The notes beneath the pieces are model-generated. The model worked only from the letters and a program-made list of their open reading frames with translations, made no database searches and was not told the origin of the DNA. This document shows positions 1-64,000 of a DNA stretch of 64,000 nucleotides, piece after piece. The translations under genes were made by a program, and so were the position numbers. Location of the stretch: positions 64,147-128,146 of the forward strand of contig CAVSXK010000024.1 of assembly GCA_963731925.1 (NCBI GenBank), read 5' to 3'. Within the stretch, counting starts at the first letter, position 1. Each line of letters starts with the position of its first letter. Source of the stretch: an uncultured Actinomycetes bacterium (GTDB taxonomy: Bacteria; Actinomycetota; UBA4738; HRBIN12).

Positions 1-506
1 CGGTAGGTCATGCCGACCTGTGGATCGGCGGGCATGATGACGCCCGGCTGCGCGCCGTCCAATCCCGCTTCCCACGAACCTGCCGTGGTGACGACCTCCC
101 CGTCCTCGTACTCCTTGGTGTTCTCGCCCATGTACCAGACGTTCCCGCACCGATCCTGCGCGTACCAATCGAAGGTGTTCTCGATCAACTCGCCGTGCTC
201 GGTCACCTTGTCGTGAACGACCGTGGCCGCGATCCCGAGGATCTCCCTCGTGCGATCGGTGACGGTCACCTTGACCCTCTGCGCGTTCCCCTTCGTGTCG
301 CTCTCCCGATAGACCCACCTGGTCCCCGGCGCCATGGGCCAGTAGGGATGGTCGATGCCGTCCACGAAGTCGGCCGGCTCGAGCGTCACCGGATCGCTCC
401 CCTGGGGAAGCGGAACCGGACACGTGCCGGCGGTCGCGATCGCTCCCTGCCACGTCCCGAGAGCGAGCACGCCCACGACGATGATCCCCGCGATCTTCCG
501 ATGCAT
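1..506 (-). CDS. secreted hypothetical protein, partial (C-terminus beyond window start)
   Basis: Not in ORF track because it runs off the window. Minus-strand ATG at 504-506. Hand translation gives MHRKIAGIIVVGVLALGTWQGAIATAGTCPV... with N-terminal signal peptide and a coherent, non-R-rich composition. Confidence 0.5.
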   Translation of the reverse strand, partial: MHRKIAGIIVVGVLALGTWQGAIATAGTCPVPLPQGSDPVTLEPADFVDGIDHPYWPMAPGTRWVYRESDTKGNAQRVKVTVTDRTREILGIAATVVHDKVTEHGELIENTFDWYAQDRCGNVWYMGENTKEYEDGEVVTTAGSWEAGLDGAQPGVIMPADPQVGMTY

Positions 507-594
507 GGCGGCCTCCCTTCCTCGTATGGAGACACAGGATGCCGGGCGTCTGATGAGAGGAACATGAGCCGGGACAAGAGGCCGACCGGCCCGG

Positions 595-1417
595 TCAGAT
601 CGTGGCGAGGAAGTCCAGGACCGACCGACGGAACACGTCGGCGACGGCGGGGTCTCCGAACTCGAGGATGTCCGTGCCGTGCTCGCCGGTATCGAGCAGG
701 ACGACCTCCTTGGGAGGGGGTGCCGCGCGCTCGACCGCCGGACGCAGCTCGACCGCGTCGCTGTCGAACTCGCCCGCTGCCAGGAGCTTCGGCACGCGCA
801 CGGCCCGAACCTGCTCGGTGACGGGGACGCCCCCGTACAGATCCGACGCCGGACAACCAGATGAGCCCGTCCGCATCCAGACCCCGGGTCAGGGCGTACA
901 GCGACTCCATCGCCCCGAGGCTCGCACCGCCGACGACGACGCGAGACGCTCCCCGCGCCCGGAGGAGTTCGACGGCGAACGCCAGGTCCTCCCAACCGAT
1001 GTCGCCGGTCTTCCCGCTCGAGCAACCGAGCTCGCCCCCCGGACACACGCCTCGGTGGTCGTAGGTCAGCACCAGGTAGCCGTGATCGGCGAGCAGCGCC
1101 GCGAACTCGATCCATTGGGATTGATCGCCCGGGCGCATGTGGGCCAGGACCACGCCGACGTCACCCGATCCGAAGACGCGACCCTCGAGGTCGACACCCC
1201 GGGCCCCTCGGAACCTCACCGCTTCCGACATCGACAGGACCTCGGCCCGATCGAACGAGGCGAACTCGGAGGCGACCTCCGTCGACGCGGACACCGACGC
1301 CGACGTCGATGCGGTCACGGACGCGGACGGACGCGGCGCCGAACCCGCTCCGTCGCCGGCGCAGCTCGCCACGGCGAGCGCCGTCACCACGGCCGTCGCC
1401 ACCGATCGGATCCCCAT
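595..1417 (-). CDS. alpha/beta hydrolase lipoprotein (dienelactone-hydrolase-like); frameshifted near 870
   Basis: N-term has signal peptide plus lipobox (LAVASCAG) and hydrolase core (GGASLGA nucleophile elbow) in frame of 386..1417. The C-terminal hydrolase region (...VLLDTGEHGTDILEF...) is in a second frame, 595..876. Confidence 0.6.
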
Positions 1418-1534
1418 CTCTCAGATGCATACGAGTGCGACCGCGCATGGGTCTTTGCCTTCCTGCCGAGCGACGTTCGACGCGGAGGGTCCGGTCGGAG
1501 AGATCGCTGGTAGGCACGTCGGACGGCCTCGGTC

Positions 1535-2608
1535 GTGATCGTCGGTAGCATGGGACGGATGCGCAGAGCCCTGGCCGTGCTCGCCGTGCTCGCGGTCGCG
1601 GGGTCGGTGATCCACTCCGAGGCGACCGAGCAGCCCGGACCCTGGGCGCGCCACCGCGTCGAGCACCGCGGTCCGGCGGCCACGCGATACGTGATCGGTG
1701 CCGCCGGCGACATCGCGTGCCAGAACCAGGCCTTCGGTCCGGGATCGCCCGCCAACTGCCAGTACGACGAGACCGCCGACCTCATCGAGCGCGGGGACCT
1801 CGCCGAAGTGCTCCTGCTCGGTGACAACCAGTACGAGCGGGGAACGTACGCCGCGTACACGAGCTACTTCGATCCCACGTGGGGACGGTCGATCTCGAAC
1901 CTGTCGCCCGCACCCGGCAATCACGAGTACGCGAACGATCCCTCGTCCAGTCCCCGGGGCTACTTCCGCTACTTCGGGAACCGCGTGAAGGGTCCGGACG
2001 GGCTCGGCTACTACTCGTTCGACCTCGGTGCGTGCCCCGACGACCCGTGCTGGCACCTGATCTCGTTGAACTCGGAGCTCTGCTTCGCGGCCGGCGGCTG
2101 CGGGCCGGCCGCGGATCCGTCCGACCCCGGCCCGGGCAACCGCATGCACGCCTGGCTGGCGGCCGACCTCGCCGAGCACCCCGACGCCGAGTACCCCTGC
2201 ACGCTCGCGTACTGGCACCACCCCCGGTTCTCGTTCTCGACCGGGAGCGGCGCGACGAGCGCCGTCGGCCCGCTCTGGCACCTGCTCTACGAGGCGCGGG
2301 CCGACGTGGTCCTGAACGGCCATTCGCACAACTACCAGCGCTGGCGGCCCATGGATCCGGACGGGGACCTGGACCGTGTCGCGGGGATCCGGGAGTTCGT
2401 GGTGGGAACGGGGGGCCGGAGCCACTACGCGCTGCCGAGCGGCACCGCGCCCGAGAACCTCCTCTCGGCACAGGCCGACGCGTTCGGCATCCTCCGACTG
2501 ACGCTCAAGGCAGAGGCCTATCGGTGGAGATGGGTGTCGGCGGCCGGCCAGCCCGCGTTCGACGACGCCTCCGACCACGGCGTCCGGTGCGTGCGAACTA
2601 GCCCTTGA
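1535..2608 (+). CDS. secreted metallophosphoesterase (calcineurin-like phosphoesterase)
   Basis: 357-aa ORF with signal peptide and metallophosphatase motifs (GDIAC, GDNQYE, GNHEY, NGHSHNYQR). Confidence 0.8.
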   Translation: MIVGSMGRMRRALAVLAVLAVAGSVIHSEATEQPGPWARHRVEHRGPAATRYVIGAAGDIACQNQAFGPGSPANCQYDETADLIERGDLAEVLLLGDNQYERGTYAAYTSYFDPTWGRSISNLSPAPGNHEYANDPSSSPRGYFRYFGNRVKGPDGLGYYSFDLGACPDDPCWHLISLNSELCFAAGGCGPAADPSDPGPGNRMHAWLAADLAEHPDAEYPCTLAYWHHPRFSFSTGSGATSAVGPLWHLLYEARADVVLNGHSHNYQRWRPMDPDGDLDRVAGIREFVVGTGGRSHYALPSGTAPENLLSAQADAFGILRLTLKAEAYRWRWVSAAGQPAFDDASDHGVRCVRTSP

Positions 2609-3404
2609 CGCCCGTGAGCGTCACGCCCTCGACGAACACCCGTTGCGCGAGGAAGAACAGGACGATCACCGGGACCATGAACAGCACCGATGCGGCCATC
2701 GTCAGGTTCCACTGGACGTGGAACTGCGACTCGAACTCGGACAGCGCGATCGAGAGCGTCCACTGGTCGGGGTTTTCCACGAGGTAGAGCAAAGGCGAGA
2801 AGAAGTCGTTCCAGGAGTAGAGGAACTGGAACAGCGCAACCGCCGCGATCGCCGGCTTCGCGAGCGGAACGATGACCCGCGTCATGATCTGGAACTCGCT
2901 CGCCCCGTCGACGCGCGCAGCGTCCGAGAGGTCCTCCGGGATCGTGAGGAAGAACTGTCTCAGCAGGAAGATCGTGAACGCGTCCCCGAAGAACAACGGC
3001 ACGACGAGCGGCTTGATCGACCCGATCCAACCGAACCGCACGAAGATGATGTACAGGGGCACGATCGTCGCCTGGACGGGCAGCATCAGGGTCGAGAGCA
3101 CCAGGAGGAAGACGCCCTGCCGGCCGCGCCAACGGAGCCGCGACAAGGCGTAGGCAACGGGGATGCAGGACACGATCACGCCGATCGTGGCCAGGGCCGC
3201 GATCCGGAACGTGTTCCACGTGTACCGGAGGAGCGGGATCTCCCGGAACACATCCGAGAAGTTCGACCAGCGGAACGGCCGCGGCCACAGCGCCGGGGTG
3301 AGCGCCTGCCGGTCCGTCATGAGCGCCGTGAGGACGATCAGGACCACCGGCAGCAAGAAGACCGCAGAGACCGCGATCAACACGGTGTGGTTCGCCACGC
3401 CCAT
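2598..3404 (-). CDS. carbohydrate ABC transporter permease (MalG/UgpE-like)
   Basis: C-terminal 268 aa of the 594-aa ORF: six TM helices and the EAA-type signature (DAARVDGASEFQIMTRVIVPLAKPAIA). Upstream in-frame sequence is R-rich garbage, so start is placed at ATG 3404. Confidence 0.85.
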   Translation of the reverse strand: MGVANHTVLIAVSAVFLLPVVLIVLTALMTDRQALTPALWPRPFRWSNFSDVFREIPLLRYTWNTFRIAALATIGVIVSCIPVAYALSRLRWRGRQGVFLLVLSTLMLPVQATIVPLYIIFVRFGWIGSIKPLVVPLFFGDAFTIFLLRQFFLTIPEDLSDAARVDGASEFQIMTRVIVPLAKPAIAAVALFQFLYSWNDFFSPLLYLVENPDQWTLSIALSEFESQFHVQWNLTMAASVLFMVPVIVLFFLAQRVFVEGVTLTGVKG

Positions 3405-3496
3405 CAGGAAGCGGCGGCGGCGAACGTCGGGTGCCTCGGGGCGTCGGACGATCTGCGCGGCTTCGCGAGGTCGGGACCGGACGGCGGTGTCAACGG

Positions 3497-4420
3497 CTAT
3501 TTGAACCCACCCGCCTGATAGTGGACCCAGTGCCTGGACGAACGGATCAGCAGCGCGGTGCAGGCGAGCGTGAGCAGCAGCAGCATCCAGGCCATCGCCG
3601 ACGCGTAGCCCATCCGGAAGTCGGAGAAGCCCTTCAGGTACAGGTAGATCGAGTAGAAGAGCAGCGACCCCTGTGGGCTCCCGACGGCAGCCGAGGCCTC
3701 CTCCGTCGCCTGGCCGGAGACGGCGAAGCTCGCGACGTACGCCTGCGTGAAGTACTGGAAGCCGGCGATGACGCCGATCACCAGCGTGAAGAACAGCACC
3801 GGCGACAGCGACGGCAAGGTGACGTGTCGGAACTTCTGCCACGGGCTCGCCCCCTCGATGTCCGCGGCCTCGTAGAGCTGCCTCGGGACGTCGAGGAGTC
3901 CGGCCAGGTAGATGATCATCGTCTGTCCGACCACCCACAGGCCGAGGAACAACAGCCCCCATTTCGACCAGAAGGGATCGTAGAACCACAGCGGCGGGTT
4001 CTTGATCCCGATGCCGGAGAGCAACTGGTTCACCGGTCCGGTGGCCGGATTGAAGATCACGAAGAACGCGAGTGCCGCCGCCACCGGGGGCGCCATCGTC
4101 GGGAGGAACAGGATCGTCCGATAGCCCTTCACGCCACGGCGAGGCCTGGTCAGCAACATCGCCGTCCCGAGTGCGACCAGCATCGAGAGCGGAACGCCCA
4201 CGCAGATCATCCAGATCGTGTTCCGCATCGCCTGCCAGAACTGCGGGTCCTTCGTGAACATGAACCGATAGTTGTCGAGCCCGACGAAGCTCGGGGTGGA
4301 GAGCAGGTCGTAGTTCGTGAACGAGTAGTACAGGCTCGCGAGGGCCGGATAGAGGATGAAGACCGAGAACCCGATGATCCACGGCGACATGAACAGCGCC
4401 GCGGTGGTGTAGCGCCTCAC
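3497..4420 (-). CDS. carbohydrate ABC transporter permease (MalF/UgpA-like)
   Basis: Real part of the 458-aa ORF: ...ALFMSPWIIGF... and EAA loop (EAADIEGASPWQKFRHVTLP). The conserved N-terminal pattern RRYTTAALF-SPWIIGF shows the start is upstream of ATG 4390. GTG 4420 chosen; CTG 4483 is also possible. Confidence 0.8.
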   Translation of the reverse strand: MRRYTTAALFMSPWIIGFSVFILYPALASLYYSFTNYDLLSTPSFVGLDNYRFMFTKDPQFWQAMRNTIWMICVGVPLSMLVALGTAMLLTRPRRGVKGYRTILFLPTMAPPVAAALAFFVIFNPATGPVNQLLSGIGIKNPPLWFYDPFWSKWGLLFLGLWVVGQTMIIYLAGLLDVPRQLYEAADIEGASPWQKFRHVTLPSLSPVLFFTLVIGVIAGFQYFTQAYVASFAVSGQATEEASAAVGSPQGSLLFYSIYLYLKGFSDFRMGYASAMAWMLLLLTLACTALLIRSSRHWVHYQAGGFK

Positions 4421-4508
4421 CGTGGCGCGACGGGCCGCCGGCCTCCTCTTGGGGAGGGGCCGGCGACCCGTCGACGAGGTCAGGGCCTGTGCGATCCCGC
4501 CTCCGTCC

Positions 4509-5855
4509 TCAGGACGCCGCCTCGATCTCGTCGTTGATCTGCTGTGCGACCGCCTGCAGTCCCGCCTGGAGATCGGCGACGTCTCCCGCCTGCCAGCGCT
4601 CCGCGAAGTCGCCGAGGAGGTTCTGATCGGTCGATCCGATGATGGACATGTCCTTGTAGTGGGACCCCGGGTTCCCGAAGATGTCGAGGAACGTCTGGAA
4701 CTGCTCGGGCAGGTCCAGCTCGGGAGACTCGAGCGAGGGCAGCGTGGTGGGGACGTTGCCGATCGCGTTCGCCGCCGCGACGAGCGAGTCCGTGTCGGTC
4801 GCCATGAACGACACGAGCAGCCACGCCTCTTCGGGGTGCGCCGACCCGCGGGGGATCCCGATGATCGTTCCACCGACGCGACCGATGCCGTACGTGTCCG
4901 CCTTCTCGTCCGGCACGGGGAACGGCGCCGTCGCGTAGTTCAGGCCTGGGGTCCCGTTCGCGATGAACGCGGTCCGCCACTCCCCGTCGATCGCCATCGC
5001 GATCCGGCCGTTCTGGAAGTCCTGGCTCGCCTCGCCCCACTCGTCGCCCTGTCCGGCGACGAACTTCCGCAGGTTGTCCGCGCCGTAGAAGTCGACGAGG
5101 TCCTTCTGCCACTGGAAGAGCTCGACCCAGTCGGGGTCCGTCCCGATCGCCGAGGTCCCGTCGTCGTTGTAGAAGTCCGCGCCGAAGGTGATCGCCAGTT
5201 CCGGCGGGGTCATCATGTAGTAGCCGAACCACGGGACGAACCCGGCGCGCTCGATCGAGCCGTCCGCGTTGAACACCGTCAGGTCCTTCGCCATCTGCGT
5301 GAGCTCGGACATGGTCTGCGGCGGCTCGGTGTAGCCCGCCTCCTCGAGGATGTCCGTGTTGTAGTACAGGCCGAGCGCGTCCGTGAGGAACGGGAACGCG
5401 CACTGCTTGCCGCCGAACCCCGTGTACCGGGCGACCGACGGCGGGAACACGCTCGCGTCGAAGTCTGTCGCCTCGGTGTACGGCGTGAGGTCCTGCCACG
5501 CGCCCGTGTCGCAGAACGCGGGGAGATCGTCCAGCGACCACGACATCACCGCGTCCGGAGGCGTCCCGGCGCGGATCGCGCTGATCACCTTCTGGTCGCT
5601 CGCGACGCCCTTCCGCACGTCGACCGTGATCCACGGGTACTCCTGCTCGAATCGATCGAAGACCTGCTGGACACCCGCGACCTCGTGGTCCGCGCTGAAC
5701 GGTATCCACATCTCGATCGTGACCGGCTCCTGCTCCTCGCCGGCCGCTCCGGTCTCACCGAGACCTTCGGGTACCTCGCTCTCACCGTCACCTGCCGTGC
5801 ATGCCGCGGCGATGAGTCCGAACACCGCCAGCACCACCAGCCATCGCTTCATCAT
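4509..5855 (-). CDS. ABC transporter substrate-binding lipoprotein (family 1 extracellular solute-binding, sugar-type)
   Basis: 448 aa with signal peptide plus lipobox (LIAAACTAG) and SBP_bac_1-like composition. SD GAGAGGGGG upstream. Forms an operon with the two permeases. Confidence 0.9.
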   Translation of the reverse strand: MMKRWLVVLAVFGLIAAACTAGDGESEVPEGLGETGAAGEEQEPVTIEMWIPFSADHEVAGVQQVFDRFEQEYPWITVDVRKGVASDQKVISAIRAGTPPDAVMSWSLDDLPAFCDTGAWQDLTPYTEATDFDASVFPPSVARYTGFGGKQCAFPFLTDALGLYYNTDILEEAGYTEPPQTMSELTQMAKDLTVFNADGSIERAGFVPWFGYYMMTPPELAITFGADFYNDDGTSAIGTDPDWVELFQWQKDLVDFYGADNLRKFVAGQGDEWGEASQDFQNGRIAMAIDGEWRTAFIANGTPGLNYATAPFPVPDEKADTYGIGRVGGTIIGIPRGSAHPEEAWLLVSFMATDTDSLVAAANAIGNVPTTLPSLESPELDLPEQFQTFLDIFGNPGSHYKDMSIIGSTDQNLLGDFAERWQAGDVADLQAGLQAVAQQINDEIEAAS

Positions 5856-5877
5856 GTTCGCGCCCCCTCTCGTCCGA

Positions 5878-7053
5878 TCAACGTCCTCTCACGTCCTCGC
5901 TCGAACCGCCACCCAACACGCTCATCGCGGAGCCACCCCCTTGCGTGCGCGTGAAGAGCAGATCCTGGGCCACCTGCAGCGCCATCCACACCGCTCCGAG
6001 GACGACGGCCTCCTCGCCGAGCGGCGAGATCTCCAGCCGCACCTTGAACGGCAAGATCGCCTTGAGTGCCTGCCTCACCGGCTCGAGGAGCAGGTCACCG
6101 TTCCGCCCGATCCCGCCGCCCAAGATCACCAGCTCGGGGTCGACGATCGGGACGATCGCTGCGATCGCGAGCGCGATCTGTTCGGCCTCCAGGGCGACGA
6201 CGCGTTGTGCGATGCGATCGCCGCGACGGGCGGCCGCGAACACGTTCCGCGGGGAGACCGGCGGCTTCATCCCGAGCTCTCGAGCGATGGCGACCACGCC
6301 CGACGCTCCGGCACGCGTGTCGAGGGCCCCGCGCTTGCGGAGCGATCGATCCTTCGGATCCCCGATCAGGGGGAGGTACCCGACCTCGCCGGCCGCTCCG
6401 GTCTCGCCCCGATACAGCTCGCCGCGCATGACGAGCCCGGCGCCGACACCCGTACCGACGTGCAGGTACACGAAGTTCGCGACGTCCTTGCCCAGGCCGA
6501 GCCACTGCTCCCCGAGCGCCGCAAGGTTCACGTCGTTCTCGATGCCGACCTTGGTTCCGAGCCCCTCCTGCACCGCCTGCACCAGACCCGTCCTGCCCCA
6601 TCCGGGCAGGGCGTGGGCGAGGGCGACGTGCCCCGTGACCGGATCGAAGACACCCGGGCTGCCGACCGTCGCGAAGGTCACCTGCTTCCAGCGCACGCCC
6701 GCCTCGGCGGCGAGCCCGTGAGCGATCTCGCCGATCTGGGAGATGAGCGTGCGCTGGCTCCGCACCCGTGCTCGCTCGTCCCGACGCGCGACGATGTCCC
6801 CGGAGAGGTTCGCGATGGCGGCACGCACGTAGTCGCGGCCGACGTCGAGGCCGACCACCCACCCCGCTCGAGGGTTCAACTCGTACAGGACCGCAGACGG
6901 TCCACGGCTCCCGCTCGACCGCCCCGCCTCCCGGACGAGGCCCGCGTCGACCAACGCGACGAGCGCCTGCGAGACCGTCGGCTTGGACAGGTCGCTGTCC
7001 CGAGCGATCTGGGCCCGGGAGACGGGCCCCATCTGCCGGACGAACTCGAGCAC
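5878..7053 (-). CDS. ROK-family transcriptional regulator (NagC/XylR-like repressor)
   Basis: N-terminal wHTH (SRAQIARDSDLSKPTVSQALVALVDAGLV). ROK sugar-kinase-like core with ATP/zinc motifs (GLDVGRDYVRAA, HVGTGVGAGLV, GETGAAGEVGYLP). Confidence 0.85.
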   Translation of the reverse strand: MLEFVRQMGPVSRAQIARDSDLSKPTVSQALVALVDAGLVREAGRSSGSRGPSAVLYELNPRAGWVVGLDVGRDYVRAAIANLSGDIVARRDERARVRSQRTLISQIGEIAHGLAAEAGVRWKQVTFATVGSPGVFDPVTGHVALAHALPGWGRTGLVQAVQEGLGTKVGIENDVNLAALGEQWLGLGKDVANFVYLHVGTGVGAGLVMRGELYRGETGAAGEVGYLPLIGDPKDRSLRKRGALDTRAGASGVVAIARELGMKPPVSPRNVFAAARRGDRIAQRVVALEAEQIALAIAAIVPIVDPELVILGGGIGRNGDLLLEPVRQALKAILPFKVRLEISPLGEEAVVLGAVWMALQVAQDLLFTRTQGGGSAMSVLGGGSSEDVRGR

Positions 7054-7164
7054 CGAACGCTCGTTGATCGCCTTCAGCAGGCTCGGCGTGCCGGCGGCGA
7101 ACGGGTGAACGGCCGTTTGGTGCGCCCCCTCTAGTTCGGTTCGCTCTCGTCTCGAGTAGCTCTA

Positions 7165-7184
7165 GTTCGGAAACTTTCCTAACT
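7165..7184. promoter_or_regulatory. operator-like palindrome GGAAACTTTCC (gttcGGAAACTTTCCtaact) in the ROK / eda-kdgK divergent intergenic region
   Basis: An AT-rich 11-bp inverted repeat in a 70% GC genome. A 15-nt block is identical (as reverse complement) to 11726-11740. Lies ~30 nt upstream of the eda start and ~115 nt upstream of the ROK start. Confidence 0.55.
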
Positions 7185-7210
7185 ATTCTCGCCGATGCTA
7201 CGCTCGACCC

Positions 7211-7855
7211 CTGAGCGCAGTCAAGGCACCCCGTCCGGACACCACGATCTTCGATACCCGCAGGGTTCTCGCGGTCGTACGGTTCCGAGATCCGTGCGAC
7301 CTCGACGCGATCGTCGAGGCGATACGTCGTGGCGGCATCGACCTCGTGGAGGTGACGGCGGACACGCCCGGCGCGATCGACGCGGTGCGACGAGCTGCAC
7401 GGGCCGGGGCCCCGGTGGGGGCGGGGACGATCGGCTCGGCGACGGAAGCGCGGGCGTTCGGCGAGGCGGGAGCCGCCTTCCTCGTGAGCCCCGGGGTGAT
7501 GCCGGAGGTCGTACGGGTCGCCGTCGAGCTGGGCATCCCTGCGGTGCCGGGGGCGCTCTCCCCGACCGAGATCGCGACGGCCCAAAGAGCCGGGGCAACC
7601 GCCGTGAAGCTCTTCCCGGCGAGCCTCGGCGGTCCCGGCTACCTGCGGGTCCTTCGAGGCCCGTTCTCCGACGTGCGTTTCGTCCCGACCGGAGGCATCG
7701 AGCCCGCCGACGTGAGGTCGTGGTTGGACGCGGGCGCCACGTGCGTCGGGCTTGGTTCCGCACTCGTCGGGGCCACCCCTCCCGCAACGCCCGGCGACCT
7801 CCGAGCGCTGACCGAGCGTGCACGTCGCGTCGTGCGGCTCGCGGGGCGGCGATGA
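7211..7855 (+). CDS. eda: 2-dehydro-3-deoxyphosphogluconate (KDPG) aldolase / KHG aldolase
   Basis: Track ORF 7346..7855 (GTG) is truncated. The same frame upstream reads ...TTIFDTRRVLAVVRFRDPCDLDAIVEAIRRGGIDLVEVTADTPGAIDAV..., aligning to the Eda N-terminus. The only in-frame candidate start is CTG 7211, so the start is uncertain or affected by an indel. Ends in an ATGA overlap with kdgK. Confidence 0.75.
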   Translation: MSAVKAPRPDTTIFDTRRVLAVVRFRDPCDLDAIVEAIRRGGIDLVEVTADTPGAIDAVRRAARAGAPVGAGTIGSATEARAFGEAGAAFLVSPGVMPEVVRVAVELGIPAVPGALSPTEIATAQRAGATAVKLFPASLGGPGYLRVLRGPFSDVRFVPTGGIEPADVRSWLDAGATCVGLGSALVGATPPATPGDLRALTERARRVVRLAGRR

Positions 7856-8760
7856 CGCCGGTTCCCGATGTCATCGCGCTGGGTGAGACCATGCTCTCGC
7901 TCATCGCCGTCGGGGTCCCGCTCGCCGAGGCATCCGAGCTCCGCGTGACGCACGGCGGTTCCGAGAGCAACACGTGCGTCGGGCTCGCTCGGTTGGGACT
8001 TCGGGCCGCGTGGGTGAGCCGTCTCGGTTCGGATCAAGCCGGGGATCGGATCGCTTCGGATCTCGGTCGCGAGGGCGTCGACCTCCGGTGGGTGCGCCGC
8101 GACCCAGAACGGCCCACCGGGCTGATGCTGCGCGGAACGTCGGGCGCGCCGGCCCGGTACGAGCGCGCCGGCTCCGCGGCGAGCGCGCTCTCCCCGAGCG
8201 ATCTCGACGGCGTTCCGGTGGAGGATGCCGGGGCCGTGATCACGAGCGGGATCACCGCCATGCTCGGTGCGGGTCCGCAGGAAACGGCGATCGCGCTGCT
8301 GGAACGCGCCCGCGGGCTCCGCGTGGTCGATCCGAACCTGCGTCTCGGCCTCTGGGGCTCGGACCGAGCCGGCGAGCTCGTCCGGCCCCTGCTCGAGCGC
8401 GCCGACCTCGTGCTCGGCGGGGAGGCCGAGCTCGCCGCGCTCGTCGGGGGCATCGGGCGCGAGCTCGCCGAGCGATGCCGCGACCTCGGACCGAGCGAGG
8501 TCGTCCTGAAGCTCGGCGCGGACGGGGCGGCGGCGTTCGACGAGGAGGGCAGGTGGTGCGAGGTGCGTCCGCCGCGGAGCGCCGAGGTCGACCCGGTCGG
8601 CGCCGGCGACGCGTTCGACGCCGGGTATCTCGCTGCCCGGCTGCGAGGGGCGTCGGTGGAGGACGCCCTCCGGCAGGGGGCGCGTTGCGGCGCCGGCGTG
8701 GCGGGGATGGTCGGAGACACCGCGGGCTTCCCCACGCTCGCCGAGATCGAAGGAGGGTGA
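7852..8760 (+). CDS. kdgK: PfkB-family sugar kinase, 2-dehydro-3-deoxygluconokinase-like
   Basis: MTPVPDVIALGETMLSL..., GSESNT, C-terminal DPVGAGDAFDAGYL (PfkB anion hole). Translationally coupled to eda (ATGA). Confidence 0.8.
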   Translation: MTPVPDVIALGETMLSLIAVGVPLAEASELRVTHGGSESNTCVGLARLGLRAAWVSRLGSDQAGDRIASDLGREGVDLRWVRRDPERPTGLMLRGTSGAPARYERAGSAASALSPSDLDGVPVEDAGAVITSGITAMLGAGPQETAIALLERARGLRVVDPNLRLGLWGSDRAGELVRPLLERADLVLGGEAELAALVGGIGRELAERCRDLGPSEVVLKLGADGAAAFDEEGRWCEVRPPRSAEVDPVGAGDAFDAGYLAARLRGASVEDALRQGARCGAGVAGMVGDTAGFPTLAEIEGG

Positions 8761-8762
8761 CG

Positions 8763-9158
8763 ATGACGAGAGACGCCCGGCAGCCCGAGGGCGTGGCCCG
8801 ACCGGCGCTTCCGTACAGCCCGGTCGTCGTGACCGGCGATCTGGTCTTCACCGCGGGACAGGTCGCACTCGATGCCCGGGGCGACCTGGTCGCCGGAGGG
8901 ATCGAAGCGCAGACCGCGCAGGTGCTCGACAACCTCGCGCGCTGTCTGGACGGCGTGGGCTGTTCGATGGAGGACGTCGTGAAGGTGACGGCGTTCCTGG
9001 CCGATCTCGCCGATGCCGACGGCTACAACCGTGTCTACGCGACACGGTTCGCCCCGCCCTACCCGGCTCGCTCGACGGTCGGAGCGCGGCTGGCCGACAA
9101 CCTGCTCGTCGAGATCGAGGCGATCGCGCGACGGGCCGGCGACGGAGCCAACCTCCTA
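8763..9158 (+). CDS. ridA: RidA/YjgF family reactive-intermediate (enamine/imine) deaminase; no in-frame stop
   Basis: MTRDARQPEGVARPALPYSPVVVTGDLVFTAGQVALDARGDLVAGGIEAQTAQVLDNL...LVEIEAIARRAG matches RidA over ~130 aa. The frame then reads through antisense of the convergent DSD1-like gene until 10448. The stop was presumably lost to an indel; the end coordinate is approximate. Confidence 0.65.
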
Positions 9159-10427
9159 GAAGAACGTCGCGATGGCGTCGACGACCCGGTCGCCGTCGTC
9201 CAGGACCGGGAGTACGCGCCAACGATCGAGCGCCGAGCAGGGGTGCGAGATCCCGCACATGAGGAGGTCGCCGACCCCCAGGGAGACGCCGCTCCCGACG
9301 CGGCAGTACGCGTGTTGGTCGTCGAGCGAGGTGATCTCGATCCGTCCGTCGATGCGCTCCACCTCTCCCCCGGCTCGTCGAACGAGGGTCGGCGTCGGAT
9401 ACCCCCGGTCGAACGGCACGTCGCGTCGTCCGAGACCCACCAGCGCGAGCCCTCGTTCGGGGGTGGAGAGCACGGCCCCCCAGGCTTCGAGCGTGGGATG
9501 GAAGCGGCGCTCGAGAGGCTCGTTCGCGAACGGCGAGGAGCGGGCGTCCGGGCCCGAGTCGTGGATCAGGTAGGAGCCGCAACGCAGGAGCACGGTCGAC
9601 GGCCCGGACCCGCCGCCGGCCAGCCGGTCGACGACGAGGTCGAAGAACAGGCTCCCCCCGGCCGTCACGATCGGCTCGCGCGCGAACGCACCCTCCTCGA
9701 GCAAGCGCATCGCCAAGCCACCAAGGTCGTCGAGGAACGCCTCCACCTGACCGAGGCTCGCCGGAGATCGATCGTGCGCGATCGTCCCTTCGTAGCCGGC
9801 GACCCCGGCGAGATCGAGCAGCTTCGAGCGTTCGACGGCGCGGGCCACCTCGATCGCCTCCGGCAGGCTCCGGCATCCCGTTCGACCCGCCCGGTGACCC
9901 AGCTCGACGAGGACCGAGAGAGGCCGATCCTCGCGGGAGTCGCGGACCCCCTCTTCGAGGAGGGCGACCCCACGGGTCGAATCGACCAGGCACACGAGCT
10001 CGGTCGTCTCCTCCGCGATGTCGGCGGCGGCCCACCGGAGCGACCCCGGGTCGGTGAGCTCGTTCGCGAGCAGCACTCGTCGCACCCCGGCCGCGCGCAG
10101 CACCCGCGCCTGTGTGGCCCCCGCGGCGCTCATCCCCCAGCCGCCCGCGTCGAGCTGCTTCCACCAGAGCTGGGGAGCCATGGTCGTCTTGGCGTGCGGC
10201 GCGATCGACACCCCATGCTGCCCGCAGTACCCGGCCATCAACCGGACGTTGTGCTCGAGCGCCGTCCGACGCAGCACGAGGACCGGTGGGACGAGGTCCG
10301 CGAACGTCCACCCCTGGTCCCCCGCCTCGAGCAACGGGACGGGCTCCGCGATCGTGGGGAATCCCTTGGTCGTGGACCCGACCCGGACCTCGGCCAGCAG
10401 CGCCTCGGCCCCGGCCGCGCTGGTCAT
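9156..10427 (-). CDS. DSD1-family PLP-dependent enzyme (alanine-racemase-fold N-domain plus D-serine-dehydratase-like C-domain); candidate amino-sugar-acid dehydratase
   Basis: 423 aa from ATG 10427 (MTSAAGAEALLAEV...). PLP-lysine region HAKTTMAP typical of the fold-type III DSD1 / D-threo-3-hydroxyaspartate dehydratase family. Start overlaps the GH4 stop (ATGA). Confidence 0.8.
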   Translation of the reverse strand: MTSAAGAEALLAEVRVGSTTKGFPTIAEPVPLLEAGDQGWTFADLVPPVLVLRRTALEHNVRLMAGYCGQHGVSIAPHAKTTMAPQLWWKQLDAGGWGMSAAGATQARVLRAAGVRRVLLANELTDPGSLRWAAADIAEETTELVCLVDSTRGVALLEEGVRDSREDRPLSVLVELGHRAGRTGCRSLPEAIEVARAVERSKLLDLAGVAGYEGTIAHDRSPASLGQVEAFLDDLGGLAMRLLEEGAFAREPIVTAGGSLFFDLVVDRLAGGGSGPSTVLLRCGSYLIHDSGPDARSSPFANEPLERRFHPTLEAWGAVLSTPERGLALVGLGRRDVPFDRGYPTPTLVRRAGGEVERIDGRIEITSLDDQHAYCRVGSGVSLGVGDLLMCGISHPCSALDRWRVLPVLDDGDRVVDAIATFF

Positions 10428-11692
10428 GAACGGAAGCGCGGCAGATGATCGCGGTTCGCGTCGAGGATCGCGGTGAGCAGGCCCGAGGCGGTCGGGTAGT
10501 CGGGCACGAGCGGGTTCGACAGCAGCGCCCTCAGCGCCAGCACGCGGTCGCCGCTCGTCGCCGCGCGGATCGTGAGCCGCTCGTACGCCTTGGCGTGCTG
10601 CACCAGCCCGAGCATCTCCTCCGAAAGCGGCGCGACCGGCAGGGGGTGAGCGCCTTCGGCATCGATCGTCGCTGCGACCTCGACGACGTCGTCGAGGGGG
10701 AGGTTGGGGATCGCGCCGGCGTTCCGGACGTTGACCACCTGCACGTCGCCGGTCCCGGCCGCGAGCGACGCAACGAGCTCCGCGGCGGCCTCGCTGTAGT
10801 AGGCGCCGCCGCGTCGCTCGAGGAGCTCGGGCTTCTCGGTCAGGTTGGGGTCCCGGTACATCTCGAGCAGCCGCGCCTCGATCTCCATGACCTCTTCGGC
10901 CCGCGTCCTCCCACGGCGTTGCTCCTCGACGATCTCTCGCGTCAGGTAGTAGTAGCGGAGGTAGTACGACGGGACGGCCCCGAGAGCCCGGATCAGCTCG
11001 GATGGCATGTCCGTCTCGCGCGAAAGCTCTGGGAGGTCGGTCTCGAGCAGCGCGGGGAGTCGGTCGACTCCGTCGACCATCACCGCACGCACCCACGAGA
11101 GGTGGTTGAGCCCGACGTGCTCGAGCTGCACCCGCTGCGGCTGCACGTCGAACCGGGTCGCGAACCGGCGCTGGAGGTTGATCGCGACGTTGCACAGACC
11201 GAGCGCCCGATGGCCCTCGTCGATCAGGGCCTGGGTGACCATGCCCGTCGGGTTCGTGAAGTCGACGAACCATGCCCCGGGCGCGCCGCGGCGAGCCGTG
11301 AGCTCCGCGAGCTCGAGCACGACGGGGATCGTCCGAAGCGCTTTGGCGAACCCACCCGGGCCGGTCGTCTCCTGCCCCACGCACCCGAACCGGGGCGGGA
11401 TCGTCTCGTCGGACAGGCGCGCGGCCTGACCGCCGACCCGAAGCTGGACGATCACGAAGCCCGCGCCCTCGAGGGCTTCGTCGCGATCGGTGGTGAGGAT
11501 CAGGTGACCCCCGTACCCGGCACGGTCGAGCATCCGGCCCGCGAGCCCACCGACGACGTCGAGCCGATCCCTGTCCACGTCGAGCAGGGCCAGCTCGTCG
11601 ACGGGGAAGCGCTCGATGCGGCGGACGAAGCCCTCCACGAGCTCGGGGGTGTAGGTGCTCCCGGCCCCGACCACGGCTACCTTCACACCCAT
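10424..11692 (-). CDS. glycoside hydrolase family 4 (NAD+/Mn2+-dependent 6-phospho-glucosidase / alpha-glycosidase)
   Basis: 422 aa from ATG 11692: MGVKVAVVGAGSTYTPELV (Rossmann NAD site), GH4 signature region ...CNVAINLQRRF..., and a typical C-terminal domain. Confidence 0.85.
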   Translation of the reverse strand: MGVKVAVVGAGSTYTPELVEGFVRRIERFPVDELALLDVDRDRLDVVGGLAGRMLDRAGYGGHLILTTDRDEALEGAGFVIVQLRVGGQAARLSDETIPPRFGCVGQETTGPGGFAKALRTIPVVLELAELTARRGAPGAWFVDFTNPTGMVTQALIDEGHRALGLCNVAINLQRRFATRFDVQPQRVQLEHVGLNHLSWVRAVMVDGVDRLPALLETDLPELSRETDMPSELIRALGAVPSYYLRYYYLTREIVEEQRRGRTRAEEVMEIEARLLEMYRDPNLTEKPELLERRGGAYYSEAAAELVASLAAGTGDVQVVNVRNAGAIPNLPLDDVVEVAATIDAEGAHPLPVAPLSEEMLGLVQHAKAYERLTIRAATSGDRVLALRALLSNPLVPDYPTASGLLTAILDANRDHLPRFRS

Positions 11693-11717
11693 CGCCGGGC
11701 ATCGTACACTCACGCCG

Positions 11718-12791
11718 ATGAATTGGTTAGGAAAGTTTCCTGACCCATTCCTGGCCGAGATCGCCGGGCAGGCAGAGGCGATTCGCCGCGCCGCGGGCTC
11801 ACTCGAGGAGCAGGTCCCCACCCTCGACGCGCTGGGCGAAGCGGCGGGGCGAGGTGGCGGCGTCGTGTTCACCGGCATGGGCAGCTCGTACGACGCGTGC
11901 TACCCGGCGGTGAACGAGCTGGCCGCTCGAGGCGTGCCGGCGCTCCACGTCGACGCGGCCGAGCTCCTGCATTTCCGGACCAACGCGCTGTCGTCGGACA
12001 CCGTGCTCGTCGTGGTGAGCCAATCGGGCGAGAGCGCCGAGATCGTGCACCTCGCCGCATCGCTGAATGCCCGCCCGGACCCGCCGCTGATGACGTCGCT
12101 CACGAACGGGCTCGCGAACGAGCTCGCGGAGCGGGCCGACCTTCGACTCGACACCCGCGCGGGCCCGGAGACCGGCCCGTCGACCATGACGTTCGCGGCC
12201 TCGATGGCGCTCCTCGCGGCGGTGGCGCCGATCCTCGGCGGGGACACGACCGCCGATGCCACCGCGCGCGCTCGAACGGGGGCGGAGCGGGCGGCCGGCG
12301 CGGTCGAGGCGTTCATGGAGGTGGGCGACGCCACGGGCTCGTTGCTCGAGGACGTCGTCGACGGGCGCGAGATCCTGGCGGTGCTCGGCCGAGGCTCGGC
12401 GCGGGCGGCCGCCGAGATGGGGGCGCTGACGTTGAAAGAGAGCGGGGTGATGGCCGAGTCGTTCGCGACGGCGAGCTTCCGCCACGGACCGTTCGAGCTC
12501 GCGGGGCCGGACATGGCGGCGATCATCCTGTCGACCGAGGAGCAGACCCGAACGCTGGATCTCGGCCTCGCGGCGGATCTGGCGAGCACGGGCGCATCCG
12601 TCGCCGTGATCGCGCCCGGCGAGGAGGTTCCCGCCGGTTGTGCCCGGATCCACCTCCCCGGCCTCGACCGCCTGTTCTCTTCGACGGTCGGGGTCGTGCC
12701 GCTCCAGTTGCTCGCGTGGCGGCTCGCGCTGCGCCACGGCCGCGCCCCCGGCGTCTACACACGCGCGTCGAAGGTGACCACACGTGAGTGA
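11718..12791 (+). CDS. double SIS-domain sugar-phosphate isomerase/deaminase (GlmS-isomerase-domain-like; GlmD/NagB-II/AgaS/FrlB family)
   Basis: 357 aa starting MNWLGKFPDPFLAEIAGQ.... SIS motifs VFTGMGSSYDA and VVVSQSGESAE. C-terminal second SIS domain (RHGPFEL). The paralog at 15626 has the same N-terminal register. Confidence 0.85.
   Translation: MNWLGKFPDPFLAEIAGQAEAIRRAAGSLEEQVPTLDALGEAAGRGGGVVFTGMGSSYDACYPAVNELAARGVPALHVDAAELLHFRTNALSSDTVLVVVSQSGESAEIVHLAASLNARPDPPLMTSLTNGLANELAERADLRLDTRAGPETGPSTMTFAASMALLAAVAPILGGDTTADATARARTGAERAAGAVEAFMEVGDATGSLLEDVVDGREILAVLGRGSARAAAEMGALTLKESGVMAESFATASFRHGPFELAGPDMAAIILSTEEQTRTLDLGLAADLASTGASVAVIAPGEEVPAGCARIHLPGLDRLFSSTVGVVPLQLLAWRLALRHGRAPGVYTRASKVTTRE
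11726..11744. promoter_or_regulatory. second copy of the GGAAAGTTTCC operator-like palindrome (gttaGGAAAGTTTCCtgac)
   Basis: Reverse complement shares 15/15 nt with 7169-7183. Lies 34-52 nt upstream of the GH4 start on the opposite strand. Overlaps codons 3-9 of the SIS gene, which use unusually AT-rich codons (tta gga aag ttt cct). Confidence 0.55.
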
Positions 12792-13398
12792 ACGGCTACG
12801 GACGGCGCTCACGTTCGACGCGGAGCACCCGGACCGGCCGAACGCCTCCGCGGGAGCCGCCGAACGGATCCTGGACGTCCTCGAGGATGCGGGGGCCCGT
12901 GCGACGTTCTTCCTCCAGTCGCGGTGGGCGATGGCGAACCCCGAACTCGCTCGTCGGATCGCAGACGCCGGCCACCTGGTCGGCAACCACTCGACCTACC
13001 ATGCCCGCATGACGCTGTTCTCCGACGACGGCATCCGGGTCGACGTGCGACAGGCCGGCGACACCATCGCCGAGCTGGCGGGCGTCGACCCGCGCCCCTG
13101 GTTCCGGTGCCCGTTCGGAGACGGCCACGACGATCGCCGCGTGCTCGACGTCCTCGAGGAGCTCGGGTATCGGAACGTGCACTGGCACGTGGAGTCCGAG
13201 GACTGGGAACCGTGGAGGACGCCGGCGGAGATCGGCCGAGCGAGCGTGGAGGGCGCGATCGCGCACGGCGACGGTGCCGTCGTCCTGCTCCACACGTGGC
13301 CCCGAGCGACGGCTGCGGCCCTGCCGATCGCGCTCGAGGGGTTGGAGCGCGCGATGGCCTCGCTGGTCACGATCGACGAGCTCGAGGAGCTGCCGTGA
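12784..13398 (+). CDS. polysaccharide deacetylase (NodB homology domain, carbohydrate esterase family 4)
   Basis: CE4 motifs: TFDAEHPD, ATFFLQSRWA (resembles the TFFL... motif), LVGNHSTYHARM (His-His metal site), RCPFGDGHD. GTG start overlaps the SIS stop. Confidence 0.8.
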   Translation: MSERLRTALTFDAEHPDRPNASAGAAERILDVLEDAGARATFFLQSRWAMANPELARRIADAGHLVGNHSTYHARMTLFSDDGIRVDVRQAGDTIAELAGVDPRPWFRCPFGDGHDDRRVLDVLEELGYRNVHWHVESEDWEPWRTPAEIGRASVEGAIAHGDGAVVLLHTWPRATAAALPIALEGLERAMASLVTIDELEELP

Positions 13399-14414
13399 GC
13401 CGGCCCGCGGTGCTCGCGATCGACGGCGGAGGATCGAAGATCGACGCGGTCCTGATCGATCGGGACGGAGCGATCGCCGGGAGCGCTCGCGTGGAGCCTT
13501 CGGACACCGACGGCCAACGGGCGGGCGACCTCGCGGCGATCGGGCTGGCGGTCAAGGCGGCATGCCGTGACGCGCGGATCGACACCGACGAACTGCCCGT
13601 CGCGCGCCTCGGCGTGTTCTGTCTCGCCGGCGCGGATCTTCCCGCCGACGACCGAAGGATCCTCCGTTCGCTCGAGCCGCACCGGTGGACCACCGACACG
13701 ATCCTTCGCAACGACACGTTCGCGGTGCTCCGTGCCGGAACCAACCGGACCTGGGGGGTGGGGGTGGTCTGCGGGTTCGGGACCAACTGCTCGGCGGTGG
13801 CTCCCGACGGTCGGACGTATCGCTTCCCCGCCCTGGGATGGATCGCCGGCGACTGGGGTGGCGGTGCCGACATCGGAGAGGCCGCGATCTGGCACGCCGT
13901 GCGATCCGAGGACGGCCGAGGCGAGCGGACGTCCCTGGCGAGCGCCGTGCCCGCCCACTTCGATCTCCGCCGGCCGAGACAGGTCATGGAGGCGATGTAC
14001 TTCGGCCGTTTGAGCGTGAGCCGGATCGCCGAGCTCCCTCCGTTGGTGTTCGAGGCGGCGGCGGACGGCGACGCCGTCGCCCGATCGATCGTCGATCGCC
14101 AGGCGGACGAGGTCGTGTCGATGGCGACGGCCGCGATCCGACGCCTGCGGATGACGGAGCTCGACGTCCACGTGGTCCTGGGCGGCGGCATCTTCCGCAA
14201 CACGTTCGTACCGTTCCTCGAGCGGGTCGACGACGGGATCCATCGCTCGGCCCCGGCGGCCAGCGTGACCGTCCTCGGTGCACCACCGGTGGTGGGCGCG
14301 GCCCTGCTCGGACTCGACCGCCTGCGCGCGTCCCGCACCGCGAAGGACCGCCTGCGGACCACCTTGACCAAGGATCCGGTCGGCAACAGACTCGATGGCA
14401 AGCGGCGGAGGTAG
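13395..14414 (+). CDS. BadF/BadG/BcrA/BcrD-type ATPase, N-acetylglucosamine-kinase-like sugar kinase
   Basis: N-terminal AIDGGGSKIDAVL (actin-fold phosphate-1 loop). VVCGFGTNCSA. C-terminal VLGGGIF. GTGA overlap with the deacetylase stop. Confidence 0.8.
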   Translation: MSRPAVLAIDGGGSKIDAVLIDRDGAIAGSARVEPSDTDGQRAGDLAAIGLAVKAACRDARIDTDELPVARLGVFCLAGADLPADDRRILRSLEPHRWTTDTILRNDTFAVLRAGTNRTWGVGVVCGFGTNCSAVAPDGRTYRFPALGWIAGDWGGGADIGEAAIWHAVRSEDGRGERTSLASAVPAHFDLRRPRQVMEAMYFGRLSVSRIAELPPLVFEAAADGDAVARSIVDRQADEVVSMATAAIRRLRMTELDVHVVLGGGIFRNTFVPFLERVDDGIHRSAPAASVTVLGAPPVVGAALLGLDRLRASRTAKDRLRTTLTKDPVGNRLDGKRRR

Positions 14415-14416
14415 AG

Positions 14417-15607
14417 ATGGCGCGGATCGTCCTCGATGGTGTGACGAAGGTCTTCGGGACCGACGTGGTGGCGGTCGACGACGTGTCGCTCGAGATCGCC
14501 GACGGCGAGTTCATGGTCCTCGTCGGTCCATCGGGCTGCGGGAAGTCCACGATCCTTCGCATCCTCGCCGGACTCGAGGAGGTGACGGCCGGCGAGGTGT
14601 ACATCGGCGAGAGGCAGGTCACGGACCTCCCACCGAAGGCGCGGGACATCGCGATGGTGTTCCAGAACTACGCGCTCTACCCACACATGACCGTCGAGCA
14701 GAACCTCGGGTTCGGTCTCAAGCTCCGCAGGATGCCGAAGGACGAACGAGGCCACCGGGTGCACGACGTCGCGAAGATCCTCGGTCTCGACGGACTGATG
14801 GAGCGCAAGCCGGGTGAGCTGTCCGGCGGCCAGCGTCAGCGCGTGGCGATGGGTCGAGCGATGGTTCGAGAGCCGGTCGCGTTCCTGATGGACGAACCAC
14901 TGTCGAACCTCGACGCGAAGCTCAGGGTCCAGATGCGCGGGCAGTTCGCCAAGCTTCACGATCGCCTGCGCACGACGACGGTGTACGTGACGCACGATCA
15001 GGTCGAAGCGATGACGCTCGGACAGCGCGTGGCGGTCCTGCGCGACGGCATGCTGCAGCAGGTCGACACGCCGCAGCGTCTGTATCAGTACCCGGCGAAC
15101 CTGTTCGTCGCAGCCTTCATCGGATCGCCGCCGATGAACCTCGTGGGTGCCGAGGTTCGGGGAGGCGCGGTCCGCTTCGCGGGCTTCGAGATCCCTTTGC
15201 CGGCCGACCGGGCCCCGGACGGCCTCGAGGGTCGCGAGCTGATCCTCGGGATACGGCCATCGGATCTGGAGGACACGGCCGTGTGGACGGGACAGGACCT
15301 GCCCACGATCACCGTCCTCGCGGACGTCACCGAGGACCTCGGCTCCGAGGTGAACGTGCTGTTCACGGTGGACGCACCGCCCGTAGAGACCGACGAGACG
15401 CTCGCCGCGACCGAGCAGGACGAAGGCGAGATCCCTCTCCTCGCCGAGGAGCACCGCGCCGTCTTCTGCGCGCGGGTGGACCCCCGGACCTCGTGCGGGC
15501 CCGGGACGCCGATCCGCCTCTCGGTCGACCCACGCCGGTTCCACTTCTTCGATCCCGAGACGGGGCAGGCGCTCACGACCGAGCCCGCCGCGGTAGCCAG
15601 CGCCTGA
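14417..15607 (+). CDS. msiK: sugar ABC transporter ATP-binding protein (MalK/UgpC/MsiK family)
   Basis: Walker A GPSGCGKST, signature LSGGQRQRVA, Walker B FLMDEPLSNLD, H-loop VTHDQ. C-terminal TOBE/MalK regulatory domain. GGAGG SD 7 nt upstream of ATG. Confidence 0.9.
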   Translation: MARIVLDGVTKVFGTDVVAVDDVSLEIADGEFMVLVGPSGCGKSTILRILAGLEEVTAGEVYIGERQVTDLPPKARDIAMVFQNYALYPHMTVEQNLGFGLKLRRMPKDERGHRVHDVAKILGLDGLMERKPGELSGGQRQRVAMGRAMVREPVAFLMDEPLSNLDAKLRVQMRGQFAKLHDRLRTTTVYVTHDQVEAMTLGQRVAVLRDGMLQQVDTPQRLYQYPANLFVAAFIGSPPMNLVGAEVRGGAVRFAGFEIPLPADRAPDGLEGRELILGIRPSDLEDTAVWTGQDLPTITVLADVTEDLGSEVNVLFTVDAPPVETDETLAATEQDEGEIPLLAEEHRAVFCARVDPRTSCGPGTPIRLSVDPRRFHFFDPETGQALTTEPAAVASA

Positions 15608-15625
15608 GGCCGTAGACTCGGGCGC

Positions 15626-16700
15626 ATGAGATCGCTCGAAGGCTTCTCCGACCGCTTCCTCGGCGAGATCGCGGGCCAGCCCGACGCGATGCGACGAGCC
15701 GCGGCGGCCCTCGTCGACCAGCGCGAGGCGCTCGACCGGATCCGCGAAGCCAGCGCGGCCTCGCGCACCATCGTCTTCACCGGCATGGGGGGCTCGTACG
15801 ACGCCTGCTACCCGGCGGTGAACGACCTCGCGGCGCGGGGCGTCCCCGCATTGTTGGTAGATGCCGCGGAGGTCCTGCACTTCCGAAGGCCGATCCTGAA
15901 CGCGCAGACGCTCGCCGTCGTCGTCAGCCAGTCCGGCGAGAGCGCCGAGATCGTGCGCCTGGTGAACGAGCTCGCCAAGCAACGCACGCGGCCGTTCGTG
16001 GTCGCGATCACGAACGGCACCAACAACGACCTGAGCCGGCGGGCTGACATCGAGCTCGACACGTGGGCGGGACCGGAGTCCGGGCCCTCGTCGATGACCT
16101 TCGCGGCCTCGATGACCACGCTCTCCGGTCTGGCCCGGCTCCTCGCCGGCGACAGCGTCGACACCGCGGTCGATCGAACCCGGACGGCGGCGGAGGGAGC
16201 CGCGCGCTCGGCCGAACGGCTCCTCGACGACCCCGAGGCGTTCGCGACCGATCTCGAGGCGTGGCACGGGGGTCGGGACGTGATCGTGCTTGCTCGGTCG
16301 CGGGCCGGCGCGGGCGGCGACCGAGCTCGGAGCGCTCGTCCTGAAGGAATCCGGCGTGATGGCCGAGTCGCTGGAATCCGGTCTGTTCCGTCACGGCCCG
16401 TTCGAGCTCGCCGGCCCGAACATGAGCGCGATCGTCATGGCGACCGAGCCGGAGACCCGGCGGCTCGACCTCGGGCTCGCGGCCGACCTCGTCGACGCGG
16501 GGAGCGCCGTCATGGTGGTCACGCCCGACGGCGAGGCGCCGAAGGGAGCGCGGCCCGTCGCGACGGGCTATCTGGACCGAGCGCTGATGTCGGCGGTCGC
16601 GGTGATCCCCACGCAGCTCCTCGCCTGGCGGCTCGCGGGCGCGCGGGGACGCACGCCCGGCGCGTACACCAGAGCGTCGAAGGTCACGACCCGCGAATAG
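15626..16700 (+). CDS. double SIS-domain isomerase/deaminase paralog; frameshifted near 16293
   Basis: N-terminal ~220 aa in frame of 15626 (MRSLEGFSDRFLGEIAGQ..VFTGMGGSYDA..VVVSQSGESAE). C-terminal ~135 aa in frame of 16290 (LGRGPARAATELGALVLKESGVMAES...RASKVTTRE), co-linear with the 11718 paralog. A single indel lies at ...VIVL|ARS. Confidence 0.7.
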
Positions 16701-17825
16701 CTAGGCTCCCGCGTCCGCCGACGCCGCCTGGTCGACCGGGAGCCATGCGCTCACCGAGGTCCCGTGCCCGAGCTCGCTCTCGACCCGGCAACGACCTCCG
16801 GCGAGCTGTGCGCGCTCGATCATCGTCGGAAGGCCGATGTGTCCGGGCTCGGGCGAACCGATCACGCCGACGTCGAAACCGCGCCCGTCGTCGCTGACCG
16901 TCAACCGCACACCGCCGTCGACGTCGGCGATCGAGACGTCGATCCGCGTCGCGGACGCGTGCTTGCGCGCGTTCGCGATCGCCTCCTGCGCGATCCGGAA
17001 CAGCACCGCTCGCATCTCGGAGGACGGCTCGAACGACAGCAGGTCCTCGATCTCGGGTACCGGATCCGCCGTTCCCGCGTAGGCGCGGAGCGCGGGGACG
17101 AGACCCTCCCGTTCGAGCGCCGTTGGCCGGAGCTCGAACAGCAGGTGCCGCAGACGCTCGACCGATGCGCGGATCGACTCTCGGAGGTCGTCGGCTTCCT
17201 CGCGGAGCTCGGGATCCTCGATCCGGCGCGCGATCGCCTGCGCACGGATGTCGGCCGCACTCATGACCTGGATCGGGTCGTCGTGGATGTCGGAGGCGAT
17301 CCGCCGGCGCTCCTCCTCCTGCGCATCCTCGAGGCGGAGGACCAGCTCGCGGCGGTCCTCCATCGTTCGACGGAGCACGTCGAGGCTCCGTCGGAGACGG
17401 TCCTGGACGCGCTTGGTCGGCGTGATGTCCGTCATGATGCCGCGCCAGAAGAGGGGTTCGCCCTGCTCGTCGCGGACCAGGACGGCCTCGTCCCGGATCC
17501 ACACCTCTCGGCCGTCGGCCGCCTGCAGCCGGTACTCGGTCGTGAACGGGCCACCCGTGCGTCGGGACTCGCGGTGCTCGCGCAGGACGCGGTCACGGTC
17601 GTGCTCGTGGACGCGATCGGCCCACAGGTCCGGCTCGTCGCGCCACTGCTCGATCGTGAAGCCGAGCAGCGGCTCGACCTGCGGGCTGGTGTAGATGTTC
17701 GTCGAGCCCTCGTCGTTGGCGTCGACGTACAGCACGGCGGGGATGCCCTCCACCAGATGGCGGTAGGTCTCGTGCGCCTCGCGGAGATGGTCGGCGAACC
17801 CGGGCCGGACGCGGACCTCGCTCAC
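16701..17825 (-). CDS. PAS-domain sensor histidine kinase (HisKA_3 + HATPase_c), cytoplasmic
   Basis: PAS region (EWIRDEAVLVRDEQGEPLFWRGIMTDITP). HisKA_3 H-box (RRRIASDIHDDPIQ). ATPase G-box (DDGRGFD, GHIGL). No TM segments and no adjacent response regulator. Confidence 0.85.
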   Translation of the reverse strand: MSEVRVRPGFADHLREAHETYRHLVEGIPAVLYVDANDEGSTNIYTSPQVEPLLGFTIEQWRDEPDLWADRVHEHDRDRVLREHRESRRTGGPFTTEYRLQAADGREVWIRDEAVLVRDEQGEPLFWRGIMTDITPTKRVQDRLRRSLDVLRRTMEDRRELVLRLEDAQEEERRRIASDIHDDPIQVMSAADIRAQAIARRIEDPELREEADDLRESIRASVERLRHLLFELRPTALEREGLVPALRAYAGTADPVPEIEDLLSFEPSSEMRAVLFRIAQEAIANARKHASATRIDVSIADVDGGVRLTVSDDGRGFDVGVIGSPEPGHIGLPTMIERAQLAGGRCRVESELGHGTSVSAWLPVDQAASADAGA

Positions 17826-18301
17826 AGCTTGTACCCGAAGCGTCGCAGCATCTGCTTGCGCTCGACCTCGTCGTCATGGGTCTCGACCCCTGCGGGCGGC
17901 GAGCCGTCGATCACGCCGAGCACGCCGCGGCCCTGCTCGGTCTGCCCGACCACGACCTCGAGCGGGTTCGCCGTCGCGCAGAAGACGCGACATACCTCGG
18001 GCACCGACTTGATCGCGTTCAGCACGTTGATGGGGAACCCATCCCGCAGCGCGAGGACGAACAGGTGTCCGGCGCCGATCGCCTGCGCGTTCCGAGTGGA
18101 GATGTCCACGAGCTCGTCGTCGTTGCCGCTCCGACGGACCAGCCGAGGTCCGCTCGCCTCGTTGAACGCGATCCCGAACCTCAGCCCCGGGACGTTGACG
18201 CACGCCTCGTGGAGGTCCTCGACCGTCTTGATGAAGTGAGATTGACCCAGGATGACGTTCAGATCGTCGGGCTTGTCGAACGTGACGGTGGTGATGTCCA
18301 C
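17822..18301 (-). CDS. conserved hypothetical protein co-transcribed with the PAS kinase (possibly adenosine-specific-kinase-like, PF04008; function unverified)
   Basis: 159 aa with balanced composition (MDITTVTFDKPDDLNVILGQSHFIKTVEDLHEA...). Stop overlaps the kinase start (ATGA). Confidence 0.55.
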   Translation of the reverse strand: MDITTVTFDKPDDLNVILGQSHFIKTVEDLHEACVNVPGLRFGIAFNEASGPRLVRRSGNDDELVDISTRNAQAIGAGHLFVLALRDGFPINVLNAIKSVPEVCRVFCATANPLEVVVGQTEQGRGVLGVIDGSPPAGVETHDDEVERKQMLRRFGYKL

Positions 18302-18346
18302 CGGCGAACCCTCCTCGTCGTCGGGTGACCCATCGGGATCAGGTCG

Positions 18347-19516
18347 TCAGATCCCTTCGAGCCTGGAGAGTAGCCCGGCGAGCAACGAGATTCGAGGAAC
18401 CACGCTCGACAGATCGAGCCACTCCCTCGGCCCGTGGTCGTCCCCACCGATCGGTCCCAGCCCGTCCAGGGACGGCACGCCGGCCCCGGAGGTCGTGTTC
18501 GCGTCCGAGGCTCCACCGGTGGCCGCATCCTTCAGGTCGAACCCGAGTTCGGCCGCGACCTGGGTGGCGAGGGCCGCCAGCTTCGCTCCACCTTCCCCCT
18601 TCTCCATCGGCCGGTGCCATCCGTTGCCGATCGAGCGTACGGTCACGTCGGGCACGGTGTGCTCGTTCGCGATCGCCTCGACGGCCCTGCCGGCCTCCGC
18701 GAAGGTGGCCTCCTGCGGAGAACGCACGTCGACCTCGAGCACGCACCGTTCGGCGACGACGTTCGGACGCGTCCCTCCATGCACGACACCGACGTTCACG
18801 GTCACGCCCGGCCAGCGGCCGTTCAGCGCCTGCAGCGCGACCGTCTTGTGCGCCGCCTCGAGGATCGCACTCCTGCCGCGCTCGGGCTCGACACCGGCGT
18901 GCGCCGCGCGGCCCTCGATCTCGAGCCGGACGTCGAGCACCCCCTTGCGTGAGGAGACGATGTCGCCGTTCTCACGCGCGCCCTCCAGCACCAACGCCGC
19001 GTCGGCCCGCCCCGCCTCGGCGAGGATCGTCTCGCGGGACCAGGGGGAACCGATCTCTTCGTCCGGGTTGCAGATGTACGTGACCCTGCCGAAGTCCTCG
19101 AAGCCCGCCGCCTGCAGGACCTCGACCGCGAAGAAGCCCGTCAGGAGCCCGCCCTTCATGTCCGTGACACCGGGCCCGAACGCCCGGTCGCCGTCGGTCG
19201 CGAACGGGCGCTCGGCGACGGTCCCGGTGTCGAACACGGTGTCCGTGTGCCCGATCATCAGGACCCGTTTGCTGCCGCTGCCCTCGAGACGTCCGATCAC
19301 GAGGTCACCGAGCTGCTCCTGCCCCTCGTCGGGCTCGTGCCGCATCCGCTCGACGGCCCAGCCACCGCCCTCGAACCTCGCCTGACACAGATCGGCGATC
19401 ACGTTCACCCCGTCGGGGGTGTAGGAGCCACAGTCGACGTTCACCATCTCGCGGAGCGCGTCGACGAAGTCGTCGTACCGCTTCTGCGCGATGTCCCGTA
19501 GATCCGATGTCTCCAC
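18347..19516 (-). CDS. M20-family metallopeptidase (carboxypeptidase G2 / ArgE-DapE-like)
   Basis: Metal-binding motifs HTDTV, GPGVTDMKGG, NPDEEIGS. Dimerisation-domain region present. Confidence 0.85.
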   Translation of the reverse strand: METSDLRDIAQKRYDDFVDALREMVNVDCGSYTPDGVNVIADLCQARFEGGGWAVERMRHEPDEGQEQLGDLVIGRLEGSGSKRVLMIGHTDTVFDTGTVAERPFATDGDRAFGPGVTDMKGGLLTGFFAVEVLQAAGFEDFGRVTYICNPDEEIGSPWSRETILAEAGRADAALVLEGARENGDIVSSRKGVLDVRLEIEGRAAHAGVEPERGRSAILEAAHKTVALQALNGRWPGVTVNVGVVHGGTRPNVVAERCVLEVDVRSPQEATFAEAGRAVEAIANEHTVPDVTVRSIGNGWHRPMEKGEGGAKLAALATQVAAELGFDLKDAATGGASDANTTSGAGVPSLDGLGPIGGDDHGPREWLDLSSVVPRISLLAGLLSRLEGI

Positions 19517-19628
19517 CGACCACGCACCTCCGGGCGGGTGAACGGAGCGCTCATCCTATCGCTCGGACTTTCGCTCGATCCTTTCGTTCGATCCCTTCGT
19601 TCGATCGGGGCCCGGTACCATCCGGCGC

Positions 19629-20300
19629 GTGGCTCGACGCGGGGACCTCAACGGGTGGTGGTTGCTCGGCATCGCCGTGGTCGGCTTCTTCTGGCGGATC
19701 GCGTTCCGGCCCCGCGTCGAGGGGGCCGGACGAGTTCCCTCAACGGGACCCGCGATCGTGGCCGCCAACCACGTGTCGGCGCTTGACGGCGTCGTCCTCG
19801 CGCTCACCACGAGCTCGCGCAGCAGGCGGATGACCCGGTTCCTGGTGGCGGCGGAGTTCTTCCGGAGGATCCGCTTCGGATGGGCGCTCCGGTTGTACCG
19901 TCAGATCCCCATCCGCCGCGGCGAGCGCGATCAGGGCGCCCTCGACGTGGCGATCGAGACGATCCGCGACGGAGCGCTCGCCGGCATCTTCCCGGAGGGA
20001 ACGGTCAATCCGGAGCCGGAGACGGGCCTGTCCCGAGGTCGCAGGGGTGCCGCTCGGATCGCGCTCGCGACAGGAGCACCCGTCGTCCCGGTCGGGATCT
20101 GGGGCACGCAGGATCGATGGCCGAAGTCCGGCCTTCACATCCGGCGTCCGTGGCGTCCGGTGGTTGCCGTCTCGTACGGCGAACCGATCTCTCCGAAGGG
20201 GGCGCCGGACTCGCCCGGGGACGTCCTCGCCTTCACCGACCTCGTCATGGCCGCGATCGCCGAGCAGACAGAACAGGCGAGGAAGCTCGCGGAGGCATAG
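19629..20300 (+). CDS. plsC: 1-acyl-sn-glycerol-3-phosphate acyltransferase (PlsC / LPLAT family)
   Basis: HxxxxD acyltransferase motif (ANHVSALDG). FPEGTV motif. VPVGIWGT. Confidence 0.85.
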   Translation: MARRGDLNGWWLLGIAVVGFFWRIAFRPRVEGAGRVPSTGPAIVAANHVSALDGVVLALTTSSRSRRMTRFLVAAEFFRRIRFGWALRLYRQIPIRRGERDQGALDVAIETIRDGALAGIFPEGTVNPEPETGLSRGRRGAARIALATGAPVVPVGIWGTQDRWPKSGLHIRRPWRPVVAVSYGEPISPKGAPDSPGDVLAFTDLVMAAIAEQTEQARKLAEA

Positions 20301-20306
20301 CGAGCA

Positions 20307-20943
20307 TCAGCCGACGTGGTCCGTGAACCACGCGGCCGCGAGCTCGGCAACACGATCCAACCCACCGGGCTCCTCGAACAGGTGGGTGGCTCCGGGGACG
20401 ATCTCGAGCCGCGTCTCGCACCGCATCCGAGCCTGAGCGGCTCGGTTCAACCCCAGGACCTGACGGTCCAGGCCTCCGACGACGAACAGGGTCGGAGCCG
20501 TGACACGTTCGAGCGCCTCCCCCGCCAGATCCGGCCGGCCACCGCGGGAGACGATCGCCGTGATGTCCGGTGTGCGCGGCCGCGACGACGAGGGCCGCGG
20601 CGGCGCCGGTGCTCGCGCCGAACAGATCCACCGGCAACCCGTCGAGCTCCGACCGGCCCCGGACCCATCCGACCGCCGCACCGAGCCGCCGGGCGAGCAG
20701 CTCGATGTCGAAAGCCTTCCGTCGCTCCTCGGCCTCCGCGTCGGTCAACAGATCGAACAGCAGCGTTCCGAGACCTTCGCGATGCAGCCGGTCGGCGACG
20801 CGCACGTTCCGCGGAGAGCGCCGGCTCGAACCGCTGCCGTGGGCGAACACCACGACGGCGATCGCCTGCCCGGGGATCGTCAGATCGCCGGGCAGGGCTA
20901 CCCCGTCGGACTCGACGGTCACGGATCGAGAACGGGCATCCAC
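20307..20943 (-). CDS. dienelactone hydrolase family protein; frameshifted near 20630
   Basis: N-terminal half in frame of 20245..20943 (AVVVFAHGSGSS...DLFGASTGAAAAL). C-terminal half in frame of 20307..20681 (ITAIVSRGGRPDLAGEALERVTAPTLFVVGGLDRQV...IVPGATHLFEE). Confidence 0.65.
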
Positions 20944-20970
20944 GACGTTGTCGGCAACAGCGTAAAGCGA

Positions 20971-21002
20971 GAGGGCCGGCCCGCCTGAGCGGGCCGGCCC
21001 TC
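20971..21002. terminator. perfect 14-bp GC-rich hairpin (GAGGGCCGGCCCGC-ctga-GCGGGCCGGCCCTC) downstream of the sigma factor gene
   Basis: Seen directly. Stem 20971-20984 / 20989-21002 with a 4-nt loop. Located between the sigma-70 gene stop (21032) and the DLH gene start (20943). On the minus strand it is followed only by a weak CTTTAC T-tract. Confidence 0.5.
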
Positions 21003-21031
21003 CCGGGCGACTCCGGTGGACACCGTCGTCG

Positions 21032-21964
21032 TCACATAGCGGCGACGGCGGAGATCAGGTTCGAATCGCGGAGCTTGCGCAGCGCTTCGCGTTCGATCAG
21101 CCGGACGCGCTCGCCCGAGAGCCCGAGCACCTTGCCGGTCTCCCGAAGGGACAGCGGCTGCCCGTTCTCCAGACCGTAGCGGAGCGCCACGACGTGACGC
21201 TCACGCTCGTCCAGCACGCGGTCGACCGCCGTGCCGATCTCCTCGCGGAGCAGGGCGTCCTCGACCTCGTTGAACGCGGCGTCCGAGTCGACCTCCTCGA
21301 TCAGGTCGCCGAGCTCGGTGTCCTCGCCCACGGGCGACTGCAGCGACAGCGGCTCGCGCCGACCCATCTCGGTCAGGTCGTCGATCTCGTCGACCGTCGT
21401 GTCCAGCGCCTTCGCGAGCTCGTCGCGACTGGGCTCGCGTCCCATGGACTGGGCGAACTGGAAGCGCGTGCGGTTCAGCTTCCGGAGGCGGTCGTGGATG
21501 TGCACCGGCAGCCGGATCGAACGCGAGCGATCGGCGATCGCGCGCGTGATCCCCTGGCGGATCCACCACGTCGCGTACGTGGAGAACTTGAACCCGCGGC
21601 GCCAGTCGAACAGCTCGACGGCCCGCATCAGCCCGATGTTGCCCTCCTGGATCAGGTCGAGCAGCGGGAGTCCCTGGCCCTGGTACTTGCGGGCTACGGA
21701 GACGACCAGCCGCAGGTTGGCCATGATGAATCGCTGTCGGGCCGCCTCCGCCTTCCGGACCTCCTGGCGGGCCTTCATGATGGATCGTTCCGAACGCAGA
21801 CGGCCGGCGCGGAGACGCTCCTCCGCTTCCTTGCCGTGCTCGATCAGGATGGCGAGCTCGACCTCCTCCTCCTTCGTGAGGAGTGGCTCGCGCGCCGCCG
21901 CCTCCAGGTACAGCCGGAGATCGTCGGCGTCATCCGTGCCGAGCGGACGTGCAGGTTCTGGCAT
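21032..21964 (-). CDS. RNA polymerase sigma-70 family factor (group 2 / SigB-HrdB-like, regions 1.2-4)
   Basis: Region 2 ([35 protein letters not shown]). Region 3. Region 4 HTH ([29 protein letters not shown]). 310 aa. Confidence 0.9.
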
Positions 21965-22295
21965 GAACTCACTCTCCTCCTCGAAGCTCCCATGTGGAGC
22001 GTGCTTCGCCCCCGGAAGTCTTCGGGACCGTTCTCAGTCGACAGGGCCCCGGGCATAAGAAGACCGGCCTCCCCGGGCCACCGGGAAGCCATGCTAGCCG
22101 CACCCCTGCGCCCCTGTAAAGCCGACATACATGTAGACATCGTGGAGATACCCAGTATTCCCCGATCCGTGCCTGCCGGGGGCATATCGGGGCGGATCAT
22201 CCTCGCACGTTCACCCGATGGCCTCGGCGACGACCCGCTCCGGCCACCCTGCTCGGGTTCGATGGGTGGAGGTCTTCGAGCCAAAAGGAGGCGGC

Positions 22296-22511
22296 ATGGA
22301 CAGCGAGACCCTTGAGGGCGACCTCGACCTCATCCTCGGACCGCCGGCGAACGCCGAGCCGGTCGGCGAGTGGGACTGGGAGCCGCCCCTGGGGACGACC
22401 GTCCCGACGGCGAGCTCGGCGTACGAGCCCGAGGAGCCCGAGGAGGCCGAGACGGCCGACGAGGCCGACTCCGGGGCGTCGGACGACGAGGACGACGAAG
22501 AGGACGACTGA
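22296..22511 (+). CDS. small highly acidic hypothetical protein (71 aa)
   Basis: AGGAGG SD 5 nt upstream of ATG 22296. The long track ORF from 22218 likely starts here. C-terminal poly-D/E tail. Confidence 0.5.
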   Translation: MDSETLEGDLDLILGPPANAEPVGEWDWEPPLGTTVPTASSAYEPEEPEEAETADEADSGASDDEDDEEDD

Positions 22512-22623
22512 GCCTTCCCCGGTTCAACGGACGGAGGGGGCGGTCCGGGCCGTCCCCTCCTTCGCGTCGCGAGCCATCCAACGCCTGACCTATGCGACCC
22601 GCAAGCCGCCCGTACCGCTCTCC

Positions 22624-23946
22624 TCAGGCCGCGCGGACCGACAGGACGGGCGCGAGGTCTCGAGCGACGAGCCTCCAGGTCGCGCCGGCATCGGTGGACC
22701 CGAACACCTCACCCGACGTCGCACCGAACCACAGGCCCAGCGGATCGCCGTCGTCGCGGGCGAACGCCTGGCGGAGGATCGTGAGATACGCATCGGTCTG
22801 CGGGAGGCCATCCGTCCGACCCCTCCACGTCGCGCCCGCGTCGCGGGTCTCGAACACCCGCAGGCGTCCCTCGGCGGAGACGCGGTCGAGGTCGGAGTTG
22901 AGCGGGATCACGTAGGCGGAATCCGGATCGTTCGGATCGACCGCCATCGGGAACCCGAAGTCGCTGGGCAGGCCCTGGGCGATGCTCGTCCAGGTGAGCC
23001 CGGCGTCGTCGGATCGATAGACGCCGCCGTGGAACTGCATGAAGAGGCGTTCGGGCATCCGTGGGGCGCGGTGCAGGTTGTGGACGCACCTGCCGAGCGG
23101 CTGTGACCGCGCTTCCTCCGGGAGGTAACGGGCAACGATCCCGGCGTTGCCGACCTCCCAGGACGTCCCCCCGTCCTCGGTGATCCAGACACCGACGGCC
23201 GAGATGCCGACGGCGAGCCGATCGGGCTCGCCGGGCCACGGGCAGATCGAGTGCAAGCAGAGTCCACCTGCCCCCGGGCCCCACTCGGACCGGCTCGGCT
23301 GGTCCCACAGGGGCCGGTTCAGCTCCCAGGTCATGCCGCCGTCTCGGCTCTCGAACAGCGCGGCCGGGTCGACCCCCGCGTAGACGACGCCGTCTGCCTC
23401 ACCGGGGGTGACCACCCAGGTGCGAACGAGGGTGGTGTCCGTGTCTTCGGGGAACCGGGGGCCGTCCGTCTGTTCCCACGCTCCCGTCGGATCGTCGGTC
23501 AGGTAGACGCGCGGCCCGAACTGCCCGTGGGTCACGCTGGCGAAGTAGCGGCCGGTCCGAGGGTCACGGATGGCGAACTCGACCGAGCTGCCGGGGAATG
23601 CCCGAGCGGCGATGTCGATCTCGCCCCCGCGATCGCCGCGCAGGACGAAGAGGCCCTTCCTCGTTCCGACCAGCAGCTCCGTCTCGGCTCCGCCGGACAC
23701 CGCGCCGACGATCTCGATGCGGTCCGCGCTCGCGACGGGCGCGGAGCCGTCCACGCGTTCGCCTCCGAGGAACACCGCGACGTGCTGACGGACACGCCCT
23801 CGATCGTCGAGGGTCCAGCCGCCCAGGGCCGGGTGCGACCGCTCCAGCTCCCGGAGGACCTCGGCGACCGTTCCGCCCTCGACGATCACCTCTCGGTTGC
23901 CCTCGGCGAGCTCGCGCAGGGGCGGGCGCAGTCGGACGATCGCCAT
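22624..23946 (-). CDS. MoaD/ThiS-like ubiquitin-fold domain fused to a BNR/Asp-box repeat beta-propeller (sialidase / Ycf48-like fold)
   Basis: 440 aa from ATG 23946. Residues 1-87 are a canonical MoaD (MAIVRLRPPLRELAEGNREVIVEGGTVAEVL...VFLGGERV...RIEIVGAVSGG). It continues without a stop into five SxDxGxTW repeats (SRDGGMTWE, TEDGGTSWE, SDDAGLTWT, TRDAGATWR, STDAGATWR). No signal peptide. Confidence 0.7.
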   Translation of the reverse strand: MAIVRLRPPLRELAEGNREVIVEGGTVAEVLRELERSHPALGGWTLDDRGRVRQHVAVFLGGERVDGSAPVASADRIEIVGAVSGGAETELLVGTRKGLFVLRGDRGGEIDIAARAFPGSSVEFAIRDPRTGRYFASVTHGQFGPRVYLTDDPTGAWEQTDGPRFPEDTDTTLVRTWVVTPGEADGVVYAGVDPAALFESRDGGMTWELNRPLWDQPSRSEWGPGAGGLCLHSICPWPGEPDRLAVGISAVGVWITEDGGTSWEVGNAGIVARYLPEEARSQPLGRCVHNLHRAPRMPERLFMQFHGGVYRSDDAGLTWTSIAQGLPSDFGFPMAVDPNDPDSAYVIPLNSDLDRVSAEGRLRVFETRDAGATWRGRTDGLPQTDAYLTILRQAFARDDGDPLGLWFGATSGEVFGSTDAGATWRLVARDLAPVLSVRAA

Positions 23947-24058
23947 CGCCCCCGAGTCTAGAGGCGGGACGGGGTGGAAGGGGGTTCTCCTTCCTGCCGA
24001 CCGCGAGCTCGTCAACGCACCGGGACGAGGTCGTCGGCGGTGCGCATCCGGGGGCATC

Positions 24059-24988
24059 ATGGCGGTCGGAGGTCGCCGATCACCCATGCGGATCGAGATG
24101 CCCGAGAGCCGGTTCGCGGACCTGGACGGTCCCGTGCACTTCGTCGAGTGGGACGGGCCGCCGGGGAGGACGATCGTGCTCGTGCACGGGCTCGGCGGAT
24201 CGCTGCTGTCGTGGCTCGCCGTCGCCCCCGGCCTGGCGAAGCACGGACGGGTGCTCGCCCTCGATCTCCCCGGCTTCGGTCGCAGCGACCGGGGCGGCCG
24301 CCGGAGCCGCGTGAGCGATCTCCGGACCACGGTGTCGAGGTTCATCGACGAGGTTGCGGACGGAGGACCCGTCGTGCTCGTCGGGAACTCGATGGGCGGA
24401 GGGATCTCGATGCTCGAGGCAGCGCTGGAGCCCGCGGCGGTCGAGGCGCTCGTCCTGTCGAACTCGGTCTTCCCGTGGAAGCGCGGGTCGACGCTCCCGG
24501 CGCCGATCGTCATGCTCGGCTTCGCCCTGTACGAGTTGCCCCGCGTCGGCGAATGGGCCTCGCGTCAGCGCGTGACGCGCCTGGAAGCCGAGCGAGCCGT
24601 CCGGCTGGGGCTCCGCATCATCGCGGCGGACCCGTCGACGATCCCGCCGGACCTAGTGCGCCTGCACGTCGATCAACTGGTGCGTCAGCAACAGGATCCC
24701 GACGCCGGGGCGGCATTCCTCGAGGCCGCCCGGTCGCTCCTGGCGCTCGGCCGGCGGAGGGAGGTCGTGCGGTGGATCGTCGGGTCGGTGAAGTGCCCCG
24801 TGCTCGTGATCCACGGGCGCGAGGACCGGCTCGTGCCGCTCGGGTTCGCCTTGGGGGCGCTCGAGATGCGGCCCGATTGGGACGTGCGGCTGATCCCCAA
24901 GGTGGGTCACGTGCCGCAGATGGAAGCGCCCGAACGATGGCTCGCCGCCGTCGACGATTGGTTGGGGCGACTCACGGCGCCGCCCTAG
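24059..24988 (+). CDS. alpha/beta-fold hydrolase
   Basis: HGLGGS oxyanion region. Nucleophile elbow GNSMGG. C-terminal His region (PKVGHVPQMEAP). Start at ATG 24059; 24086 also possible. Confidence 0.8.
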   Translation: MAVGGRRSPMRIEMPESRFADLDGPVHFVEWDGPPGRTIVLVHGLGGSLLSWLAVAPGLAKHGRVLALDLPGFGRSDRGGRRSRVSDLRTTVSRFIDEVADGGPVVLVGNSMGGGISMLEAALEPAAVEALVLSNSVFPWKRGSTLPAPIVMLGFALYELPRVGEWASRQRVTRLEAERAVRLGLRIIAADPSTIPPDLVRLHVDQLVRQQQDPDAGAAFLEAARSLLALGRRREVVRWIVGSVKCPVLVIHGREDRLVPLGFALGALEMRPDWDVRLIPKVGHVPQMEAPERWLAAVDDWLGRLTAPP

Positions 24989-25029
24989 GAGTCGGTCTCC
25001 GGGCATCGTTGGCTGGGGAGGGACGGCTC

Positions 25030-26424
25030 TCAGAGCCCGGCGGCCTTCGAGACCTCTGAGAGCGACTCCTCGAGCGCGAACGCGAGCCGCGGCAGATCGG
25101 GCATGCCGTCGTAGTCGCCGGTCAGGCCGAACGCCATCGTGCCACCGATGGACGTGCAGGCGATCGAGAGCGCCGAGTTCTCGCCGAGCGGGAGCGAGGG
25201 GTACTGCGCGACCAGCTTGGCGCCGGCCATGTACATCGGCTGGGGCGGGCCGGGGATGTTCGAGACGACCAGGTTGAACCACGGTCCCCGGCTCGCCAGG
25301 CGCGCGGCCGCGGCGAGCAGGCCACCCGGTGCGTACGCGCCGAGCCCGATGATCGCGTCGGCGCTCATGGCCATCATCGAGTCCTTCAGATAGCTCGTCC
25401 CCTCCCGCACGACGGCGAGGCGTCGCTTCGGACCCATCGCGCCGACCGGCAGGTCGATGAACGCCGGCGCCACACGGTTGCCGAGCGAGGCGTCACGTCC
25501 CCCCTGCACCGAGACCGGCACCATCACGCGCAACGTCCTGCCGCGCGTCGGTTCCCTCCGGTCGCGCAGCAGCCGATGCAGGGCGCCACCGACGACCGTG
25601 AGCACGACGTCGTTCACCGTCCCGCCGAGGACGTCCTTGATCTCCTTGAACCGCTGGAGCGGCGCGTCGGCGATCGCGAACCGGCGGTTCGGACCGATCT
25701 GCACGTCGAGCGGTGACGTCGGCCGCGCGCCCATGTCGACGATGCTGCGGAACCCGGACAGGACCGTGCCCACGTCGAGCGCCGCCAGGGCGGGCGATCG
25801 GCGAACCGTGTCGACGCCGTTCATGAGCGCCTGGACCGGATGGGAGAACAGCGATTCGGTGGCCTCGCGCAGCAGATCTCGTGACGACGGTTCGGGTTCG
25901 GGCTCCCAGGCGGGAGGCGGAGGTTCCTCCCGTGGCTCAGGCGAGAGGTCGAACAGCGCCGCCGTGAGGTGCATGCCCGACAGCCCGTCGATCATCGCGT
26001 GGTGCACCTTCATGAGCGTCGCGACGTGTCCGTCCTCCAGGCCCTCGATCACGTAGAGCTCCCAGAGCGGCTTCGACCGGTCGAGCGGCCGGGAGAGGAT
26101 CCGCTGGACCTGCTCGGCCAGCTCCACCCGGCCCCCCGGGTGCGGGAGCGCCGCGCGACGGATGTGGAAGTCCAGGTCGAACGCGGGGTCATCGACCCAG
26201 ACCGGCAACGCGAGCCCGAACGGCACCATCTTGACCTTCTGCCGCAGACGCGGCGCCAGGTGCAGGCGCGAGGCGAACACCGACACGACGTCCTCGAATC
26301 GCAGCCTGCCGTCGGGCCGGGTCGTCGGATCGAGCACGGACAGCCCGGCGACGTGCATGTGCATCGCCGGTCGCTCCAGGTACAGGAACGACGCGTCGAG
26401 CGCGGTGAGGCGTTCGGTGGCCAT
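25030..26424 (-). CDS. wax ester synthase / acyl-CoA:diacylglycerol acyltransferase (WS/DGAT)
   Basis: 464 aa. Catalytic HHxxxDG motif (HHAMIDGLSG). Typical WS/DGAT length and C-terminal domain. Confidence 0.9.
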   Translation of the reverse strand: MATERLTALDASFLYLERPAMHMHVAGLSVLDPTTRPDGRLRFEDVVSVFASRLHLAPRLRQKVKMVPFGLALPVWVDDPAFDLDFHIRRAALPHPGGRVELAEQVQRILSRPLDRSKPLWELYVIEGLEDGHVATLMKVHHAMIDGLSGMHLTAALFDLSPEPREEPPPPAWEPEPEPSSRDLLREATESLFSHPVQALMNGVDTVRRSPALAALDVGTVLSGFRSIVDMGARPTSPLDVQIGPNRRFAIADAPLQRFKEIKDVLGGTVNDVVLTVVGGALHRLLRDRREPTRGRTLRVMVPVSVQGGRDASLGNRVAPAFIDLPVGAMGPKRRLAVVREGTSYLKDSMMAMSADAIIGLGAYAPGGLLAAAARLASRGPWFNLVVSNIPGPPQPMYMAGAKLVAQYPSLPLGENSALSIACTSIGGTMAFGLTGDYDGMPDLPRLAFALEESLSEVSKAAGL

Positions 26425-26687
26425 GACCCCAACCTACCGCTCCACGACCGGGGTGGGACCGGTGCTAGCCTCGCCCGCGGTGCGCGACGCCTGCGCGCCG
26501 TCACCCTGCTCGCATTCCCCCTCGCGCTCGCCCTCCCCGTGACACCGGCGCGGGCGACGAGGGGTGAGGCAGGTCGTGCCCGGGTTGCCGCCTCGCCTAG
26601 GGTTCCCTCCGCCGGATGTCGAGAACGCCTCGACGGCTCCGACCCAGTCGTGTCGCAGCCACCGGTGCAGGCGAAGGGAGTGACGGG

Positions 26688-27059
26688 ATGAAGTACATGA
26701 TCATGATGTTCGGAGACCAGGCAACGATGGTCGAGACCCGGTCGACGGAGTGGATCAAGGGGATGATCCGGTTCATGACGGACCTCGACCAGGAGCTCGC
26801 GGACTCGGGCGAGCTTGCCGCGAGCGAGGGCCTGGCCGATCCCACACAGGCCATGACCGTCCGGTTCGATCACGGAACGCCGGTCCCGACCGACGGTCCG
26901 TTCGCCGAGGCCAAGGAGTCGCTCGCCGGCTACTTGATCGTCGACGTCGAGGACGAGGCTCGCGCGCTCGAGATCGCATCGCGGATCGTCGCGGTCATCG
27001 AGGGACCGGTCGAGGTTCGACAGGTGATGGACGCGCCGCCGGAGGAGTACACCAGCTGA
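26688..27059 (+). CDS. YciI-like (YCII-related) small protein
   Basis: MKYMIMMFGDQ.... Conserved DGPFAEAKESLAGYLIVDVEDEARALEIAS...VEVRQVM. GAAGGGAG SD upstream of ATG 26688. Confidence 0.8.
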   Translation: MKYMIMMFGDQATMVETRSTEWIKGMIRFMTDLDQELADSGELAASEGLADPTQAMTVRFDHGTPVPTDGPFAEAKESLAGYLIVDVEDEARALEIASRIVAVIEGPVEVRQVMDAPPEEYTS

Positions 27060-27081
27060 TCCGACCGAGAGGAGAACCATC

Positions 27082-27576
27082 ATGCAGAAGATCACGCCGT
27101 TCCTGTGGTTCGACGACAAGGCCGAGGAGGCCGCCGAGCACTACGTGTCCGTGTTCAACGCCAGGCCCGGAACCGCTGGCGGTTCGGAGATCCTCGAGGT
27201 CTCCCGTTACGGCGAGGGCGGCCCGGGCAAGCCCGGCACGGCGATGACCGTGTCCTTCCGCCTGGAGGGTCAGGAGTTCACCGCCCTGAACGGCGGGCCG
27301 GACCACAACTTCACCGATGCCGTCTCGTTCCTCGTGAGCTGCGAGACGCAGGAGGAGGTCGACGCTTTCTGGTCGGCGCTCTCCGAGGGCGGCGAGGAAG
27401 GCCCGTGTGGCTGGCTCAAGGACCGGTACGGCCTGTCCTGGCAGATCATCCCGACCGCGCTGTCGGAGCTGCTCGGCGACCCCGACCCGGGGCGGTCGCA
27501 GCGGGCCCTGCAGGCGATGCTCCAGATGCGCAAGATCGACATCGCGGGCCTGCGGCGCGCCGCCGAGGCCGCCTAG
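27082..27576 (+). CDS. VOC-family protein (PhnB / 3-demethylubiquinone-9 methyltransferase-like glyoxalase fold)
   Basis: MQKITPFLWFDDKAEEAAEHYVSVF...GWLKDRYGLSWQIIP, characteristic of the PhnB-like VOC group. Confidence 0.8.
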   Translation: MQKITPFLWFDDKAEEAAEHYVSVFNARPGTAGGSEILEVSRYGEGGPGKPGTAMTVSFRLEGQEFTALNGGPDHNFTDAVSFLVSCETQEEVDAFWSALSEGGEEGPCGWLKDRYGLSWQIIPTALSELLGDPDPGRSQRALQAMLQMRKIDIAGLRRAAEAA

Positions 27577-27596
27577 CGATCGCTCGCGGTCCCGCC

Positions 27597-28820
27597 GTGT
27601 CGTCGGTCGACGCTCCCCGTGTCGAGGACCTGCTGCGCGAGCTCGCGCCGCAGGTCCTCGGCACACTGGTGCGCCGGTACGGGCAGTTCGACGCGGCCGA
27701 AGACGCCGTGCAGGAGGCGCTCATCGCCGCTGCGCTGCAGTGGTCCGATGAGGGCGTGCCCGACCACCCGCGACCCTGGCTCGTCACCGTCGCGTCGCGA
27801 CGCCTGGTCGACGGCTGGAGGACGGAGAGCGCGCGGCGGCGGAGAGAGGAGTCCGAGGCCGTGCTCGACTTGCGGGTCTCGGGCCCGGCGTCCGAGCACG
27901 ACGACACCCTCACGCTCCTGTTCCTGTGCTGCCATCCTGCGCTCTCCGTCCCGTCGCAGCTGGCCCTCACCCTCCGCGCGGTCGGCGGGCTGACCACGAC
28001 CGAGATCGCGAACGCCTTCCTCGTCCCCGAGGCCACGATGGCTCAGCGCATCAGCCGCGCGAAGCAACGGATCAAGAGCACCGGTGCGCGGTTCGACCTC
28101 CCGCCGGAACCGCAACGGGCGGAACGGCTCCGCGTCGTGCTGCAGGTGCTCTACCTGATCTTCAACGAGGGCTACACGTCGAGCTCGGGATCGTCGCTGC
28201 ACCGAGCCGACCTCACCACCGAGGCCATACGGCTGACGCGGATGCTCCACCAGCTCCTGCCGCAGGACGGCGAGGTCGCGGGTCTGCTGGCGCTCATGCT
28301 GCTGACCGATGCCCGGCGGGAGGCCCGAGCGACGGCCGACGGCTCCCTCGTCCCGCTCGCCGAACAGGATCGCGACCTCTGGAACGCGGACCAGATCGAC
28401 GAGGGCGTGAGCCTCATCACGGCCACGCTCGGCAAGGCGCCGATCGGTCCCTATCAGCTGCAGGCCGCGATCGCCGCGATCCACGACGAAGCGACGAGCG
28501 CCGAGGAGACCGACTGGCCGCAGATCCTCGCGCTGTACGAGGTGCTCGAACAGGTGTCGCCGGGCCCCGTCGTCACGCTGAACCGCGCGGTCGCGGTCGC
28601 GATGGTCGATGGACCGCGGGCCGGCCTGGCGCTGCTCGGAACCCTCGACACGGACGACCGCATGAGTCACACGCACCGACTCGAGGCGGTCCGGGGCCAC
28701 CTGCTCGAGCTTGCCGGCGACCCGATCGCCGCCCGCGAGTCCTACCGGCTCGCTGCGAGGATGACGGCGAGCATCCCCGAGCAGCGATACCTCGCGCTGC
28801 GCGCGGCTCGGTTGCGCTAG
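27597..28820 (+). CDS. ECF-type sigma-70 factor with long C-terminal extension (DUF6596-like), YciI-associated subgroup
   Basis: GTG 27597 in the frame of track ORF 27105. Sigma2 region (FDAAEDAVQEALIAAALQW). Sigma4 HTH (LTTTEIANAFLVPEATMAQRISRAKQRI). ~200-aa C-terminal domain with GPYQLQAAIAAIHDEA. Confidence 0.8.
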   Translation: MSSVDAPRVEDLLRELAPQVLGTLVRRYGQFDAAEDAVQEALIAAALQWSDEGVPDHPRPWLVTVASRRLVDGWRTESARRRREESEAVLDLRVSGPASEHDDTLTLLFLCCHPALSVPSQLALTLRAVGGLTTTEIANAFLVPEATMAQRISRAKQRIKSTGARFDLPPEPQRAERLRVVLQVLYLIFNEGYTSSSGSSLHRADLTTEAIRLTRMLHQLLPQDGEVAGLLALMLLTDARREARATADGSLVPLAEQDRDLWNADQIDEGVSLITATLGKAPIGPYQLQAAIAAIHDEATSAEETDWPQILALYEVLEQVSPGPVVTLNRAVAVAMVDGPRAGLALLGTLDTDDRMSHTHRLEAVRGHLLELAGDPIAARESYRLAARMTASIPEQRYLALRAARLR

Positions 28821-29599
28821 GGGATCTGCTGCTCCTGGGACGTCGGCTCGCGAGCCAGGCTCGCCATCACGGCTCCGGCCAGGATCAACAGCCCCCCGGC
28901 CGCCACGCCGAGCGTGACCGACTCGTCGAGGAACCAGAACCCGAGCACCGCGGCGGCGAGCGGCTCCATCGCCGAGACGATCGCGGTGCGGACGGCGCCG
29001 ATCCTGGCCAGTGCCTCCATCAGGAAGAAGAACGCGCCGGCCGACGAGAGCCCCATCCCTACGAGCGGCCACCACTCGGCCGCGCCGGAAGGCAGCTCCC
29101 AGTGCCCGACCACGTTCGCGTAGACGAACAGCCCGACCGACGCGCCGGCGCTCACCCACATCGCGCTCGTGAGCGCGCCGGTGCGGTCGATCAGCAGGTC
29201 GACGCCCGTGAGATAGGCGCTGTACGTCATCGCCGTGACGAACGCGAGCAGGACGCCGATGCCGTCGATCGCGAGACCGGTCCCGGTGCCGACGACGATC
29301 GCCGCGCCCGCGACCGCGCACAGGAGCGCGACGACGGTCAGGCGAGCCGGCAGGTCGCCGCCCAGCGCCCACGCCCAGGCGGTCACGAACACGGGATAGG
29401 TGAAGAACAGGAGCGTCACGGCGGCGACCGTTCCGTGCTGGGTGGCGGTGAAGAACAGGCTCGCCTCGATCGCGTAGCCGAAGAGGGCGAGCAGGACGAG
29501 CCGGAGCCGCTCGCCGGGCGCGGCGAGGATCGGCCGGTGCGTGAGCAGCAGGGCGAGGAACAGCGCGACGGCGCCGATCGCGAACCGGATCGACAGCAT
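28817..29599 (-). CDS. EamA/DMT-family transporter
   Basis: Two EamA-like halves with many TM segments. The upstream in-frame sequence (…DLLGGVSAAVSAVLFGTIIIWGRFVLERG…) encodes TM1 but has no ATG/GTG. The true start is therefore likely ~29698 (CTG) or obscured by an indel. Confidence 0.7.
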   Translation of the reverse strand: MLSIRFAIGAVALFLALLLTHRPILAAPGERLRLVLLALFGYAIEASLFFTATQHGTVAAVTLLFFTYPVFVTAWAWALGGDLPARLTVVALLCAVAGAAIVVGTGTGLAIDGIGVLLAFVTAMTYSAYLTGVDLLIDRTGALTSAMWVSAGASVGLFVYANVVGHWELPSGAAEWWPLVGMGLSSAGAFFFLMEALARIGAVRTAIVSAMEPLAAAVLGFWFLDESVTLGVAAGGLLILAGAVMASLAREPTSQEQQIP

Positions 29600-29745
29600 C
29601 GTCTCGACGGGGACCCCGCGCTCCAGGACGAATCGGCCCCAGATGATGATCGTCCCGAACAGGACCGCCGAGACGGCCGCCGATACGCCGCCGAGCAGGT
29701 CGTTCCGGGCGGGCGGGTCCTGACCGGCGGGCGGGTCGGTCGCGC

Positions 29746-30513
29746 TCAGACGAGTTCGATCCGCATCCGCTTGAAGGCCTTGCCCTTGTTCTCGGTCTTC
29801 GCGACCCGAACGCGGCCGACCTCGGCGGTCGACCGGACGTGCGTCCCGCCGTCGGCCTGCTTGTCGAGCCCCTCGATCTCGATCACGCGGATCGGATCGA
29901 CCGACTCGGGGATCAGGTTCACCTTCGTGCGGATCAGGTCGGGGTCGGCGAGCGCCTCGGTCCTCGGCAGAAAGCTCACGTGCACGGGCCGGTCGGCGTC
30001 GAGCTCGGCGTTGAGCTTGTCCTCCACCTCGCGGCCGAACTCCGCATCGATCGTCTCGAGCTCGAAGTCCATACGGGCGACACCGGGCTCCATGTTCCCG
30101 CCGGTGACCTTCGCGTGGTAGTCGCGGAACACCACGGCCGACAGCGCATGCAGCGCGGTGTGGGTCCGCATGAGCGTGTGGCGGCGGCCCCAGTCGATCT
30201 CGGCGGTGACGGCGGCACCCACCGGGAGCGGAACGCCCTCGACCTGGTGCAGTGGCGAGCCACCTTCCTTGACGGTGTCGACGACCCGCGTCTCACCGCC
30301 GTCCCAGCGCAGGACACCGGTGTCTCCGGGTTGGCCGCCGCTCCGAGCGTAGAAGACCGTTCGATCGAGGACGACACCCCCGTCCGTGACCTGCTCGACG
30401 GTCGCCTCGCACGAACGCACGTAGGCGTCGGTGGCACACAGCTCCTCGGTCACGCCGACAGGGTAGCGGACCCCGGAGGCGGCCCTCGTGCCCTCGAGGC
30501 CGTTCCACCGCAA
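29746..30513 (-). CDS. alanyl-tRNA editing protein AlaX-like (threonyl/alanyl-tRNA synthetase second additional domain)
   Basis: HxxxH...CGGTH zinc motif (HTALHAL ... ADGGTHV). Track start is TTG 30513; GTG 30453 (VTEELCATDAYVRSCEATV) is an alternative start. Confidence 0.75.
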   Translation of the reverse strand: MRWNGLEGTRAASGVRYPVGVTEELCATDAYVRSCEATVEQVTDGGVVLDRTVFYARSGGQPGDTGVLRWDGGETRVVDTVKEGGSPLHQVEGVPLPVGAAVTAEIDWGRRHTLMRTHTALHALSAVVFRDYHAKVTGGNMEPGVARMDFELETIDAEFGREVEDKLNAELDADRPVHVSFLPRTEALADPDLIRTKVNLIPESVDPIRVIEIEGLDKQADGGTHVRSTAEVGRVRVAKTENKGKAFKRMRIELV

Positions 30514-30515
30514 GC

Positions 30516-30968
30516 ATGAGAAGTCGGGCGCAGATACTCAGGACGGCGTCGTTTTGGACCGATACTTGTCAGGAGATGCTCCGAGAACTCGAACGCCGCC
30601 CCCTCCATACCCTCGAGGTCGACCTGGCCGAAACGGCCCGCGGGGTCGTAGCAGGGCTCGGTGCGTTCGACCGTGTCGTCATCGACATCCCGGAGGGCAC
30701 CGTCGCCGCGGACCGCGAACTGGTCATCCAAGCCTTGACGGACCTGCTGGTCCACGCGCTGGAGAACGCGCCCGATGGCTCGACCGTCACGATCTGCGCC
30801 GACAGCGAGAAGTCGGGGTTGCGGCTATGGGTCGACGACCACGGCGCGGGGATCGACGCGGCCGACCAGATCGCGCTCGTCGAGCGCTTCCAGCGGTTCG
30901 ACCGATCCGAAGCCCGGCCGCACGGCGGTCCGGGTCTCGGTCTGCATCTCGCGGCCCCGGCCGCCTGA
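30516..30968 (+). CDS. stand-alone histidine-kinase-like ATPase (HATPase_c) fragment
   Basis: N-box (LLVHALENAPDGSTVTI). G1 box (DDHGAGID). G2 box (GGPGLGL). No HisKA or sensor domain; 150 aa. Confidence 0.55.
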   Translation: MRSRAQILRTASFWTDTCQEMLRELERRPLHTLEVDLAETARGVVAGLGAFDRVVIDIPEGTVAADRELVIQALTDLLVHALENAPDGSTVTICADSEKSGLRLWVDDHGAGIDAADQIALVERFQRFDRSEARPHGGPGLGLHLAAPAA

Positions 30969-30989
30969 TCCCGCAGCCGCCCGCCAGGC

Positions 30990-31790
30990 TCAGCCCGCGC
31001 CGGCGATGAAGCCGGACACGCGGACCACGATCTCCGGGATCCGTCGGAGCAGCTCCTCCTGGCTCTGGAGCGCGATCAGCTCGGCGTTCGGCAGCAGCTC
31101 CGCGAAGAGCGGGCCGAGCTCGGCCGGGTGGATCTCGTCGCCTTCGATCGTCACGATGATCGTCGGGATCCGGACGTCACGAAGCAGCTCCCGGTCAGGG
31201 ATCGGCCAGTCCTCGACCACCCCGTGGATCGCTCGAGACAGCCCGTCGGGGTCGTCGTGCTGCCACGTCACGCGGTCGAGCTCGAGGCGCCACGGTGTCT
31301 CGACGTACTCGGCCACGCGGGCCGGGTCGTTCAAGACGGACTCCAGCGCCTCCTCGGGCGTCTTGCCCTCGAGGTCCTCCGCCAGGAGGTGGTAGCGGGC
31401 GGCGAGCCCGAAGGGCAGATCGAGCCCGGCCGGTAGGAGCCACACCATCCGTTGGAAGCGTTCGGGCACGCGGCACACGAGGTTGCCGATCGCGCCTGCG
31501 CCCAGCGAGGTCCCGACGGCGACGGTGGCCCCGAACGCGCTCGCAACGGCGTCCAGGTCACGCGCGAAGTCCTCGAACCGGAACGCCTTCGGATCGGCGG
31601 GCGAGCTCGACCGTCCGTGGCCGCGGAAGTCGAACCGCACCTTGGTCCCCGGCAGGAGCGGGGTGAACGCCGCCAGCTCGTTGCGGTTGTTCGTCAGGCC
31701 GTGCGCGAAGACGGTGACGGGCTCGCCCTCACCCTCCACCTCGCAGAACAGCGTGACGTCGTCGTTCCGGACCTCGGGCACGAGGCCCAA
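30990..31790 (-). CDS. alpha/beta-fold hydrolase
   Basis: FAHGLT oxyanion region. Nucleophile elbow GTSLGAG. 266 aa. Confidence 0.8.
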   Translation of the reverse strand: MGLVPEVRNDDVTLFCEVEGEGEPVTVFAHGLTNNRNELAAFTPLLPGTKVRFDFRGHGRSSSPADPKAFRFEDFARDLDAVASAFGATVAVGTSLGAGAIGNLVCRVPERFQRMVWLLPAGLDLPFGLAARYHLLAEDLEGKTPEEALESVLNDPARVAEYVETPWRLELDRVTWQHDDPDGLSRAIHGVVEDWPIPDRELLRDVRIPTIIVTIEGDEIHPAELGPLFAELLPNAELIALQSQEELLRRIPEIVVRVSGFIAGAG

Positions 31791-31813
31791 CCTACCGAAG
31801 GCCGGGTCGTACG

Positions 31814-32098
31814 ATGCGGGAGGTGGCCGACATCACCGTGACTCGCAGGGCGGACGGAAACCCGATCCGGTTCGACGTGGTCGTGCGCGAGGGCGATCCA
31901 AGCACCGAGCATGCCGTCACGCTCTCAGAGAGCGATCTCGAGCGTCTGGGCGGCGGCCGCACGCCCGAGGCGTTCGTGCGCGACTGCTTCGCGTTCCTGT
32001 TGGAGCGCGAACCCAAGGAGTCGATCCTGCGATCGTTCGACGTGAGCGTGATCGGCGGGTACTTCCCCGAGTTCGAACGAGAGATCGCCGGCCGATAG
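31814..32098 (+). CDS. hypothetical protein (94 aa)
   Basis: ORF with balanced composition, divergent from the 30990 hydrolase. No recognisable motif. Confidence 0.45.
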   Translation: MREVADITVTRRADGNPIRFDVVVREGDPSTEHAVTLSESDLERLGGGRTPEAFVRDCFAFLLEREPKESILRSFDVSVIGGYFPEFEREIAGR

Positions 32099-32106
32099 GG
32101 TCCGGG

Positions 32107-32637
32107 TCAGCCGAGCGCCGCGAGCGCTCGCCGCGCCTGATCCAGGTGGAACCGGTCGTGGCCGGCCATCAGACGGAACGTGAGGTCGTAGCTCTCGGGG
32201 CCGCGCTCGGCGTGGAGACCGACCCGCGCTCGCTCCTGTTCGGTCGAACGCGCCCACAGGGCGAGGTTGGCACTCCGCAGCGCCTCCCACGTCTCGAGCA
32301 GCGCTTCCGGATCGTCCTGTCCGTGGTGCAGCCGGTCCACCCACAGGTCCTGGTCGTACCCGATCAGCGGCGGCTCGTCGTGGGCGACGATCCACCGATA
32401 CCGGCCCGAGACCACCAGCTCGGCGTCCAGGGCGTGACCCAGGCACTCGAGTACCGACCACTCTTCCGGCTCGGGGCGTTCGGCGACTCGGGCGCCGGCC
32501 TCTCGGATGAGCGTGCGCCAGGCGTCGGAGGTCGAGGCCTGCACGTCGGCCGGATCGTCGTGGCCGACCAGACCGGTGAGGTACCGCTGGTACTCGGCCG
32601 CCTCGGCGACCGGGTCGGGTGTGGGGACGCGCTCCAT
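32107..32637 (-). CDS. DinB/YfiT-like (DinB_2) four-helix-bundle metalloprotein
   Basis: H...E...H pattern: WSVLECLGHALDAELVVSGRY ... HGQDDPEAL ... AGHDRFHLDQ. Confidence 0.75.
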   Translation of the reverse strand: MERVPTPDPVAEAAEYQRYLTGLVGHDDPADVQASTSDAWRTLIREAGARVAERPEPEEWSVLECLGHALDAELVVSGRYRWIVAHDEPPLIGYDQDLWVDRLHHGQDDPEALLETWEALRSANLALWARSTEQERARVGLHAERGPESYDLTFRLMAGHDRFHLDQARRALAALG

Positions 32638-35600
32638 CTACACCTCCTGCTCGACGAGGTCGTCCTGCGGCGCGAACGAGTCGCGGATCGCGCGCGACCA
32701 GCGCCACACGAGCGCGGTGAGCACGAGGAACAGCGCGCCCGAGGCGACGAGGATGGTACGCACCTGCGCCGGGTCGTTCTCGACCCAGACGAACGACAGG
32801 ATCAACGCCGGCACGATGAAGCCGAGGTTGTACGCGATGTCGAACAGCGCGAAGGCTCGTCCTCGGAAGTCGTCGGGCATCGCTTGCTGCACGATCGTGT
32901 CCGCCGAGATCTTCCCGAGGAAGAACGAGAAGAAGCCGACGAAGAGCAGCGCGGCGAACCCCGCGAGCGAGACCGGCGCGCCGAACACGATCGTCCCGGC
33001 CCCCAGCAACACCATCGAGGCGAGCAGCATGCGGATCGGCGCGACCGTGTCCTTCCACCTCTGCGCCAGGATCAGGCCGAGCACGCCGCCGAGCAGGCCG
33101 CCGCCACCCGACAGCCCGAGGGCCACGCTGCTGGCGTCGCCGCCCTCGACGAGGTTCTTCGCGTACAGGGCGAACGTGAACAGGACGAAGCCCCAGAACT
33201 GGTAGCGCAGCATCTGGAACGACGTGAGCCCGACCGCGGCGGGCGGCCGCGCGGCGAGCTCGCGGACGCCGGCGACGACGTTCCGCAGCACCTGCGATGC
33301 TTCCCTGCCGAAGCTGGTCGCGTGCACGGAGACCTCTGCGTGACGCATGCGCTTCGCGACGATCGCGGCTGCCACCAGCAGGCCGGCGCCGACCACGACC
33401 ACGAGCCAGGCGGGCAGCGCCGCGGCGGCTCCGAGCGCGAACCCGATCCCCACCACCTGGAACAACGCACCTCCGGCCTGCGACAGGCCGTTGCCCTGGA
33501 GCAGGTCCTTGCCCGAGAGCACGTCGGGCATCGCCGCCGACTTCACGGCGAGGGCGACCCGCACGCACCCCTGCGCGGCGAGCAGGCCGATCACCAGCGC
33601 GACCGTGGCGACCACGTCGCCCTCGGTCGTGGCCTTGCCCAGCGGGAGCATCGCGATCAGGGCGACCGCGGCGACGATCGCGGCCACCGCGATGTTCGTC
33701 CAGCTCACGACCTTCCGCCGCTGGAAGCGGTCGATGAAGACCCCGATGAACGGCGAGATCAGCGTGTACGGCACGTAGAGCGCGAGCACGACCTTCAACA
33801 GGTAGTCCGCGGACGGGACCGTGGAGACGTCGAACCCCTTCTCGCCGCCGAACGCGATCGACTTGCCGATCGCGCCCTGCACCACGCCCTGTCCGGCCTG
33901 GGCCAGGTACTGCATGCCGACCAGCACCGAGAAGTCTCGGTTGGAGAACACCGAGAACAGGTTGTTGAAGAAGCCGCTGAAGCCGTTCAGCACGCGCAGG
34001 ATCGGCGCGGCGCCCAATCGCAGCCCGGCCGCGACGGCCGTCGCGAGAACCAGCGACGCCCACCCGTGGGCGACGCCGAAGGGCGCTCGCGTGACCGCCA
34101 CCACGACGATTCCGGAGAGCACGACGAGCGTGATCGAGATTCCGGGCACGAGCGCGATCTTCAGCCACGCGTCGTCGAGCTCGAACCATCGCGCCGCGAT
34201 CGCACCGGGCACCACCAGCAGCAAGGCGAGCGCGAACACCACCCACAGCGTGTGACCGAGGTTCCCGAGGACCCCCGGGTGATCGGCGTAGAAGGCAGCG
34301 ACCTCCACTTCGGCAGCCCTGGCGTCCGCGATCGCTCCGTCCGACGGCGTCGTCAGGCCTTCGCCCGTCACGACCGCGACGTCGTCGCCGAGGACCAAGA
34401 GGTCCTCGGGTGCCTGATCGAGCAGCTCCTCGTTCACCGTGCCCTCGTTGAACTGGCGGACGAGGAACGCGATCGGCGGGCCGGTGTACTCCTCGCGCAG
34501 GTCGGTGAGCTCACGGTGGAACGCGCGCGACATCTTGTTGTACGTGTCGTTCGTGAGCACGGTCGGCTGGTCGGCCAGGAAGTCCTCGACGCTCCCGAAG
34601 TACGTCATCGATCGCTTCACCGCGTCGCCGGGGAGGCCGGTGCGCGAGACGTTCGTGAACGTCTTGGACCATCCGTAGGACTGGTAGGTGTCGTCGTAGT
34701 TCACGACGAACACGATCGGACGATCGCCGGGCTCGTTCTCGACCACGGCTCGGGCCGCGTCGAGCGCGGTCCGGGTCGGCTGGTCGATCCACTGGCTGTC
34801 GGGGTCGGCCCAGTGCGAGATCTCGCGACCCTGGACCCAGATGTAGCCGAACGAGGCGACGATCAGCAGCGACGCCAGGATGCCCGCGATCCTCGCGGCA
34901 CCGTCCCGATTCGACAGCCACCTGATCGCGACGTACGCACCGAGGCCGCCGAGCGCGAACAGCGCCATCGTCGCGTTCATGAAGCGGTAGTACGGGTAGG
35001 TCGCCGCGACGAACCCGAAGATGCCCAGGAACGGCAGCAGCAGCATCGCCGAGATCGTCCCGAACTCGTCCGAACGCGCGCGGTCCTTCCGCGCCCGCCA
35101 GATCGTCCACCCGATCGCGAGCACGCACGAGCGGCACGATGATCCCGGGCTGGAGCGAGCCGACCCATCCGGAGAGACGGTTGAAGAAGACCTCCTTCGT
35201 GTACGGCGGGGGCAACGCGGCGTCGGCGAGCGAGCCGGTCACGCCCCACGGCGCGATCAGCCACGTCGCCAGGCCGAAGATCATCCCGAAGCCGACCGAC
35301 ATCAACGACGGCCCGAGCTCCTTGAGCGGTGGCCCCAGGTGGAACCGGCTGGTCAACAACCGCAGGCCGAACACCGCCATCAGCGAGAAGCCGAAGATGA
35401 CGCAGGTCGTCGGGTGCGTGAACGCCGCCGCGATGCCGAACAGGAACATCGCCGTTCGCGCGCCCCACGACGTCCGCGCGGGGACGAAGAACGCGAGGAT
35501 CAACGACAGGAAGTACAGGACCGTGATGTTGTCGAGGTAGCCCACGTACGGCGTGGTCATGAACAGCGCCGCCGTCGAGAGCATCACGAGCAGGAAGAGC

Positions 35601-36082
35601 AACGGGTCCCGGTGCGTCCGCCAGGAGAACGCGCCGAGCGCGAGCCCGGTCAGCACGGGGACGCCGACCATCATGAAGGCGCTGAACGTGTACAGGTCGA
35701 TCCCGGCGACCCGCTGCAGGATCGAGCCGAACAGCGGGACGCTCACCCGGTACCCGCCCCCGAACATCGAGAACGGGCCCCAGTCCCCGGCGATCAGGCC
35801 CGGGGTGTCGTGCATCATCAGGTTCGAGCGCCAGGTGTACCAGGCGGGGTCGCGCGTGGGGGCGCTGATCGAGGGGTCCTGCAGGAAGGTCCACCCGAAC
35901 GCGACCAGCAGGAGCGCGATCGCGCCGATCAGGACGATCGGACTGGACAGCCGCCCCCGCTGTTGGGGTTCGGGGATCTGCACGCCCTCGTCGGAGCGAT
36001 CCTTCGTGAGCGCCATCGGTTGCGGTGTCCCCCTCGTGCTCCTAGCTCGCGCGGACATCGGGGAAGCCTGGGAGCCGCGCAA
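32638..36082 (-). CDS. large (~1100 aa) integral membrane protein: N-terminal polytopic domain plus extracytoplasmic domain plus C-terminal MFS transporter domain; frameshifted at ~35125
   Basis: Frame of 34511..36082 encodes ~320 aa with >=8 TM helices up to ...QPGIIVPLV. Frame of 32638..35124 continues exactly there (LAIGWTIWRARKD...) with a ~330-aa soluble region and then a 12-TM MFS-like domain (FQMLRYQFWGFVLF...). The two frames abut at 35123-35126. Confidence 0.65.
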
Positions 36083-36118
36083 GGATACGCGACGCGCCGG
36101 TGCTCGGGTCCGAGGCGC

Positions 36119-37807
36119 TCAACCTCGGGCCTCCGGCAGGCAGTCGAGAGCGTCCATCAGCGTGATCGGGAACGCGGCCGAGAACACGGGCTCGGAGCGT
36201 TCGGCCTCGGGCAATGGAGGCGCATCGTCGGGGTTCCCCTGCTCATGCGTGTAGTCGAGGATGAACCGCGAGATCTGCTCGAGCGAGAAGCCGCTGGAGG
36301 CCATCGTGTCCTCGTTCACGTAGATCTGGCTGGACCGCACGGCCTGGAACACGGATCCACCGCCGGCGGCCGGGAAGGCCGCGTTCAGGTCGCGTTCGAG
36401 CTCGGTCGGCGTCACCTGGAAGGCGCCCGACACGGCCGGGTCGAACTGCGCACCGTGGTCGGCGGTGAGCAGGAGCACGTAGCGGCCTTGACCGACCTCC
36501 CGGTCCAGGAACTCGACGAACCGCCCGAGGTCCTCGTCCTGCCACGCGAGCGTGTCCTGCATCTCGGGACTGTTCGCGCTCCAGATGTGGCTCACGTGGT
36601 CGATCGCCTTGAAGTTGACGAACAGCAGGTCGGGCACCGGATCGTCGCCGAACCCCTCGCGCGCGATCACCTCCTCGACCATGGCGCCCTGGTACGGGAT
36701 CCGGGCCGGCGTCGCCCATCCGCTCTCGTACTGCTCGATCGAGTTGTCGCGCCACTTCCCGTCGAGCGCGCCGTCCTGCCGGTCGATCGCCTCGGTATAG
36801 GCCGAGAGCGGTGGGAGATCGTTCACGTACGCCGGGAGCTCGTAGAAGGGCTGGTACCGGCCCTGCAGGTTCCACGTCGTCCCCTCGGCCCCCTCGTTGT
36901 CGGCTGCGGTCGGAACGCGCAGGACGGCGATGTCGCGGTCCCCGCCTCCCCACAGCGACCCGTGGCTCGCCATGTTGAGGTGCCAGGTCACGCTCGCGAG
37001 CGCCCCGACGAGCGGCTCGTTGCCCATCGCGCGGTCGTACAGGTCGGCGAGCGTCGGCTCCATCAACAGGACCGGGCCGAGCGCGCCCGCGCGCACGAGG
37101 TCATCGCCGAGGCGGAACTCCGCATCCGTCTGCCCGGTGTGCATCGGGAACGCGCCCGTGCCGATCGTGGCGTGGGTGGCCGGCGTGATCGAGGGCGAGG
37201 AGCCCACGCTGGCGTGGTCGAACCAGATCCCGTCGGGGATCATCGAGCGCAGCACCGGCCAGTCGTTCGGGAACGCGTCGAGCAGGCTCAGGCCACCGGC
37301 ATCCCAGACGAGCGTCACGATCAACGGGGGAGGCGTGTCGGGCTTCGGGATCTCGGGCAGCGCCCGCCCGTCGGGGGCGTCGAACGCGAAATCGAGCAGC
37401 TTGCCCTGGGTGGGCGCGACGTCGGCGAGCGTCACCGGTCGCTCTACCCGTCCGAGCGCCGGGACGATCCCCGGCCCGTACCAGAACAGCGGCACGTCCT
37501 GCAGGTAGTTCCACGGCCCCGAGTGAGGGAAGTTCGTGCCGACGAAGTTCGGCTCCTGCGGCACGAACACGATCTGCCCCGAGCGCTCGGGGTCGGTTCC
37601 CCGCCAGATCCGCAGGAGCTGCTGATGCGGGATCGCGCACGCGGCGTCGGCCAGGTCCTCGGACACGGGTGGTTGGAGCGAGAACGCGACGGTGCCCGGC
37701 GAGGGGCCGGCAGAGCCGGACGCAGCGGGGCTCGATGGAGGGGTCGAAGCCGACGACGTGCAGGCGCCGACCAGTCCGAGGGCGAGCACCACCGCGAGCC
37801 GCTTCAT
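36119..37807 (-). CDS. nucleotide pyrophosphatase/phosphodiesterase (NPP) family lipoprotein, alkaline-phosphatase superfamily
   Basis: Signal peptide plus lipobox (LALGLVGACTSS) from ATG 37807. Metal and nucleophile motifs TLVWDAGG, THATIGTGAFPMHTG, LLLTADHGAQ. Confidence 0.8.
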   Translation of the reverse strand: MKRLAVVLALGLVGACTSSASTPPSSPAASGSAGPSPGTVAFSLQPPVSEDLADAACAIPHQQLLRIWRGTDPERSGQIVFVPQEPNFVGTNFPHSGPWNYLQDVPLFWYGPGIVPALGRVERPVTLADVAPTQGKLLDFAFDAPDGRALPEIPKPDTPPPLIVTLVWDAGGLSLLDAFPNDWPVLRSMIPDGIWFDHASVGSSPSITPATHATIGTGAFPMHTGQTDAEFRLGDDLVRAGALGPVLLMEPTLADLYDRAMGNEPLVGALASVTWHLNMASHGSLWGGGDRDIAVLRVPTAADNEGAEGTTWNLQGRYQPFYELPAYVNDLPPLSAYTEAIDRQDGALDGKWRDNSIEQYESGWATPARIPYQGAMVEEVIAREGFGDDPVPDLLFVNFKAIDHVSHIWSANSPEMQDTLAWQDEDLGRFVEFLDREVGQGRYVLLLTADHGAQFDPAVSGAFQVTPTELERDLNAAFPAAGGGSVFQAVRSSQIYVNEDTMASSGFSLEQISRFILDYTHEQGNPDDAPPLPEAERSEPVFSAAFPITLMDALDCLPEARG

Positions 37808-37886
37808 CCGCGCGCCTCGGGCAGGCACGGGAGGCGGCCCATCATCGTCCGACGGGAACGCGGCCTGGAACACCAGGTCGTCCGCC

Positions 37887-39518
37887 TCACCCGCCGGGAC
37901 GGTCACGCCGGGCTGCAGCGGTGTCGGCCTTGGTCAGGCCGAGGATCCACTCGGAGACCTCCTCCAGCGTGTGCCCGTTCTGCCGGAGCTCGGCTTCGTT
38001 GACGAAGATCTGTGTCGGCTGGATCAGCTCGACGACGCGCGTCTGATCGCCGTCGGTGTCGAACGTCGCGTTGATGCCGTTCTGGATCGGTGTGGCGGCG
38101 ATCTGGAACGCGCCGGAGACCTTCGGGTCCGGGATCGAGCCGTGATCGGCCGTGAGCACGAGAGCCCACTCCCCCTCGCCCACCGTGGCGTCGAGGAAGT
38201 GGACGAACGTCTCGAGCGCCGCGTCCTGCCCCTTGACGGCGTCCTGCATCTCGGGGCTGTTCACGGTCCACACGTGGCTGATGTAGTCGATCATCTTGTA
38301 GTTCACGAACAGCAGGTCGGGCACCTCGTCGGCGCCGAACCCCTCGCGAGCGATCATCTCCTCCATCACGCGGGTCTGATACGGGATCCGCGCCGGCGTG
38401 TCGAACCCCTCGAGCAGCGTCTCGATGTCGTTCGTCCGCCACCTCCCGTCGATCTGTCCGTCGTTCGAATCGACTTCCCGAACGTCCCGATCGAACCCGC
38501 CGACCTCGTCGAGGTAGTCGGGGAACCGGTAGTAGGGCATGAGGTCGGGCGTGAGGTTCCAGTCGAACCCCTCGGCGCCGAGCGTGTCCGCACCGATCTT
38601 CTCCCGGATCACCGCGATGTCCTGGTCGCCCCCACCCCACATCGCGCCGTGCCCGAGCATCCCGAGGTGGATGCTCACGGTCCCGATCTCGCCCACGACC
38701 GGCTCGTTGCCCATCGCGCGGTCGTACAGGTCCGCGAGCGTCGGTTCGACCAGGTACGCGGGACCCTTCGCCCACGGCGTGGTGAGCTCGTCGCCGATCC
38801 GGAGCCTGTGCGCGACGATCCCGTGCGCGTCGGGGAACGCGCCCGTTCCGATCGTCGCGTGCGTCTGCGCCGTGGACGTCGGGCTCGTGCCGACGGTCGC
38901 GTGCTCGTACCACGCGCCCTGCGGGATCAGCGACTCGAGATAGGGCCAGTCGTCCTTCCAGCGTCCGAGGACGTTGCGACCGCCCGCGTCCCAGATCATC
39001 GTGACGATCAGACGCGGCGGCGTCTCGTTGCCGGCGATCGCCTCGACCATCGGCGTGCCGTCGATCGCGCGGAACGGGAACCCGAGCAGCTCGGCCTGCG
39101 TCGGCGCGACGCCGGCGAGCGTGACCGGACGGTCGACGACGCCGGCCGGCGCCACGTGGCCGGGCCCGTACCAGAACATCGGGATGTCCTGCGCGTACGG
39201 CCAGGGCCCGACGTGCGGGAGGCCCGAGCCCACGTAGTTCGGCTCGATCGGCAGGATCTGGATCTCGGCGCTCCTGTCGTCGCTGTTCCCCCGCCAGGTG
39301 CGCAGGAGCCACTCGTGCGGCATCGAGCACGCGATCGACGCCAGGCTGCCGCCCGAGGCCGAGGACTGCTCGAGGGGCTCGGATCCGGTGCTGCCCAAGC
39401 TCGCGGCCGCCGCTGACGAGGTTCGGGGGGCTTCGCGGAGCTCGACCTCCTCCCCCGAGCACGCAACACCCGTGACGAGCAGGAAGGCGAGCACGGCGAA
39501 CACACGTCGGGAGGTCAT
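37887..39518 (-). CDS. NPP-family phosphodiesterase lipoprotein (tandem paralog)
   Basis: Lipobox LLVTGVACSG from ATG 39518. Same motifs as the 36119 paralog (TMIWDAGG, THATIGTGAFPDAHG, LVLTADHGSI). Confidence 0.8.
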   Translation of the reverse strand: MTSRRVFAVLAFLLVTGVACSGEEVELREAPRTSSAAAASLGSTGSEPLEQSSASGGSLASIACSMPHEWLLRTWRGNSDDRSAEIQILPIEPNYVGSGLPHVGPWPYAQDIPMFWYGPGHVAPAGVVDRPVTLAGVAPTQAELLGFPFRAIDGTPMVEAIAGNETPPRLIVTMIWDAGGRNVLGRWKDDWPYLESLIPQGAWYEHATVGTSPTSTAQTHATIGTGAFPDAHGIVAHRLRIGDELTTPWAKGPAYLVEPTLADLYDRAMGNEPVVGEIGTVSIHLGMLGHGAMWGGGDQDIAVIREKIGADTLGAEGFDWNLTPDLMPYYRFPDYLDEVGGFDRDVREVDSNDGQIDGRWRTNDIETLLEGFDTPARIPYQTRVMEEMIAREGFGADEVPDLLFVNYKMIDYISHVWTVNSPEMQDAVKGQDAALETFVHFLDATVGEGEWALVLTADHGSIPDPKVSGAFQIAATPIQNGINATFDTDGDQTRVVELIQPTQIFVNEAELRQNGHTLEEVSEWILGLTKADTAAARRDRPGG

Positions 39519-39657
39519 CGGCGCGCATACGAAACACGACCCCGCCCGGAACGACAACCCAAGCCCAACCGAGCGCGATAGCGTGGCCCCCTCGTGACCG
39601 GTCGACGTCTCCTCGCGATGCTCGTCTTCGCTCGCGGCGATCGGGATCCCGGCGGCC

Positions 39658-40923
39658 GTGCTCACGGCCACCTGCGCCGGTCGCTCGTGCGACGCATCGG
39701 GTGGTGAGGCGGTGCGCGTTCCGTTCTGTCCGCTCCCGCAAGACGTGAAGGAAGGGGTCGTGAACGGATTCCGGGAGGGACGCTCGCCCGACGTCCTCGG
39801 TGTCGCGGACGGAACGCTCGTCTACACCGATCTCGAGGGCCTGCGGATGCCCTGGCCCGCCGCCGGGACGCTCACCGACACCCGCGTGCCGATCGTGTTC
39901 GCCGGCGCGGGCGTCACGAGCGGCGCCAGCGTGCCGAACAGGACGACGCTGGACCGCGTCGCGCCGACGGTGAGCGAGATATTGGGGTTCGAGCGAGAGC
40001 ACCCGGAGGTGCGTTCCGGGACCGCGGTGGCGGGTATCGCGAACGGCGAGCCGCCGAGTCTGGTCCTGCTCGTGGGGTGGAAGGGCGTCGGCTCGTCGGA
40101 GCTCGAGAACCATCCGCAAGACTGGCCGTTCCTCTCGTCGCTGCTCGACGATGGCGCCGGAACGCTCGAAGGCGAGACGGGGTCGCTCCCGATCGACCCC
40201 GCCGCGACGCTCACCACCGTCGGGACGGGGGGCCTGCCGTCGCAGCACGGGATCACCGGCTCGTTCATCCGGGACGGCGAGGGCGAGGTCGCTGAGGCGT
40301 TCCGTCCGGGCTTGCCCGTCGAGGACCGCCAGATCATCGCGACGCTCGCCGACGACCTCGACGACGCGAACCATTCGACGCTCGTCGGGCTCGTCGCGAC
40401 CGACGAACGCGATCGCGGGATCGTCGGCGGCGGCTGGTATCCGGGCGAGGATCCCGTCGACGTGGTGATCGGCGACAGCGCCGCGGCTCCGCTCGCCGTC
40501 GAGGTGCATCTCACGACCGGGTACGGAGCGGACGACGTCCCCGATGTCATCGGTGTGGTGCTCGAGGGTCGCGTTCGGGCGATGGACCGCTGGACCCGGG
40601 AGATCGTCACCGAGGCAGAGCGCGCCACGTCGGAGTCGACGCTGGTCGTGGTGACCGGAACCGGATCGGGTGAGGCGAGCCGGCTCGCGGTGCCGGACGG
40701 CGAGCTGGTCGAGGCGGTCGAGGACGCCGTCCCAGGGGACGCGCCGGCTGTCGCGGCGACCGTGGCGGGCGGCGTCTTCCTCGACCAGGCGGTACTCCGG
40801 GAGGAGCAGGTGACCGGGCAGGTCGCGGTCGACGCGATGCTGTCGGCCACCGGGCCCGACGGTGAGAGGATGCTGGCGGACGCCTTCCAGGGGTTCGCCG
40901 TCTCGTTCGCCCGGTACTGCTAG
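39658..40923 (+). CDS. divergent NPP/alkaline-phosphatase-superfamily paralog, probably catalytically degenerate
   Basis: Retains a TLTTVGTGGLPSQHG nucleophile-loop-like motif. The DHG metal motif is replaced by VVVTGTGSG. GTG start, and no obvious signal peptide. Confidence 0.55.
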   Translation: MLTATCAGRSCDASGGEAVRVPFCPLPQDVKEGVVNGFREGRSPDVLGVADGTLVYTDLEGLRMPWPAAGTLTDTRVPIVFAGAGVTSGASVPNRTTLDRVAPTVSEILGFEREHPEVRSGTAVAGIANGEPPSLVLLVGWKGVGSSELENHPQDWPFLSSLLDDGAGTLEGETGSLPIDPAATLTTVGTGGLPSQHGITGSFIRDGEGEVAEAFRPGLPVEDRQIIATLADDLDDANHSTLVGLVATDERDRGIVGGGWYPGEDPVDVVIGDSAAAPLAVEVHLTTGYGADDVPDVIGVVLEGRVRAMDRWTREIVTEAERATSESTLVVVTGTGSGEASRLAVPDGELVEAVEDAVPGDAPAVAATVAGGVFLDQAVLREEQVTGQVAVDAMLSATGPDGERMLADAFQGFAVSFARYC

Positions 40924-40938
40924 CAGGAGTCCGTTTCG

Positions 40939-41961
40939 ATGGCCCAGATCGCCGACCCGCGCCGCATCGCCGAGCTTCCACGCCCGGCCGACCGGCGCAC
41001 GGCGATCGCCGTGGGGGCGCTGCTCGTGGCGGTCGCGCTCGTCGTGAGCGTCGGCGACCCCGGACGCTTCGCGTGGGTCCGAACGTTCTTCGTGATCTTC
41101 GGCTCGCTGCTGATCCAGGCGTTGCCGTTCGTGATGCTGGGGGCGCTCGCGGCGGCGCTCGTCGAGGTGTTCGTGCCGATCGGCACGTTCGAGAAGCTCG
41201 GCGCGCTCCCTCGGCCGCTGCAGCTCCCCGCCGCGGCGCTGGCCGGCATCGCGTTCCCGATCTGCGAGTGCGGTTCGGTGCCGGTCGCGCGCCGGCTGAT
41301 GCAGCGAGGGCTCATGCCCTCGGCCGCGGTGACGTTCATGCTCGCGGCGCCGGTGCTGAACCCGGTCGTGATCGCCTCGACGTTCGTCGCGTTCCGCGGG
41401 CGGACCACGCTCTGGACGATGGTCGGCGGCCGCTTCCTCCTCGGCATGCTCGTCGCGATCGCCGTCGGCTGGGTGATCGGCAACCGATCGAAGGACGAGC
41501 TGCTCAAGCCGAACCCCGAGGAGGCGCACGAGCACCTGATGGAGCTCGGACGCCCCGAGGCGCGCTGGCGGCGGTTCTTCGTGCACCTGGGCAACGACTT
41601 CCTGTTCATGGGGCGGTTCCTGCTGCTCGGCGCGACGATCGCGGCGGCGATCCAGACGTTCCTGCCGACGTCGGTGCTGACCGGCCTGGCCGAACGCCCG
41701 GTGGTGAGCGTCCTCGCGATGATGGGGCTGGCGGCGGCGCTCTCGCTCTGCTCCGAATCCGACGCGTTCGTCGCGGCGTCGTTCGTGCAGTTCGGGCCGT
41801 CGGCGATGCTGGGCTTCCTGGTGTTCGGGCCGATGGTCGACCTGAAGCTCGTCGCGCTGTACGCGGGAACGTTCCGGCGCGGGTTCACGCGGACGGTCGT
41901 CCTCGTCGCCGCGGCGGCGACCCTGGTGGGTGCGCTCTGGGTGGGGGTGGCGTTCGGATGA
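40939..41961 (+). CDS. DUF318/YraQ-type predicted permease
   Basis: 340 aa, ~8 TM helices. Conserved Cys pair (FPICECGSVP) typical of the PF03773 permease family. Confidence 0.8.
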   Translation: MAQIADPRRIAELPRPADRRTAIAVGALLVAVALVVSVGDPGRFAWVRTFFVIFGSLLIQALPFVMLGALAAALVEVFVPIGTFEKLGALPRPLQLPAAALAGIAFPICECGSVPVARRLMQRGLMPSAAVTFMLAAPVLNPVVIASTFVAFRGRTTLWTMVGGRFLLGMLVAIAVGWVIGNRSKDELLKPNPEEAHEHLMELGRPEARWRRFFVHLGNDFLFMGRFLLLGATIAAAIQTFLPTSVLTGLAERPVVSVLAMMGLAAALSLCSESDAFVAASFVQFGPSAMLGFLVFGPMVDLKLVALYAGTFRRGFTRTVVLVAAAATLVGALWVGVAFG

Positions 41962-42719
41962 CCGACTCGGTCGTCGCTCGCACCGGCGCGCGCGTCCGCG
42001 CGGAGACCGGACCTCCCCGAACGTGGAGTCCCGGCGGCGTCGCCGGCGCCTTCGTCCTCGCCGCGTGGGCGGGTCTGTTCTGGTTCCTATGGCTCTCGGG
42101 GCGCGAGGCGTTCTACCTGTCGACGCGAACCGATTGGGTGGTTCCGGTTGCCGCGGTGCTGCTCACCGCCGCGACGATCGGCCGGCTCGCCTCGGCGCGC
42201 GTCGTCACGCCGAAGCCGCTCGCCGCCCGCGAGCTCTGGATCATGGGTCTGATGGTCGTGCCGGTCGTCCTCGTGCTGTTCGCGCCCGTGACGACGCTCG
42301 GCGCCTTCTCGGCGGACAAGCGGGCGGGGTTCTCGGGCACCGGGTTCGCGACCTCGAGCGGCGACATCGGCAGCGGCGAGCTCACGCTGGTCGACGTCGC
42401 TTCCGCCGAGACGAGCCCCGAGGGCGAACGCGCCCTCGCGAAGCGAGCCGGCGAGACGGTTCGGTTCGTCGGGTTCGTGTCGATCCGCGACGACACGCCG
42501 GCCGACGAGTTCCTCCTCGCGCGCTACGTCGTGTCCTGCTGCGTCGCCGACGCGACGATCGCCGAGGTACGCGTGGTGAACGTGACGCCCGGGCAGTTCG
42601 CCAACGAGGACTGGGTCGAGGTGACCGGCACGATCTACCCGATCGGACGCGAGGTGATCGTCGATGCAAGCAGCATCGCCGAGGTCGCGCGTCCCGATCA
42701 CCCCTACCTCACGCCCTGA
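41958..42719 (+). CDS. TIGR03943/DUF1980-family membrane protein (permease partner) with CC motif
   Basis: ATGA overlap with the permease gene. Two N-terminal TM helices. Conserved C-terminal RYVVSCCVADA. Confidence 0.75.
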   Translation: MTDSVVARTGARVRAETGPPRTWSPGGVAGAFVLAAWAGLFWFLWLSGREAFYLSTRTDWVVPVAAVLLTAATIGRLASARVVTPKPLAARELWIMGLMVVPVVLVLFAPVTTLGAFSADKRAGFSGTGFATSSGDIGSGELTLVDVASAETSPEGERALAKRAGETVRFVGFVSIRDDTPADEFLLARYVVSCCVADATIAEVRVVNVTPGQFANEDWVEVTGTIYPIGREVIVDASSIAEVARPDHPYLTP

Positions 42720-42754
42720 GCGGTTCCGGCACAACGGTCGTGTAGCCTCAGCCC

Positions 42755-43516
42755 GTGCTCGCGGCGTCCTCCTCGGTCTGGTTCCAGACGATCGTCTCGG
42801 TCCTCATCGTCAGTGCGATCGCGTTCGTCGGGATCGTCATCTTGATCGTGCAGGCGGGGCTTCTCCAGCGTGTCGTCCCGATCCTGGTGAGCTTCGCGGT
42901 CGGGGCTCTCCTCGGCGATGCGCTGTTCCACATCCTGCCCGAGCTCGCCGAGGACGGAGGGATCACGGTCGGCATCTCCTGGGTCATGGCGCTGGCCATC
43001 CTCGGGTTCTTCGTACTCGAGAAGTTCATCCACATGCACCACCGGCTGGAGGCGCCACCGCACGGGCACATCCATCCGGTCGCGCTCACCAACCTGCTCG
43101 GTGACGGGCTCCACAACTTCATCGACGGCGCGATCATCGCGGGGGCGTACCTGGCGAGCGCTCCACTCGGCATCGCCACGACGGCGGCGGTCGTGCTGCA
43201 CGAGATCCCGCAGGAGATGGGCGATCTCGGTGTCCTGGTGCACGCCGGGCTCACGCCAAGGCGAGCCCTGATCTTCAACTTCGCCACGGCGCTCACCGCG
43301 GTGGCCGGTGCGGTGATCACCCTCCTCCTCGAGGACACCGTCGGCGGCGTCGTTCGGCCGATGCTCGCGCTGTCGGCCGGCGCGTTCATCTACATCGCCG
43401 GCTCGGACCTGATCCCCGAGCTCCACAAGGCGACCGACCTCCGCGTCTCGATCCTGCAGTTCCTCGGCATCGCGGCCGGCTTCGGCGTGATGGCCGCGCT
43501 GCTGGCCCTCGAGTAG
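42755..43516 (+). CDS. zupT: ZIP-family divalent metal transporter (ZupT-like)
   Basis: 253 aa, 8 TM helices. His-rich loop HMHHRLEAPPHGHIHP. Conserved HNFIDGAII and HEIPQEMGD motifs. Confidence 0.85.
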   Translation: MLAASSSVWFQTIVSVLIVSAIAFVGIVILIVQAGLLQRVVPILVSFAVGALLGDALFHILPELAEDGGITVGISWVMALAILGFFVLEKFIHMHHRLEAPPHGHIHPVALTNLLGDGLHNFIDGAIIAGAYLASAPLGIATTAAVVLHEIPQEMGDLGVLVHAGLTPRRALIFNFATALTAVAGAVITLLLEDTVGGVVRPMLALSAGAFIYIAGSDLIPELHKATDLRVSILQFLGIAAGFGVMAALLALE

Positions 43517-43560
43517 ATCAGCGGGTGCGGAGGGCGCGGTTCAGCGCTCGTCGCACGTCC

Positions 43561-43971
43561 TCATCGCCGAACCCGAGCTGCGCGCCACGCCGGGCGAACG
43601 CCTCGGCCGCTTCGGCGAGCCGCCGTTCGCGACCCGGGACGCGTTCCGGCAGCCGGTCGGCGACGAACGTTCCCCTGCCGTCCGCGTCCTTCGATCAGCC
43701 GCTCATCCTCGAGCGCCCGGTACGCCTTCGCGACGGTGTTCGGCGCGAGCTCGAGCTCCTCCGCGAGCGCTCGGACGGTCGGCAAGCGAGCACCGGGGGC
43801 GAGCGACCCGCGAAGGATCCGTCGCGCCAGCGCCGCCGAGAGCTGATCCGAGAGCGGCTCCGCGGAAACGTGGTCGAGCGCGATCCGCACGCCGGCATCA
43901 TCCCCCGCCCGCCGAGGACCGGCGTGTAACGTCTCGTCGATGGGCGTCCGAGTCGGCATCGGGCTGTTCAC
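43561..43971 (-). CDS. GntR-family (YtrA-like, short) transcriptional regulator
   Basis: wHTH: PGARLPTVRALAEELELAPNTVAKAYRALEDERLIEGRGRQG. N-terminal extent uncertain. Confidence 0.7.
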   Translation of the reverse strand: MNSPMPTRTPIDETLHAGPRRAGDDAGVRIALDHVSAEPLSDQLSAALARRILRGSLAPGARLPTVRALAEELELAPNTVAKAYRALEDERLIEGRGRQGNVRRRPAAGTRPGSRTAARRSGRGVRPAWRAARVRR

Positions 43972-44975
43972 GGCCCAGCTCCCGGCGGGCTCGAAACGAA
44001 CCTTCGAGCAGGAGTACCGGGAGACGCTCGAGCTCGTGCGCTTGGCCGAACGCGTCGGGTTCGACTCCGCGTGGGTGAGCGAGCATCACGGTTCGTCGGA
44101 CGGTTATCTGCCGTCGATGCTCCCGTTGCTCGCGGCGCTCGCCGCGGTGACCGAGCGGATCGAGCTGGGGACCGGCGTCGTGCTCACGTCGTTCCACGAC
44201 CCTCTGCGACTCGCCGAGGACGCGGCCGTCGTCGACCTCCTGTCGGGCGGCCGGTTGCTCCTCGGTCTCGGCAACGGGTGGCGCGAGGAGGAGTTCCGGA
44301 TGTTCGGCGCCTCGAAGGCCGAACGCGGCGCCCGGACCGAGGAGACCGTCGAGGTCCTGCGGCGAGCGTGGACCGGCCGCCGGTTCTCGTTCGAGGGCCG
44401 AACCCTTGCGTACGACCGCGTGAAGGTGACCCCGCAGCCGGCGAGACCCGGCGGACCGCCGATCCTGCTCGGCGGCTACGACCGGAAAGCGGTCCTCCGG
44501 GCCGGCCGGCTCGCCGACGGCTACGTCACGGACGAGACGGGCCCCGACGAGGTCCGGAGCAACCTCGCGCTCGTGGACGAGGGTGCGACCAGCGTCGGCC
44601 GCGACCCGTCCGGACTCGACGGTCGTGCTCCTCCAGAACGCGTTCGCGTGGCGCGACGGCGATCCTTGGTCGCTGATCCGCGAGGGCCTCGTCCAGCAGC
44701 TCGGAACGTACGAAGCCTGGGGGAACGGCGCCGACACGCCGGAGCTCGACCGCCTCGATCCCTTCGAGCCCGCCGACGAGGACCTCCGCCTCTCGACGGC
44801 CGTGGGAACGCCCGAGGAGGTGCTCGCACGGCTCCTACCGTTGGTGCGCGCGTTCGGCGACCGGGACCTCCACCTGGTCGTACGGCTCCACTATCCGGGG
44901 ATGGATCTCGAGACCGCCGCGCGGGCCGTCGAGCTCTTCGCCGCCGAGGTGACACCGGCCCTGAAGTCCGGCTGA
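43940..44975 (+). CDS. LLM-class (luciferase-like) flavin/F420-dependent oxidoreductase; frameshifted near 44620
   Basis: N-terminal ~225 aa in frame of 43940 (MGVRVGIGLFTAQ...FDSAWVSEHHGS...GLGNGWREEEF). C-terminal ~120 aa in frame of 44583 (…VVLLQNAFAWRDGDPWSLIREGLVQQLGTYEAWG...). Confidence 0.7.
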
Positions 44976-45033
44976 CGATCACGCCCTCGCAAGACTCAGC
45001 TCGTCGGTCGTGAGCTCGACAACCTCCCCCCGA

Positions 45034-45381
45034 TCAAGAGTCGGCGAGCGAGATGCCGATCACGTTTCCGGCCGGGTCGCGGAACTCCGCCCACGTGACC
45101 ATGTCCGGGATCTCGGTGATCGGCGTCACGACCTCGCCGCCCATCGAGACCGCCTTGTCCAGGTACTTCTGGAGGTCGTCGACGTCGACCACGACGTTCA
45201 CGCGTGCATCGCCCTCGGTGATTCCGCCGCCGATGCCCTTGTCACCGGAGTTCGTGTGGACGATCCCGTAGTTCATCGGGTTGTCGGCGTGGATCTCCCA
45301 GCCGAACAGGTCGGCGTAGAACGACTGCAGCTTCGACGCGTCCTTCCCGTAGATCTCGAAGTGCACGACCGGTGCGCCCAT
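45034..45381 (-). CDS. VOC-family (glyoxalase/bleomycin-resistance fold) protein
   Basis: 115 aa from ATG 45381 (MGAPVVHFEIYGKDASKLQSFYADLFGWEI...). GGAGGAAGGAGG SD upstream. Confidence 0.75.
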   Translation of the reverse strand: MGAPVVHFEIYGKDASKLQSFYADLFGWEIHADNPMNYGIVHTNSGDKGIGGGITEGDARVNVVVDVDDLQKYLDKAVSMGGEVVTPITEIPDMVTWAEFRDPAGNVIGISLADS

Positions 45382-45428
45382 CGACTCCTCCTTCCTCCGA
45401 CGGCCGGGTCGGCCGTCAACATCGACCA

Positions 45429-45878
45429 TCACATCGACCAGGGGTCCGGGCCCGGATCCCGTCCCGCCGCGGCCTCGACGAGTCGCGGCACGAAGTGCTC
45501 CCAACCCTCCATCTGCCTCGCACCCTGGCCGGCCGGCAGATCCCGGTGCACGAGCCGGAGCACCGTCGCGTCGCCGTCGCTCGTGAGCGTCACCTCGACG
45601 GTGCTCGAACCGGGCGGGACGTCCTCGTCGCCCTCCCAGCCCCACGTGAACACCAGGTGGTTGGGCGGGTCGACCTCGACGAACTCGCCGACCACCGTCG
45701 CCCCGCCGGCGATCCCGCCAACCCGGTACGTGCCACCCGGACGAGGGTCGAGCTCGGCCGAGCTCCCCTTCCAGCGCCTCATCTTCTCGGGGTCGGTGAA
45801 GAACTCGAACACGGTCTCGGGACGCGCCTGGATGCGGACCTCGAGCTCACCGGTCTCGGGGCGAAGGACCTGCGCCAC
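45429..45878 (-). CDS. SRPBCC-superfamily protein, AHSA1 (activator of Hsp90 ATPase homolog 1-like) family
   Basis: ...ARPETVFEFFTDPEKMRRW... and FTWGWEGDE. Start set at GTG 45878; the track's upstream extension overlaps arsR. Confidence 0.7.
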   Translation of the reverse strand: MAQVLRPETGELEVRIQARPETVFEFFTDPEKMRRWKGSSAELDPRPGGTYRVGGIAGGATVVGEFVEVDPPNHLVFTWGWEGDEDVPPGSSTVEVTLTSDGDATVLRLVHRDLPAGQGARQMEGWEHFVPRLVEAAAGRDPGPDPWSM

Positions 45879-46182
45879 GCCGCCTCCTCTCCTCGTGCTC
45901 GGCCTCATCTTTCAGCGCCGAGAGTCGCTCCGTCCACATCTCTTCGATGAACGTTCGGAGCTCCTCCACGCCCTCGGGCCGGAAACGGTAGATGCGCTTG
46001 GTGCCGTCGCGACGTTCGGCGACCAGGCCGGCCTCCTTCAGCACGGTCAGGTGCTGGCTGATCGCCGGTCGCGTGACGTCGAAGTGCGAGGCGATCTCGC
46101 CCGCCGTCATCTCACCCTCGCGGACCAGCCGCAGGATCTGGCGGCGGCGGGGTTCGGCGATCGCCTTCAGGGCGGCTTCCAT
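45847..46182 (-). CDS. ArsR/SmtB-family metalloregulatory transcriptional repressor
   Basis: HTH: LRLVREGEMTAGEIASHFDVTRPAISQHLTVLKEAGLV. A typical ArsR-AHSA1 gene pair. Confidence 0.85.
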   Translation of the reverse strand: MEAALKAIAEPRRRQILRLVREGEMTAGEIASHFDVTRPAISQHLTVLKEAGLVAERRDGTKRIYRFRPEGVEELRTFIEEMWTERLSALKDEAEHEERRRRGAGPSPRDR

Positions 46183-46202
46183 GCCGAGCAGGGTAGGCCC
46201 GG

Positions 46203-46224
46203 CTTACGTAAGCGTCAACTTAAG
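46203..46224. promoter_or_regulatory. AT-rich palindromes CTTACGTAAG and CTTAAG immediately upstream of arsR (candidate ArsR operator)
   Basis: A perfect 10-bp palindrome at 46203-46212 and a 6-bp palindrome at 46219-46224. They lie within the 51-bp arsR upstream region in an otherwise GC-rich context. Confidence 0.4.
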
Positions 46225-46233
46225 AAGAACGGA

Positions 46234-47106
46234 TCACGACGCCAGCCGGACCCTGCCGGAACCAACCTCGACGAGTCCATCGACCACGAGGGTTCCGATC
46301 GCCGCGTCGATACGATCGCGCGCGAACCCGGTCTCGGCGACGAGCCGGGCTGGCGTGAGCGATGGGTTCGAGCGCAAGGCGTTCACGACCGCGCCCCGAA
46401 CCTGCCTGGTCGAGCCCTCGAACGGTCCCTGACGCTTCGGCCCACGTCGCGCGGTCGCCCCCGAGAGGCGGAACCGGCAGACGCGGGCGAGCGGGCAGGC
46501 GTCGCAATGGGGTTTGGGCCTGCACACCTCCCGGCCGAGATCCATCACGGCTTGGTTCCACATCGCGGGATCGCCCCGATCCAGCCACGCGTCGGCGAGC
46601 GCCCACACCTCCTCCGCCGGCGCTTCGTGACCCTCGATCCCGAGATGCACCCGCGACACCACTCGCCGCACGTTGGTGTCGACGACGGGGACGGGTTCGC
46701 CGAACCCCATCGAGGCCACCGCGGCGGCCGTGTACGGGCCGACCCCGGGGAGTTCGAGCAGCTCATCCTTCGCGCGAGGGATCCGGCCATCGTGGTCCTT
46801 GTCGATCGCTCGGGCGGCCTCGGAGAGACGAACCGCCCGCCGGTTGTAGCCCAGACCTCCCCACTCGGCGACGACGTCGCGGCGTGGCGCGGCGGCGAGC
46901 GCTCGGACCGTCGGGAAGCGGCGCAGGAACGAACGAAAGGCCGGGACGACGCGGGCCGCCTGCGTCTGCTGGAGCATCACCTCCGAGACCCAGATCGCGT
47001 ACGGGTCGCGCGTCTGCCGCCAGGGGTACGCACCGCGCCGGGGCGCGTACCACGCCCGCAGGGCTTCCCTGCCGAGACGACGGCGACTAGGCTTGGTAGG
47101 CGGCAT
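46234..47106 (-). CDS. HhH-GPD base-excision glycosylase with 4Fe-4S cluster (MutY/A-G-specific adenine glycosylase-like, no NUDIX domain)
   Basis: From ATG 47106. WYAPRRGAYPWRQTRDPYAIWVSEVMLQQT. HhH motif LPGVGPYTAAAV. Cys ligands CRPKPHCDACPLARVC. Confidence 0.8.
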   Translation of the reverse strand: MPPTKPSRRRLGREALRAWYAPRRGAYPWRQTRDPYAIWVSEVMLQQTQAARVVPAFRSFLRRFPTVRALAAAPRRDVVAEWGGLGYNRRAVRLSEAARAIDKDHDGRIPRAKDELLELPGVGPYTAAAVASMGFGEPVPVVDTNVRRVVSRVHLGIEGHEAPAEEVWALADAWLDRGDPAMWNQAVMDLGREVCRPKPHCDACPLARVCRFRLSGATARRGPKRQGPFEGSTRQVRGAVVNALRSNPSLTPARLVAETGFARDRIDAAIGTLVVDGLVEVGSGRVRLAS

Positions 47107-47473
47107 GACGACGGTCCGAGACATCATGAGCAAGGACCTGGTCGCGGTCGAACCCACCGCCACCGTCGCCGAGGCGGCGACGCTGATGGGCGGACGCCAC
47201 GTCGGCTCGGCGCTCGTGATCGAGGACGGCCGTGCGACCGGGATCTTCACCGAGCGCGACGTCCTGCGAGCGCTCGCGAGCGACTTCGACGCCGCGCATC
47301 ACCCGGTGGGCGACTGGATGACCCACGACCCCATGACGGTGGACGTGGAGGCCGACGTCCGCACGGCGCGCGACCTGATGCTCGACGGCGGGTTCCGCCA
47401 TCTGCCGGTCCTCGACGGCGGCGAGCTCGTCGGGATCGTCTCGATCCGCGACATCTCCCGCGTCGGGGACTGA
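47105..47473 (+). CDS. CBS-domain pair protein
   Basis: Two CBS motifs (VRDIMSKDLVAVEP; VGDWMTHDPMTVDV). ATG 47105 overlaps the mutY-like start (CATG). Confidence 0.8.
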   Translation: MTTVRDIMSKDLVAVEPTATVAEAATLMGGRHVGSALVIEDGRATGIFTERDVLRALASDFDAAHHPVGDWMTHDPMTVDVEADVRTARDLMLDGGFRHLPVLDGGELVGIVSIRDISRVGD

Positions 47474-47477
47474 CCCG

Positions 47478-47666
47478 CTAGAAGCCGGTGTGCCCGCGTT
47501 CGGGGAGCTCCTCGATCGCCGCCTTCAGCGCCGTCCACACGCTCTTGAACACGTCGCCGGCGTAGGACGCCGGCTGGCTGTTCTCCCCACCCATCGCGCC
47601 GCGAACGGCGGATGCGGTGATCTCCACGGCCTTCTCGAACACTGCCCAGTCGAGCTCTCGTGCCAT
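47478..47666 (-). CDS. small hypothetical protein (62 aa)
   Basis: Clean ORF with protein-like composition (MARELDWAVFEKAVEITASAVRGAMGG...). Confidence 0.45.
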   Translation of the reverse strand: MARELDWAVFEKAVEITASAVRGAMGGENSQPASYAGDVFKSVWTALKAAIEELPERGHTGF

Positions 47667-47718
47667 CTCGGGTCGAACCTCCGCTGTGTCGGTTCGGGAC
47701 AGGCTACCCGCCGCGGCG

Positions 47719-48888
47719 CTACTCGTAGGCCCGGAGGCCGGTCAGCGCTTCACCGAGGATCAGCGTGTGGATCTCGGTCGTGCCCTCGTAGGTGAGGACC
47801 GACTCGAGGTTGTTCATGTGGCGGATCACCGGGTACTCGAGCGTGATCCCGCTCGCGCCGAGGATCGAGCGTGCCTCGCGGGCGATCTCGAGCGCCTCCC
47901 GAACGTTGTTGAGCTTGCCCATGCTCACGTGCTGCGGCAACAGGCGCCCCTCGTCCTTCATCCGCCCGAGGTGCAGCGCGAGCAAGGTCCCCTTGTTGAG
48001 CTCGAGCACCATGTCCGCGAGCTTGCGTTGCGTGAGCTGGAACCCGCCGATCGGCTTGCCCCATTGGACGCGCGTCTTCGCGTACTCGAGCGCCGACCCG
48101 AAGCACGAGCGAGCCGCCCCCATCGAACCCCACACGATGCCGAACCGCGCCTCGGTCAGGCAGGAGAGCGGTCCCTTCATGCCGGTGACGCCGGGAAGCA
48201 CCGCGTCGCCCGGCAACCGCACCTCGTCCAGGACGAGCTCGGAGGTCACGCTCGCGCGGAGCGAGAGCTTGCGATGCACGTCGCTCGCCGAGAAGCCGGG
48301 CGACTCGGTCGGGACGAGGAACCCGCGGATCCCTTCGTCCGTGCGGGCCCATACGATCGCGAGATCGGCGACGCTTCCGTTGGTGATCCACATCTTCGTC
48401 CCCGAGAGCACCCAGCCGTCCCCGTCGCGCCGGGCGCTCGTCCGCATCGCGCCGGGATCGGAGCCCGCGTCGGGCTCGGTCAGGCCGAAGCACCCGATCA
48501 CCTCCCCGCGGGCCATCGGCGGCAGCCACCGCTGCTTCTGCTCCTCGGAGCCGAACTTCCAGATCGGGAACATGCACAGCGACCCCTGGACGCTCACGAA
48601 CGAGCGGAACCCGCTGTCCCCGGCCTCGAGCTCCAGGCACGCGAGGCCGTAGCTCACCGCGTTCGAGCCGGCGCACCCGTATCCGGTGAGATGCATCCCG
48701 AGCAGCCCCATGCCACCGAGCTCCTTGGCGACCTCCAAGGGGAACTCCCCGGCCTCGAACCAGGTCTCGATACCCGGGAGGACGCGCTCGCCGACCCATT
48801 CCCGAACGGTGTCGCGGATCGCGCGCTCCTCGTCGGACAGGAGGTGGTCGACGTCCAAGAAATCGAGGGGTTCGGGTGATTCGGCCAT
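47719..48888 (-). CDS. acyl-CoA dehydrogenase (glutaryl-CoA dehydrogenase-like)
   Basis: 389 aa. ACAD N, middle and C domains. Conserved GCFGLTEPDAGSD, WITNG, YEGTTEIHTLILGE. Confidence 0.9.
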   Translation of the reverse strand: MAESPEPLDFLDVDHLLSDEERAIRDTVREWVGERVLPGIETWFEAGEFPLEVAKELGGMGLLGMHLTGYGCAGSNAVSYGLACLELEAGDSGFRSFVSVQGSLCMFPIWKFGSEEQKQRWLPPMARGEVIGCFGLTEPDAGSDPGAMRTSARRDGDGWVLSGTKMWITNGSVADLAIVWARTDEGIRGFLVPTESPGFSASDVHRKLSLRASVTSELVLDEVRLPGDAVLPGVTGMKGPLSCLTEARFGIVWGSMGAARSCFGSALEYAKTRVQWGKPIGGFQLTQRKLADMVLELNKGTLLALHLGRMKDEGRLLPQHVSMGKLNNVREALEIAREARSILGASGITLEYPVIRHMNNLESVLTYEGTTEIHTLILGEALTGLRAYE

Positions 48889-48980
48889 GGCGGTTCGCTA
48901 GCCTAGCGTCTGACCCGTACCCCATGGCCCGAGGCACGGTCTGAGCGAGGGGCGGCGCTTGCCCGCCGCCACAACCGTAG

Positions 48981-50399
48981 ATGCTGTTTCCGACGACCGA
49001 CTTCGCGATCTTCCTCGCGGTGGTGTTCGCGCTCTCCTGGCTGCTGAACCCGCACCGTGCAGCCTGGAAGTGGTTCATCCTGGCCGCCAGCTACGTCTTC
49101 TACGCCTGGTGGGACCCGAGGCTCGCGTGGCTCCTCGCGCTGGTGAGCACGATCGCATGGGCGTCGGCCCTGTGGGTGGAACGGACGGACGACCAGCGAC
49201 GGCGGCGGCGGCGAACGCTCGCGTCGGTGGCGGCGCTGCTGCTCCCGCTCGCGTGGTTCAAGTACTACGGCTTCTTCGCGCTGAACCTGGCGAACGCCTT
49301 CGAGTCGCTCGGGATGCGCCCGCCGCTGCCGCTGCTCCAGGTGTTGCTGCCGATCGGCATCTCCTTCTACACGTTCATGGCGATCAGCTACGTCGTCGAC
49401 GTCTCCCGGTACCAGATCCAGGTCTCGCGGTGGCTCGACGTGTCGGTGTACCTCGCGTTCTTCCCGCACCTGATCGCCGGGCCGATCGTCCGCGGCGAGG
49501 AGCTGATCCCGCAGATCCGCCGTCCGCGCGATGCCGGACGGATCGACGTCTCGAGGGCGTCGTTCCTGATCGTCGGCGGCCTGTTCAAGAAGATCGTGAT
49601 CTCGAGCCTGCTCGCCACCCAGATCGTGGACCCCGTGTTCGGCGCGCCGAACGCGCACGGCGGGCTCGAGGTGTTGGTCGCGATCTACGCGTACGCGATC
49701 GTGATCTACGCCGACTTCAGCGCCTACAGCGACATCGCGATCGGCGTCGCGCTGCTGCTCGGGTTCGAGTTCCCGGCCAACTTCGACCGTCCCTACACGG
49801 CGGTGTCGCTGCGCGACTTCTGGCGGCGATGGCACATGACGTTGTCGCGCTGGTTGCGCGACTACCTGTACATCCCGCTCGGCGGGAGCCGGCAGGGCGA
49901 GCTCCGAACGGCCGTGAACATCATGATCACGATGCTGATCGGCGGGCTGTGGCACGGCGCGGGGTGGACGTTCGTCGTGTGGGGCGCGTTCCACGGGTTG
50001 GGCCAGGTGATCGGGCGGTGGCGGCACCGGCGGACGGTGGCGCTCGGGATCGTGGAGCGGTCCTCCGCGTGGATCGTGGCACGCAAACGGCTCGTGACGT
50101 TCAACCTCGTCTGCCTCGGCTGGGTGTTCTTCCGCGCGGACTCGATCGGGAGCGCGTTCGAGATCTTGGGTCGGCTCGGCGCGGCGGGCTCGACGGCGCT
50201 CGTGACGCCGATCGTCCTGCTCACGATCGCCGGGATGCTCGGCGCGCAGTACCTCCCGAGCGATCCGGCCGCCAGGCTGCGCGAGGGGTTCGGACGCCTC
50301 GGCCCCGTGCTGCAGGGCGCGGCGCTCGCGCTCGGCCTGTTCGCGATCACGACGCTGGGCGGCCAGGGCGTGACCCCGTTCATCTACTTCCGGTTCTGA
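48981..50399 (+). CDS. MBOAT-family membrane-bound O-acyltransferase (AlgI/DltB/PatA-like)
   Basis: 472 aa polytopic protein with the conserved MBOAT His region (DFWRRWHMTLSRWLRDYLYIPLGG). Confidence 0.9.
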   Translation: MLFPTTDFAIFLAVVFALSWLLNPHRAAWKWFILAASYVFYAWWDPRLAWLLALVSTIAWASALWVERTDDQRRRRRRTLASVAALLLPLAWFKYYGFFALNLANAFESLGMRPPLPLLQVLLPIGISFYTFMAISYVVDVSRYQIQVSRWLDVSVYLAFFPHLIAGPIVRGEELIPQIRRPRDAGRIDVSRASFLIVGGLFKKIVISSLLATQIVDPVFGAPNAHGGLEVLVAIYAYAIVIYADFSAYSDIAIGVALLLGFEFPANFDRPYTAVSLRDFWRRWHMTLSRWLRDYLYIPLGGSRQGELRTAVNIMITMLIGGLWHGAGWTFVVWGAFHGLGQVIGRWRHRRTVALGIVERSSAWIVARKRLVTFNLVCLGWVFFRADSIGSAFEILGRLGAAGSTALVTPIVLLTIAGMLGAQYLPSDPAARLREGFGRLGPVLQGAALALGLFAITTLGGQGVTPFIYFRF

Positions 50400-50405
50400 G
50401 GTGAC

Positions 50406-50720
50406 GTGACGCAGACGTTGGAGCGGGTCGTCGTGGCGCGGGAGGCGAGGGCTCCCGAGCCTCCAGAGCCCGAGCCGCGGCGCGCCTCCGCGCGGGACGT
50501 GTTCGTGACCATCGTCGTGTGCCTGTCGCTGTGGGCCCTGCTCGCCGCGCCGCTCCTGGAGCGCAACGCCGAGGCCGGACCGGTCGGCGCCCGCCGGTCT
50601 GCGGCGCTCACGCTCCTGCGCCCGCTGGTCGCGCTCTCGGACAGGTTGCTGCTGTCTCGCGCGACGAGCTCGGTCGAGCGAGCGCTCGGCCGGGACCCCG
50701 AGACGCGCGCCCGGCGGTGA
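50406..50720 (+). CDS. small single-TM protein; possibly the N-terminal anchor of the downstream SGNH protein separated by a frameshift
   Basis: TM helix VFVTIVVCLSLWALLAAPLL. The +1 frame just downstream of its stop runs continuously into the SGNH ORF (…[29 protein letters not shown]…). Confidence 0.4.
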   Translation: MTQTLERVVVAREARAPEPPEPEPRRASARDVFVTIVVCLSLWALLAAPLLERNAEAGPVGARRSAALTLLRPLVALSDRLLLSRATSSVERALGRDPETRARR

Positions 50721-50772
50721 GCTGGCCCTGCCGGCGTTCGACCTTCCGGCCGAGGAGTTCGAGTCGACGCGC

Positions 50773-51552
50773 GTGCCGCCGGGGCCATCTGCGGGATCCG
50801 AGCCCACGACTGCCGAGCCGCCGGCCAGCGCGGACGACGAGGACCAACCAGCGGAGGGACCCACGGCCCCGAACCCCATCCGAACCCCCAGCCCCTCGAA
50901 CAAGCTCCGCGTGGCCGTGATCGGCGACTCGCTCTCGCAGGGGCTGGGGCCGGCGATCGAGCGGTGGATGAACCCGGGCGTCGTCCGCGTGCTCTCGCTC
51001 GGACGCCCGTCGACCGGGCTGTCGCGCGAGGACTACTTCAACTGGCGGTCGGGCATGCGCCTGATCGTCGAGGAGTTCCGCCCCGACCTCGTGTTCGTGA
51101 TGCTCGGAAGCAACGACGCGCAGGCGCAGATCTCGCGCGACGGCGCCGCGATCCCGGTCGGCAGCGCGGACTGGATGGAGGGGTACCGGGAGCGGGCGGC
51201 CGAGCTCCTGCGCGAGGCGACGCGAGCCGGAACCCACGTCGTGTGGGTGGGGATCCCGATCGTGAAGGAGCGGGAGCGCTGGGACTTCTACCGTCGCGTG
51301 AACGACATCTACCGAGACACGGCGAACGCCGACCCGTTCGGCACCTTCGTGGACTCGTGGGAACCGTTCGAGGCCCGGGACGGCGGCTACACCGCGTTCG
51401 TCCGAAACGAGCGCGGCGGCTTGGTGGAGGTACGGGCACCCGACGGCGTGCACTTCACGTCGACGGGCTACGGGTTCCTCGGCAAGATGGCGATCCGCGC
51501 CGCAGACGAGGCCTTCGGGATGCCCAAGAAGGCCGTGTCGTTCCACGTCTGA
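50773..51552 (+). CDS. SGNH/GDSL-hydrolase-fold protein (DUF459 / AlgJ-PatB-like O-acyltransferase partner of MBOAT)
   Basis: Block I GDSLSQG. Block II region. Block V DGVHF. Follows the MBOAT gene. Confidence 0.8.
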
Positions 51553-51567
51553 GCGCCGTCCGCCAGG

Positions 51568-51597
51568 TGTCGAAACTCAGCCCATCCGTTCGTCGTT
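51568..51597 (+). promoter_or_regulatory. candidate ECF-type promoter (TGTCGAAAC-N17-CGTT) upstream of the second yciI-sigma module
   Basis: GAAAC (51572-51576) followed by a 17-nt spacer then CGTT (51594-51597), ~70 nt upstream of ATG 51665. A similar TGTCGAGAAC element occurs upstream of the first yciI (26616-26626). Confidence 0.25.
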
Positions 51598-51664
51598 AGG
51601 GTGGGTCGGCCACCCGGCCGCCGAGTCGGCCACGGAGCAGGGCCATGAGCAGAAGGAGGACGGC

Positions 51665-52034
51665 ATGCAATACATCTTGCTGATCTACGGGGATGAAACC
51701 GCGGGCACCGCCATGTCACCCGAGGATCAGGGGAAGCGCCTGCAGGAGTGGGATGACTACACCCAGTGGCTGAAGGACAAGAACTACTACGTGGGCGGCG
51801 ACGCGCTGCATCCCACCCAGGACGCGACCACGGTTCGCGTTCGCGACGGCAAGACGATCACGACGGACGGGCCGTTCGCCGAGACCAAAGAGCAGCTCGG
51901 CGGCTACTACCTCGTCGACTGCCCGAGCCTGGACGAGGCGATCGAGGCGAGCGCGCAAGCTGCCGATCGGATACCGGGGCTCGGTCGAGATCCGGCCGGT
52001 CATGGTGTTCGACGAGGAGGACCACCCGTCGTAG
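51665..52034 (+). CDS. YciI-like protein; frameshifted in the G-run at ~51978
   Basis: N-terminus [11 protein letters not shown]...[38 protein letters not shown] in frame 2. The canonical C-terminus [18 protein letters not shown] is in frame 0 and ends at TAG 52032-52034. Confidence 0.65.
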
Positions 52035-52036
52035 CG

Positions 52037-53269
52037 ACCGCGACCGCAGCCGTCGTCGACCGCCTGTTCCGGACCGAGCAGGGGCGGGCGGTCGCGACGA
52101 TGATCCGCGTCCTGGGCGACTTCGACCTGGCCGAGGACGCGGTGCAGGACGCGTTCGCGCAGGCGATGCGGGTGTGGCCGGAACGCGGGATCCCCGACAA
52201 CCCCGGCGCGTGGATCACCACGACCGCGCGCAACCGAGCGATCGACCGGCTGCGGCGTGAGCGGACCCTTCGCGAGAAGACGGGGCAGCTCGGCGCGCTC
52301 GAAGCGCTCGAGTCGCTCGGAGGAGACGAGACCGACGTGAGCGGCATCCCCGACGACCGGCTCCGGCTGATCTTCACCTGCTGCCACCCGGCCCTGCGGA
52401 TGGATGCGAGGGTCGCGCTCACGCTGAGGACCCTGGGCGGGCTCACCACGGGCGAGATCGCACGAGCGTTCCTGGTCCCCGAGCCCACGATGGCGCAGCG
52501 CCTCGTCCGGGCCAAGCACAAGATCCGCGAGGCCGCGATCCCCTACCGTGTGCCCCCGGCCGAACTCCTGCCCGAGCGCCTTCCCGGTGTGCTCGCCGTC
52601 CTGTACCTGGTCTTCAACGAGGGATACGCCGCCACGTCGGGTCCGCTCGTTCGGACGGAGCTCTGCGACGAGGGGATCCGGCTCGCCCGCGTCCTCGTGA
52701 CGCTGATGCCCGACGAACCCGAGGCGGCGGGCCTGCTCGCGCTCATGCTGCTGCAGCACTCGCGGCGCGACGCCCGGACGGATCAGCGGGGGACGATGAT
52801 CCTGCTGGAGGACCAGGACCGGGCCAGGTGGGACCACGCGATGATCGACGAGGGCCTCGCCACGCTCGACGGGGCGCTCGTCGCTCGACGACCGGGGCCG
52901 TACCAGCTACAAGGAGCGATCGCCGCGCTCCACGCCCGAGCGCCCCGACCGGAGGACACGGACTGGCCACAGATCGCGGCGCTCTACGACCGGCTCGCCG
53001 AGACCTCGCCCTCACCCGTCGTCGAGCTCAACCGCGCGGTCGCGATCGCGATGGCCGACGGTCCCGAACGCGGGCTCGCGCTCTTCGTCCCGCTCGAAGG
53101 CGAGCTGGACGGCTACCACTTGTTCCACGCGGCTCGGGCGGACCTGTTCCGGCGGCTCGAGCGCAACGAGGATGCCGCGGCCGCGTACCGTCGAGCGCTC
53201 GAGCTCGTGACGAACCCCCAACAGCGCTCCTACCTCGAGCGCCGGCTCGCCGAGGTCACAGGTTCTTGA
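52037..53269 (+). CDS. ECF-type sigma factor paralog with DUF6596-like C-terminal extension (start codon unresolved)
   Basis: Colinear with the 27597 sigma: [66 protein letters not shown]. No ATG/GTG/TTG between the yciI stop and the conserved N-terminus. Confidence 0.7.
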
Positions 53270-53876
53270 CGAGGTAGTTCATCACGGCCCCCACGGCGAT
53301 CGGCCCGTCGTCCCCGATCAGGTCGGTGCTCGAGACGAACGGCCCGTGCGCGTGGGCGTAGCCGAGCCGCTCGTAGAGCGCTCGCGCGGGGGCGGCGTCG
53401 TCGTCGAGCGAGACCGAGAGTCCGATCCTCGGGAGCCCCCGGTCCCGAACGGCCTCCTCGAGCACGGCCATCAGCGCCGACGCGACGCCGAGCCGACGCC
53501 TCGGACGCGTCACGAAGACGTCGCGCACCTCCGCGCACCCCTCGCGAACCGCCGACGTCGAGAGCTCCTCGTGTTCGGGGAACAGCACCATCCCACGACC
53601 ACCCGGCACGTCGCCGAACCACGCGATCGCCTCCACGAGCTGGCCGCGGTCCTGCGCCTGGAGCCGCTGCGCGTACTCCTGCGCGTTCCACACCGGGAGC
53701 CGGTCGTTCAGGACCCCGAAGTCCCCGGCCGCGAGGTGGCGGATCTGGAACGCGCCGGTGGGCCTCGTCGCTCCGAGATCGCCCGCTCGTGCCGCGATCG
53801 CCCTCAGTCCTCCTTCGCGACCGGATAGGCGCGGCTCTGGTAGTCGTACGCGTCGCGCTGGCCCGACACGTGCCAC
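53256..53876 (-). CDS. GNAT-family N-acetyltransferase
   Basis: Acetyl-CoA binding motif region (…[33 protein letters not shown]...YERLGY). GTG start as in track; overlaps the zwf 3' end by ~70 nt, so the true start may be internal. Confidence 0.65.
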
Positions 53877-55279
53877 TTGCGGGGCGCGAGGAGCTCATCG
53901 GCCTCTGGCGGACCCCACGTCCCCATCGGGTACATGCAGATCGGCGTCGGGTGCTCGAGCACCGGCTCGAGGATCTCCCATGCGCGCTCGACGCCGTCCT
54001 GCCGGATGAACAGGGAATGGTCGCCGCGCATCGCCTCCAGCAGCAGCAGCTCGTACGCGTCGGCGATCTCCGCGTGCGCGAAATCCTCCGCGTAGTCGAA
54101 ATCCATCGTGGCGCGATCCAGGTGCATCCCGTGGCCGGGGCGTTTGGCGTTGAAGGCGATCGTGATGCCCTCGTTGGGCTGCACACGGATCGTGAGATGA
54201 CTGCGCATCGGCAGTTCCATGTCGGTGCCGGAGAAGACGTTGAACGGCACCTTGTTGAACTTGAGCGTGATCTCGCTCACCTTGTCCTTGAGGCCCTTGC
54301 CGGTCCGAAGGAAGAACGGGACGCCGGCCCACCGCCAGTTGTCGATGTCGAGCTCCATCGCGGAGAAGGTCTCGGTCGTCGAGTCCTTCGCCACGCCGGG
54401 CTCGTCTCGATACCCGAGGTACTGGCCCCGAACCACGTGATCGGGGCTCGCGATCTCGGTAGAGCGGAGCGCCTTCACCGTCTCGTCGCGCAGCCGGTCC
54501 GGCTCGAACGACACCGGGGGCTCCATCGCGACGAACGTCATCACCTGGAACAGGTGCGTCGAGATCATGTCCCTGATGTTGCCCACCTGCTCGTAGAACG
54601 CCCCACGACCCTCGATCCCGATCTTCTCGGCGACCGTGATCTGCACGTGGTCGATGTACCGGCGGTTCCAGATCGGCTCGAACATCCCGTTCGCGAAGCG
54701 GAAGGCCAGGATGTTCTGCACGGTCTCCTTGCCGAGGTAGTGGTCGATGCGGAAGACCTGCGTCTCGTCGAAGACCGAGTGGATGACCTCGTTCAGCTCG
54801 CGCGCGCTCTGCAGGTCTCGGCCGAACGGCTTCTCCAAGACGATCTTCGCGTCCTTCTGCAGCCCGGCCTCGCCGAGCCGGTGGACGATGTCCGCGTACA
54901 CGGCCGGCGGCACGGCCGCGTCGAAGAACCGGCGCCCCTCCGTGCCGAACTCGGCGTCGAGCTTCTCGAGGTAGGTCGCGAAGTCGTTCATCGCACCGGG
55001 CTCCGAGAAATCGCCCTGGTAGTACGACAGACGGCGGGCGAACTCGTCCCAGGTCTCGCCCTCGGGTGCGTGGTTGGAGAACTCCTTGAGGCTGTCGAAC
55101 GTGTGCCGGCGGAACTCCTCGGTCGTCATCGGAGACCGCGCGTAGCCGACGAGCGCGAAGCCGTTCGGCAGCCGCCGCTCGAGCCACAGGTGCCAGAACG
55201 CGGGCAGCAGCTTCCGCTTGGTGAGATCGCCCGACGCGCCGAAGATCACGACCGCCTGCGGGAGCAGCTCTGACGACAT
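53804..55279 (-). CDS. zwf: glucose-6-phosphate 1-dehydrogenase
   Basis: From ATG 55279: AVVIFGASGDLTKRKLLPA (NADP site). IDHYLGKE active-site motif. RYIDHVQIT. 491 aa. Confidence 0.9.
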   Translation of the reverse strand: MSSELLPQAVVIFGASGDLTKRKLLPAFWHLWLERRLPNGFALVGYARSPMTTEEFRRHTFDSLKEFSNHAPEGETWDEFARRLSYYQGDFSEPGAMNDFATYLEKLDAEFGTEGRRFFDAAVPPAVYADIVHRLGEAGLQKDAKIVLEKPFGRDLQSARELNEVIHSVFDETQVFRIDHYLGKETVQNILAFRFANGMFEPIWNRRYIDHVQITVAEKIGIEGRGAFYEQVGNIRDMISTHLFQVMTFVAMEPPVSFEPDRLRDETVKALRSTEIASPDHVVRGQYLGYRDEPGVAKDSTTETFSAMELDIDNWRWAGVPFFLRTGKGLKDKVSEITLKFNKVPFNVFSGTDMELPMRSHLTIRVQPNEGITIAFNAKRPGHGMHLDRATMDFDYAEDFAHAEIADAYELLLLEAMRGDHSLFIRQDGVERAWEILEPVLEHPTPICMYPMGTWGPPEADELLAPRKWHVSGQRDAYDYQSRAYPVAKED

Positions 55280-55605
55280 CACCAACTCCCTTCGGATGGT
55301 GGCCCGACCTCGATCCACTCGTCGGTCACACGGACCGTGTACACGGGCACGGGATCGACCGCCGGTCCGCCGACGGGCTCCCCGGTCGCCAGGTCGAACT
55401 CGCTCTCGTGGCACGGGCACACGACGGTGTCCTCCTGTTCGCCGAGCTTGCCCTCGGCGAGCGAGCATCCCTCGTGCGTGCACTCGTCGCCGAACACGAA
55501 CAGCTCGTTCTCGATGTGTGCGATCGCCACACGCAGACCGGGGAGGTCGAAGGAGCGGAGCTCCCCCTCGGGGACCTCGGCCAGCGACCCCACCCGCCGG
55601 TACAT
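55279..55605 (-). CDS. Rieske [2Fe-2S] domain protein
   Basis: CXH...CXXH: CTHEGCSL and CPCHESEF. 108 aa from ATG 55605. Stop overlaps the zwf start (TGATG). Confidence 0.7.
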   Translation of the reverse strand: MYRRVGSLAEVPEGELRSFDLPGLRVAIAHIENELFVFGDECTHEGCSLAEGKLGEQEDTVVCPCHESEFDLATGEPVGGPAVDPVPVYTVRVTDEWIEVGPPSEGSW

Positions 55606-55675
55606 CTCGTCCACGCGTGCATCTTCGCCCAAACGAAGGTCTCCGGCACCGGCGTCTGTCTGCGAGGCCTCCGCT

Positions 55676-56437
55676 TTACGCGCCGAGGGTCGCGCTCGGG
55701 TCCGACGAAGGCTCCCCGACGGGGGCGCTCTTCTGGCCATCGGCCCCGACGATCGCGATCGCGTCGCGGTCCGCCTCGGCCGCGACGACCCTGATGAGCG
55801 CGGACCACACCCGTTGCGCGAGGGTGACCGCACCCAGCACGGTGAGGATCGCGAGCGCCGGCAGGAGTGCGCCGGGCACCGGTAAACCGATCATCATCGC
55901 GACGTACCGTTCGAGTCGCTGGAAGTAGCCCTCGGTGAGCTCGGCGCCGGCGGCCTCCGCCTCGGCGCGCACGTGGCTGACGCAGAGCGCGATCACGAGC
56001 GTCAGCAGCGCAAGCGCCGCCTCCAGGCGGAGTCCCTGGCCGGCGAGCGACCAGAACAGGCACCCGAACAGGATCACGTCGGCGACGCGATCGAGGACGG
56101 AATCGAGGAACGCACCCCAGCGGCTCGCCTCTCCTCGGAGGCGAGCGACGGCGCCGTCGAGGATGTCGAACAGCCCGGCGGGGATCAGCAACAGCCCGGC
56201 GAGCAGGAACTGGCCGCGCAGGAGGGAAGCTCCGACCCAGACGTTCGTGACGAGCCCGAGCAGCGTCAGGTGCCACGGCCGGAACCCGGCCCGGTAGACC
56301 CCGAGCAGGATGACCCGGTACGGCCAGGTGAAGGCCCAGCGCATCGGCCGGGCCGCCACGCCTTCGGCCAGCCTGGGCGCCGGCATGTCGCGGATGCGCG
56401 TCGCCTGGATCGGCTCGTCGGGCTGGGTTCGGCTCAT
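55676..56437 (-). CDS. CDP-alcohol phosphatidyltransferase family protein (PgsA/PIS-like)
   Basis: Signature D-G-x2-A-R...G...D...D (LFDILDGAVARLRGEASRWGAFLDSVLDRVADV). Multiple TM helices. Confidence 0.8.
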   Translation of the reverse strand: MSRTQPDEPIQATRIRDMPAPRLAEGVAARPMRWAFTWPYRVILLGVYRAGFRPWHLTLLGLVTNVWVGASLLRGQFLLAGLLLIPAGLFDILDGAVARLRGEASRWGAFLDSVLDRVADVILFGCLFWSLAGQGLRLEAALALLTLVIALCVSHVRAEAEAAGAELTEGYFQRLERYVAMMIGLPVPGALLPALAILTVLGAVTLAQRVWSALIRVVAAEADRDAIAIVGADGQKSAPVGEPSSDPSATLGA

Positions 56438-56487
56438 CTGACCCCGGTTCCGAGGCTATCGCCGCGGCGACGACGCCGCCATCCGGC

Positions 56488-57021
56488 TCAGTCTCTCGGC
56501 TCGAAGGCGACGACCAGGTAGTGGAACGTTCCACCCGGCGCCTCGTAGGCGATCCGGTCCTCGAGCGCCGCGCCCAGGAGCGCGTTCCCGAGCGGCGAGG
56601 TGGTCGTGATCGTCCGAACGCCGTTCGCGCGCTCCTCGGCGGACTCGGCGAGCAGGTACGTCTCGTCCTCTGGCTCGTCGTCCTCGGCCGGCCGGAGCGT
56701 GACCAGCATCCCCGAGGCCACCACGTCGGAGTCCTGCGGGTGCTCGATGATCTCCGGATCGCGGAGCATCCGCTGGAGGTTGCGGATCCGCGACTCCATC
56801 AGCGCCTGTTCGTTCTTCGCGGCGTCGTACTCCGCGTTCTCACGGATGTCGCCGTGCTCGCGAGCGGCCTTGAGCCGTTCGGCGATGTTCGTCCGGCCCG
56901 CGGTCGTCAGCTCGTCGAGCTCGCCCCGCAGACGCAGGTACGCATCGAGGGTGAGCGTGGACGTGGGCTGCTGTCCCGACTTCCGGGCGGGGCGATTGGC
57001 CAGCTCTTCGGGCAGTTCCAT
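56488..57021 (-). CDS. greA: transcription elongation factor GreA
   Basis: 177 aa from ATG 57021. N-terminal coiled-coil with acidic tip (DIRENAEYDAAKNEQ). C-terminal FKBP-like domain. Confidence 0.85.
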   Translation of the reverse strand: MELPEELANRPARKSGQQPTSTLTLDAYLRLRGELDELTTAGRTNIAERLKAAREHGDIRENAEYDAAKNEQALMESRIRNLQRMLRDPEIIEHPQDSDVVASGMLVTLRPAEDDEPEDETYLLAESAEERANGVRTITTTSPLGNALLGAALEDRIAYEAPGGTFHYLVVAFEPRD

Positions 57022-57147
57022 GAGACCGGCGAGCCTACCAATTCGGGCCGGAAGCTCCCGGTTCGGGTCCGAGATCGCCCAGCCTGCGGGGGATCGCTGC
57101 CGGGACGAGGTGCGTATGCTCGGCCCGTCGCTGAACGGGAGGGCTCG

Positions 57148-57963
57148 ATGGGACGGCTCGACGGGAAGGTTGCGCTCATCACCGGCGGCGCGAGCGGGAT
57201 GGGGATGGTCGCCTCGAAGCTGTTCGCGAGCGAGGGCGCGAAGATCGTCCTCACCGACGTCGCCGACGACGCCGGTGAGGCCGTTGCCGCCGAGATCGAG
57301 GCGGCGGGCGGGCAGGCGCTGTACGTCCACTCGGATGTCTCGGACGAGGCGGACGCGGAGGCGATGGTCAAGGCCGCGGTGGATCGCTTCGGCGGGCTGA
57401 GCGTCCTGTACAACAACGCCGGGGTCATGATGAGTCAGGACGGCTCGGTGACCGAGACCGACGTCTCGATCTGGGACACGACGCTCGGCATCAACGTCAA
57501 GGGTGTGGCGTTCGGGTGCAAGTACGGCGTCCCGGCGATGATCGCCTCGGGCGGCGGATCGATCATCAACGTCGCCTCGTTCGTCGCCTGGATGGGCGCC
57601 GCCACGTCCCAGACCGCTTACACCGCGTCCAAGGGCGCCGTGGTCTCGATGACGCGCGAGATCGCCGTCGAGTTCGCGCGCCGGGGGATCCGGTGCAACG
57701 CGCTTTGTCCCGGGCCGATCGACACCCCGCTGCTCGCCGAGCTGCTCGCCGATCCCGCGAGGCGCCAGCGCCGCTTCGTGCACATCCCGATGGGCAGGCT
57801 CGGACGGGCGGACGAGCTCGCGAAGGCGGCCCTGTTCCTCGCGAGCGACGACTCGTCGTTCATGACGGGGGCCTCGCTGATCGTGGACGGGGGGATCACG
57901 CGCCGCGTACGTGACGCCCGAGGACTAAACTCGTGGCCGAGACTGAACGATAGGAAGCCATGA
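57148..57963 (+). CDS. SDR-family NAD(P)-dependent oxidoreductase
   Basis: TGGASGMG cofactor motif. NNAG. Catalytic YTASK. GGGAGGG SD upstream of ATG 57148. Confidence 0.85.
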   Translation: MGRLDGKVALITGGASGMGMVASKLFASEGAKIVLTDVADDAGEAVAAEIEAAGGQALYVHSDVSDEADAEAMVKAAVDRFGGLSVLYNNAGVMMSQDGSVTETDVSIWDTTLGINVKGVAFGCKYGVPAMIASGGGSIINVASFVAWMGAATSQTAYTASKGAVVSMTREIAVEFARRGIRCNALCPGPIDTPLLAELLADPARRQRRFVHIPMGRLGRADELAKAALFLASDDSSFMTGASLIVDGGITRRVRDARGLNSWPRLNDRKP

Positions 57964-58256
57964 GCGCCCTCCTGGCGACCGTCGCGACCGGGCACCCCGC
58001 GATCCCGACGGGGGGTGAATTCGACTTCACGCCGCTGCTCTACTGCGCCATCGGGATCCTGGCGTTCAGGAAGCTCCGCCCGGGCCTGCTGCTTCTGGCC
58101 GCCCCGCTGTTCCTTTTCGCAGGGGGCCTGGTGGACTCGATCTCGGACGTGCTCGGGCTGTCCACGGTCACCACGGCTTCGGCACTGGTGCTCCCCGCGC
58201 TCCTGCTCCCCTTGCCTCGCCAGCTGGGTCGGCATCACCGCCCTTCGGCCGGTTGA
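57960..58256 (+). CDS. small two-TM membrane protein
   Basis: ATGA overlap with the SDR stop. Two hydrophobic helices (LLYCAIGILAF; LLLLAAPLFLFAGGLV). Confidence 0.45.
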   Translation: MSALLATVATGHPAIPTGGEFDFTPLLYCAIGILAFRKLRPGLLLLAAPLFLFAGGLVDSISDVLGLSTVTTASALVLPALLLPLPRQLGRHHRPSAG

Positions 58257-58322
58257 CACGGAAAGTTCAGGTGTGGCTCCATACGGCTGAATCTTCATCC
58301 GCCGTTCTCGGGAGGGGGGCGT

Positions 58323-59955
58323 ATGTCCGAACGGAAGGTCGGTTCGGTCACCTATCAAGAGGTAGGTGAGGAGTACTTCAAGAACCGCGGACTTCGGCGA
58401 CACGCGGGGGTTTGGTCGCTGTGGGCGCTCGGGGTCGGAGCCGTCATCTCGGGCGAGTTCTACGGCTGGAACTTCGGCCTGGGCACGGGCGGGTTCGGCG
58501 GCTTGGCCATCGCCGGGGTCCTGATGGCGATCATGTACTACGGCCTCGTGTATTCGATCGCCGAGATGTCGCCCGCGCTCCCGCACACGGGCGGCGCGTA
58601 CTCCTTCGCGCGGTCGGCGATGGGGCCGTGGGGAGGATTCCTCACCGGCCTGGCCGAGAACGCGGAGTACGTGATCACGCCGGCGGTCGTCGTCGGCGCG
58701 ATGGCCCTGCTGATGCAGGAGATCGTGGGCGGGCTGTTCGATGTCACCGGCGATCCGTTCTGGAACAGCCTGCCGTTCTGGGCGCTGATCTTCTACGTCA
58801 TCTTCGTGGGGATCAACATCGTCGGGATCGAGGCGACGATGCGGTTCACGGTCACGATCACGGTGCTCTCGCTCGCCGTGCTCGCGTTCTTCATCCTCGC
58901 CGCGATCTTCTCCGGCGAGCTCGACTTCAACCTGTGGACGAACATCGCGAAGGATGGCGCCGAGATCCCGGGCGGCGGAGGGCCCATGCTCCCGTTCGGG
59001 ATCGAAGGGATCTTCAAGTCGTTGCCGTTCGCCATCTGGTTCTTCCTGGCGATCGAGGAGGTGCCGCTCGCGGCCGAGGAGTCCATGGACCCGCGTCGCG
59101 ACGTCCCCAAGGGGATCCATATGGGGCATGCACACGCTGCTGATCGCGGCGATCCTCGTGCTGGTCTTCAACTCGGCGCTGCCGGGCGGGGCCTTCCTGT
59201 ACGGGGCGTCCGGATTCCCGCTGCTCGACGGCCTGTACGCGATCTTCGGACAGAACAACGCCACCGAGCTCCTCGGGTTGCTGTTCATGATCGGCCTGGT
59301 GGCCAGCTTCTTCACGATCATCTTCGCGTACGGCCGGAACACGTACTCGCTCTCGCGGGCGGGGTACTTCCCGAAGTTCCTGTCGCAGACCCACGGCGTG
59401 CGGAAGACCCCGCACGTCGCGCTGATCGCGGGAGCGGTCGTCGGGTACGCCGTGTTCTTCCTCGTCTGGGCCCTGCAGCAGCAGGAACTGGGCGCGCAGA
59501 TCGTGGCGGCGCTGCTCAACATGGCCGTGTTCGCCGCGGTCATCTCGTACATCATGCAGATGGTGTCGTTCGTCCTGCTCCGGCGGAAGCTGCCGAACAT
59601 CGAGCGGCCGTACCGAAGCAAGTGGGGGGTCCCCGGCGCGGTCATCGCCGGGCTGCTGGCCGCGACCTCGCTCGTCGCGATCTTCCTGAACGACGCGTAT
59701 CGGCCCGGTGTCTACGGCGTGGCCGATCTACTACGTGCTCGGCGTCCTCTACTTCGCGATCGCCGGACGGAACCGTCTCGTGCTGTCGCCGGAGGAGGAG
59801 TTCGCGCTCACGCAGGGCGAGCATGGCATCCCTCAGGAGGAGGGATACAGCCACGCTCGCGCGCGGAGCAGGAGGCGATCCTCGGCGGCGGAGCGCCGAG
59901 CGCTCCGCAGCGCCGCGCTCGACGCAGCCGCCATCGGAGACGCCCATCCGGCTAG
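58323..59955 (+). CDS. APC-superfamily permease, ethanolamine-permease-like; at least two frameshifts (~59115 and ~59700)
   Basis: Frame 0 58323-59115 (…GGAYSFARSAMGPWGGFLTG…DPRRDVPKGI). Frame 2 to ~59700 (IWGMHTLLIAAILVLVF…). Frame 1 for the C-terminus (AWPIYYVLGVLYFAIAGRNRLVLSPEEEFALTQ…). True 3' end unresolved. Confidence 0.65.
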
Positions 59956-60068
59956 CGGACCAGCGAGTCGGCACGAACGGCGGGCCCGTGCTCGGGCCCG
60001 CCGTTCGCGTTCGACAGCCTCGTGCGGCGGTTCTTCGATAGCGACCCCGAACCGAAAGGCGGACGAAC

Positions 60069-61457
60069 GTGACAGGCGCGACCGGCACACTGAGCGCGAA
60101 ACAGCTCGAGGATCTCGCCGACGCGGGCGAGGTCGACACCGTCCTGTGCATGTTCACCGACCTGCAGGGCCGCTTCATGGGCAAGCGCGTCGTCCCGCAT
60201 TTCCTGTTCGAGGAGATCCTCGGCGAGGAGGGTCTGCACGCCTGCCTCTACCTGCTGGCGATCGACATGGAGATGGAGCCGCTCCCGGGCTATCAGTACG
60301 CGTCGTGGGAGACCGGCTACGGCGACTTCCGGATGGTCCCGGACATGAGCACGCTCCGATGGTGCCCGTGGATCGAGAAGACCGTGATGGTGATCTGCGA
60401 CATCTTCGAGGAAGAGGAGGCAGACAAAGAAGTAGAGGTCACGCCTCGAACGATCCTCAAGCGCCAGATCGCTCGTGCCGCCGAGCTCGGCTACACGATC
60501 AAGACCGGCTCCGAGCTCGAGTTCTACCTGTTCCAGGACTCCTACCGCGACGCGGCCGAACGCGGCTACCGGGACCTGCGTCCCAGCTCGCCGTACATCA
60601 TGGACTACCACATGCTCCAGACCACCCGGGATGAGTGGTTCATACGCCAGGTACGCAACTCGATGCTCGGCGCCGGGATCCCCGTGGAGTTCAGCAAGGG
60701 TGAGTTCGGGAGGGGCCAGCAGGAGATCAACATCACGTACTCCGACGCGCTCTCGAACGCTGATCACCATGCCCTCTACAAGCACGGCGTGAAGGAGATG
60801 GCCGAGCTGAACGGGGTCGCCGCCACGTTCATGGCCAAGTGGACGATGGCCGAGGCCGGCTCCAGCTGCCATCTGCACTCGAGCGTGTGGAACGCCGACG
60901 GGACCGAGAGCCTGATGTGGTCGGAGGATGGCGAGCACCACATGAGCGACACCTACCGCTGGTACATGGGCGGGCTCATCGCCTGCGCGCGCGAGATGGC
61001 CTGGATGTACGCCCCGTTCGTGAACTCGTACAAGCGCTACCAGCTCGGTTCGTGGGCGCCGACCGCGATCGTGTGGAGCCGGGACAACCGGACCTGCGGG
61101 TTCCGGACGGTGGGCGAGCACACGGGGGCCCGCGTCGAGTGCCGGATCCCCGGGGCCGACGCGAACCCCTACCTCGCGTTCGCGGCCACGATCGCGGCCG
61201 GCCTGTGGGGGATCCAGAACGAGGTCGAGCCCCCGCCGATGTTCGTCGGCAACGCCTACGAGGCGAAGGACGTCCCCCGCGTGCCGTACTCGCTCCACGA
61301 GGCCGTCGAGACATTCCGCGGCTCCACGGTGGCCCGAGAGGCGTTCGGCGACTTCGTGTTCGAGCACCTGCTGAACACCGCTCACCAGGAGCAGGTCATC
61401 TTCGACAACACGACGGTCACCGACTGGGAGCTCGCCCGCTACTTCGAGCGAGGCTGA
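60069..61457 (+). CDS. glutamine-synthetase-family protein, GlnA3/GlnA4-like gamma-glutamyl-(poly)amine/ethanolamide synthetase
   Basis: 462 aa. GS catalytic-domain motifs (KTGSELEFYLF, FSKGEFGRGQQEINI, NPYLAFAATIAAGL). No adenylylation-loop Tyr context. Located next to an ethanolamine-type permease. Confidence 0.9.
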   Translation: MTGATGTLSAKQLEDLADAGEVDTVLCMFTDLQGRFMGKRVVPHFLFEEILGEEGLHACLYLLAIDMEMEPLPGYQYASWETGYGDFRMVPDMSTLRWCPWIEKTVMVICDIFEEEEADKEVEVTPRTILKRQIARAAELGYTIKTGSELEFYLFQDSYRDAAERGYRDLRPSSPYIMDYHMLQTTRDEWFIRQVRNSMLGAGIPVEFSKGEFGRGQQEINITYSDALSNADHHALYKHGVKEMAELNGVAATFMAKWTMAEAGSSCHLHSSVWNADGTESLMWSEDGEHHMSDTYRWYMGGLIACAREMAWMYAPFVNSYKRYQLGSWAPTAIVWSRDNRTCGFRTVGEHTGARVECRIPGADANPYLAFAATIAAGLWGIQNEVEPPPMFVGNAYEAKDVPRVPYSLHEAVETFRGSTVAREAFGDFVFEHLLNTAHQEQVIFDNTTVTDWELARYFERG

Positions 61458-61689
61458 ACCGTCCCGGCTTTTCGGCCTCGGACGCCGGTGTGTCGACCGG
61501 TTCGGAGCGACCTGGTGGGTTCCTAACTCCGGCGGGCCTCAGAGACTCCGGTGGGGAGTAGAGACTCCGACCGGGACATCTTGACTGGGACTGTGACGCT
61601 CCCCCACAAGGATCACCAGCGAGCTCGCGGGAAGGACTGAACAGATCCTGGGTAGATAGAGGGATCAGGAAGAGTACGCTCAGGCACAG

Positions 61690-62070
61690 ATGGCTCGCCA
61701 GAGCGTCGCGAAGCGTTTCCTGATGTACGGGCTCGCGGCACTCCTGCTCGCGGCGGTCATGACCGTACCCGCGGCGAGGTCCTCCGATACGCGCGTCCCT
61801 TCGGCCGCGGGCTCGGACGACGCGTTGGCCGCCTTGCTCCCGGCCGGCGATGGAGTGCTCGCCAGCACGACGAAGGTCTCCCGCGGCGAGCTCTACGAGC
61901 GGAACGAGCGGACACGACCTGTTTCGGCTCCGATGGGACTTGCTATCGCGGCGAGTCTCCTGTCGGCGATCATGTCCTGGTGGTCGATCCGGCTGCGGCG
62001 CAGCCGGGCAGGGTCTTTCCTGCATCTGCACATCCGCGGACCCCGCGCACCGCCTCTTCGGCTCCACTGA
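61690..62070 (+). CDS. hypothetical exported protein with C-terminal hydrophobic segment followed by an Arg cluster
   Basis: Signal peptide (LMYGLAALLLAAVMTVPAA). C-terminal GLAIAASLLSAIMSWWSIRLRRSR. Confidence 0.45.
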   Translation: MARQSVAKRFLMYGLAALLLAAVMTVPAARSSDTRVPSAAGSDDALAALLPAGDGVLASTTKVSRGELYERNERTRPVSAPMGLAIAASLLSAIMSWWSIRLRRSRAGSFLHLHIRGPRAPPLRLH

Positions 62071-62102
62071 GATCCGCTTCAGCGAGCTGGAGGTTCACGT
62101 TA

Positions 62103-62623
62103 TGGACGTGTCTTTTCGTGGATCCACGCCCACCCGCATGACCGTGTTCGGTGATCGACGCGGCGATCCGGCGCCGACTCGGCAGGCAGGCACCCGCACG
62201 GAACCGTGCAGGGGCCAACCGGCACTGGCGAAACGGGTGGGCGCAGTGGCGACAGCCGCGATGCTTCTTACCGCCGCCGCGTGCGGTCCTGGATCGAACG
62301 CTCCGTCTGTCAGCCCGGATTCGGACCGGGGCGGTATCTCGGCGTCCGCCACGGCGACGCCCTCCCCCTCCCCCTCAGACGAGGTGCGGTACCCGAATCT
62401 GTCGAGGTTCACGGATCCGGTCGACCGGTTCGCCTACAAGTCGGCGTACTCGGACTGCCGGCTCATCGGGGTCGAAGGGACCGCTGAGGCTTTCGGCGGC
62501 GATCCGGACGCTCCCTCCTCGGTCGCGCGCGCGTACGCCGTTGCCATCTTCCGCGAATCCGAGGAACACCGCGAGGCGACATCCCAGGGATGCCTCGACG
62601 CCTTCGAAGCGGAGGCGGAGTGA
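62103..62623 (+). CDS. hypothetical lipoprotein
   Basis: Lipobox LLTAAACG. Low-complexity S/P-rich linker. Start uncertain (ATG 62103 or the GTG nearer the signal peptide). Confidence 0.5.
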
Positions 62624-62720
62624 TGACACGCGGGCACGACAATGGCTCATGAAGGACCGCGCGGTATCTCGTCATCACCCGGTGGGCGGGATCCTTCTCG
62701 AACCCGTGCGTGGATATCCC

Positions 62721-63914
62721 CTAGCGCAGGTCCTTCCGGTCAAGCGGCTCACCAGCTGCGGCAGTCCGCGCTGGCGCCGCCGCGGATCGGTCGGCGAGGC
62801 GCGCGAGGAGAGGCCCCACGACCGCGAGGAGGAGGACGTACGCGGCCGCGATGGGTCCGATGTCCGGTTCGGTGCCCGAGGCGACCGCGATGCCCGCGAT
62901 CACGATCGAGAACTCACCCCTGGCTATCAGTCCAACGCCAGAGCGGATCCGCGCTCGACGCCGCAGGCCCGCGCGGCGGGCGGCGAGCCACCCCGTCGCG
63001 TACTTGCTCGTGGCTCCAACGATCGCGAGCGCTACCGCCGCCGGCAGCGCGCGGGGAAGCGTGCCGGGGTCGACCTCGAAGCCGAAGAACAGGAAGAACG
63101 TCCCGGCGAATACCGAGCGCAGGGGGATAAGCAGGGAACGCGCTCGATCCGCCGCCGGGCCCGAGAACGCGATCCCGGCGAGGAAGGCGCCGACCGCGGC
63201 CGAGACGTTCAGGGCCTCCGTCGCTCCGGCCGTCAGCAGCAAGACGGCGAGGATCGCGAACAGCAGCGCCTCGTCCGAGCGGCTGAAGACGGCGCGGCTG
63301 ATCGCCTCACCGTAGCGGGCGGCGACGGCCAGGACGGTGACGACGACGAGGGACGCGATGCCGACCGCGATCGCCACACGCCATGTCTCGCCTCCAACGA
63401 GCAACACCGTCCCCAGCGGCAGGAACGCCGCCATCGCCAGGTCCTCGAACACCAGGATGGCGAGGACCAGGGGGGTCTCGCGGTTCCCCATCCACCCCAG
63501 GTCGTCCAGGGTCCGGGCGATGACGCCGGACGAGGAGATGTAGGTGACACCGCCGAGGAACGATGCGGGAACCGGATCCCATCCGAGCAGGATCCCCGCG
63601 ACGAACCCGGGCGTGAAGTTCAGGACCAGGTCGAGCCCGCCCACGAGCGCCGTGGAGCGGAGCGACGCCACCAGCTCGCTGGCGGAGTACTCGAGCCCCA
63701 GCGAGAACAGAAGCAGGATCAGGCCGATCTCCGCCCCCGCCGCGATGAACTCGTCGGCGGTGACGAGCGGGATCACCCCACCCTGCCCGAACGCCAGACC
63801 GGCCAGCAGATACAGGGGGATCGGCGAGAAACCGAGCCGGGAGGCCAGGCGGGCCAGGATCGCGAGGAGCAGCACGACGCCGCCCAGTTCGATCAGGAAC
63901 AGCGAGCTCCCCAC
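62721..63914 (-). CDS. cation:proton antiporter (CPA2/Kef-type) membrane subunit
   Basis: 397 aa with ~11 TM helices. Typical Na_H_Exchanger-family glycine-rich helices. A downstream partial TrkA-C gene follows. Confidence 0.85.
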   Translation of the reverse strand: MGSSLFLIELGGVVLLLAILARLASRLGFSPIPLYLLAGLAFGQGGVIPLVTADEFIAAGAEIGLILLLFSLGLEYSASELVASLRSTALVGGLDLVLNFTPGFVAGILLGWDPVPASFLGGVTYISSSGVIARTLDDLGWMGNRETPLVLAILVFEDLAMAAFLPLGTVLLVGGETWRVAIAVGIASLVVVTVLAVAARYGEAISRAVFSRSDEALLFAILAVLLLTAGATEALNVSAAVGAFLAGIAFSGPAADRARSLLIPLRSVFAGTFFLFFGFEVDPGTLPRALPAAVALAIVGATSKYATGWLAARRAGLRRRARIRSGVGLIARGEFSIVIAGIAVASGTEPDIGPIAAAYVLLLAVVGPLLARLADRSAAAPARTAAAGEPLDRKDLR

Positions 63915-63918
63915 CGCT

Positions 63919-64000
63919 CAGTCCGAGCGCAGCAGGATGGCCAGCTCCTCGATGCCGCGAGGCGTGCCGACCACGACGAGCACGTCACCGCCCCGCAGGC
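63919..64000 (-). CDS. TrkA-C/RCK-domain protein, partial (C-terminal 27 codons only)
   Basis: Minus-strand reading ends ...GDVLVVVGTPRGIEELAILLRSD* (RCK C-terminal signature). The gene starts beyond the window. Confidence 0.5.

Follow-up and report, generated by a model that had tools for sequence, protein, structure and literature searches.

In Streptomyces lividans and S. coelicolor, the ROK-family repressor CsnR (SCO2657 in S. coelicolor) binds the CsnR-box, an operator with the consensus AGGAAANTTTCCT (Dubeau et al. 2011, reviewed in PMC6097792). The CsnR regulon comprises chitosanase genes (csnA) and csnREFGHK, an uptake operon for glucosamine oligosaccharides that encodes an ABC importer, a GH4 glycosidase and a kinase, and binding of CsnR to the box is relieved by (GlcN)2 (PMC6097792; PMC5635096). 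A second system, the ong pathway of Pseudoalteromonas prydzensis, degrades chitin oxidised by lytic polysaccharide monooxygenases (LPMOs). In this pathway OngC, a fold-type III PLP deaminase, converts D-glucosaminate (GlcN1A) to 2-keto-3-deoxygluconate (KDG) and NH3, and the RidA protein OngD and the kinase KdgK are essential; reports of the complete pathway are confined to Gamma- and Betaproteobacteria (Jiang et al. 2022, PMC9537276). In the E. coli chb system, a deacetylase (ChbG) acts first, and the GH4 enzyme ChbF cleaves GlcN-6-P glycosides once they are deacetylated (PMC12791066). Shewanella pairs a BadF-type kinase with a SIS-type GlcN-6-P deaminase (NagK_SO3507 and NagB_SO3506). The locus described here is, in our judgement, likely to be a regulon of the CsnR type that serves imported, glucosamine-rich oligosaccharides derived from chitosan and has acquired a glucosaminate branch.

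The window, by which we mean the whole 64-kb stretch of DNA that was analysed, contains GGAAACTTTCCTAAC exactly twice, as reverse-complement copies at 7169-7183 (+ strand) and 11726-11740 (- strand), as the sequence-only reading had reported. That reading also held that two copies were unlikely to arise by chance, and 100 dinucleotide-preserving shuffles indeed gave no match to GGAAACTTTCCTAAC; the local G+C content is ~0.70-0.72. A scan of the 64 kb for further GGAAASTTTCC sites with up to one mismatch found none, and a search for AGGAAANTTTCCT with up to two mismatches returned only 7168-7180 (12/13) and 11729-11741 (13/13). The palindrome is the published CsnR-box (PMC6097792), so the system is not, as had been thought, an unrecognised one. 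Nor is the combination of genes wholly new: the core of ROK regulator, ABC importer, GH4 and kinase is the described csnREFGHK system, and a putative deaminase, DSD1, together with RidA, KdgK and Eda, corresponds to the OngC-OngD-KdgK-KdgA steps of glucosaminate catabolism (PMC9537276). The earlier gene-family assignments were all reproduced with Pfam. No chitosanase or LPMO gene carrying a CsnR-box was found in the 64 kb.

Four compact operons, in which successive genes overlap by 4-8 nt, are linked to the adjacent ROK regulator by the two copies of a single palindromic operator, in agreement with the one regulon proposed from the letters. These operons are csnR-SBP-permease-permease, eda-kdgK-ridA, GH4-DSD1 and SIS1-CE4-BadF-MsiK-SIS2. 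Operator 1 (7163-7185) holds the CsnR-box core CGGAAACTTTCCT (7168-7180, 12/13) within a 23-bp near-palindrome, TAGTTCGGAAACTTTCCTAACTA. A consensus scan predicts the csnR promoter at 7195-7224 on the - strand, with -35 TTGACT (7224-7219) and -10 TAGCAT (7200-7195), and from the position of this promoter the operator would lie at about +9 to +21 of the csnR transcript. An operator over the transcription start has been reported for csnN106 (PMC3048496), and the predicted start would give the same arrangement here. The ROK gene (5878-7116, - strand) encodes a CsnR-like repressor that begins with a winged HTH domain (HTH_IclR/MarR_2) and matches Pfam ROK with E 3e-45. Its first canonical start is the GTG at 7053, and the conserved N-terminus reaches ~7116; the N-terminal TFAAGTPSLLKAINERSVLEF is kept in orthologues with synonymous variation. 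In a plasmid collection, the top matches from cultured actinomycetes (46-48%) were paralogues without synteny.

As in Streptomyces, the ROK regulator has a box before its own gene and is followed by a solute-binding protein and two permeases. These are a CsnE-like lipoprotein (4509-5855, - strand; SBP_bac_1/SBP_bac_8, E 1e-35), whose N-terminus, MMKRWLVVLAVFGLIAAAC, contains a lipobox; a CsnF-like permease (3497-4411, - strand; BPD_transp_1, E 9e-13, and synteny); and a CsnG-like permease (2598-3404, - strand; BPD_transp_1, E 5e-18), the final gene of the operon, which is syntenic in all orthologous loci. Both sets further include a GH4 glycosidase and a sugar kinase. In contrast to Streptomyces csn, the genes here stand in a different order and are spread over four operons that flank two divergent promoter regions; GH4 is the first gene of a separate operon, one operator lies within coding sequence, and the ROK protein contains no cysteines and therefore lacks the usual ROK zinc motif. 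"CsnR-like" refers here to family, gene neighbourhood and motif. The locus also carries a dedicated MsiK-like ATPase, a CE4 deacetylase, two SIS deaminase-like proteins and DSD1-RidA-KdgK-Eda, none of which belongs to the Streptomyces set.

The second site had been assigned to an intergenic promoter region. Its place at the GH4/SIS junction was borne out, but only 25 bp separate the GH4 ATG (11692) from the SIS1 ATG (11718), and the box lies inside SIS1, in codons 4-8 (L-G-K-F-P). Operator 2 (11726-11744; core AGGAAAGTTTCCT at 11729-11741, 13/13) would occupy +12 to +24 of SIS1 and -37 to -49 of GH4, counted from the predicted transcription starts. The promoter scan places overlapping divergent promoters at 11682-11710, where GCATCGTACACT is kept in orthologues: SIS1 has -35 TTCACA (11682-11687) and -10 TACACT (11705-11710), and the GH4 -10, TACGAT, is the reverse complement of 11701-11706. 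Because each -10 ends 7-8 nt ahead of its ATG, the GH4 mRNA is probably leaderless and the SIS1 mRNA is predicted to be so as well. Among nine orthologous loci (ROK identity 68-87%; boxes counted at up to one mismatch), all nine have exactly two boxes, both at the matching junctions. Box 2 varies at the central N alone in 8/9, giving K or N, and has one extra arm mismatch in the ninth (L096). The csnR promoter footprint TTGAC-N18-TAGCAT/TACGAT is kept in all ten sequences, and the -35/-10 footprints are kept at both junctions across the orthologous loci.

The location of box 2 in coding sequence could mean that it is kept only for a conserved SIS peptide (LGKFP) and, with ROK binding a prediction here, the boxes might be the target of a different regulator and not of the adjacent ROK protein. 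We find either account barely credible. The codons used for the peptide are the rarest ones: box 2 holds the sole TTA among 9,270 codons, a sign that selection acts on the DNA and not on the protein, as well as a rare TTT (2/384 Phe codons) and CCT, with a joint expectation from codon usage of ~3e-8. Furthermore, the paralogue SIS2 starts with MRSLEGFSD and lacks a box, the identical 15-mer also precedes the ROK gene, in non-coding DNA, in 9/9 orthologous loci, and the motif is an operator shown experimentally for a ROK protein.

The GH4 gene (10424-11692, - strand; Glyco_hydro_4 and 4C) encodes a CsnH-like and ChbF-like glycosidase, with 6-phospho-beta-glucosidases as its top PDB matches (E 2e-102) and 37% identity to E. 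coli ChbF (E 2e-91). In the opposite operon, SIS1 (11718-12791, + strand; two Pfam SIS domains), a putative GlcN-6-P deaminase of the NagB-II/GlmD type, is GlmS-isomerase-like; its NCBIfam matches (GlmS C-terminal half, NagB_SO3506, GlmD) are all under cut-off, and its PDB matches are GlmS isomerase domains and 8eol. It is followed by a CE4 de-N-acetylase (12784-13398, + strand; Polysacc_deac_1, E 5e-25) that has no signal peptide, is assigned to the cytoplasm and is NodB/PdaB-like in NCBIfam, under cut-off; by a BadF/BcrAD-type sugar kinase, CsnK-like and NagK-like (13395-14414, + strand; BcrAD_BadFG, E 9e-28; NagK_SO3507, E 2e-21, under cut-off); and by an MsiK/MalK-type ABC ATPase (14417-15607, + strand; ABC_tran and OB_MalK). 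The last gene is the SIS1 paralogue SIS2 (15626-16700, + strand), which among the orthologous loci compared is confined to those that also have DSD1. The claim of two SIS enzymes stands as to family, although an extra T at ~16289 shifts the reading frame of the second gene in this window; sister contigs have the gene intact (357 aa). The kinase and deaminase families are those of the Shewanella pair, but the scores here are far under the equivalog cut-offs and the two SIS paralogues are closer to the GlmS isomerase half. NCBIfam equivalog-level matches for KdgK, the SIS proteins, the kinase and GH4 all fall under the curated cut-offs.

The CE4 deacetylase, the kinase and the ChbF-like GH4 mirror ChbG and ChbF, with the common logic of deacetylation followed by GH4 action, and the CsnR-box regulon of Streptosporangium roseum takes in chitinases (reviewed in PMC6097792). 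The regulon might therefore serve mainly chitin-derived, partly acetylated chitobiose, as an ABC-import analogue of chb and not a chitosan system. We regard this as rather improbable, since experiments in Streptomyces link the CsnR-box to chitosanase genes and identify (GlcN)2 as the effector (PMC6097792), and the cluster has no NagA (GlcNAc-6-P deacetylase). The two systems also differ in import (ABC transporter and cytoplasmic kinase here, PTS in chb), in deacetylase family (CE4 versus YdjC) and in regulator (ROK versus the AraC-type ChbR).

The remaining genes set the locus apart from the chitosan-oligosaccharide regulon of Streptomyces. DSD1 (9156-10427, - strand; Ala_racemase_N and D-ser_dehydrat), a fold-type III PLP protein of the "D-serine dehydratase-like" kind, is an OngC-like putative D-glucosaminate deaminase that overlaps the GH4 stop by 4 nt (10424-10427). 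Its identity to the deaminase encoded in a canonical Pseudoalteromonas ongCRBD-kdgK-GH20 cluster is 33% over 395 aa (E 1e-71). The KDPG/KHG aldolase gene eda (7244-7855, + strand; Aldolase, E 1.6e-42) scores 162.9 bits for the NCBIfam eda subfamily, above the cut-off of 156; no ATG, GTG or TTG lies ahead of its conserved N-terminal strand, and the first canonical start is at 7346. It overlaps by 4 nt a KDG-kinase-like PfkB gene, kdgK (7852-8760, + strand; PfkB, E 1e-44), whose top NCBIfam models are KDG/KDGal kinases, under their cut-offs. The RidA-family imine/enamine deaminase gene (8763-9159, + strand; Ribonuc_L-PSP, E 1.5e-31) has lost its stop in the window through an extra C at ~9148, and sister contigs encode 131 aa. 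This C and the extra T of SIS2 are probably assembly errors, as both are homopolymer indels absent from the aligned near-identical sister contigs (4 each). No promoter was found for eda-kdgK-ridA.

By family, these proteins match the lower steps of the ong pathway (OngC, OngD, KDG kinase and KDPG aldolase). In contrast to ong, the D-aminoacylase OngB is absent and the CE4 esterase is the sole deacetylase; there is no GH20 OngA, SSS transporter OngIT, TonB receptor or MurR/RpiR regulator OngR; control is by CsnR-boxes; and the host is a Gram-positive actinobacterium. Elsewhere, DSD1 homologues usually lie in ong-like clusters with a D-aminoacylase. Within 6 kb of the homologue in 80 genome loci, D-aminoacylase occurs in 48, RidA in 48, KdgK in 42 and all three in 34 (Tsukamurella is an example). 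Because the D-aminoacylase usual beside DSD1 is missing here, the substrate may differ. DSD1 could instead be a general D-serine/D-threonine deaminase (for detoxification or nitrogen supply), with KdgK-Eda serving an unrelated sugar acid and no glucosaminate branch at all: OngC also deaminates D-serine and D-threonine (PMC9537276), the nearest solved structure (PDB 3gwq, E 3e-72) is annotated as a D-serine deaminase, and in the sister lineages L090 and L093, which have DSD1 and RidA, KdgK-Eda is not adjacent. However, the linkage to KdgK and D-aminoacylase in those 80 loci, together with the coupling of DSD1 to an amino-sugar glycosidase under an amino-sugar operator, makes this explanation highly improbable.

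A glucosaminate branch could also serve free glucosamine instead of LPMO products, within the same CsnR regulon, if glucosaminate were made by oxidation of GlcN, intracellular or extracellular, through an unlinked dehydrogenase, as in the oxidative glucosamine route of pseudomonads. The cluster contains no dehydrogenase or oxidase making glucosaminate, and LPMO and oxidase are both absent from the window, which would suit such a route. The sister loci L091 and L095 carry a GFO_IDH_MocA oxidoreductase after the permeases, and in Pantoea and Klebsiella DSD1 homologues lie beside amino-acid ABC importers, RidA and IclR, an arrangement consistent with import of glucosaminate in free form. On the other hand, the translational coupling of DSD1 to GH4 suggests that GH4 releases the substrate of DSD1, and no oxidoreductase is present at this locus or in L006, L007, L090 and L093. 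We consider the free-glucosamine route possible but unlikely.

In the chitosan-oligosaccharide regulon that we favour, the ROK protein of an uncultured soil actinobacterium would act as a repressor binding both CsnR-boxes. Box 1 would overlap the start of the csnR transcript, on which the solute-binding protein and both permeases are also encoded, and it precedes the divergent eda-kdgK-ridA as well; box 2, abutting the predicted GH4 -35 element, would serve a very compact bidirectional promoter with GH4 and SIS1 as apparently leaderless first genes. If the parallel with CsnR of Streptomyces holds, the repressor would be released by a glucosamine oligomer, for instance (GlcN)2. Oligomers would be taken up by the ABC importer with the MsiK-like ATPase, residual N-acetyl groups would be removed by CE4, the sugar would be phosphorylated by the BadF-type kinase, the GlcN-6-P glycoside would be split by GH4, and the SIS proteins would deaminate GlcN-6-P to fructose-6-P. 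D-Glucosaminate, whose most likely source is LPMO cleavage that leaves oligomers with an oxidised reducing end, would enter a second branch, one that the regulon has acquired. [quoted passage not shown]

The CsnR-box switch appears to control the glucosaminate-degrading branch as well. We did not find a fusion of the csn system with glucosaminate catabolism under CsnR-boxes described in the literature. The unusual part of the locus is DSD1-RidA-KdgK-Eda: a CsnR regulon would here have acquired the lower half of the oxidative-chitin route, from glucosaminate to KDG.

The 15-mer repeat singled out by the sequence-only reading proved to be real. The two exact copies of GGAAACTTTCCTAAC in the window, at 7169-7183 on the plus strand and 11726-11740 on the minus strand, found no match in 100 dinucleotide-preserving shuffles, and the core GGAAASTTTCC, searched with up to one mismatch, occurred at both of these sites and nowhere else in the 64 kb. 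The G+C content of the region around the boxes is 70-72%. We compared the repeat with the consensus AGGAAANTTTCCT, which was deduced from the DNA upstream of chitosanase genes (PMC6097792). Box 2 (11729-11741) matches this consensus at 13 of 13 positions and box 1 (7168-7180) at 12 of 13, and a scan of the 64 kb with up to two mismatches returned no third site. The ROK protein CsnR (SCO2657) binds the consensus ahead of both csnA and csnR itself, with (GlcN)2 as the strongest competitor of binding; csnR is the first gene of csnREFGHK, an operon for an ABC importer together with a GH4 hydrolase and a saccharide kinase, and CsnR operators are present in most such actinomycete clusters (PMC6097792).

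Genes were called from a GC3 frame plot, ORF translations and Pfam and NCBIfam scans, which resolved four tightly packed transcription units. Leftwards from box 1, on the minus strand, lie a winged-HTH regulator of the ROK family (5878-7116), a solute-binding (SBP) lipoprotein (4509-5855) and two permeases (3497-4411 and 2598-3404); rightwards, on the plus strand, lie a KDPG aldolase (Eda, 7244-7855), a PfkB/KDG-kinase-like protein (7852-8760) and RidA (8763-9159). From box 2, a GH4 enzyme (10424-11692) is followed leftwards on the minus strand by DSD1 (9156-10427), a fold-type III PLP enzyme of the D-serine dehydratase-like kind, whose start overlaps the GH4 stop by 4 nt. The rightward unit on the plus strand consists of SIS1 (11718-12791), a CE4 esterase (12784-13398), a BadF-type kinase (13395-14414), a MalK/MsiK-type ATPase (14417-15607) and SIS2 (15626-16700), a paralogue of SIS1. 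Two apparent fusions, GH4-DSD1 (ORF 9156-11702) and Eda-KdgK (ORF 7195-8760), were rejected, as the frame plot and Pfam place the genes separately and in different frames; both ORFs are open alternative frames, artefacts of the high G+C content. The exact GH4 protein is also encoded on several soil-metagenome contigs in ENA, which match the window at 98-99.5% identity. An extra C in a homopolymer at about 9148 removes the RidA stop and leaves the frame open to 10448, and an extra T in a homopolymer at about 16289 splits SIS2. Neither insertion is present in the four sister contigs (4/4) aligned at each position, so that the RidA read-through and the split SIS2 were discarded as real features and are probably long-read assembly errors.

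Several features of the surroundings were recorded. The ridA and DSD1 genes are convergent and their stop codons overlap (CTAG, 9156-9159) with zero spacer, and the two operons would be expected to transcribe into each other. In the stretches scanned at the boxes, 6950-7350 and 11550-11900, no terminator-like hairpin or intrinsic terminator was found. Across the whole window (1-64000), no Rfam family reached the gathering threshold, and genes for tRNA or tmRNA were likewise absent. A calcineurin-like metallophosphoesterase gene (1514-2608, plus strand) converges on the last permease gene and is kept at that position in nine loci fetched from other genomes and contigs (L001, L003, L004, L005, L006, L007, L090, L093 and L096).

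The regulator matches Pfam ROK (E 3e-45) and carries an N-terminal HTH, and its gene is preceded by a box, a position that suggests autoregulation. The SBP gene and two permease genes follow it, and GH4 and the BadF-type kinase lie under box 2; CsnK of Streptomyces is, we presume, also of BadF type. Because the boxes match at 13/13 and 12/13 positions and counterparts of R, E, F, G and H and a K-like kinase are found among the adjoining genes, both operator and core regulon had been described before, and the gene kinds are those of Streptomyces csnREFGHK, although their order in the window differs. The proposal that a ROK regulator and a duplicated operator define a regulon was right. The operator, the ROK regulator with its own box, the importer, the GH4 enzyme and the kinase of the CsnR system are all present. 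We conclude with good confidence that the locus is a repressor regulon of the CsnR type, serving chitosan-derived oligosaccharides. The best 120 homologues of the ROK protein are all from uncultured bacteria, with identities of at least 67%. A tblastn search against a plasmid collection gave matches in Embleya and Streptomyces at 46-48%, beside which neither csn synteny nor a good box was found; these are non-syntenic paralogues.

Two further observations concern the regulator and its neighbour. A CxCGxxGC zinc-binding motif is typical of ROK proteins; the regulator (5878-7053, minus strand) has no cysteine and therefore lacks this motif, the corresponding stretch reading GEVGYLPLIGDPKDRSLRKRG. 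In addition, the conserved N-termini of ROK (TAVHPFAAGTPSLLKAINERS; 7054-7116, minus strand) and of Eda (TTIFDTRRVLAVVRFRD; 7184-7345, plus strand) contain no ATG, GTG or TTG, either in this species or in its five sister contigs, which implies either non-canonical starts or N-terminally truncated products. Orthologues with GTG or ATG there are found for Eda in L006, L007 and L091 and for ROK in L090.

To examine conservation of the operator, we collected nine syntenic loci, two through DSD1 homologues (L006 and L007) and seven (L090-L096) by way of homologues of the ROK protein with 68-87% identity. Each of the nine has exactly two boxes when one mismatch is allowed, and in every case they occupy the junctions seen in the window; the expectation that orthologous loci would keep the motif was borne out. 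The alignment upstream of ROK gives the footprint TTGAC-N18-TAGCAT (or TACGAT)-N14-box, and an independent promoter scan of the window placed the ROK -35 element at 7224-7219 and the -10 element at 7200-7195. Box 1 lies downstream of the predicted -10 element, a layout kept in 9/9 orthologues, and would extend from about +9 to +21 in the transcript of csnR. This placement agrees with that at csnN106, where the palindrome overlaps the transcription start (PMC3048496). The scan around box 1 recognized no sigma-70-like promoter for eda.

At the GH4/SIS1 junction, the alignment of the loci shows the conserved block GCATCGTACACT, and the two start codons are only 25 bp apart. The predicted SIS1 -10 element TACACT (11705-11710), for which the scan found the -35 element TTCACA, ends 7 nt before the ATG, and on the GH4 strand TACGAT (11706-11701) ends 8 nt before the GH4 ATG; because of these short distances, both genes are probably leaderless. 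With the transcription starts that these elements predict, box 2 would span +12 to +24 of SIS1 and -37 to -49 of GH4, touching the position of the GH4 -35 element.

Box 2 falls within coding DNA, as codons 4-8 of SIS1 (TTA GGA AAG TTT CCT), and its conservation might reflect the peptide rather than the operator. We examined this explanation using codon usage in the window, taken from 24 confidently called genes with 9,270 codons in all. The TTA in box 2 is the only one in the whole set, Phe is written as TTT at 2 of 384 positions and Pro as CCT in 5% of cases, and the joint expectation for the box 2 codons is about 3e-8. In eight of nine orthologues, variation is confined to the central unconstrained base, which yields K or N, and L096 shows one further mismatch in an arm, while the remainder of the SIS1 protein is only 52-65% identical among orthologues. 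The paralogue SIS2 begins with MRSLEGFSD and has no box. Conservation at the protein level is excluded by these rare codons, by the retention of the box in a diverged SIS1 and by the boxless SIS2, and the pattern indicates that box 2 is selected as DNA. The junction would provide a clean natural case of an operator that occupies the opening codons of a leaderless gene, where it forces the use of the genome's rarest codons.

The core enzymes are consistent with catabolism of glucosamine oligomers. GH4 has both the N- and C-terminal Pfam domains, its closest solved structures are 6-phospho-beta-glucosidases (PDB 5c3m, 1s6y and 1up7; E 2e-102 to 2e-78), and it is 37% identical to E. coli ChbF; it is closest to the phospho-beta-glucosidase subgroup. 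ChbF cleaves glucosamine-6-phosphate glycosides once ChbG has deacetylated them (PMC12791066). The BadF-type kinase is NagK-like by NCBIfam, and the SIS proteins resemble the isomerase half of GlmS, NagB-II and GlmD. Because these matches are below equivalog cut-offs, the substrates of GH4, the kinase and the SIS proteins are putative. In the simplest pathway, oligomers would be imported by the ABC transporter, de-N-acetylated by CE4, phosphorylated at position 6 by the kinase and cleaved by GH4 to GlcN-6-P, which would then be deaminated to fructose-6-P.

DSD1 would introduce a second branch. It contains the Pfam domains Ala_racemase_N and D-ser_dehydrat, matches the 'D-serine deaminase' PDB 3gwq (E 3e-72) and has no NCBIfam equivalog. 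In Pseudoalteromonas prydzensis, the D-aminoacylase OngB deacetylates GlcNAc1A derived from LPMO-oxidised chitin, the fold-type III PLP enzyme OngC deaminates D-glucosaminate (GlcN1A) to 2-keto-3-deoxygluconate (KDG), KdgK phosphorylates KDG, the RidA protein OngD is essential, and some ong clusters add a KDPG aldolase (PMC9537276). As the OngC reference we used the canonical ongCRBD cluster, with kdgK and GH20, on a Pseudoalteromonas shioyasakiensis megaplasmid; the deaminase of this cluster is 33% identical to DSD1 over 395 residues, the full length (E 1e-71). Klebsiella and Pantoea homologues, which lie with an amino-acid ABC importer, RidA and IclR and lack a D-aminoacylase, were rejected as ong clusters and left out. 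A literature search for a glucosaminate ammonia-lyase gene returned only the Salmonella DgaE system, which acts on the 6-phosphate, and a speculative archaeal scheme.

The window thus appears to hold, at the family level, an OngC-type fold-type III PLP deaminase, and by Pfam and NCBIfam it holds RidA (OngD), a KDG kinase and a KDPG aldolase, the pairwise matches of these branch proteins to their Pseudoalteromonas counterparts being weak (27% and 25% identity). No amidohydrolase gene was found by Pfam in the first 20 kb (1-20 kb), tblastn with Tsukamurella and Pseudoalteromonas queries detected no D-aminoacylase in L006 or L007, and OngR (MurR/RpiR), OngIT (SSS transporter) and OngA (GH20) are absent from the window locus, where ROK, the ABC importer and GH4 stand in their place. 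Because OngB, OngR, OngIT and OngA are missing, the locus is not an ong cluster, yet its enzyme families suggest that it works like the lower half of the ong pathway.

We also counted neighbours within 6 kb of the closest DSD1 homologues in 80 genome loci. D-aminoacylase was found in 48/80, RidA in 48/80, an IclR regulator in 47/80, KdgK in 42/80, a GntP-type permease in 34/80 and Eda in 21/80, and D-aminoacylase, RidA and KdgK occurred together in 34/80, an annotated example being Tsukamurella tyrosinosolvens. On the strength of this association, the DSD1 family is very probably a glucosaminate-type deaminase feeding KDG to KdgK and Eda. Only L006 and L007 among the 80 have the GH4/ROK context; the unusual feature is DSD1 under a CsnR-box and coupled to GH4. 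We conclude with moderate confidence that the regulon has acquired a branch from glucosaminate through KDG to KDPG.

Ong-like clusters with the layout RidA-IclR-KdgK / DSD1/OngC-like - D-aminoacylase - (Eda) - GntP permease were seen in many Actinomycetota (34/80 loci, in L013-L083), including Lentzea, Nocardia, Amycolatopsis, Saccharothrix, Tsukamurella and Rhodococcus rhodnii, and in one Chloroflexi MAG (L089). The complete ong pathway has been published for Gamma- and Betaproteobacteria only (PMC9537276).

The sister loci show how the branch arose. Nothing lies between GH4 and csnR in L094, whereas in L092 and L096 this slot is taken up by a GyrI-like gene. DSD1 and RidA fill it in L090 and L093, and DSD1, RidA, KdgK and Eda do so in the window, L006 and L007; in L091, KdgK and Eda are accompanied there by a GyrI-like gene and a DegT-type aminotransferase. 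By this comparison the slot is a variable accessory site. Across the window and the nine sister loci, SIS2 was found only where DSD1 is present. The series, with its varied accessory modules, would be useful for examining the role of the uncharacterised CsnH/CsnK pair.

Other differences were seen among the fetched loci. Behind the permeases, L091 carries a GFO_IDH_MocA oxidoreductase and L092 and L095 a GH35 enzyme. L007 is nearly identical to the window in SBP (94%) and permeases F (97%) and G (99%) and much less so in DSD1 (57%), SIS1 (60%) and KdgK (69%), a mosaic that suggests recombination between lineages inside the cluster. In L066, from an uncultured actinobacterium, the segment 19837-21140 has a perfect CsnR-box (20691-20703). 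The box is flanked by a NagB-type Glucosamine_iso gene on one side and, on the other, by the gene of a secreted protein whose N-terminal domain is CelD_N (GH9-type); a DSD1-Eda-KdgK module lies about 9.5 kb away, beyond unrelated genes.

The source of the glucosaminate can be envisaged in two ways. It is attractive to suppose that it comes from the oxidised reducing end of LPMO-cut oligomers and is released by the co-translated GH4; the locus holds no LPMO, oxidase or D-aminoacylase gene, which counts against this source. A fair rival is that an unlinked GlcN dehydrogenase makes the glucosaminate. On the LPMO-oligomer source, CsnEFG would import C1-oxidised, glucosamine-rich oligomers, cleavage by GH4 would yield GlcN-6-P and D-glucosaminate, and the co-translated OngC-like enzyme would pass the latter to the Entner-Doudoroff branch, with the CE4 esterase replacing D-aminoacylase and SIS2 acting as a branch-specific partner. 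That a Gram-positive soil lineage has in this way merged the hydrolytic and oxidative routes for chitosan/chitin oligomers in one repressor-controlled unit is a tentative idea that we regard as rather unlikely; if true, no earlier ong-type pathway would be known either under the control of CsnR or from beyond the Proteobacteria.

The suggestion that the system is undescribed holds only for the combination; earlier publications cover the operator, the core regulon with its regulatory principle, and the two enzyme modules. Because the regulatory principle was known, the gain is incremental and not conceptual. LPMOs are abundant in soil Actinomycetota, and we know of no description of the fate of their aldonic-acid products in these organisms. 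If our reading is correct, the CsnR regulon covers more than uptake and hydrolysis and forms a complete catabolic unit with two branches, and the recently discovered glucosaminate route of oxidised chitin would be placed in uncultured soil Actinomycetota.

Follow-up and report, generated by a model that had tools for sequence, protein, structure and literature searches.

A putative D-glucosaminate deamination module within a CsnR-type chito-oligosaccharide locus of a soil actinomycete

In this work we asked which substrate is served by a small group of genes at 7.2-10.4 kb of a 64-kb stretch of DNA from an uncultured actinomycete (hereafter the window). The original prediction saw here a PLP enzyme that deaminates a 2-amino-2-deoxy-aldonate to 2-keto-3-deoxygluconate (KDG) with the help of RidA, followed by the conversion of KDG to KDPG by KdgK and its cleavage by Eda. 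Its five genes, which include a GH4 hydrolase, were all confirmed at the coordinates claimed and each call is backed by Pfam or NCBIfam models. That reading missed the CsnR boxes, the CE4 deacetylase, the second sugar kinase, the SIS proteins and the ABC system, all of which are pointers to the origin of the substrate. The features of the locus are as follows.

2598..3404, minus strand: ABC permease, csnG-like (GC3-supported ORF; syntenic PF00528 BPD_transp_1 in L001, L002, L010, L011)
3497..4460, start approximate, minus strand: ABC permease, csnF-like (GC3-supported ORF; syntenic gene of relatives PF00528)
4509..5855, minus strand: sugar-binding lipoprotein, csnE-like (N-terminus MMKRWLVVLAVFGLIAAC; syntenic genes of relatives PF01547/PF13416)
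5878..7053, minus strand: ROK-family regulator with N-terminal HTH, CsnR-like (PF00480 + HTH domains)
7168..7180, no strand: CsnR-box-like predicted operator CGGAAACTTTCCT, divergent ROK/eda promoter region
7211/7247-7855, plus strand: eda (PF01081; TIGR01182 163 bits, cutoff 156)
7852..8760, plus strand: kdgK-like PfkB sugar kinase (PF00294)
8763..9159, plus strand: ridA (PF01042)
9156..10427, minus strand: fold-type-III PLP enzyme, OngC-like "amino acid deaminase", 423 aa (PF14031 + PF01168)
10424..11692, minus strand: GH4 glycosidase, ChbF/6-phospho-beta-glucosidase lineage, csnH-like (PF02056 + PF11975)
11718..12791, plus strand: two-SIS-domain protein, GlmS isomerase-like (PF01380, two matched stretches)
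11729..11741, no strand: perfect CsnR box AGGAAAGTTTCCT, predicted operator, divergent GH4/SIS region
12784..13398, plus strand: CE4 (NodB-type) deacetylase, cytoplasmic (PF01522)
13395..14414, plus strand: BadF/BcrAD-type sugar kinase, GlcNAc/MurNAc-kinase-like, csnK-like (PF01869)
14417..15607, plus strand: MsiK/UgpC-type ABC ATPase (PF00005 + PF17912; PRK11650 443 bits, above cutoff)
15626..16700, plus strand: second SIS paralogue, frameshifted (tblastn with the intact L001 orthologue)

Direct reading bears out the predicted coupling of the GH4 and PLP-enzyme genes, whose stop and start overlap in ATGA on the minus strand (10424-10427), and the convergence of the PLP gene with ridA, which starts 2 nt past the kdgK stop. 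The ATGA coupling of kdgK and eda (7852-7855) is also real, but the order is eda-kdgK-ridA and not, as had been claimed, kdgK-eda-ridA. The arrangement of GH4 and PLP enzyme facing RidA is not due to chance, because it recurs in all ten related actinobacterial loci (L001, L002, L007-L012, L014 and L013, the last on the same contig as L010), most of which keep the ATGA coupling. In several independent lineages ridA is preceded by PfkB and Eda genes; the full trio is also found in L008-L011 and L014, and kdgK and eda are absent beside ridA in L001, L002 and L012.

What does the PLP enzyme act on? Among solved structures the protein comes nearest to 3GWQ, a deposited "D-serine deaminase" that is presumably from Burkholderia xenovorans (247 bits over residues 30-423), whereas the yeast- and chicken-type D-serine dehydratases and the D-threo-3-hydroxyaspartate dehydratase reach E~1e-3 at best. 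The original label "DSD1 family" was thus imprecise, although its fold-type-III PLP dehydratase part stands. The PLP lysine K80 and the His-x-Cys metal site (H395, C397) are invariant in the alignment, and a His/Cys site is of the dehydratase type, while D-threonine aldolase uses His/Asp (PMC4401734). Over its full length the protein is 37% identical to the deaminase of the Ralstonia ong cluster (L005) and 34% to that of K. pneumoniae (L006), both of which are flanked by genes for a D-aminoacylase/amidohydrolase, RidA, a sugar kinase, an aldolase and an RpiR regulator. In Pseudoalteromonas prydzensis ACAM 620 the ong cluster serves oxidative chitin utilisation; OngC was demonstrated to convert glucosaminate to KDG and NH3, and the RidA protein OngD and KdgK are essential (Jiang et al. 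2022, PMC9537276). Ralstonia and Klebsiella are among the genera with such clusters, which the paper and its supplements report solely in Gamma- and Betaproteobacteria (PMC9537276).

The window enzyme is not an OngC orthologue. Besides the low identity, it lacks both a 6-aa deletion and a 7-aa insertion that are common to the Ralstonia and Klebsiella deaminases and to 3GWQ, a structure from a structural-genomics project, and it grouped with these proteins in 0 of 100 bootstraps. Its own clade is monophyletic (97/100 bootstraps) and nested in an actinobacterial radiation. Of 88 columns with at least 93% conservation among the OngB-linked homologues, this clade retains 77, and the 11 changes are mostly conservative. 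The genomic context of this radiation supports the predicted chemistry. Genes within 10 kb were surveyed for the 80 closest genome homologues, nearly all from actinobacteria. OngB-like genes are present near 44 of them, KdgK-like genes near 38, RidA near 33 and Eda near 23, and 52 have at least one of OngB-like, KdgK-like and Eda in this range. Compact operons, for example kdgK<>DSD-OngB-Eda, are seen in Nocardia, Glutamicibacter, Kribbella and Psychromicrobium; in Actinosynnema, Lentzea and Amycolatopsis the core is the same, but no Eda gene adjoins it. From these comparisons the window protein is most likely a glucosaminate ammonia-lyase, a reaction which we take to be EC 4.3.1.9. The residues, the context and the homology to ong deaminases support the original view of a flow from a 2-amino-2-deoxy-aldonate through KDG to KDPG with the participation of RidA.

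We consider it rather probable that the module is the lower half of a pathway for 2-amino-2-deoxy-aldonic acids, with D-glucosaminate (GlcN1A) as the likeliest substrate, within a CsnR-type chito-oligosaccharide regulon. The PLP enzyme would bind GlcN1A as an external aldimine and eliminate its metal-activated C3 hydroxyl, giving an enamine that would tautomerise to 2-imino-3-deoxygluconate. Hydrolysis of the imine to KDG and NH3 may then be sped by RidA, in which the arginine of the PARS motif is invariant and whose NCBIfam matches score below the equivalog cutoffs. The PfkB kinase, whose best characterised solved relative is the T. thermophilus KDG kinase 1V19, would phosphorylate KDG, and Eda, in which the VEVT glutamate and the VKLFPA lysine are invariant, would split KDPG into pyruvate and glyceraldehyde-3-phosphate. 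As in the ong clusters, the deaminase is a fold-type-III PLP protein of ~420 aa (OngC has 45.4 kDa), it is clustered with RidA and a KDG kinase, in some species also with a KDPG aldolase, and the predicted flow from GlcN1A to KDG and KDPG needs no prior phosphorylation. In Salmonella, the D-glucosaminate PTS/DgaE route also ends with the cleavage of KDPG to pyruvate and glyceraldehyde-3-phosphate, by the Eda-type aldolase DgaF; DgaE has an unrelated PLP fold and acts on glucosaminate-6-phosphate. The window module would yield the same end products via KDPG, but it has a KDG kinase and no PTS, which implies that the unphosphorylated acid is deaminated. The difference from DgaE that had been proposed therefore holds; the novelty of the route does not, since it is the published OngB/C/D-KdgK route for chitin oxidised by LPMOs (PMC9537276).

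Where would the glucosaminate come from? The ROK gene stands first in an operon that also encodes the sugar-binding protein and both permeases of the ABC system, just as it does in csnREFGHK, the chitosan-oligosaccharide uptake cluster of Streptomyces lividans/coelicolor, to which the locus can be likened by gene content and order, including a GH4 hydrolase and a sugar kinase (Dubeau et al. 2011, as reviewed in PMC6097792). The palindromic operator consensus of this ROK, ABC, GH4 and kinase cluster in S. lividans is AGGAAANTTTCCT (PMC6097792). It occurs twice in the window, exactly in the two divergent promoter regions, once with one mismatch (7168-7180) and once perfectly (11729-11741, overlapping the first codons of the SIS gene), and two matches were obtained in 0 of 100 shuffled sequences. 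The first box is kept at the same place in nine of the ten related loci, the contig of L007 ending before this region, and a perfect box is found at the position of the second in every one of them; we predict that both are operators of the ROK protein. Unlike csn, the window has its GH4 and kinase in separate divergent operons, and it adds the PLP deaminase, RidA, KdgK, Eda, CE4, a pair of SIS proteins and an MsiK-like ATPase of its own.

The GH4 protein is 37% identical over its full length to E. coli ChbF, the monoacetylchitobiose-6-phosphate hydrolase, whose substrate is a GlcN-containing chitobiose phosphate, and it matches the solved structures 5C3M (346 bits) and 1S6Y (339 bits). The best solved relative of the lipoprotein is the oligosaccharide-binding protein 4R9F (151 bits), and for the BadF-type kinase, the SIS proteins and CE4 the nearest solved relatives are enzymes of amino sugars or glycans. 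For the kinase the best one is the MurNAc/GlcNAc kinase 8ZO3 (NagK_SO3507 gives 77 bits, below cutoff). The first SIS protein has GlmS isomerase domains as solved relatives, is matched below cutoff by the GlmS, NagB-II and GlmD models of NCBIfam, and is a predicted GlcN-6-P deaminase/isomerase. In CE4, motif 1 is the variant TFDAE and the motifs are invariant in six clade members. Oligosaccharides would thus be imported by the binding protein, two permeases and MsiK-like ATPase, N-acetyl groups taken off by cytoplasmic CE4, the disaccharide split by the BadF-type kinase together with GH4, perhaps through a phosphorylated intermediate, and GlcN-6-P turned into fructose-6-P by the two GlmS-like SIS proteins. 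A deacetylase likewise precedes the hydrolase of a chitobiose-type disaccharide in E. coli, although there it is ChbG, of the YdjC family, and uptake is by a PTS; with ABC uptake and no PTS, any phosphorylation in the window must come from the BadF-type kinase. The predicted aglycone also differs, being an aldonic acid: from the translational coupling between the GH4 and PLP-enzyme genes we infer that chito-oligosaccharides oxidised at C1 (GlcN/GlcNAc-GlcN(Ac)1A), which would be products of an LPMO or an oligosaccharide oxidase, are the substrates from which GH4 sets GlcN1A free. The source of the aldonic acid is itself inferred, since genes for an OngB homologue, an LPMO, a chitinase, a chitosanase or a sugar oxidase are missing from the 64-kb window, and OngB and GH20 are absent from the clade. 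Compared with ong, CE4 may take the place of the D-aminoacylase OngB and the cytoplasmic GH4 that of the periplasmic GH20 OngA, an ABC importer replaces TonB receptors and an SSS symporter, and ROK/CsnR-box regulation replaces RpiR.

Could the same chemistry serve another substrate? The enzyme might use an epimeric or modified 2-amino-aldonate (D-galactosaminate, D-mannosaminate) or free, imported glucosaminate, with GH4 acting only on ordinary (GlcN)2, in which case its coupling to the deaminase gene would reflect co-regulation and not a product-substrate link. The best NCBIfam models of the PfkB kinase are bifunctional KDG/KDGal kinases and Eda also matches the KDPGal aldolase model, all of them below cutoff, and the ong cluster of K. 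pneumoniae relies on KDGal enzymes of the DgoK/DgoA type. Moreover, csnREFGHK has its GH4 without any deaminase, so that an aldonate aglycone is not needed by this hydrolase. We nevertheless regard this alternative as unlikely, though it is the strongest of the three that we weighed. Eda passes the TIGR01182 cutoff (KHG/KDPG-aldolase, eda subfamily), the CsnR boxes and the ChbF-like GH4 indicate gluco-configured chito-oligomers, and for transport the locus has only an oligosaccharide ABC system of the CUT1 type, the domain search having found no aldonate or amino-acid permease there.

It might also be that the PLP enzyme is a generic dehydratase of D-serine, D-threonine and other beta-hydroxy-D-amino acids and RidA its partner 2-aminoacrylate deaminase, that the sugar genes are incidental neighbours, and that KdgK and Eda belong to a separate hexuronate or gluconate route. 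The family is named "D-serine deaminase-like" in sources, 3GWQ was deposited under such a name, and OngC deaminates D-Ser and D-Thr in vitro, which makes the family promiscuous (PMC9537276). In Pantoea and K. variicola, homologues about equally similar to the window enzyme (40-43%) lie among genes for amino-acid ABC transporters, RidA and IclR, and sugar genes are absent from their surroundings; however, L061, another homologue linked to an amino-acid ABC system, also carries Eda and KdgK. The retained coupling to GH4, the operons that ridA shares with eda and kdgK in several lineages, the conserved CsnR boxes before both operons and the 52 sugar-linked homologues in 80 all speak against this reading, and we find it improbable.

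Deamination of glucosaminate also presupposes that the genes are functional. In this assembly ridA carries a 1-nt insertion near 9148-9155, directly in front of the TAG in a palindromic CTAG that also serves the stop of the PLP gene, and its frame stays open until 10448 instead of ending at the intended TAG (9157-9159); L007, L008 and L009 lack the extra base and each encode a 131-aa RidA. In eda, the first ATG, GTG or TTG codon after the in-frame stop at 7163 is GTG 7346, upstream of which the conserved N-terminus is encoded; CTG 7211 and ATC 7247 are candidates, the true start being uncertain, and L008 and L009 also lack a canonical one. The second SIS gene has a 4-nt insertion near 16287, and the tblastn match changes frame at 16287-16291. 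Given these three lesions, either the module is possibly impaired in this strain or the assembly is imperfect; the nearest genome relatives, which bear MFD-series MAG names, we take to be long-read assemblies, and with such an assembly indel errors are plausible. That the lesions mark real pseudogenisation is doubtful, as GC bias at third codon positions is still strong in the ORFs, their proteins are 88-99% identical to those of intact relatives, the eda N-terminal region is conserved as protein in three assemblies, and the closest relative, L007, a short-read assembly of 98% nucleotide identity, has an intact ridA.

Taken as a route for GlcN1A, the locus is probably an actinobacterial variant of a known pathway for oxidised chito-oligosaccharides. 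The route itself has been known since 2022 from marine Proteobacteria; what is new is its version in a Gram-positive soil actinomycete, where it is attached to a chitosan-uptake gene cluster.

The window has about 70% G+C, and its genes were therefore called by third-position GC bias and then confirmed with family models. The original prediction had combined a DSD1-family PLP dehydratase with RidA, KdgK and Eda in a route from an amino-sugar acid to KDPG. This gene set and its couplings are borne out by the family models and by ATGA overlaps that can be read directly in the sequence, one joining the GH4 stop to the start of the PLP-enzyme gene and the other the eda stop to the kdgK start. The proposed order kdgK-eda-ridA was wrong, however, the actual order being eda-kdgK-ridA. 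Only 2 nt lie between the kdgK stop and the ridA start, kdgK and eda are in the same operon as ridA, and ridA converges on the PLP-enzyme gene. The module is embedded in a 14-kb locus.

Genes and predicted operators of the locus
7053-2598, minus strand: ROK regulator, lipoprotein sugar-binding protein and two permeases
7168-7180: CsnR-like box AGGAAANTTTCCT with 1 mismatch, between the ROK gene and eda
Upstream of kdgK, plus strand: eda, KHG/KDPG aldolase (PF01081; TIGR01182, 163.2 bits against a cutoff of 156.05)
7852-8760, plus strand: kdgK, a PfkB kinase that matches KDG/KDGal kinase models best
From 8763, plus strand: ridA (PF01042)
10427-9156, minus strand: PLP enzyme, 423 aa (PF01168 and PF14031)
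11692-10424, minus strand: GH4 glycosidase (PF02056 and PF11975)
11718-15607, plus strand: GlmS-like protein with two SIS domains, CE4 deacetylase, BadF-type kinase and MsiK-like ATPase
11729-11741: perfect CsnR box AGGAAANTTTCCT, between the GH4 and SIS genes
15626-16700, plus strand: second SIS paralogue, in two frames split by a 4-nt insertion (GCTC) near 16287

Two longer open reading frames, of 521 aa (7195-8760) and 824 aa (7974-10448), were rejected as high-GC artefacts; the first runs on from the kdgK frame, the second from the ridA frame.

The PLP enzyme has an alanine-racemase-like N-terminal barrel and a C-terminal D-ser_dehydrat domain, with matches to PF01168 (E = 1e-8) and PF14031 (E = 7e-12) that both exceed the gathering scores. 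K80, in the H-x-K motif of APHAKTTMAP, does not vary among 10 diverse homologues and, from family membership, is the predicted PLP-binding lysine. Residues S394-H395-P396-C397 are invariant among the aligned homologues, and the His-x-Cys they contain is a metal site of the dehydratase type; this site is His/Cys in dehydratases and His/Asp in D-threonine aldolase (PMC4401734). Among solved structures, 3GWQ, a ‘D-serine deaminase’, comes closest (247 bits), and those of D-threonine and 3-hydroxyaspartate aldolases scored 48-82 bits. Is the enzyme then a member of the DSD1 family? Its domains, the lysine and the metal site place it in the fold-type-III PLP superfamily of D-Ser-dehydratase-like enzymes (DSD1, D-THA dehydratase, D-TA). 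However, close kinship to DSD1 or D-THA dehydratase proper (yeast Dsd1p, chicken DSD, Delftia D-THA DH) was not found in the comparison with solved structures, where 3ANU and 3WQC (chicken DSD and D-THA dehydratase) matched at E = 2e-3 to 5e-3, with 19-21 bits and in the N-terminal domain alone. This deaminase family is not represented by a model in NCBIfam, where the sole match was BhcC (83 bits, cutoff 690).

In Eda, the catalytic Glu E62 (VEVT) and the Schiff-base Lys K148 (VKLFPA) are invariant in the alignment. RidA has the YjgF/Ribonuc_L-PSP fold (PF01042, 109 bits), and R103 of its PARS motif is invariant, this conserved arginine being an active-site residue of RidA. The PfkB kinase matches PF00294 with 153 bits, and its best characterised solved relative is the 2-keto-3-deoxygluconate (KDG) kinase 1V19 (127 bits). 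The kinase, RidA and the SIS proteins all fall under the curated equivalog cutoffs of NCBIfam: RidA scores 93.2 bits with TIGR00004 (cutoff 106.25), and the kinase reaches 146 and 132 bits with its two best models, of KDG/KDGal kinases, far under their cutoffs of 440 and 400.

A pathway of this kind has been described in Pseudoalteromonas prydzensis by Jiang et al. (2022, PMC9537276). There, OngB, an enzyme of the D-aminoacylase type, removes the acetyl group of GlcNAc1A, the aldonic acid that LPMO action leaves behind. KDG and NH3 are formed from D-glucosaminate (GlcN1A) by OngC (45.4 kDa), a ‘D-amino acid deaminase’ of the fold-type-III PLP class. KDPG is made by KdgK, and for the final step the authors proposed aldolases of the Eda type; the RidA protein OngD is essential, its role being unexplained (PMC9537276). 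The chemistry predicted for the window matches the published OngC and KdgK steps, and homologous deaminases occur in ong-type clusters, so that it is supported at the level of sequence. As this chemistry is already published, the deaminase-RidA-KdgK-Eda route is not new, and for that segment alone our result is a rediscovery. OngC also accepts D-Ser and D-Thr (PMC9537276), and the PLP deaminase family is promiscuous.

As stand-ins for the P. prydzensis OngC we used the deaminases of ong-type clusters on Ralstonia and Klebsiella replicons, found when plasmid records were searched by tblastn with the window PLP enzyme. This enzyme is 37% identical to the Ralstonia deaminase and 34% identical to that of K. 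pneumoniae, with about 90% of the protein covered. In the Ralstonia cluster, genes for the deaminase and a sugar kinase diverge from those for RpiR, an amidohydrolase, RidA, a permease and Eda; in K. pneumoniae the deaminase is divergent from genes for a D-aminoacylase, RidA, an SSS symporter, a KDGal kinase, a KDPGal aldolase and RpiR. The KDGal kinase and KDPGal aldolase of the K. pneumoniae locus (L006, 2730-4188) are of the DgoK/DgoA type and replace KdgK and Eda, which may point to a substrate of galacto configuration or to promiscuity in the lower pathway. Like the OngC clusters, the window has its deaminase clustered with RidA, the OngD counterpart, and a predicted KDG kinase. Unlike the stand-ins, the window clade is without the 6-aa deletion and the 7-aa insertion that 3GWQ shares with the deaminases of Ralstonia and Klebsiella. 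Its loci also differ from the ong clusters in that they have CE4 and GH4 genes, with no match to the D-aminoacylase-type OngB or the GH20 enzyme OngA. In a neighbour-joining tree the GH4-linked clade was monophyletic in 97 of 100 bootstraps and lay inside an actinobacterial radiation; it grouped with the proteobacterial OngC type in none of the 100 and with the Pantoea type in 4. By sequence, the window enzyme is thus placed as a non-orthologue of OngC, and we predict that it converts GlcN1A to KDG and NH3. Of the 88 columns that OngB-linked homologues conserve, 77 are retained in the window clade, with mostly conservative substitutions, but the amino-acid-ABC clade likewise retains 77 of 88, so that this comparison does not separate the two clades and, as a reading of sequence, bears neither for nor against a shift in specificity.

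Could some homologues serve D-serine instead? Those of Pantoea and K. variicola (40-43% identity) sit with amino-acid ABC transporters, RidA and IclR. In a locus from an uncultured Actinomycetota MAG (L061, 6434-12765) a binding protein of the polar-amino-acid ABC type, 71% identical to its K. variicola counterpart, adjoins the deaminase, Eda and KdgK. Because this locus combines such an ABC protein with Eda and KdgK, the Pantoea and K. variicola loci with amino-acid ABC, RidA and deaminase genes may be glucosaminate rather than D-serine loci.

The closest relatives of the PLP enzyme are all from metagenomic Actinomycetota, with 56-99% identity among the matches listed. GH4 and deaminase genes opposite ridA, with the SIS/CE4/kinase/ATPase and ROK/ABC operons, are kept in 10 distinct loci. 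A PfkB gene lies upstream of ridA in L007-L011 and L014, accompanied by eda in L008-L011 and L014, and both are absent from this position in L001, L002 and L012. In L012 a gene for a DegT/DnrJ/EryC1-type sugar aminotransferase (7725-8960) lies between the GH4 and deaminase genes, on the opposite strand. A scan of 185,579 species genomes with the PLP enzyme gave 80 loci. The nearest homologues were from uncultured Actinomycetes MAGs (55-59% identity); the others, at 48% identity or less, were mostly from cultured actinomycetes, with a few from Chloroflexi, Dormibacterota and Proteobacteria. Within 10 kb of the homologue we counted an OngB-like amidohydrolase in 44 of the 80 loci, a KdgK-like kinase in 38, RidA in 33 and Eda in 23, and at least two of these four in 41; GH4 was a neighbour in 3. 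The actinobacterial ong-like clusters have the deaminase, an OngB-like amidohydrolase and a PfkB kinase, often with RidA and/or Eda and frequently with IclR. The layout kdgK<>DSD-OngB-Eda occurs in Nocardia, Glutamicibacter, Kribbella and Psychromicrobium, and RidA-IclR-PfkB<>DSD-Amidohydro_3 in Actinosynnema. Examples among the loci of genome homologues (L019-L092) are L023 of Actinosynnema (7577-12735), L025 of Nocardia, L087 of Glutamicibacter and L092 of Kribbella. This suggests that cultured Actinobacteria commonly carry clusters of the OngC/OngB/KdgK/RidA/Eda type, among them Nocardia, Amycolatopsis, Actinosynnema, Lentzea, Kribbella and Glutamicibacter. The ong clusters have been reported in Proteobacteria only (PMC9537276), and we found no actinobacterial one in that 2022 paper and its supplements, in the 2025 OngB paper or in literature searches.

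The surroundings of the module resemble a chitosan regulon. The csnREFGHK genes of Streptomyces encode the ROK repressor CsnR, the ABC system CsnEFG, the GH4 enzyme CsnH and the kinase CsnK, under the operator AGGAAANTTTCCT (PMC6097792), and the window locus similarly unites a ROK regulator, an ABC sugar-binding protein with two permeases, GH4 and a sugar kinase. Exactly two matches to AGGAAANTTTCCT occur in the window, both in divergent promoter regions; two matches were seen in 0 of 100 shuffles, and 0.25 per window are expected by chance. Both boxes are at the same positions in related GH4-linked loci wherever the region is present. In the three loci without eda and kdgK the second box is between ridA and the ROK gene, and L012 has three perfect boxes. 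The SIS gene (MNWLGKFPD) shares its codons 4-8 with the perfect box (within 11718-11741), which precedes the start of the divergent GH4 gene by about 37 nt. As the GH4/SIS intergenic gap is just 25 nt, the single predicted operator at 11729-11741 probably governs both operons. A box with 1 mismatch upstream of the ong-like clusters in Amycolatopsis was rejected, being inside infC and probably due to chance.

The GH4 enzyme has both GH4 domains, with the metal-site Cys and His conserved. Its VVGAGSTYTPE (N-terminal GxGS, NAD-binding), GLCN and GLNH motifs align with ChbF, to which it is 37% identical, and it matches the 6-phospho-beta-glucosidase 5C3M with 346 bits. The best solved relative of the BadF-type kinase is a MurNAc/GlcNAc kinase. 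MurQ-type peptidoglycan recycling and a fructosamine deglycase were rejected, since the best models of the SIS proteins are GlmS, NagB-II and GlmD and the CsnR boxes point to chitosan. The cytoplasmic CE4 protein (12784-13398) has TFDAE as its motif 1 in place of the canonical TFDDG, a metal-binding Asp being replaced by Ala. The HSxxH, RCPFG and LLH motifs are retained, and TFDAE is invariant in the clade (orthologues of L001, L002 and L010-L012); from its sequence, this protein looks like a distinct CE4 subfamily.

Three genes of the locus carry lesions. The ridA frame has no stop until 10448 and runs antisense across the entire PLP gene. Alignment with three related contigs revealed an extra base directly before the TAG at the ridA 3' end (9145-9159), by which the stop is lost: the window reads GACGGAGCCAACCTCCTAG, L007 reads GACGAGGCAAACAC-CTAG, and L008 and L009 read GACGGAGCGAGCGT-CTAG. 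In these relatives RidA has 131 aa, and the CTAG palindrome carries the overlapping stops of both convergent genes, ridA and that of the PLP enzyme. At the eda 5' end (7163-7346) no ATG, GTG or TTG lies upstream of the conserved N-terminus with its first beta-strand, and the initiator Met of Eda in L010 and L011 aligns with the Thr (ACC/ACG) of ‘TTIFD’ in the window, at about 7241. The loss of this ATG is common to L008 and L009 and is therefore not an error of the window assembly; translation may start at CTG 7211 or ATC 7247. The second SIS paralogue, split in the window, has an intact orthologue of 357 aa in L001.

The most fitting description of the locus is a new variant, from Actinobacteria, of the OngC-type glucosaminate pathway, joined to a predicted CsnR-type chitosan regulon, in which GH4 and CE4 stand where GH20 and OngB would. 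In such a pathway the ABC system would import oxidised or ordinary chito-oligosaccharides, CE4 would remove their N-acetyl groups, and the BadF-type kinase and GH4 would together split the disaccharide. GlcN-6-P would pass to fructose-6-P via the GlmS-like SIS proteins. The aldonate aglycone, GlcN1A, would be dehydrated and deaminated by the PLP enzyme, the imine being hydrolysed to KDG through RidA, and KdgK and then Eda would complete the pathway. In the remainder of the 64-kb window we found no LPMO, chitinase, chitosanase or oxidase genes, and the source of the aldonic acid is thus not encoded there. The 64 kb also contain no tRNA genes and no Rfam matches. Elsewhere in the window are two ECF-type sigma factors with a C-terminal DUF6596 (27405-28817 and 52100-53266). 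A WS/DGAT wax-ester synthase is encoded at 25033-26424, two genes for type-I phosphodiesterases lie at 36122-39155, and an 828-aa protein (32641-35124) has an MFS domain in its C-terminal half only.

LPMOs are abundant in soil actinomycetes, and each oxidative cut in chitin leaves an aldonic-acid end. The sole described pathway for the products of LPMO action on chitin is that of marine Gammaproteobacteria, reported as restricted to Proteobacteria (PMC9537276). Tentatively, and with rather less than even confidence in the whole, we propose an undescribed Gram-positive route for aldonic-acid chito-oligosaccharides made by LPMOs or oxidases, in which a ChbF-like GH4 frees glucosaminate for a non-orthologous analogue of OngC, a CE4 with a variant motif replaces OngB, and control is wired through CsnR, with simpler versions that contain OngB widespread in cultured Actinobacteria. 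If this is true, the cytoplasmic ChbF-like enzyme would be the first GH4 acting on an aldonate-terminated disaccharide, and the pathway would be found in cultured Actinobacteria, where it was thought to be absent. Our findings suggest that, in an uncultured lineage from soil, the upper part of the pathway has been reassembled from GH4 and CE4 enzymes under chitosan control of the CsnR type. Confirmation would provide new GH4 and CE4 enzymes acting on oxidised chito-oligosaccharides and, given the unexplained role of OngD, a physiological partner for RidA in the catabolism of amino-sugar acids, and it would widen the range of the oxidative chitin pathway to include the principal degraders of chitin on land.

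Follow-up and report, generated by a model that had tools for sequence, protein, structure and literature searches.

The five co-directional genes at 11718-16700 appear, on balance, to form the enzyme operon of a CsnR-type chitosan/chito-oligosaccharide locus in an uncultured soil actinobacterium, as judged from the sequence. They encode SIS1, a CE4 deacetylase, a BadF-type kinase, an MsiK-like ATPase and SIS2, and make up half of a 14-kb locus within the 64-kb stretch of DNA that was analysed (the window). All five Pfam assignments were well over the cut-offs, and the gene positions given in the first-pass annotation were confirmed by identical boundaries in an independent gene call on L081, a metagenome contig that is 98.2% identical to the window and differs from it by three 1-nt indels in 11.3 kb. 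That annotation had joined all of the genes by start/stop overlaps, which holds for SIS1/CE4 (8-nt overlap) and CE4/kinase (4-nt overlap, GTGA) and fails for kinase/msiK and msiK/SIS2, which are separated by gaps of 2 nt and 18 nt, respectively. The GH4 glycosidase, the regulator and the transporter, which define the system, fall outside the region it described. Among 78 loci of uncultured Actinomycetota, over 50 have the same core order, with GH4 divergent from SIS-CE4-kinase-MsiK.

A ROK-family repressor with an N-terminal HTH is encoded at 5878..7053 on the minus strand (Pfam ROK, E 3e-45, plus HTH models; matching 391-aa gene call on L081) and is presumed to be the CsnR counterpart. The CsnR operator, defined for Streptomyces and Kitasatospora as AGGAAAnTTTCCT, had only two matches in the 64-kb window, both in the locus, with 0.25 expected by chance. 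CsnR-box 1 (CGGAAACTTTCCT, 7168..7180) lies upstream of the repressor gene in the divergent ROK/eda intergenic region. With its flanks it reads CTAGTTCGGAAACTTTCCTAACTAT and has two mismatches over 25 positions to CTAGTTAGGAAACTTTCCTAACTCT of the csnN106 operator, which is bound by S. lividans CsnR (PMC3048496). A box adjoining the ROK gene was present in 36 related loci. CsnR-box 2 (AGGAAAGTTTCCT, 11729..11741), a perfect match, is located between GH4 and SIS1, within SIS1 codons 4-8 (LGKFP) and 37-49 nt upstream of the GH4 start codon; 51 related loci have a box here too, its centre 17 nt past the SIS start. The sole sigma-70-like match in 11500-17000 was a promoter-like TTCACA-17 nt-TACACT preceding the SIS1 operon (11682..11710, plus strand), with conserved spacing and nearly invariant motifs across 53 loci. 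Its -35 hexamer falls within the first GH4 codons on the opposite strand, and 7 nt separate its -10 hexamer from the ATG, a spacing that points to a leaderless mRNA. When (GlcN)2 is lacking, the repressor would occupy CsnR-box 2, which spans +12 to +24 of the leaderless SIS1 transcript; as the divergent GH4 gene has this box upstream of it as well, the two operons would be silenced together. Dubeau et al. reportedly found in 2011 that GlcNAc was without effect on CsnR binding.

SIS1 (11718..12791, plus strand; Pfam SIS) is a stand-alone protein of 357 aa resembling the GlmS isomerase domain and is predicted to be a CsnR-regulated GlcN-6-P deaminase/isomerase. Its paralog SIS2 (15626..16700, plus strand) is without a CsnR-box and is interrupted by a 1-nt insertion at around 16289. 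The two proteins reached 110-114 bits with the GlmS isomerase half (SIS1 111) but 29-32 bits with the model for GlmD equivalogs, the cut-off of which is 580, so that their initial description as GlmD-like does not apply in the strict sense. They were also far under every curated deaminase threshold, NagB-II included. Orthology to GlmD or NagB-II was rejected on account of the wide margin by which the equivalog thresholds were missed, and the SIS proteins instead represent a separate family that is GlmS isomerase domain-like. An AF2 model of SIS1 (pLDDT 87.7) gave a TM of 0.82 to GlmS isomerase domains, with E241, H256 and K352 equivalent to GlmS E488, H504 and K603. Both copies retain the phosphate loop together with the catalytic Glu/His pair and the C-terminal Schiff-base Lys, and they hold equivalents of GlmS S303, S347, Q348, S349, T352, E488, H504, K603 and the C-terminal Glu. 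GlmS K485 is not kept, position 238 being T or V.

SIS1 and SIS2 were found to be 57% identical (204/357 residues) rather than the roughly 45% first estimated. A -10-like element (GGCCGTAGACTCG, 15606..15618, plus strand) is separated by 7 nt from the SIS2 ATG. Of the 32 distal SIS2 genes examined, nearly all have the sequence GCCGTA[G/C]ACTC, with minor variation, 5' of the start codon; the TA[G/C]ACT within it lies 7 nt before the start regardless of the upstream neighbour, and no CsnR-box was present in any distal SIS2 copy examined. L046 and L016 lack the cluster, and there SIS2 comes immediately after the Metallophos gene. SIS2 has lost the operator and is retained in relatives without the cluster at this site. 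A simple tandem duplication, as originally proposed, does not agree with a SIS2 that has a promoter element of its own and stands alone in relatives. Most related loci have one SIS gene only; L049 and L050 have lost SIS1 by deletion. The mapped GlmS substrate and catalytic positions are alike in the two copies except for position 56 (equivalent to GlmS T302), which is Ser in SIS1 and Gly in SIS2, and the 11 clade-fixed differences between them all lie elsewhere. As the operator is found only at SIS1 and SIS2 has its own promoter element, the two are best read as regulatory paralogs that would carry out the same chemistry.

The frameshift reported in the second copy was also recovered. SIS2 is split across two frames, and removal of one base restores a protein of 357 aa, the length originally given for both copies, that aligns to SIS1 without gaps. 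The site reads GTGCTTGCTC in the window, GTG-TTGCTC in L081 and GTGC-TGCTC in seven relatives at approximately 86-87% DNA identity. Downstream of the shift, SIS2 has no differences from L081 and 45 synonymous vs 6 non-synonymous changes against L046, so that by this measure purifying selection still acts on it. The shift is either of recent origin or an error of the assembly. That the shift is a real, very recent inactivation tolerated through SIS1 redundancy, and no assembly error, is somewhat doubtful. The inserted base lies outside any long homopolymer (GTG[C]TTG), and redundancy is evident from the single-SIS loci and from the two loci that have lost SIS1. However, the frame is intact in L081, one of the three indels separating L081 from the window breaks PfkB in L081 instead, a second split-frame gene is found in the window at 20307-20943, similar frame splits occur in the related long-read MAG L077, and constraint on the codons past the shift is not relaxed.

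The remaining enzymes were compared with characterised proteins. The GH4 glycosidase in the CsnH position (10424..11692, minus strand; Pfam Glyco_hydro_4 and Glyco_hydro_4C) is 37% identical to E. coli ChbF over the full length. It matched Geobacillus PDB entries 1S6Y and 5C3M, deposited as (putative) 6-phospho-beta-glucosidases, at E 1e-100 and roughly 50% identity and the T. maritima 6-phospho-beta-glucosidase 1UP6 at E 2e-78, vs E 1e-12 for non-phospho alpha-glucosidases. By these similarities it is a member of the 6-phospho-beta-glucosidase (ChbF) subfamily. The BadF/BcrAD-family sugar kinase (13395..14414, plus strand, 339 aa; Pfam BcrAD_BadFG, 97.9 bits) is predicted to be a GlcN or GlcN-oligosaccharide 6-kinase. 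Its best PDB match was the MurNAc/GlcNAc kinase 8ZO3, and a 43%-identical homolog directly follows a GH4 gene in Nonomuraea, where a triad of ROK-HTH, GH4 and BadF kinase is found. The cytoplasmic CE4/NodB-fold deacetylase (12784..13398, plus strand, 204 aa; Pfam Polysacc_deac_1, 88 bits) gave an AF2 model with a pLDDT of 94 and a TM of approximately 0.8-0.85 to CE4 enzymes. Its motif 1, invariant in orthologs, is TFDAEH and not TFDD, and D12, A13, E14, H15, H69, H73, R108 and H170 are among its invariant residues. Deacetylase activity is not assured, since motif 1 is without the canonical metal-binding Asp and a CE4 pseudoenzyme is among the best structural matches.

Transport genes occupy the far side of the regulator. 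Two ABC permeases in CsnG-like (2598..3404, minus strand; Pfam BPD_transp_1, E 5e-18; kept in related loci) and CsnF-like positions (3497..4420, minus strand; BPD_transp_1, E 8e-13; synteny conserved) are accompanied by a solute-binding lipoprotein in a CsnE-like position (4509..5855, minus strand; Pfam SBP_bac_1 and SBP_bac_8, E ~1e-35). The latter has an N-terminus, MMKRWLVVLAVFGLIAAAC, with a lipobox, and its similarity to characterised chito-oligosaccharide binding proteins was uninformative. The MsiK/UgpC-type ABC ATPase (14417..15607, plus strand, 396 aa; Pfam ABC_tran and OB_MalK; NCBIfam UgpC subfamily 443 bits, cut-off 432) presumably energises this transporter (2598-5855).

In the proposed pathway, chitosanase products, namely (GlcN)2-3 and partly acetylated oligomers, would be imported and residual N-acetyl groups taken off by CE4. 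The kinase would then phosphorylate O6 of the non-reducing GlcN, as well as free GlcN, and GH4 would release GlcN-6-P in a reaction requiring NAD+ and Mn2+. Finally, the SIS enzymes would convert GlcN-6-P to fructose-6-P and ammonia. Placing phosphorylation before and not after glycoside cleavage is suggested by the GH4 subfamily similarity only. We infer, on grounds of parsimony, that every conserved core gene would provide one necessary step and that every step has a gene.

A side module lies between the regulator and GH4. It comprises Eda, a KDPG/KHG aldolase (7181..7855, plus strand, with a tentative start codon; TIGR01182 160.9 bits, cut-off 156.05), which in relatives begins at a GTG that is missing from the window; a PfkB kinase (7852..8760, plus strand; Pfam PfkB, E 1e-44) resembling 2-keto-3-deoxygluconate kinases, its best NCBIfam matches being KDG/KDGal kinases, all under cut-off; and a RidA-family enamine/imine deaminase (8757..9155, plus strand; Pfam Ribonuc_L-PSP, E 1.5e-31; NCBIfam Rid family 93 bits, under the 106.25-bit cut-off). 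PfkB overlaps eda by ATGA, in a separate operon. A fold-type III PLP enzyme of D-serine-dehydratase-like type (9156..10427, minus strand; Pfam Ala_racemase_N and D-ser_dehydrat) is a candidate D-glucosaminate deaminase with a role like that of OngC, which belongs to the same enzyme class, and the ong pathway has the same enzyme classes as the side module (PMC9537276). Together with this enzyme, eda-kdgK-ridA probably catabolise D-glucosaminate, a possible source of which is C1-oxidised oligomer ends.

Other substrates and routes were weighed against the chitosan reading. A role in the use of chitin-derived N,N'-diacetylchitobiose, in place of chitosan oligomers, is unlikely. Here the disaccharide would be imported and phosphorylated as in the Chb system, CE4 would act as a ChbG analog removing one acetyl group, and GH4, itself a ChbF homolog, would yield GlcN-6-P and GlcNAc. 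This would account for a deacetylase among the conserved core genes, which is pointless for fully deacetylated chitosan, and has a precedent in the Thermotoga ChiR operon, in which an ABC system for chitobiose is under ROK control and the NagB is of SIS type. The operator, however, is a CsnR box; CsnR binding is relieved most strongly by (GlcN)2, and actinomycetes regulate chitin genes through DasR separately from chitosan genes under CsnR (PMC6097792, review). The freed GlcNAc would moreover require NagK and NagA, neither of which is present in the cluster or elsewhere in the window. A fructosamine route, with the SIS proteins as FrlB-like deglycases acting on Amadori compounds, is most improbable. 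The B. subtilis frl operon comprises a deglycase, an ABC transporter, a PfkB kinase and an MsiK-like ATPase, and the locus has double-SIS proteins that share a Glu and His pair with FrlB, a PfkB kinase, RidA and an MsiK-type ATPase. The match to FrlB is nevertheless marginal (22% local identity, E 3e-4, vs E 6e-20 to GlmS), FrlB is missing the GlmS-type C-terminal tail with Lys that the SIS proteins have, the PfkB kinase is nearest to KDG kinases and belongs to the eda operon, and GH4, CE4 and the CsnR boxes are left unexplained.

Also distinctly unlikely is the route put forward in the first-pass annotation, an archaeal-type Dac/GlmA/GlmD chitin pathway in which unphosphorylated sugars pass through deacetylase, exo-glucosaminidase and GlcN kinase before reaching GlmD, with the two SIS proteins specialised for two phosphorylated amino sugars. 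Part of it stands. The proposed route is glucosamine-centred, shares with the archaeal one an early deacetylation and a later deamination of GlcN-6-P by a SIS enzyme, and does without NagA and classical NagB, neither NagA nor NagB being found in the 64-kb window. The archaeal likeness does not stand, given the GlmD scores, a glycosidase that is a phospho-beta-glucosidase-type GH4 and not GlmA-like, and a regulator and operator of the actinobacterial CsnR system. The age of the SIS clades and their identity of only 57% would allow for two substrates, but such a division found no support against the near-complete match of mapped active-site positions, the predominance of single-SIS loci and the occasional loss of SIS1.

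The CsnR-type reading places the locus beside csnREFGHK/MsiK of Streptomyces, with which it shares a ROK regulator, a binding protein, two permeases, GH4, a kinase and MsiK. This likeness to Streptomyces SCO2657-2662 is one of operator and gene content, not of protein alignment; Streptomyces CsnH and CsnK are only presumed to be a hydrolase and a kinase, and CsnK is a ROK-family kinase according to one preprint, whereas that of the locus is BadF-type. The other close parallel is the ChbG/ChbF logic of E. coli, with GH4 as the ChbF homolog. On sequence grounds, the closest known systems are bacterial (the CsnR/csnREFGHK regulon and ChbG/ChbF) and not archaeal, and the locus is not fundamentally new, being a variant of the system known from Streptomyces.

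Five plus-strand genes between 11718 and 16700 constitute one half of a larger locus that reaches upstream on both strands in the window, the G+C content of which is ~70%. The five are SIS1 (11718–12791, 357 aa; Pfam SIS), a CE4 deacetylase (12784–13398, 204 aa; Polysacc_deac_1, PF01522, 88.2 bits against a cut-off of 23.1), a BadF/BcrAD-type kinase (13395–14414, 339 aa; PF01869, 97.9 bits against a cut-off of 31.5), a MsiK/UgpC-type ABC ATPase (14417–15607, 396 aa; UgpC subfamily, 443 bits, exceeding the cut-off) and a second double-SIS paralog, SIS2 (15626–16700, 357 aa after correction; Pfam SIS). The first-pass annotation had taken all of them to be coupled by start/stop overlaps. Only two junctions overlap, SIS1/CE4 by 8 nt and CE4/kinase as GTGA; the kinase/msiK gap is 2 nt and the msiK/SIS2 gap is 18 nt. 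Gene calls on L081, an independent JGI metagenome contig that is 98% identical, reproduced the boundaries of these genes. On the minus strand a GH4 glycosidase gene (10424–11692; Glyco_hydro Pfam domains, 159.6 and 186.8 bits) diverges from SIS1, with the two start codons 25 nt apart, and is followed by a gene for a D-serine-dehydratase-type PLP enzyme of fold type III (9156–10427, minus). Ahead of these on the plus strand are found an Eda/KDPG aldolase (about 7181–7855, above its cut-off), a PfkB kinase (7852–8760; KDG kinases closest, below cut-off) and RidA (8757–9155). The remaining genes are co-directional on the minus strand at 2598–7053 and encode a ROK-family regulator with an N-terminal HTH (5878–7053; Pfam ROK and HTH), a solute-binding lipoprotein (4509–5855; SBP_bac_1, lipobox LIAAAC) and two ABC permeases (2598–3404 and 3497–4420; BPD_transp_1 in each).

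Some irregularities were observed within and around the locus. At 7181–7260, neither ATG, GTG nor TTG precedes the conserved first strand (VLAVVRF) in the Eda frame. Its relatives start at a GTG that is absent from the window, which may be due to a sequence error, to loss of the start codon or to use of a non-canonical one. In L081, a 1-nt deletion at 3100 (window 8369) truncates PfkB to 218 aa, and a 1-nt difference at 3878 (window 9148) changes the RidA C-terminus. Convergent to the operon end is a PAS-HisKA_3 histidine kinase gene (16701–17825, minus) that follows SIS2 or MsiK in many related loci, which may reflect synteny conservation only; it has no adjacent response regulator, and a gene with an adenosine-specific-kinase domain comes next. 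The window further encodes a pair of paralogous ECF-type sigma factors (27597–28820 and 52100–53269), both carrying DUF6596 at the C-terminus.

Gene content and operator together indicate that the locus belongs to the CsnR system. The csnREFGHK genes of Streptomyces encode the ROK repressor CsnR, the MsiK-energised ABC transporter CsnEFG, the GH4 hydrolase CsnH and a putative saccharide kinase, CsnK (PMC6097792; bioRxiv 10.1101/2023.09.20.558697; PMC5635096). In the work of Dubeau et al. 2011 and Viens et al. 2015, as these three sources summarise it, the regulon serves GlcN oligosaccharides derived from chitosan. CsnR binds a palindromic box and (GlcN)2 is the strongest reliever (PMC6097792). 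The synthetic csnN106 promoter carries the operator CTAGTTAGGAAACTTTCCTAACTCT, the palindrome of which is shifted by crude extract of wild-type S. lividans but not by that of a csnR deletion mutant (PMC3048496). As in Streptomyces, a ROK repressor gene heads an operon of a binding protein and two permeases, an MsiK-type ATPase for the transporter is encoded, and a palindromic operator, AGGAAAnTTTCCT, is located at the regulator gene and its targets, downstream of the promoter. The GH4 hydrolase and the sugar kinase of the locus are candidate counterparts of CsnH and CsnK. The assignment draws on gene content and operator, and orthology to the proteins of Streptomyces SCO2657–2662 is putative. 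In contrast to Streptomyces, the enzyme genes here form a separate divergent operon, msiK lies inside the locus, and the kinase is of the BadF type where one source describes CsnK as ROK-type (bioRxiv 10.1101/2023.09.20.558697). The locus further adds one or two GlmS-isomerase-like SIS proteins, a cytoplasmic CE4 and a variable module.

A search of the 64-kb window for AGGAAANTTTCCT, allowing up to 2 mismatches, resulted in two matches against 0.25 expected by chance. Box 1 (7168–7180) is found in the divergent ROK/eda intergenic region and with its flanks, CTAGTTCGGAAACTTTCCTAACTAT, agrees with the csnN106 operator at all but 2 of 25 positions. Box 2 (11729–11741) has no mismatches and is located between GH4 and the body of SIS1. 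Among the related loci, the box was observed beside the ROK gene in 36 and centred 17 nt past the SIS start codon in 51.

The sequence TTCACA-17 nt-TACACT (11682–11710), the only sigma-70-like promoter match within 11500–17000, ends 7 nt ahead of the SIS1 ATG, a spacing which suggests that the SIS1 mRNA is leaderless. Absence of a leader would account for the operator being within coding sequence, where it differs from that of Streptomyces. The SIS1 promoter/start region was almost invariant in an alignment of 53 loci; the near-invariant parts are ACCTTCACACCCAT, which contains the -35 hexamer and on the opposite strand the first GH4 codons (MGVKV), then GCATCGTACACT, the start codon and GTTAGGAAA[C/G]TTTCCTGAC. 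Taken with a leaderless start, the alignment would position the operator at +12 to +24 of the transcript, encoding SIS residues 4–8 (L-G-K/N-F-P). Box 2 also precedes the GH4 start codon by 37–49 nt, so that a repressor bound at this one site could block both divergent units. Inspection of the GH4 promoter itself returned a TACGAT -10 candidate on the minus strand and no convincing -35 hexamer at standard spacing. In distal SIS2 copies the operator has decayed, reading TCGCTCGAAGGCTTCTCCGAC in the window, and the peptide drifts to SLEGFSD and similar, which indicates that the constraint on codons 4–8 acts on DNA and not on protein. The CsnR box was found in none of the 32 distal SIS2 genes examined, and in nearly all of these GCCGTA[G/C]ACTC or a close variant is located 7 nt ahead of the start. 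A glmS ribozyme or other riboswitch was also sought in the window, with no Rfam matches and no tRNAs returned.

The best curated match of both SIS proteins is the isomerase half of GlmS, at 110–114 bits. The model of complete GlmS (TIGR01135, cut-off 418 bits) is missed at 110 bits, with only model positions 250–600 aligning to the 357 aa; unlike GlmS, the SIS proteins have no N-terminal Ntn glutaminase domain. The GlmD-like label of the first-pass annotation did not hold against the curated models. SIS1 and SIS2 scored 29.2 and 32.1 bits with GlmD (NCBIfam NF041128, cut-off 580), 53.9 and 47.9 bits with NagB-II (Shewanella SO3506, NCBIfam NF046059, cut-off 430) and 37–43 bits with AgaS, far under its cut-off. 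Neither deaminase is as near to this family as GlmS. Identity to E. coli GlmS is 28% (E 6e-20), and the SIS1 model (pLDDT 87.7) matches GlmS/GFAT isomerase domains at a TM of 0.82 (7DNR, 1MOQ and related entries). The phosphate loop SQSGES follows the GlmS pattern S-Q-S-G-E-[ST], and the two-SIS fold is that of the GlmS isomerase-domain superfamily. Both paralogs retain the equivalents of GlmS S303 (S57), S347, Q348, S349 and T352 (S101, Q102, S103 and S106), the catalytic E488 (E241), the ring-opening H504 (H256) and the C-terminal, Schiff-base K603 (K352), together with the C-terminal Glu, and these are invariant in a 15-sequence family alignment; GlmS K485 is not kept, with T or V at SIS position 238. 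The retained residues predict aldose/ketose isomerisation with loss of the amine on a hexosamine-6-phosphate, and in a catabolic operon the reaction would be GlcN-6-P to Fru-6-P and NH3.

A stand-alone double-SIS protein likewise replaces classical NagB in amino-sugar operons in the cases of Shewanella NagB-II, Thermococcus GlmD and the NagB of the Thermotoga ChiR operon. The Shewanella deaminase is paired with the BadF-family kinase NagK (SO3506/SO3507), and the SIS-type NagB of Thermotoga with a ROK regulator and an ABC transporter. Relatives of the window proteins at E <= 1e-30 comprise 229 clusters at the 50%-identity level, are usually annotated GlmS and are abundant in soil metagenomes. 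None of ten more distant representatives sampled reached any curated equivalog cut-off, NagB-II included, or was informatively named, and this sample did not link the family to a characterised enzyme. A search of PLSDB with SIS1 gave no match, and the binding protein gave no informative match there.

The GH4 protein was placed in the 6-phospho-beta-glucosidase subfamily (ChbF/CelF, BglT) by both of its Pfam domains and by closest similarity. Its best PDB matches are Geobacillus 1S6Y and 5C3M (338–346 bits, ~50% identity), deposited as (putative) 6-phospho-beta-glucosidases, followed by T. maritima BglT at 267 bits; the non-phospho alpha-glucosidases of the AglA type reach 48–57 bits. Full-length identity to E. 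coli ChbF, which hydrolyses monoacetylchitobiose-6-phosphate, is 37%. These similarities predict a 6-phosphorylated beta-glycoside as substrate, and as a member of this subfamily the enzyme would require NAD+ and Mn2+. An alignment of 48 orthologs showed conservation of the GAGS motif at the N-terminus, of the Cys in GLCN and of the His in GLNH. For the kinase, the best PDB match is the MurNAc/GlcNAc kinase MurK (8ZO3, 68.8 bits), with matches also to Sulfolobus hexokinase and a score of 76.7 bits against a cut-off of 370 with the Shewanella NagK model (SO3507). A triad of genes in L086 (Nonomuraea gerenzanensis NZ_LT559118.1, 8767–12230), a record filed as a plasmid in PLSDB that is in fact the 11.85-Mb chromosome of a cultured actinomycete, supports a functional pairing of kinase and GH4, as ROK-HTH, GH4 (57% identical) and BadF kinase (43% identical to that of the window) are found there side by side. 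No transporter, SIS or CE4 gene was found near this triad, nor a CsnR box.

No signal peptide was found in CE4. Its model (pLDDT 94) has the canonical CE4 fold, with TM values of 0.79–0.85 to SlCE4, PdaC, PgdA and related enzymes, and the catalytic D12, H69 and H73 (HSxxH), R108 (RxPF) and H170 (LxH) are invariant. Motif 1 reads LTFDAEHPDRP (residues 10–19, window 12811–12840) as opposed to the canonical TFDDG and is invariant in 21–52 orthologs, so that the metal-binding Asp is replaced by Ala, followed by Glu-His, of which E14 or H15 is a candidate substitute in the metal site. The B. anthracis pseudoenzyme BA3943 is among the best structural matches of the model. Deacetylase activity of CE4 is plausible but not assured.

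These assignments can be arranged into a route that uses each conserved core gene once and has a gene for every step. Extracellular chitosanases would give (GlcN)2–3 and partly acetylated oligomers, which would be imported by the lipoprotein-dependent ABC system energised by the locus-encoded MsiK. Remaining N-acetyl groups would be taken off by CE4, and the kinase would phosphorylate the non-reducing GlcN, as well as free GlcN, at O6. GlcN-6-P would then be freed by GH4 and converted by the SIS enzymes to Fru-6-P and ammonia. The CE4 step matters because GH4 chemistry works through C2/C3 of the glycone and ChbF requires the glycone to be deacetylated. The logic is that of E. coli ChbG/ChbF, where a 6-phosphorylated chito-disaccharide is de-N-acetylated prior to GH4 cleavage. 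It differs from chb in having an ABC transporter and a soluble kinase instead of a PTS, a deacetylase of the CE4 fold where ChbG has the YdjC family fold, and a ROK regulator where ChbR is AraC-type.

A side module consists of eda-kdgK-ridA behind box 1 and the PLP enzyme gene downstream of GH4, which overlaps the GH4 stop codon. Pseudoalteromonas degrades oxidised chitin by the ong pathway (OngB, OngC, OngD and KdgK), in which the published route leads from GlcN1A via KDG to KDG-6-P (PMC9537276). The window encodes a candidate fold-type III PLP deaminase, which is OngC-like by enzyme class, RidA and a candidate KDG kinase, and in addition Eda; together they would fit a route from GlcN1A via KDG and KDPG to pyruvate and GAP. 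Unlike ong, it has no GH20 and no TonB-dependent or SSS transporter, and an OngB-type D-aminoacylase (amidohydrolase) was not found in the locus; control would be by a CsnR box as compared to OngR. By this likeness, the side module could take D-glucosaminate from C1-oxidised oligomers.

Read jointly, the parts would amount to an undescribed, self-contained cytoplasmic "phospho-chitosan" pathway in uncultured soil Actinomycetota. In it the BadF kinase would phosphorylate GlcN oligomers, GH4 would be a 6-phospho-beta-glucosaminidase, and the GlmS-isomerase-like family, mis-annotated as GlmS, would be a GlcN-6-P deaminase replacing NagB. A CsnR-controlled branch (OngC-like, RidA, KdgK and Eda) would send LPMO-derived C1-oxidised ends to Entner-Doudoroff metabolism, and the SIS proteins would be split into a copy with the operator in codons 4–8 and a constitutive, operator-less copy. 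We regard this joint reading as tentative, the chances being against all of its parts holding at once.

Other readings of the locus were weighed. Amadori-product catabolism by an FrlB-type deglycase was considered for the SIS proteins and rejected, as their match to FrlB is marginal (E 3e-4) next to that to GlmS and the PfkB kinase is closest to KDG kinases. Recycling of MurNAc through MurQ, suggested by the MurK match of the kinase, was rejected given that the SIS proteins are double-SIS and GlmS-like and that the operator is that of CsnR. The first-pass annotation had likened the deacetylase, kinase and deaminase to the archaeal Dac/GlmA/GlmD route. A GlcN-centred route that proceeds without NagA/NagB survives in spirit, but the relatives of the locus are the bacterial CsnR and Chb systems and not the archaeal one. 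The SIS duplication had further been taken to mean two phosphorylated amino-sugar substrates, which finds no support here. The two paralogs are 57% identical (204/357) in a gapless alignment once the pieces of SIS2 are joined, higher than the ~45% first reported. In a neighbour-joining tree of 84 SIS sequences, box-bearing single-copy genes, a long-branched box-bearing SIS1 clade confined to two-SIS genomes and a tight box-less SIS2 clade, nested beside one group of single-copy genes, were resolved. The SIS1 and SIS2 clades are set apart by only 11 fixed differences, all of them outside the mapped active-site positions; the window copies differ at one mapped position, 56 (T302 equivalent), which is Ser in SIS1 and Gly in SIS2 and variable among homologs. 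Most related loci have a single SIS gene and either copy can be absent. SIS1 is deleted in L049 (1433–1578) and L050 (3110–3260), where its first ~17 codons with the operator remain before CE4, and SIS2 is the lone copy in L046, L016 and others. The duplication is better supported as a regulatory sub-functionalisation, in which a CsnR-repressed and a CsnR-independent copy are predicted to carry out the same chemistry.

That SIS2 is frameshifted in this assembly was confirmed, the gene running in one frame to about 16290 and then in the next. At the break the window has GTG-C-TTG-CTC where L081 (98.2% identical) has GTG-TTG-CTC and seven relatives at a greater distance have GTG-CTG-CTC; in 11.3 kb, L081 and the window differ by three 1-nt indels, each a single C. 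A second gene, an alpha/beta-hydrolase of the dienelactone-hydrolase type (20307–20943, minus), is split between frames at ~20570–20605, within 4 kb of the SIS2 break, and is one 245-aa ORF in L008 and L022. Similar splits were observed in SIS1 and CE4 of L077, a related long-read MAG. Codons past the SIS2 shift differ from those of L046 by 45 synonymous and 6 non-synonymous changes and from L081 by none, consistent with undiminished purifying selection. The intact frame in L081, the second split gene, the splits in L077 and the selection downstream of the break point to an error or a very recent mutation, of which an assembly or sequencing error is the probable explanation.

A scan of species-representative genomes returned 78 related loci. 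Every one comes from a MAG of uncultured soil Actinomycetota, and a few carry the label Solirubrobacterales or Gaiellales. More than 50 of the 78 have the core arrangement of a minus-strand GH4 gene diverging from plus-strand SIS-CE4-kinase-MsiK, and the ROK-binding protein-permease block is usually a few kb from it. In L046 (8926–10001), L016 (8918–10001) and others, the ortholog (77% amino acid identity) of the metallophosphoesterase encoded at window 1559–2608 directly precedes a lone SIS2. This adjacency in several close relatives indicates that the 13-kb csn block (2598–15607) is a presence/absence polymorphism there. In L011, L018 and L019 a box-bearing SIS gene adjoins the histidine-kinase gene without CE4-kinase-MsiK, the layout expected if recombination between SIS copies had deleted the intervening genes. 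In L003/L043, two loci of one MAG compared with window 2598–16700, the permeases, the binding protein and SIS2 have 94–99% protein identity and the genes between them only 58–79% (PfkB 70, RidA 67, PLP enzyme 58, GH4 79, SIS1 62, CE4 74 and kinase 72), a mosaic divergence which suggests that the central stretch of enzyme genes has recombined or been replaced. The side module is present in a subset of related loci only. Elsewhere its slot (L015 6540–8666 and the equivalents in L056, L025 and L040) contains a PLP aminotransferase of the DegT/DnrJ type, in some cases accompanied by an SDR oxidoreductase or by another, distant GH4 (36–39% identical), and these alternative genes sit behind the same CsnR box and promoter-like sequence between ROK and GH4. 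They may provide an alternative, transaminative fate for an amino sugar.

Rather than a new kind of system, the locus represents an extension of a known regulon, made up of known enzyme folds and found in an uncultured lineage. In soil, chitin and chitosan are major pools of carbon and nitrogen. The metabolic pathway of GlcN in streptomycetes has been called "largely unknown" (bioRxiv 10.1101/2023.09.20.558697). The present analysis proposes a complete putative intracellular route for chitosan oligomers, with functions predicted from sequence and a candidate enzyme, each testable, for each step from imported oligomer to fructose-6-P. It gives a likely function to a large stand-alone SIS family that pipelines mislabel as GlmS. 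It also ties the CsnR regulon to a possible pathway by which oxidised products of LPMOs would be used outside marine Gammaproteobacteria. The SIS genes further provide a clean natural case of an operator contained in the first codons of a presumably leaderless gene, the paralog showing what becomes of the peptide once the constraint on the DNA is lifted.
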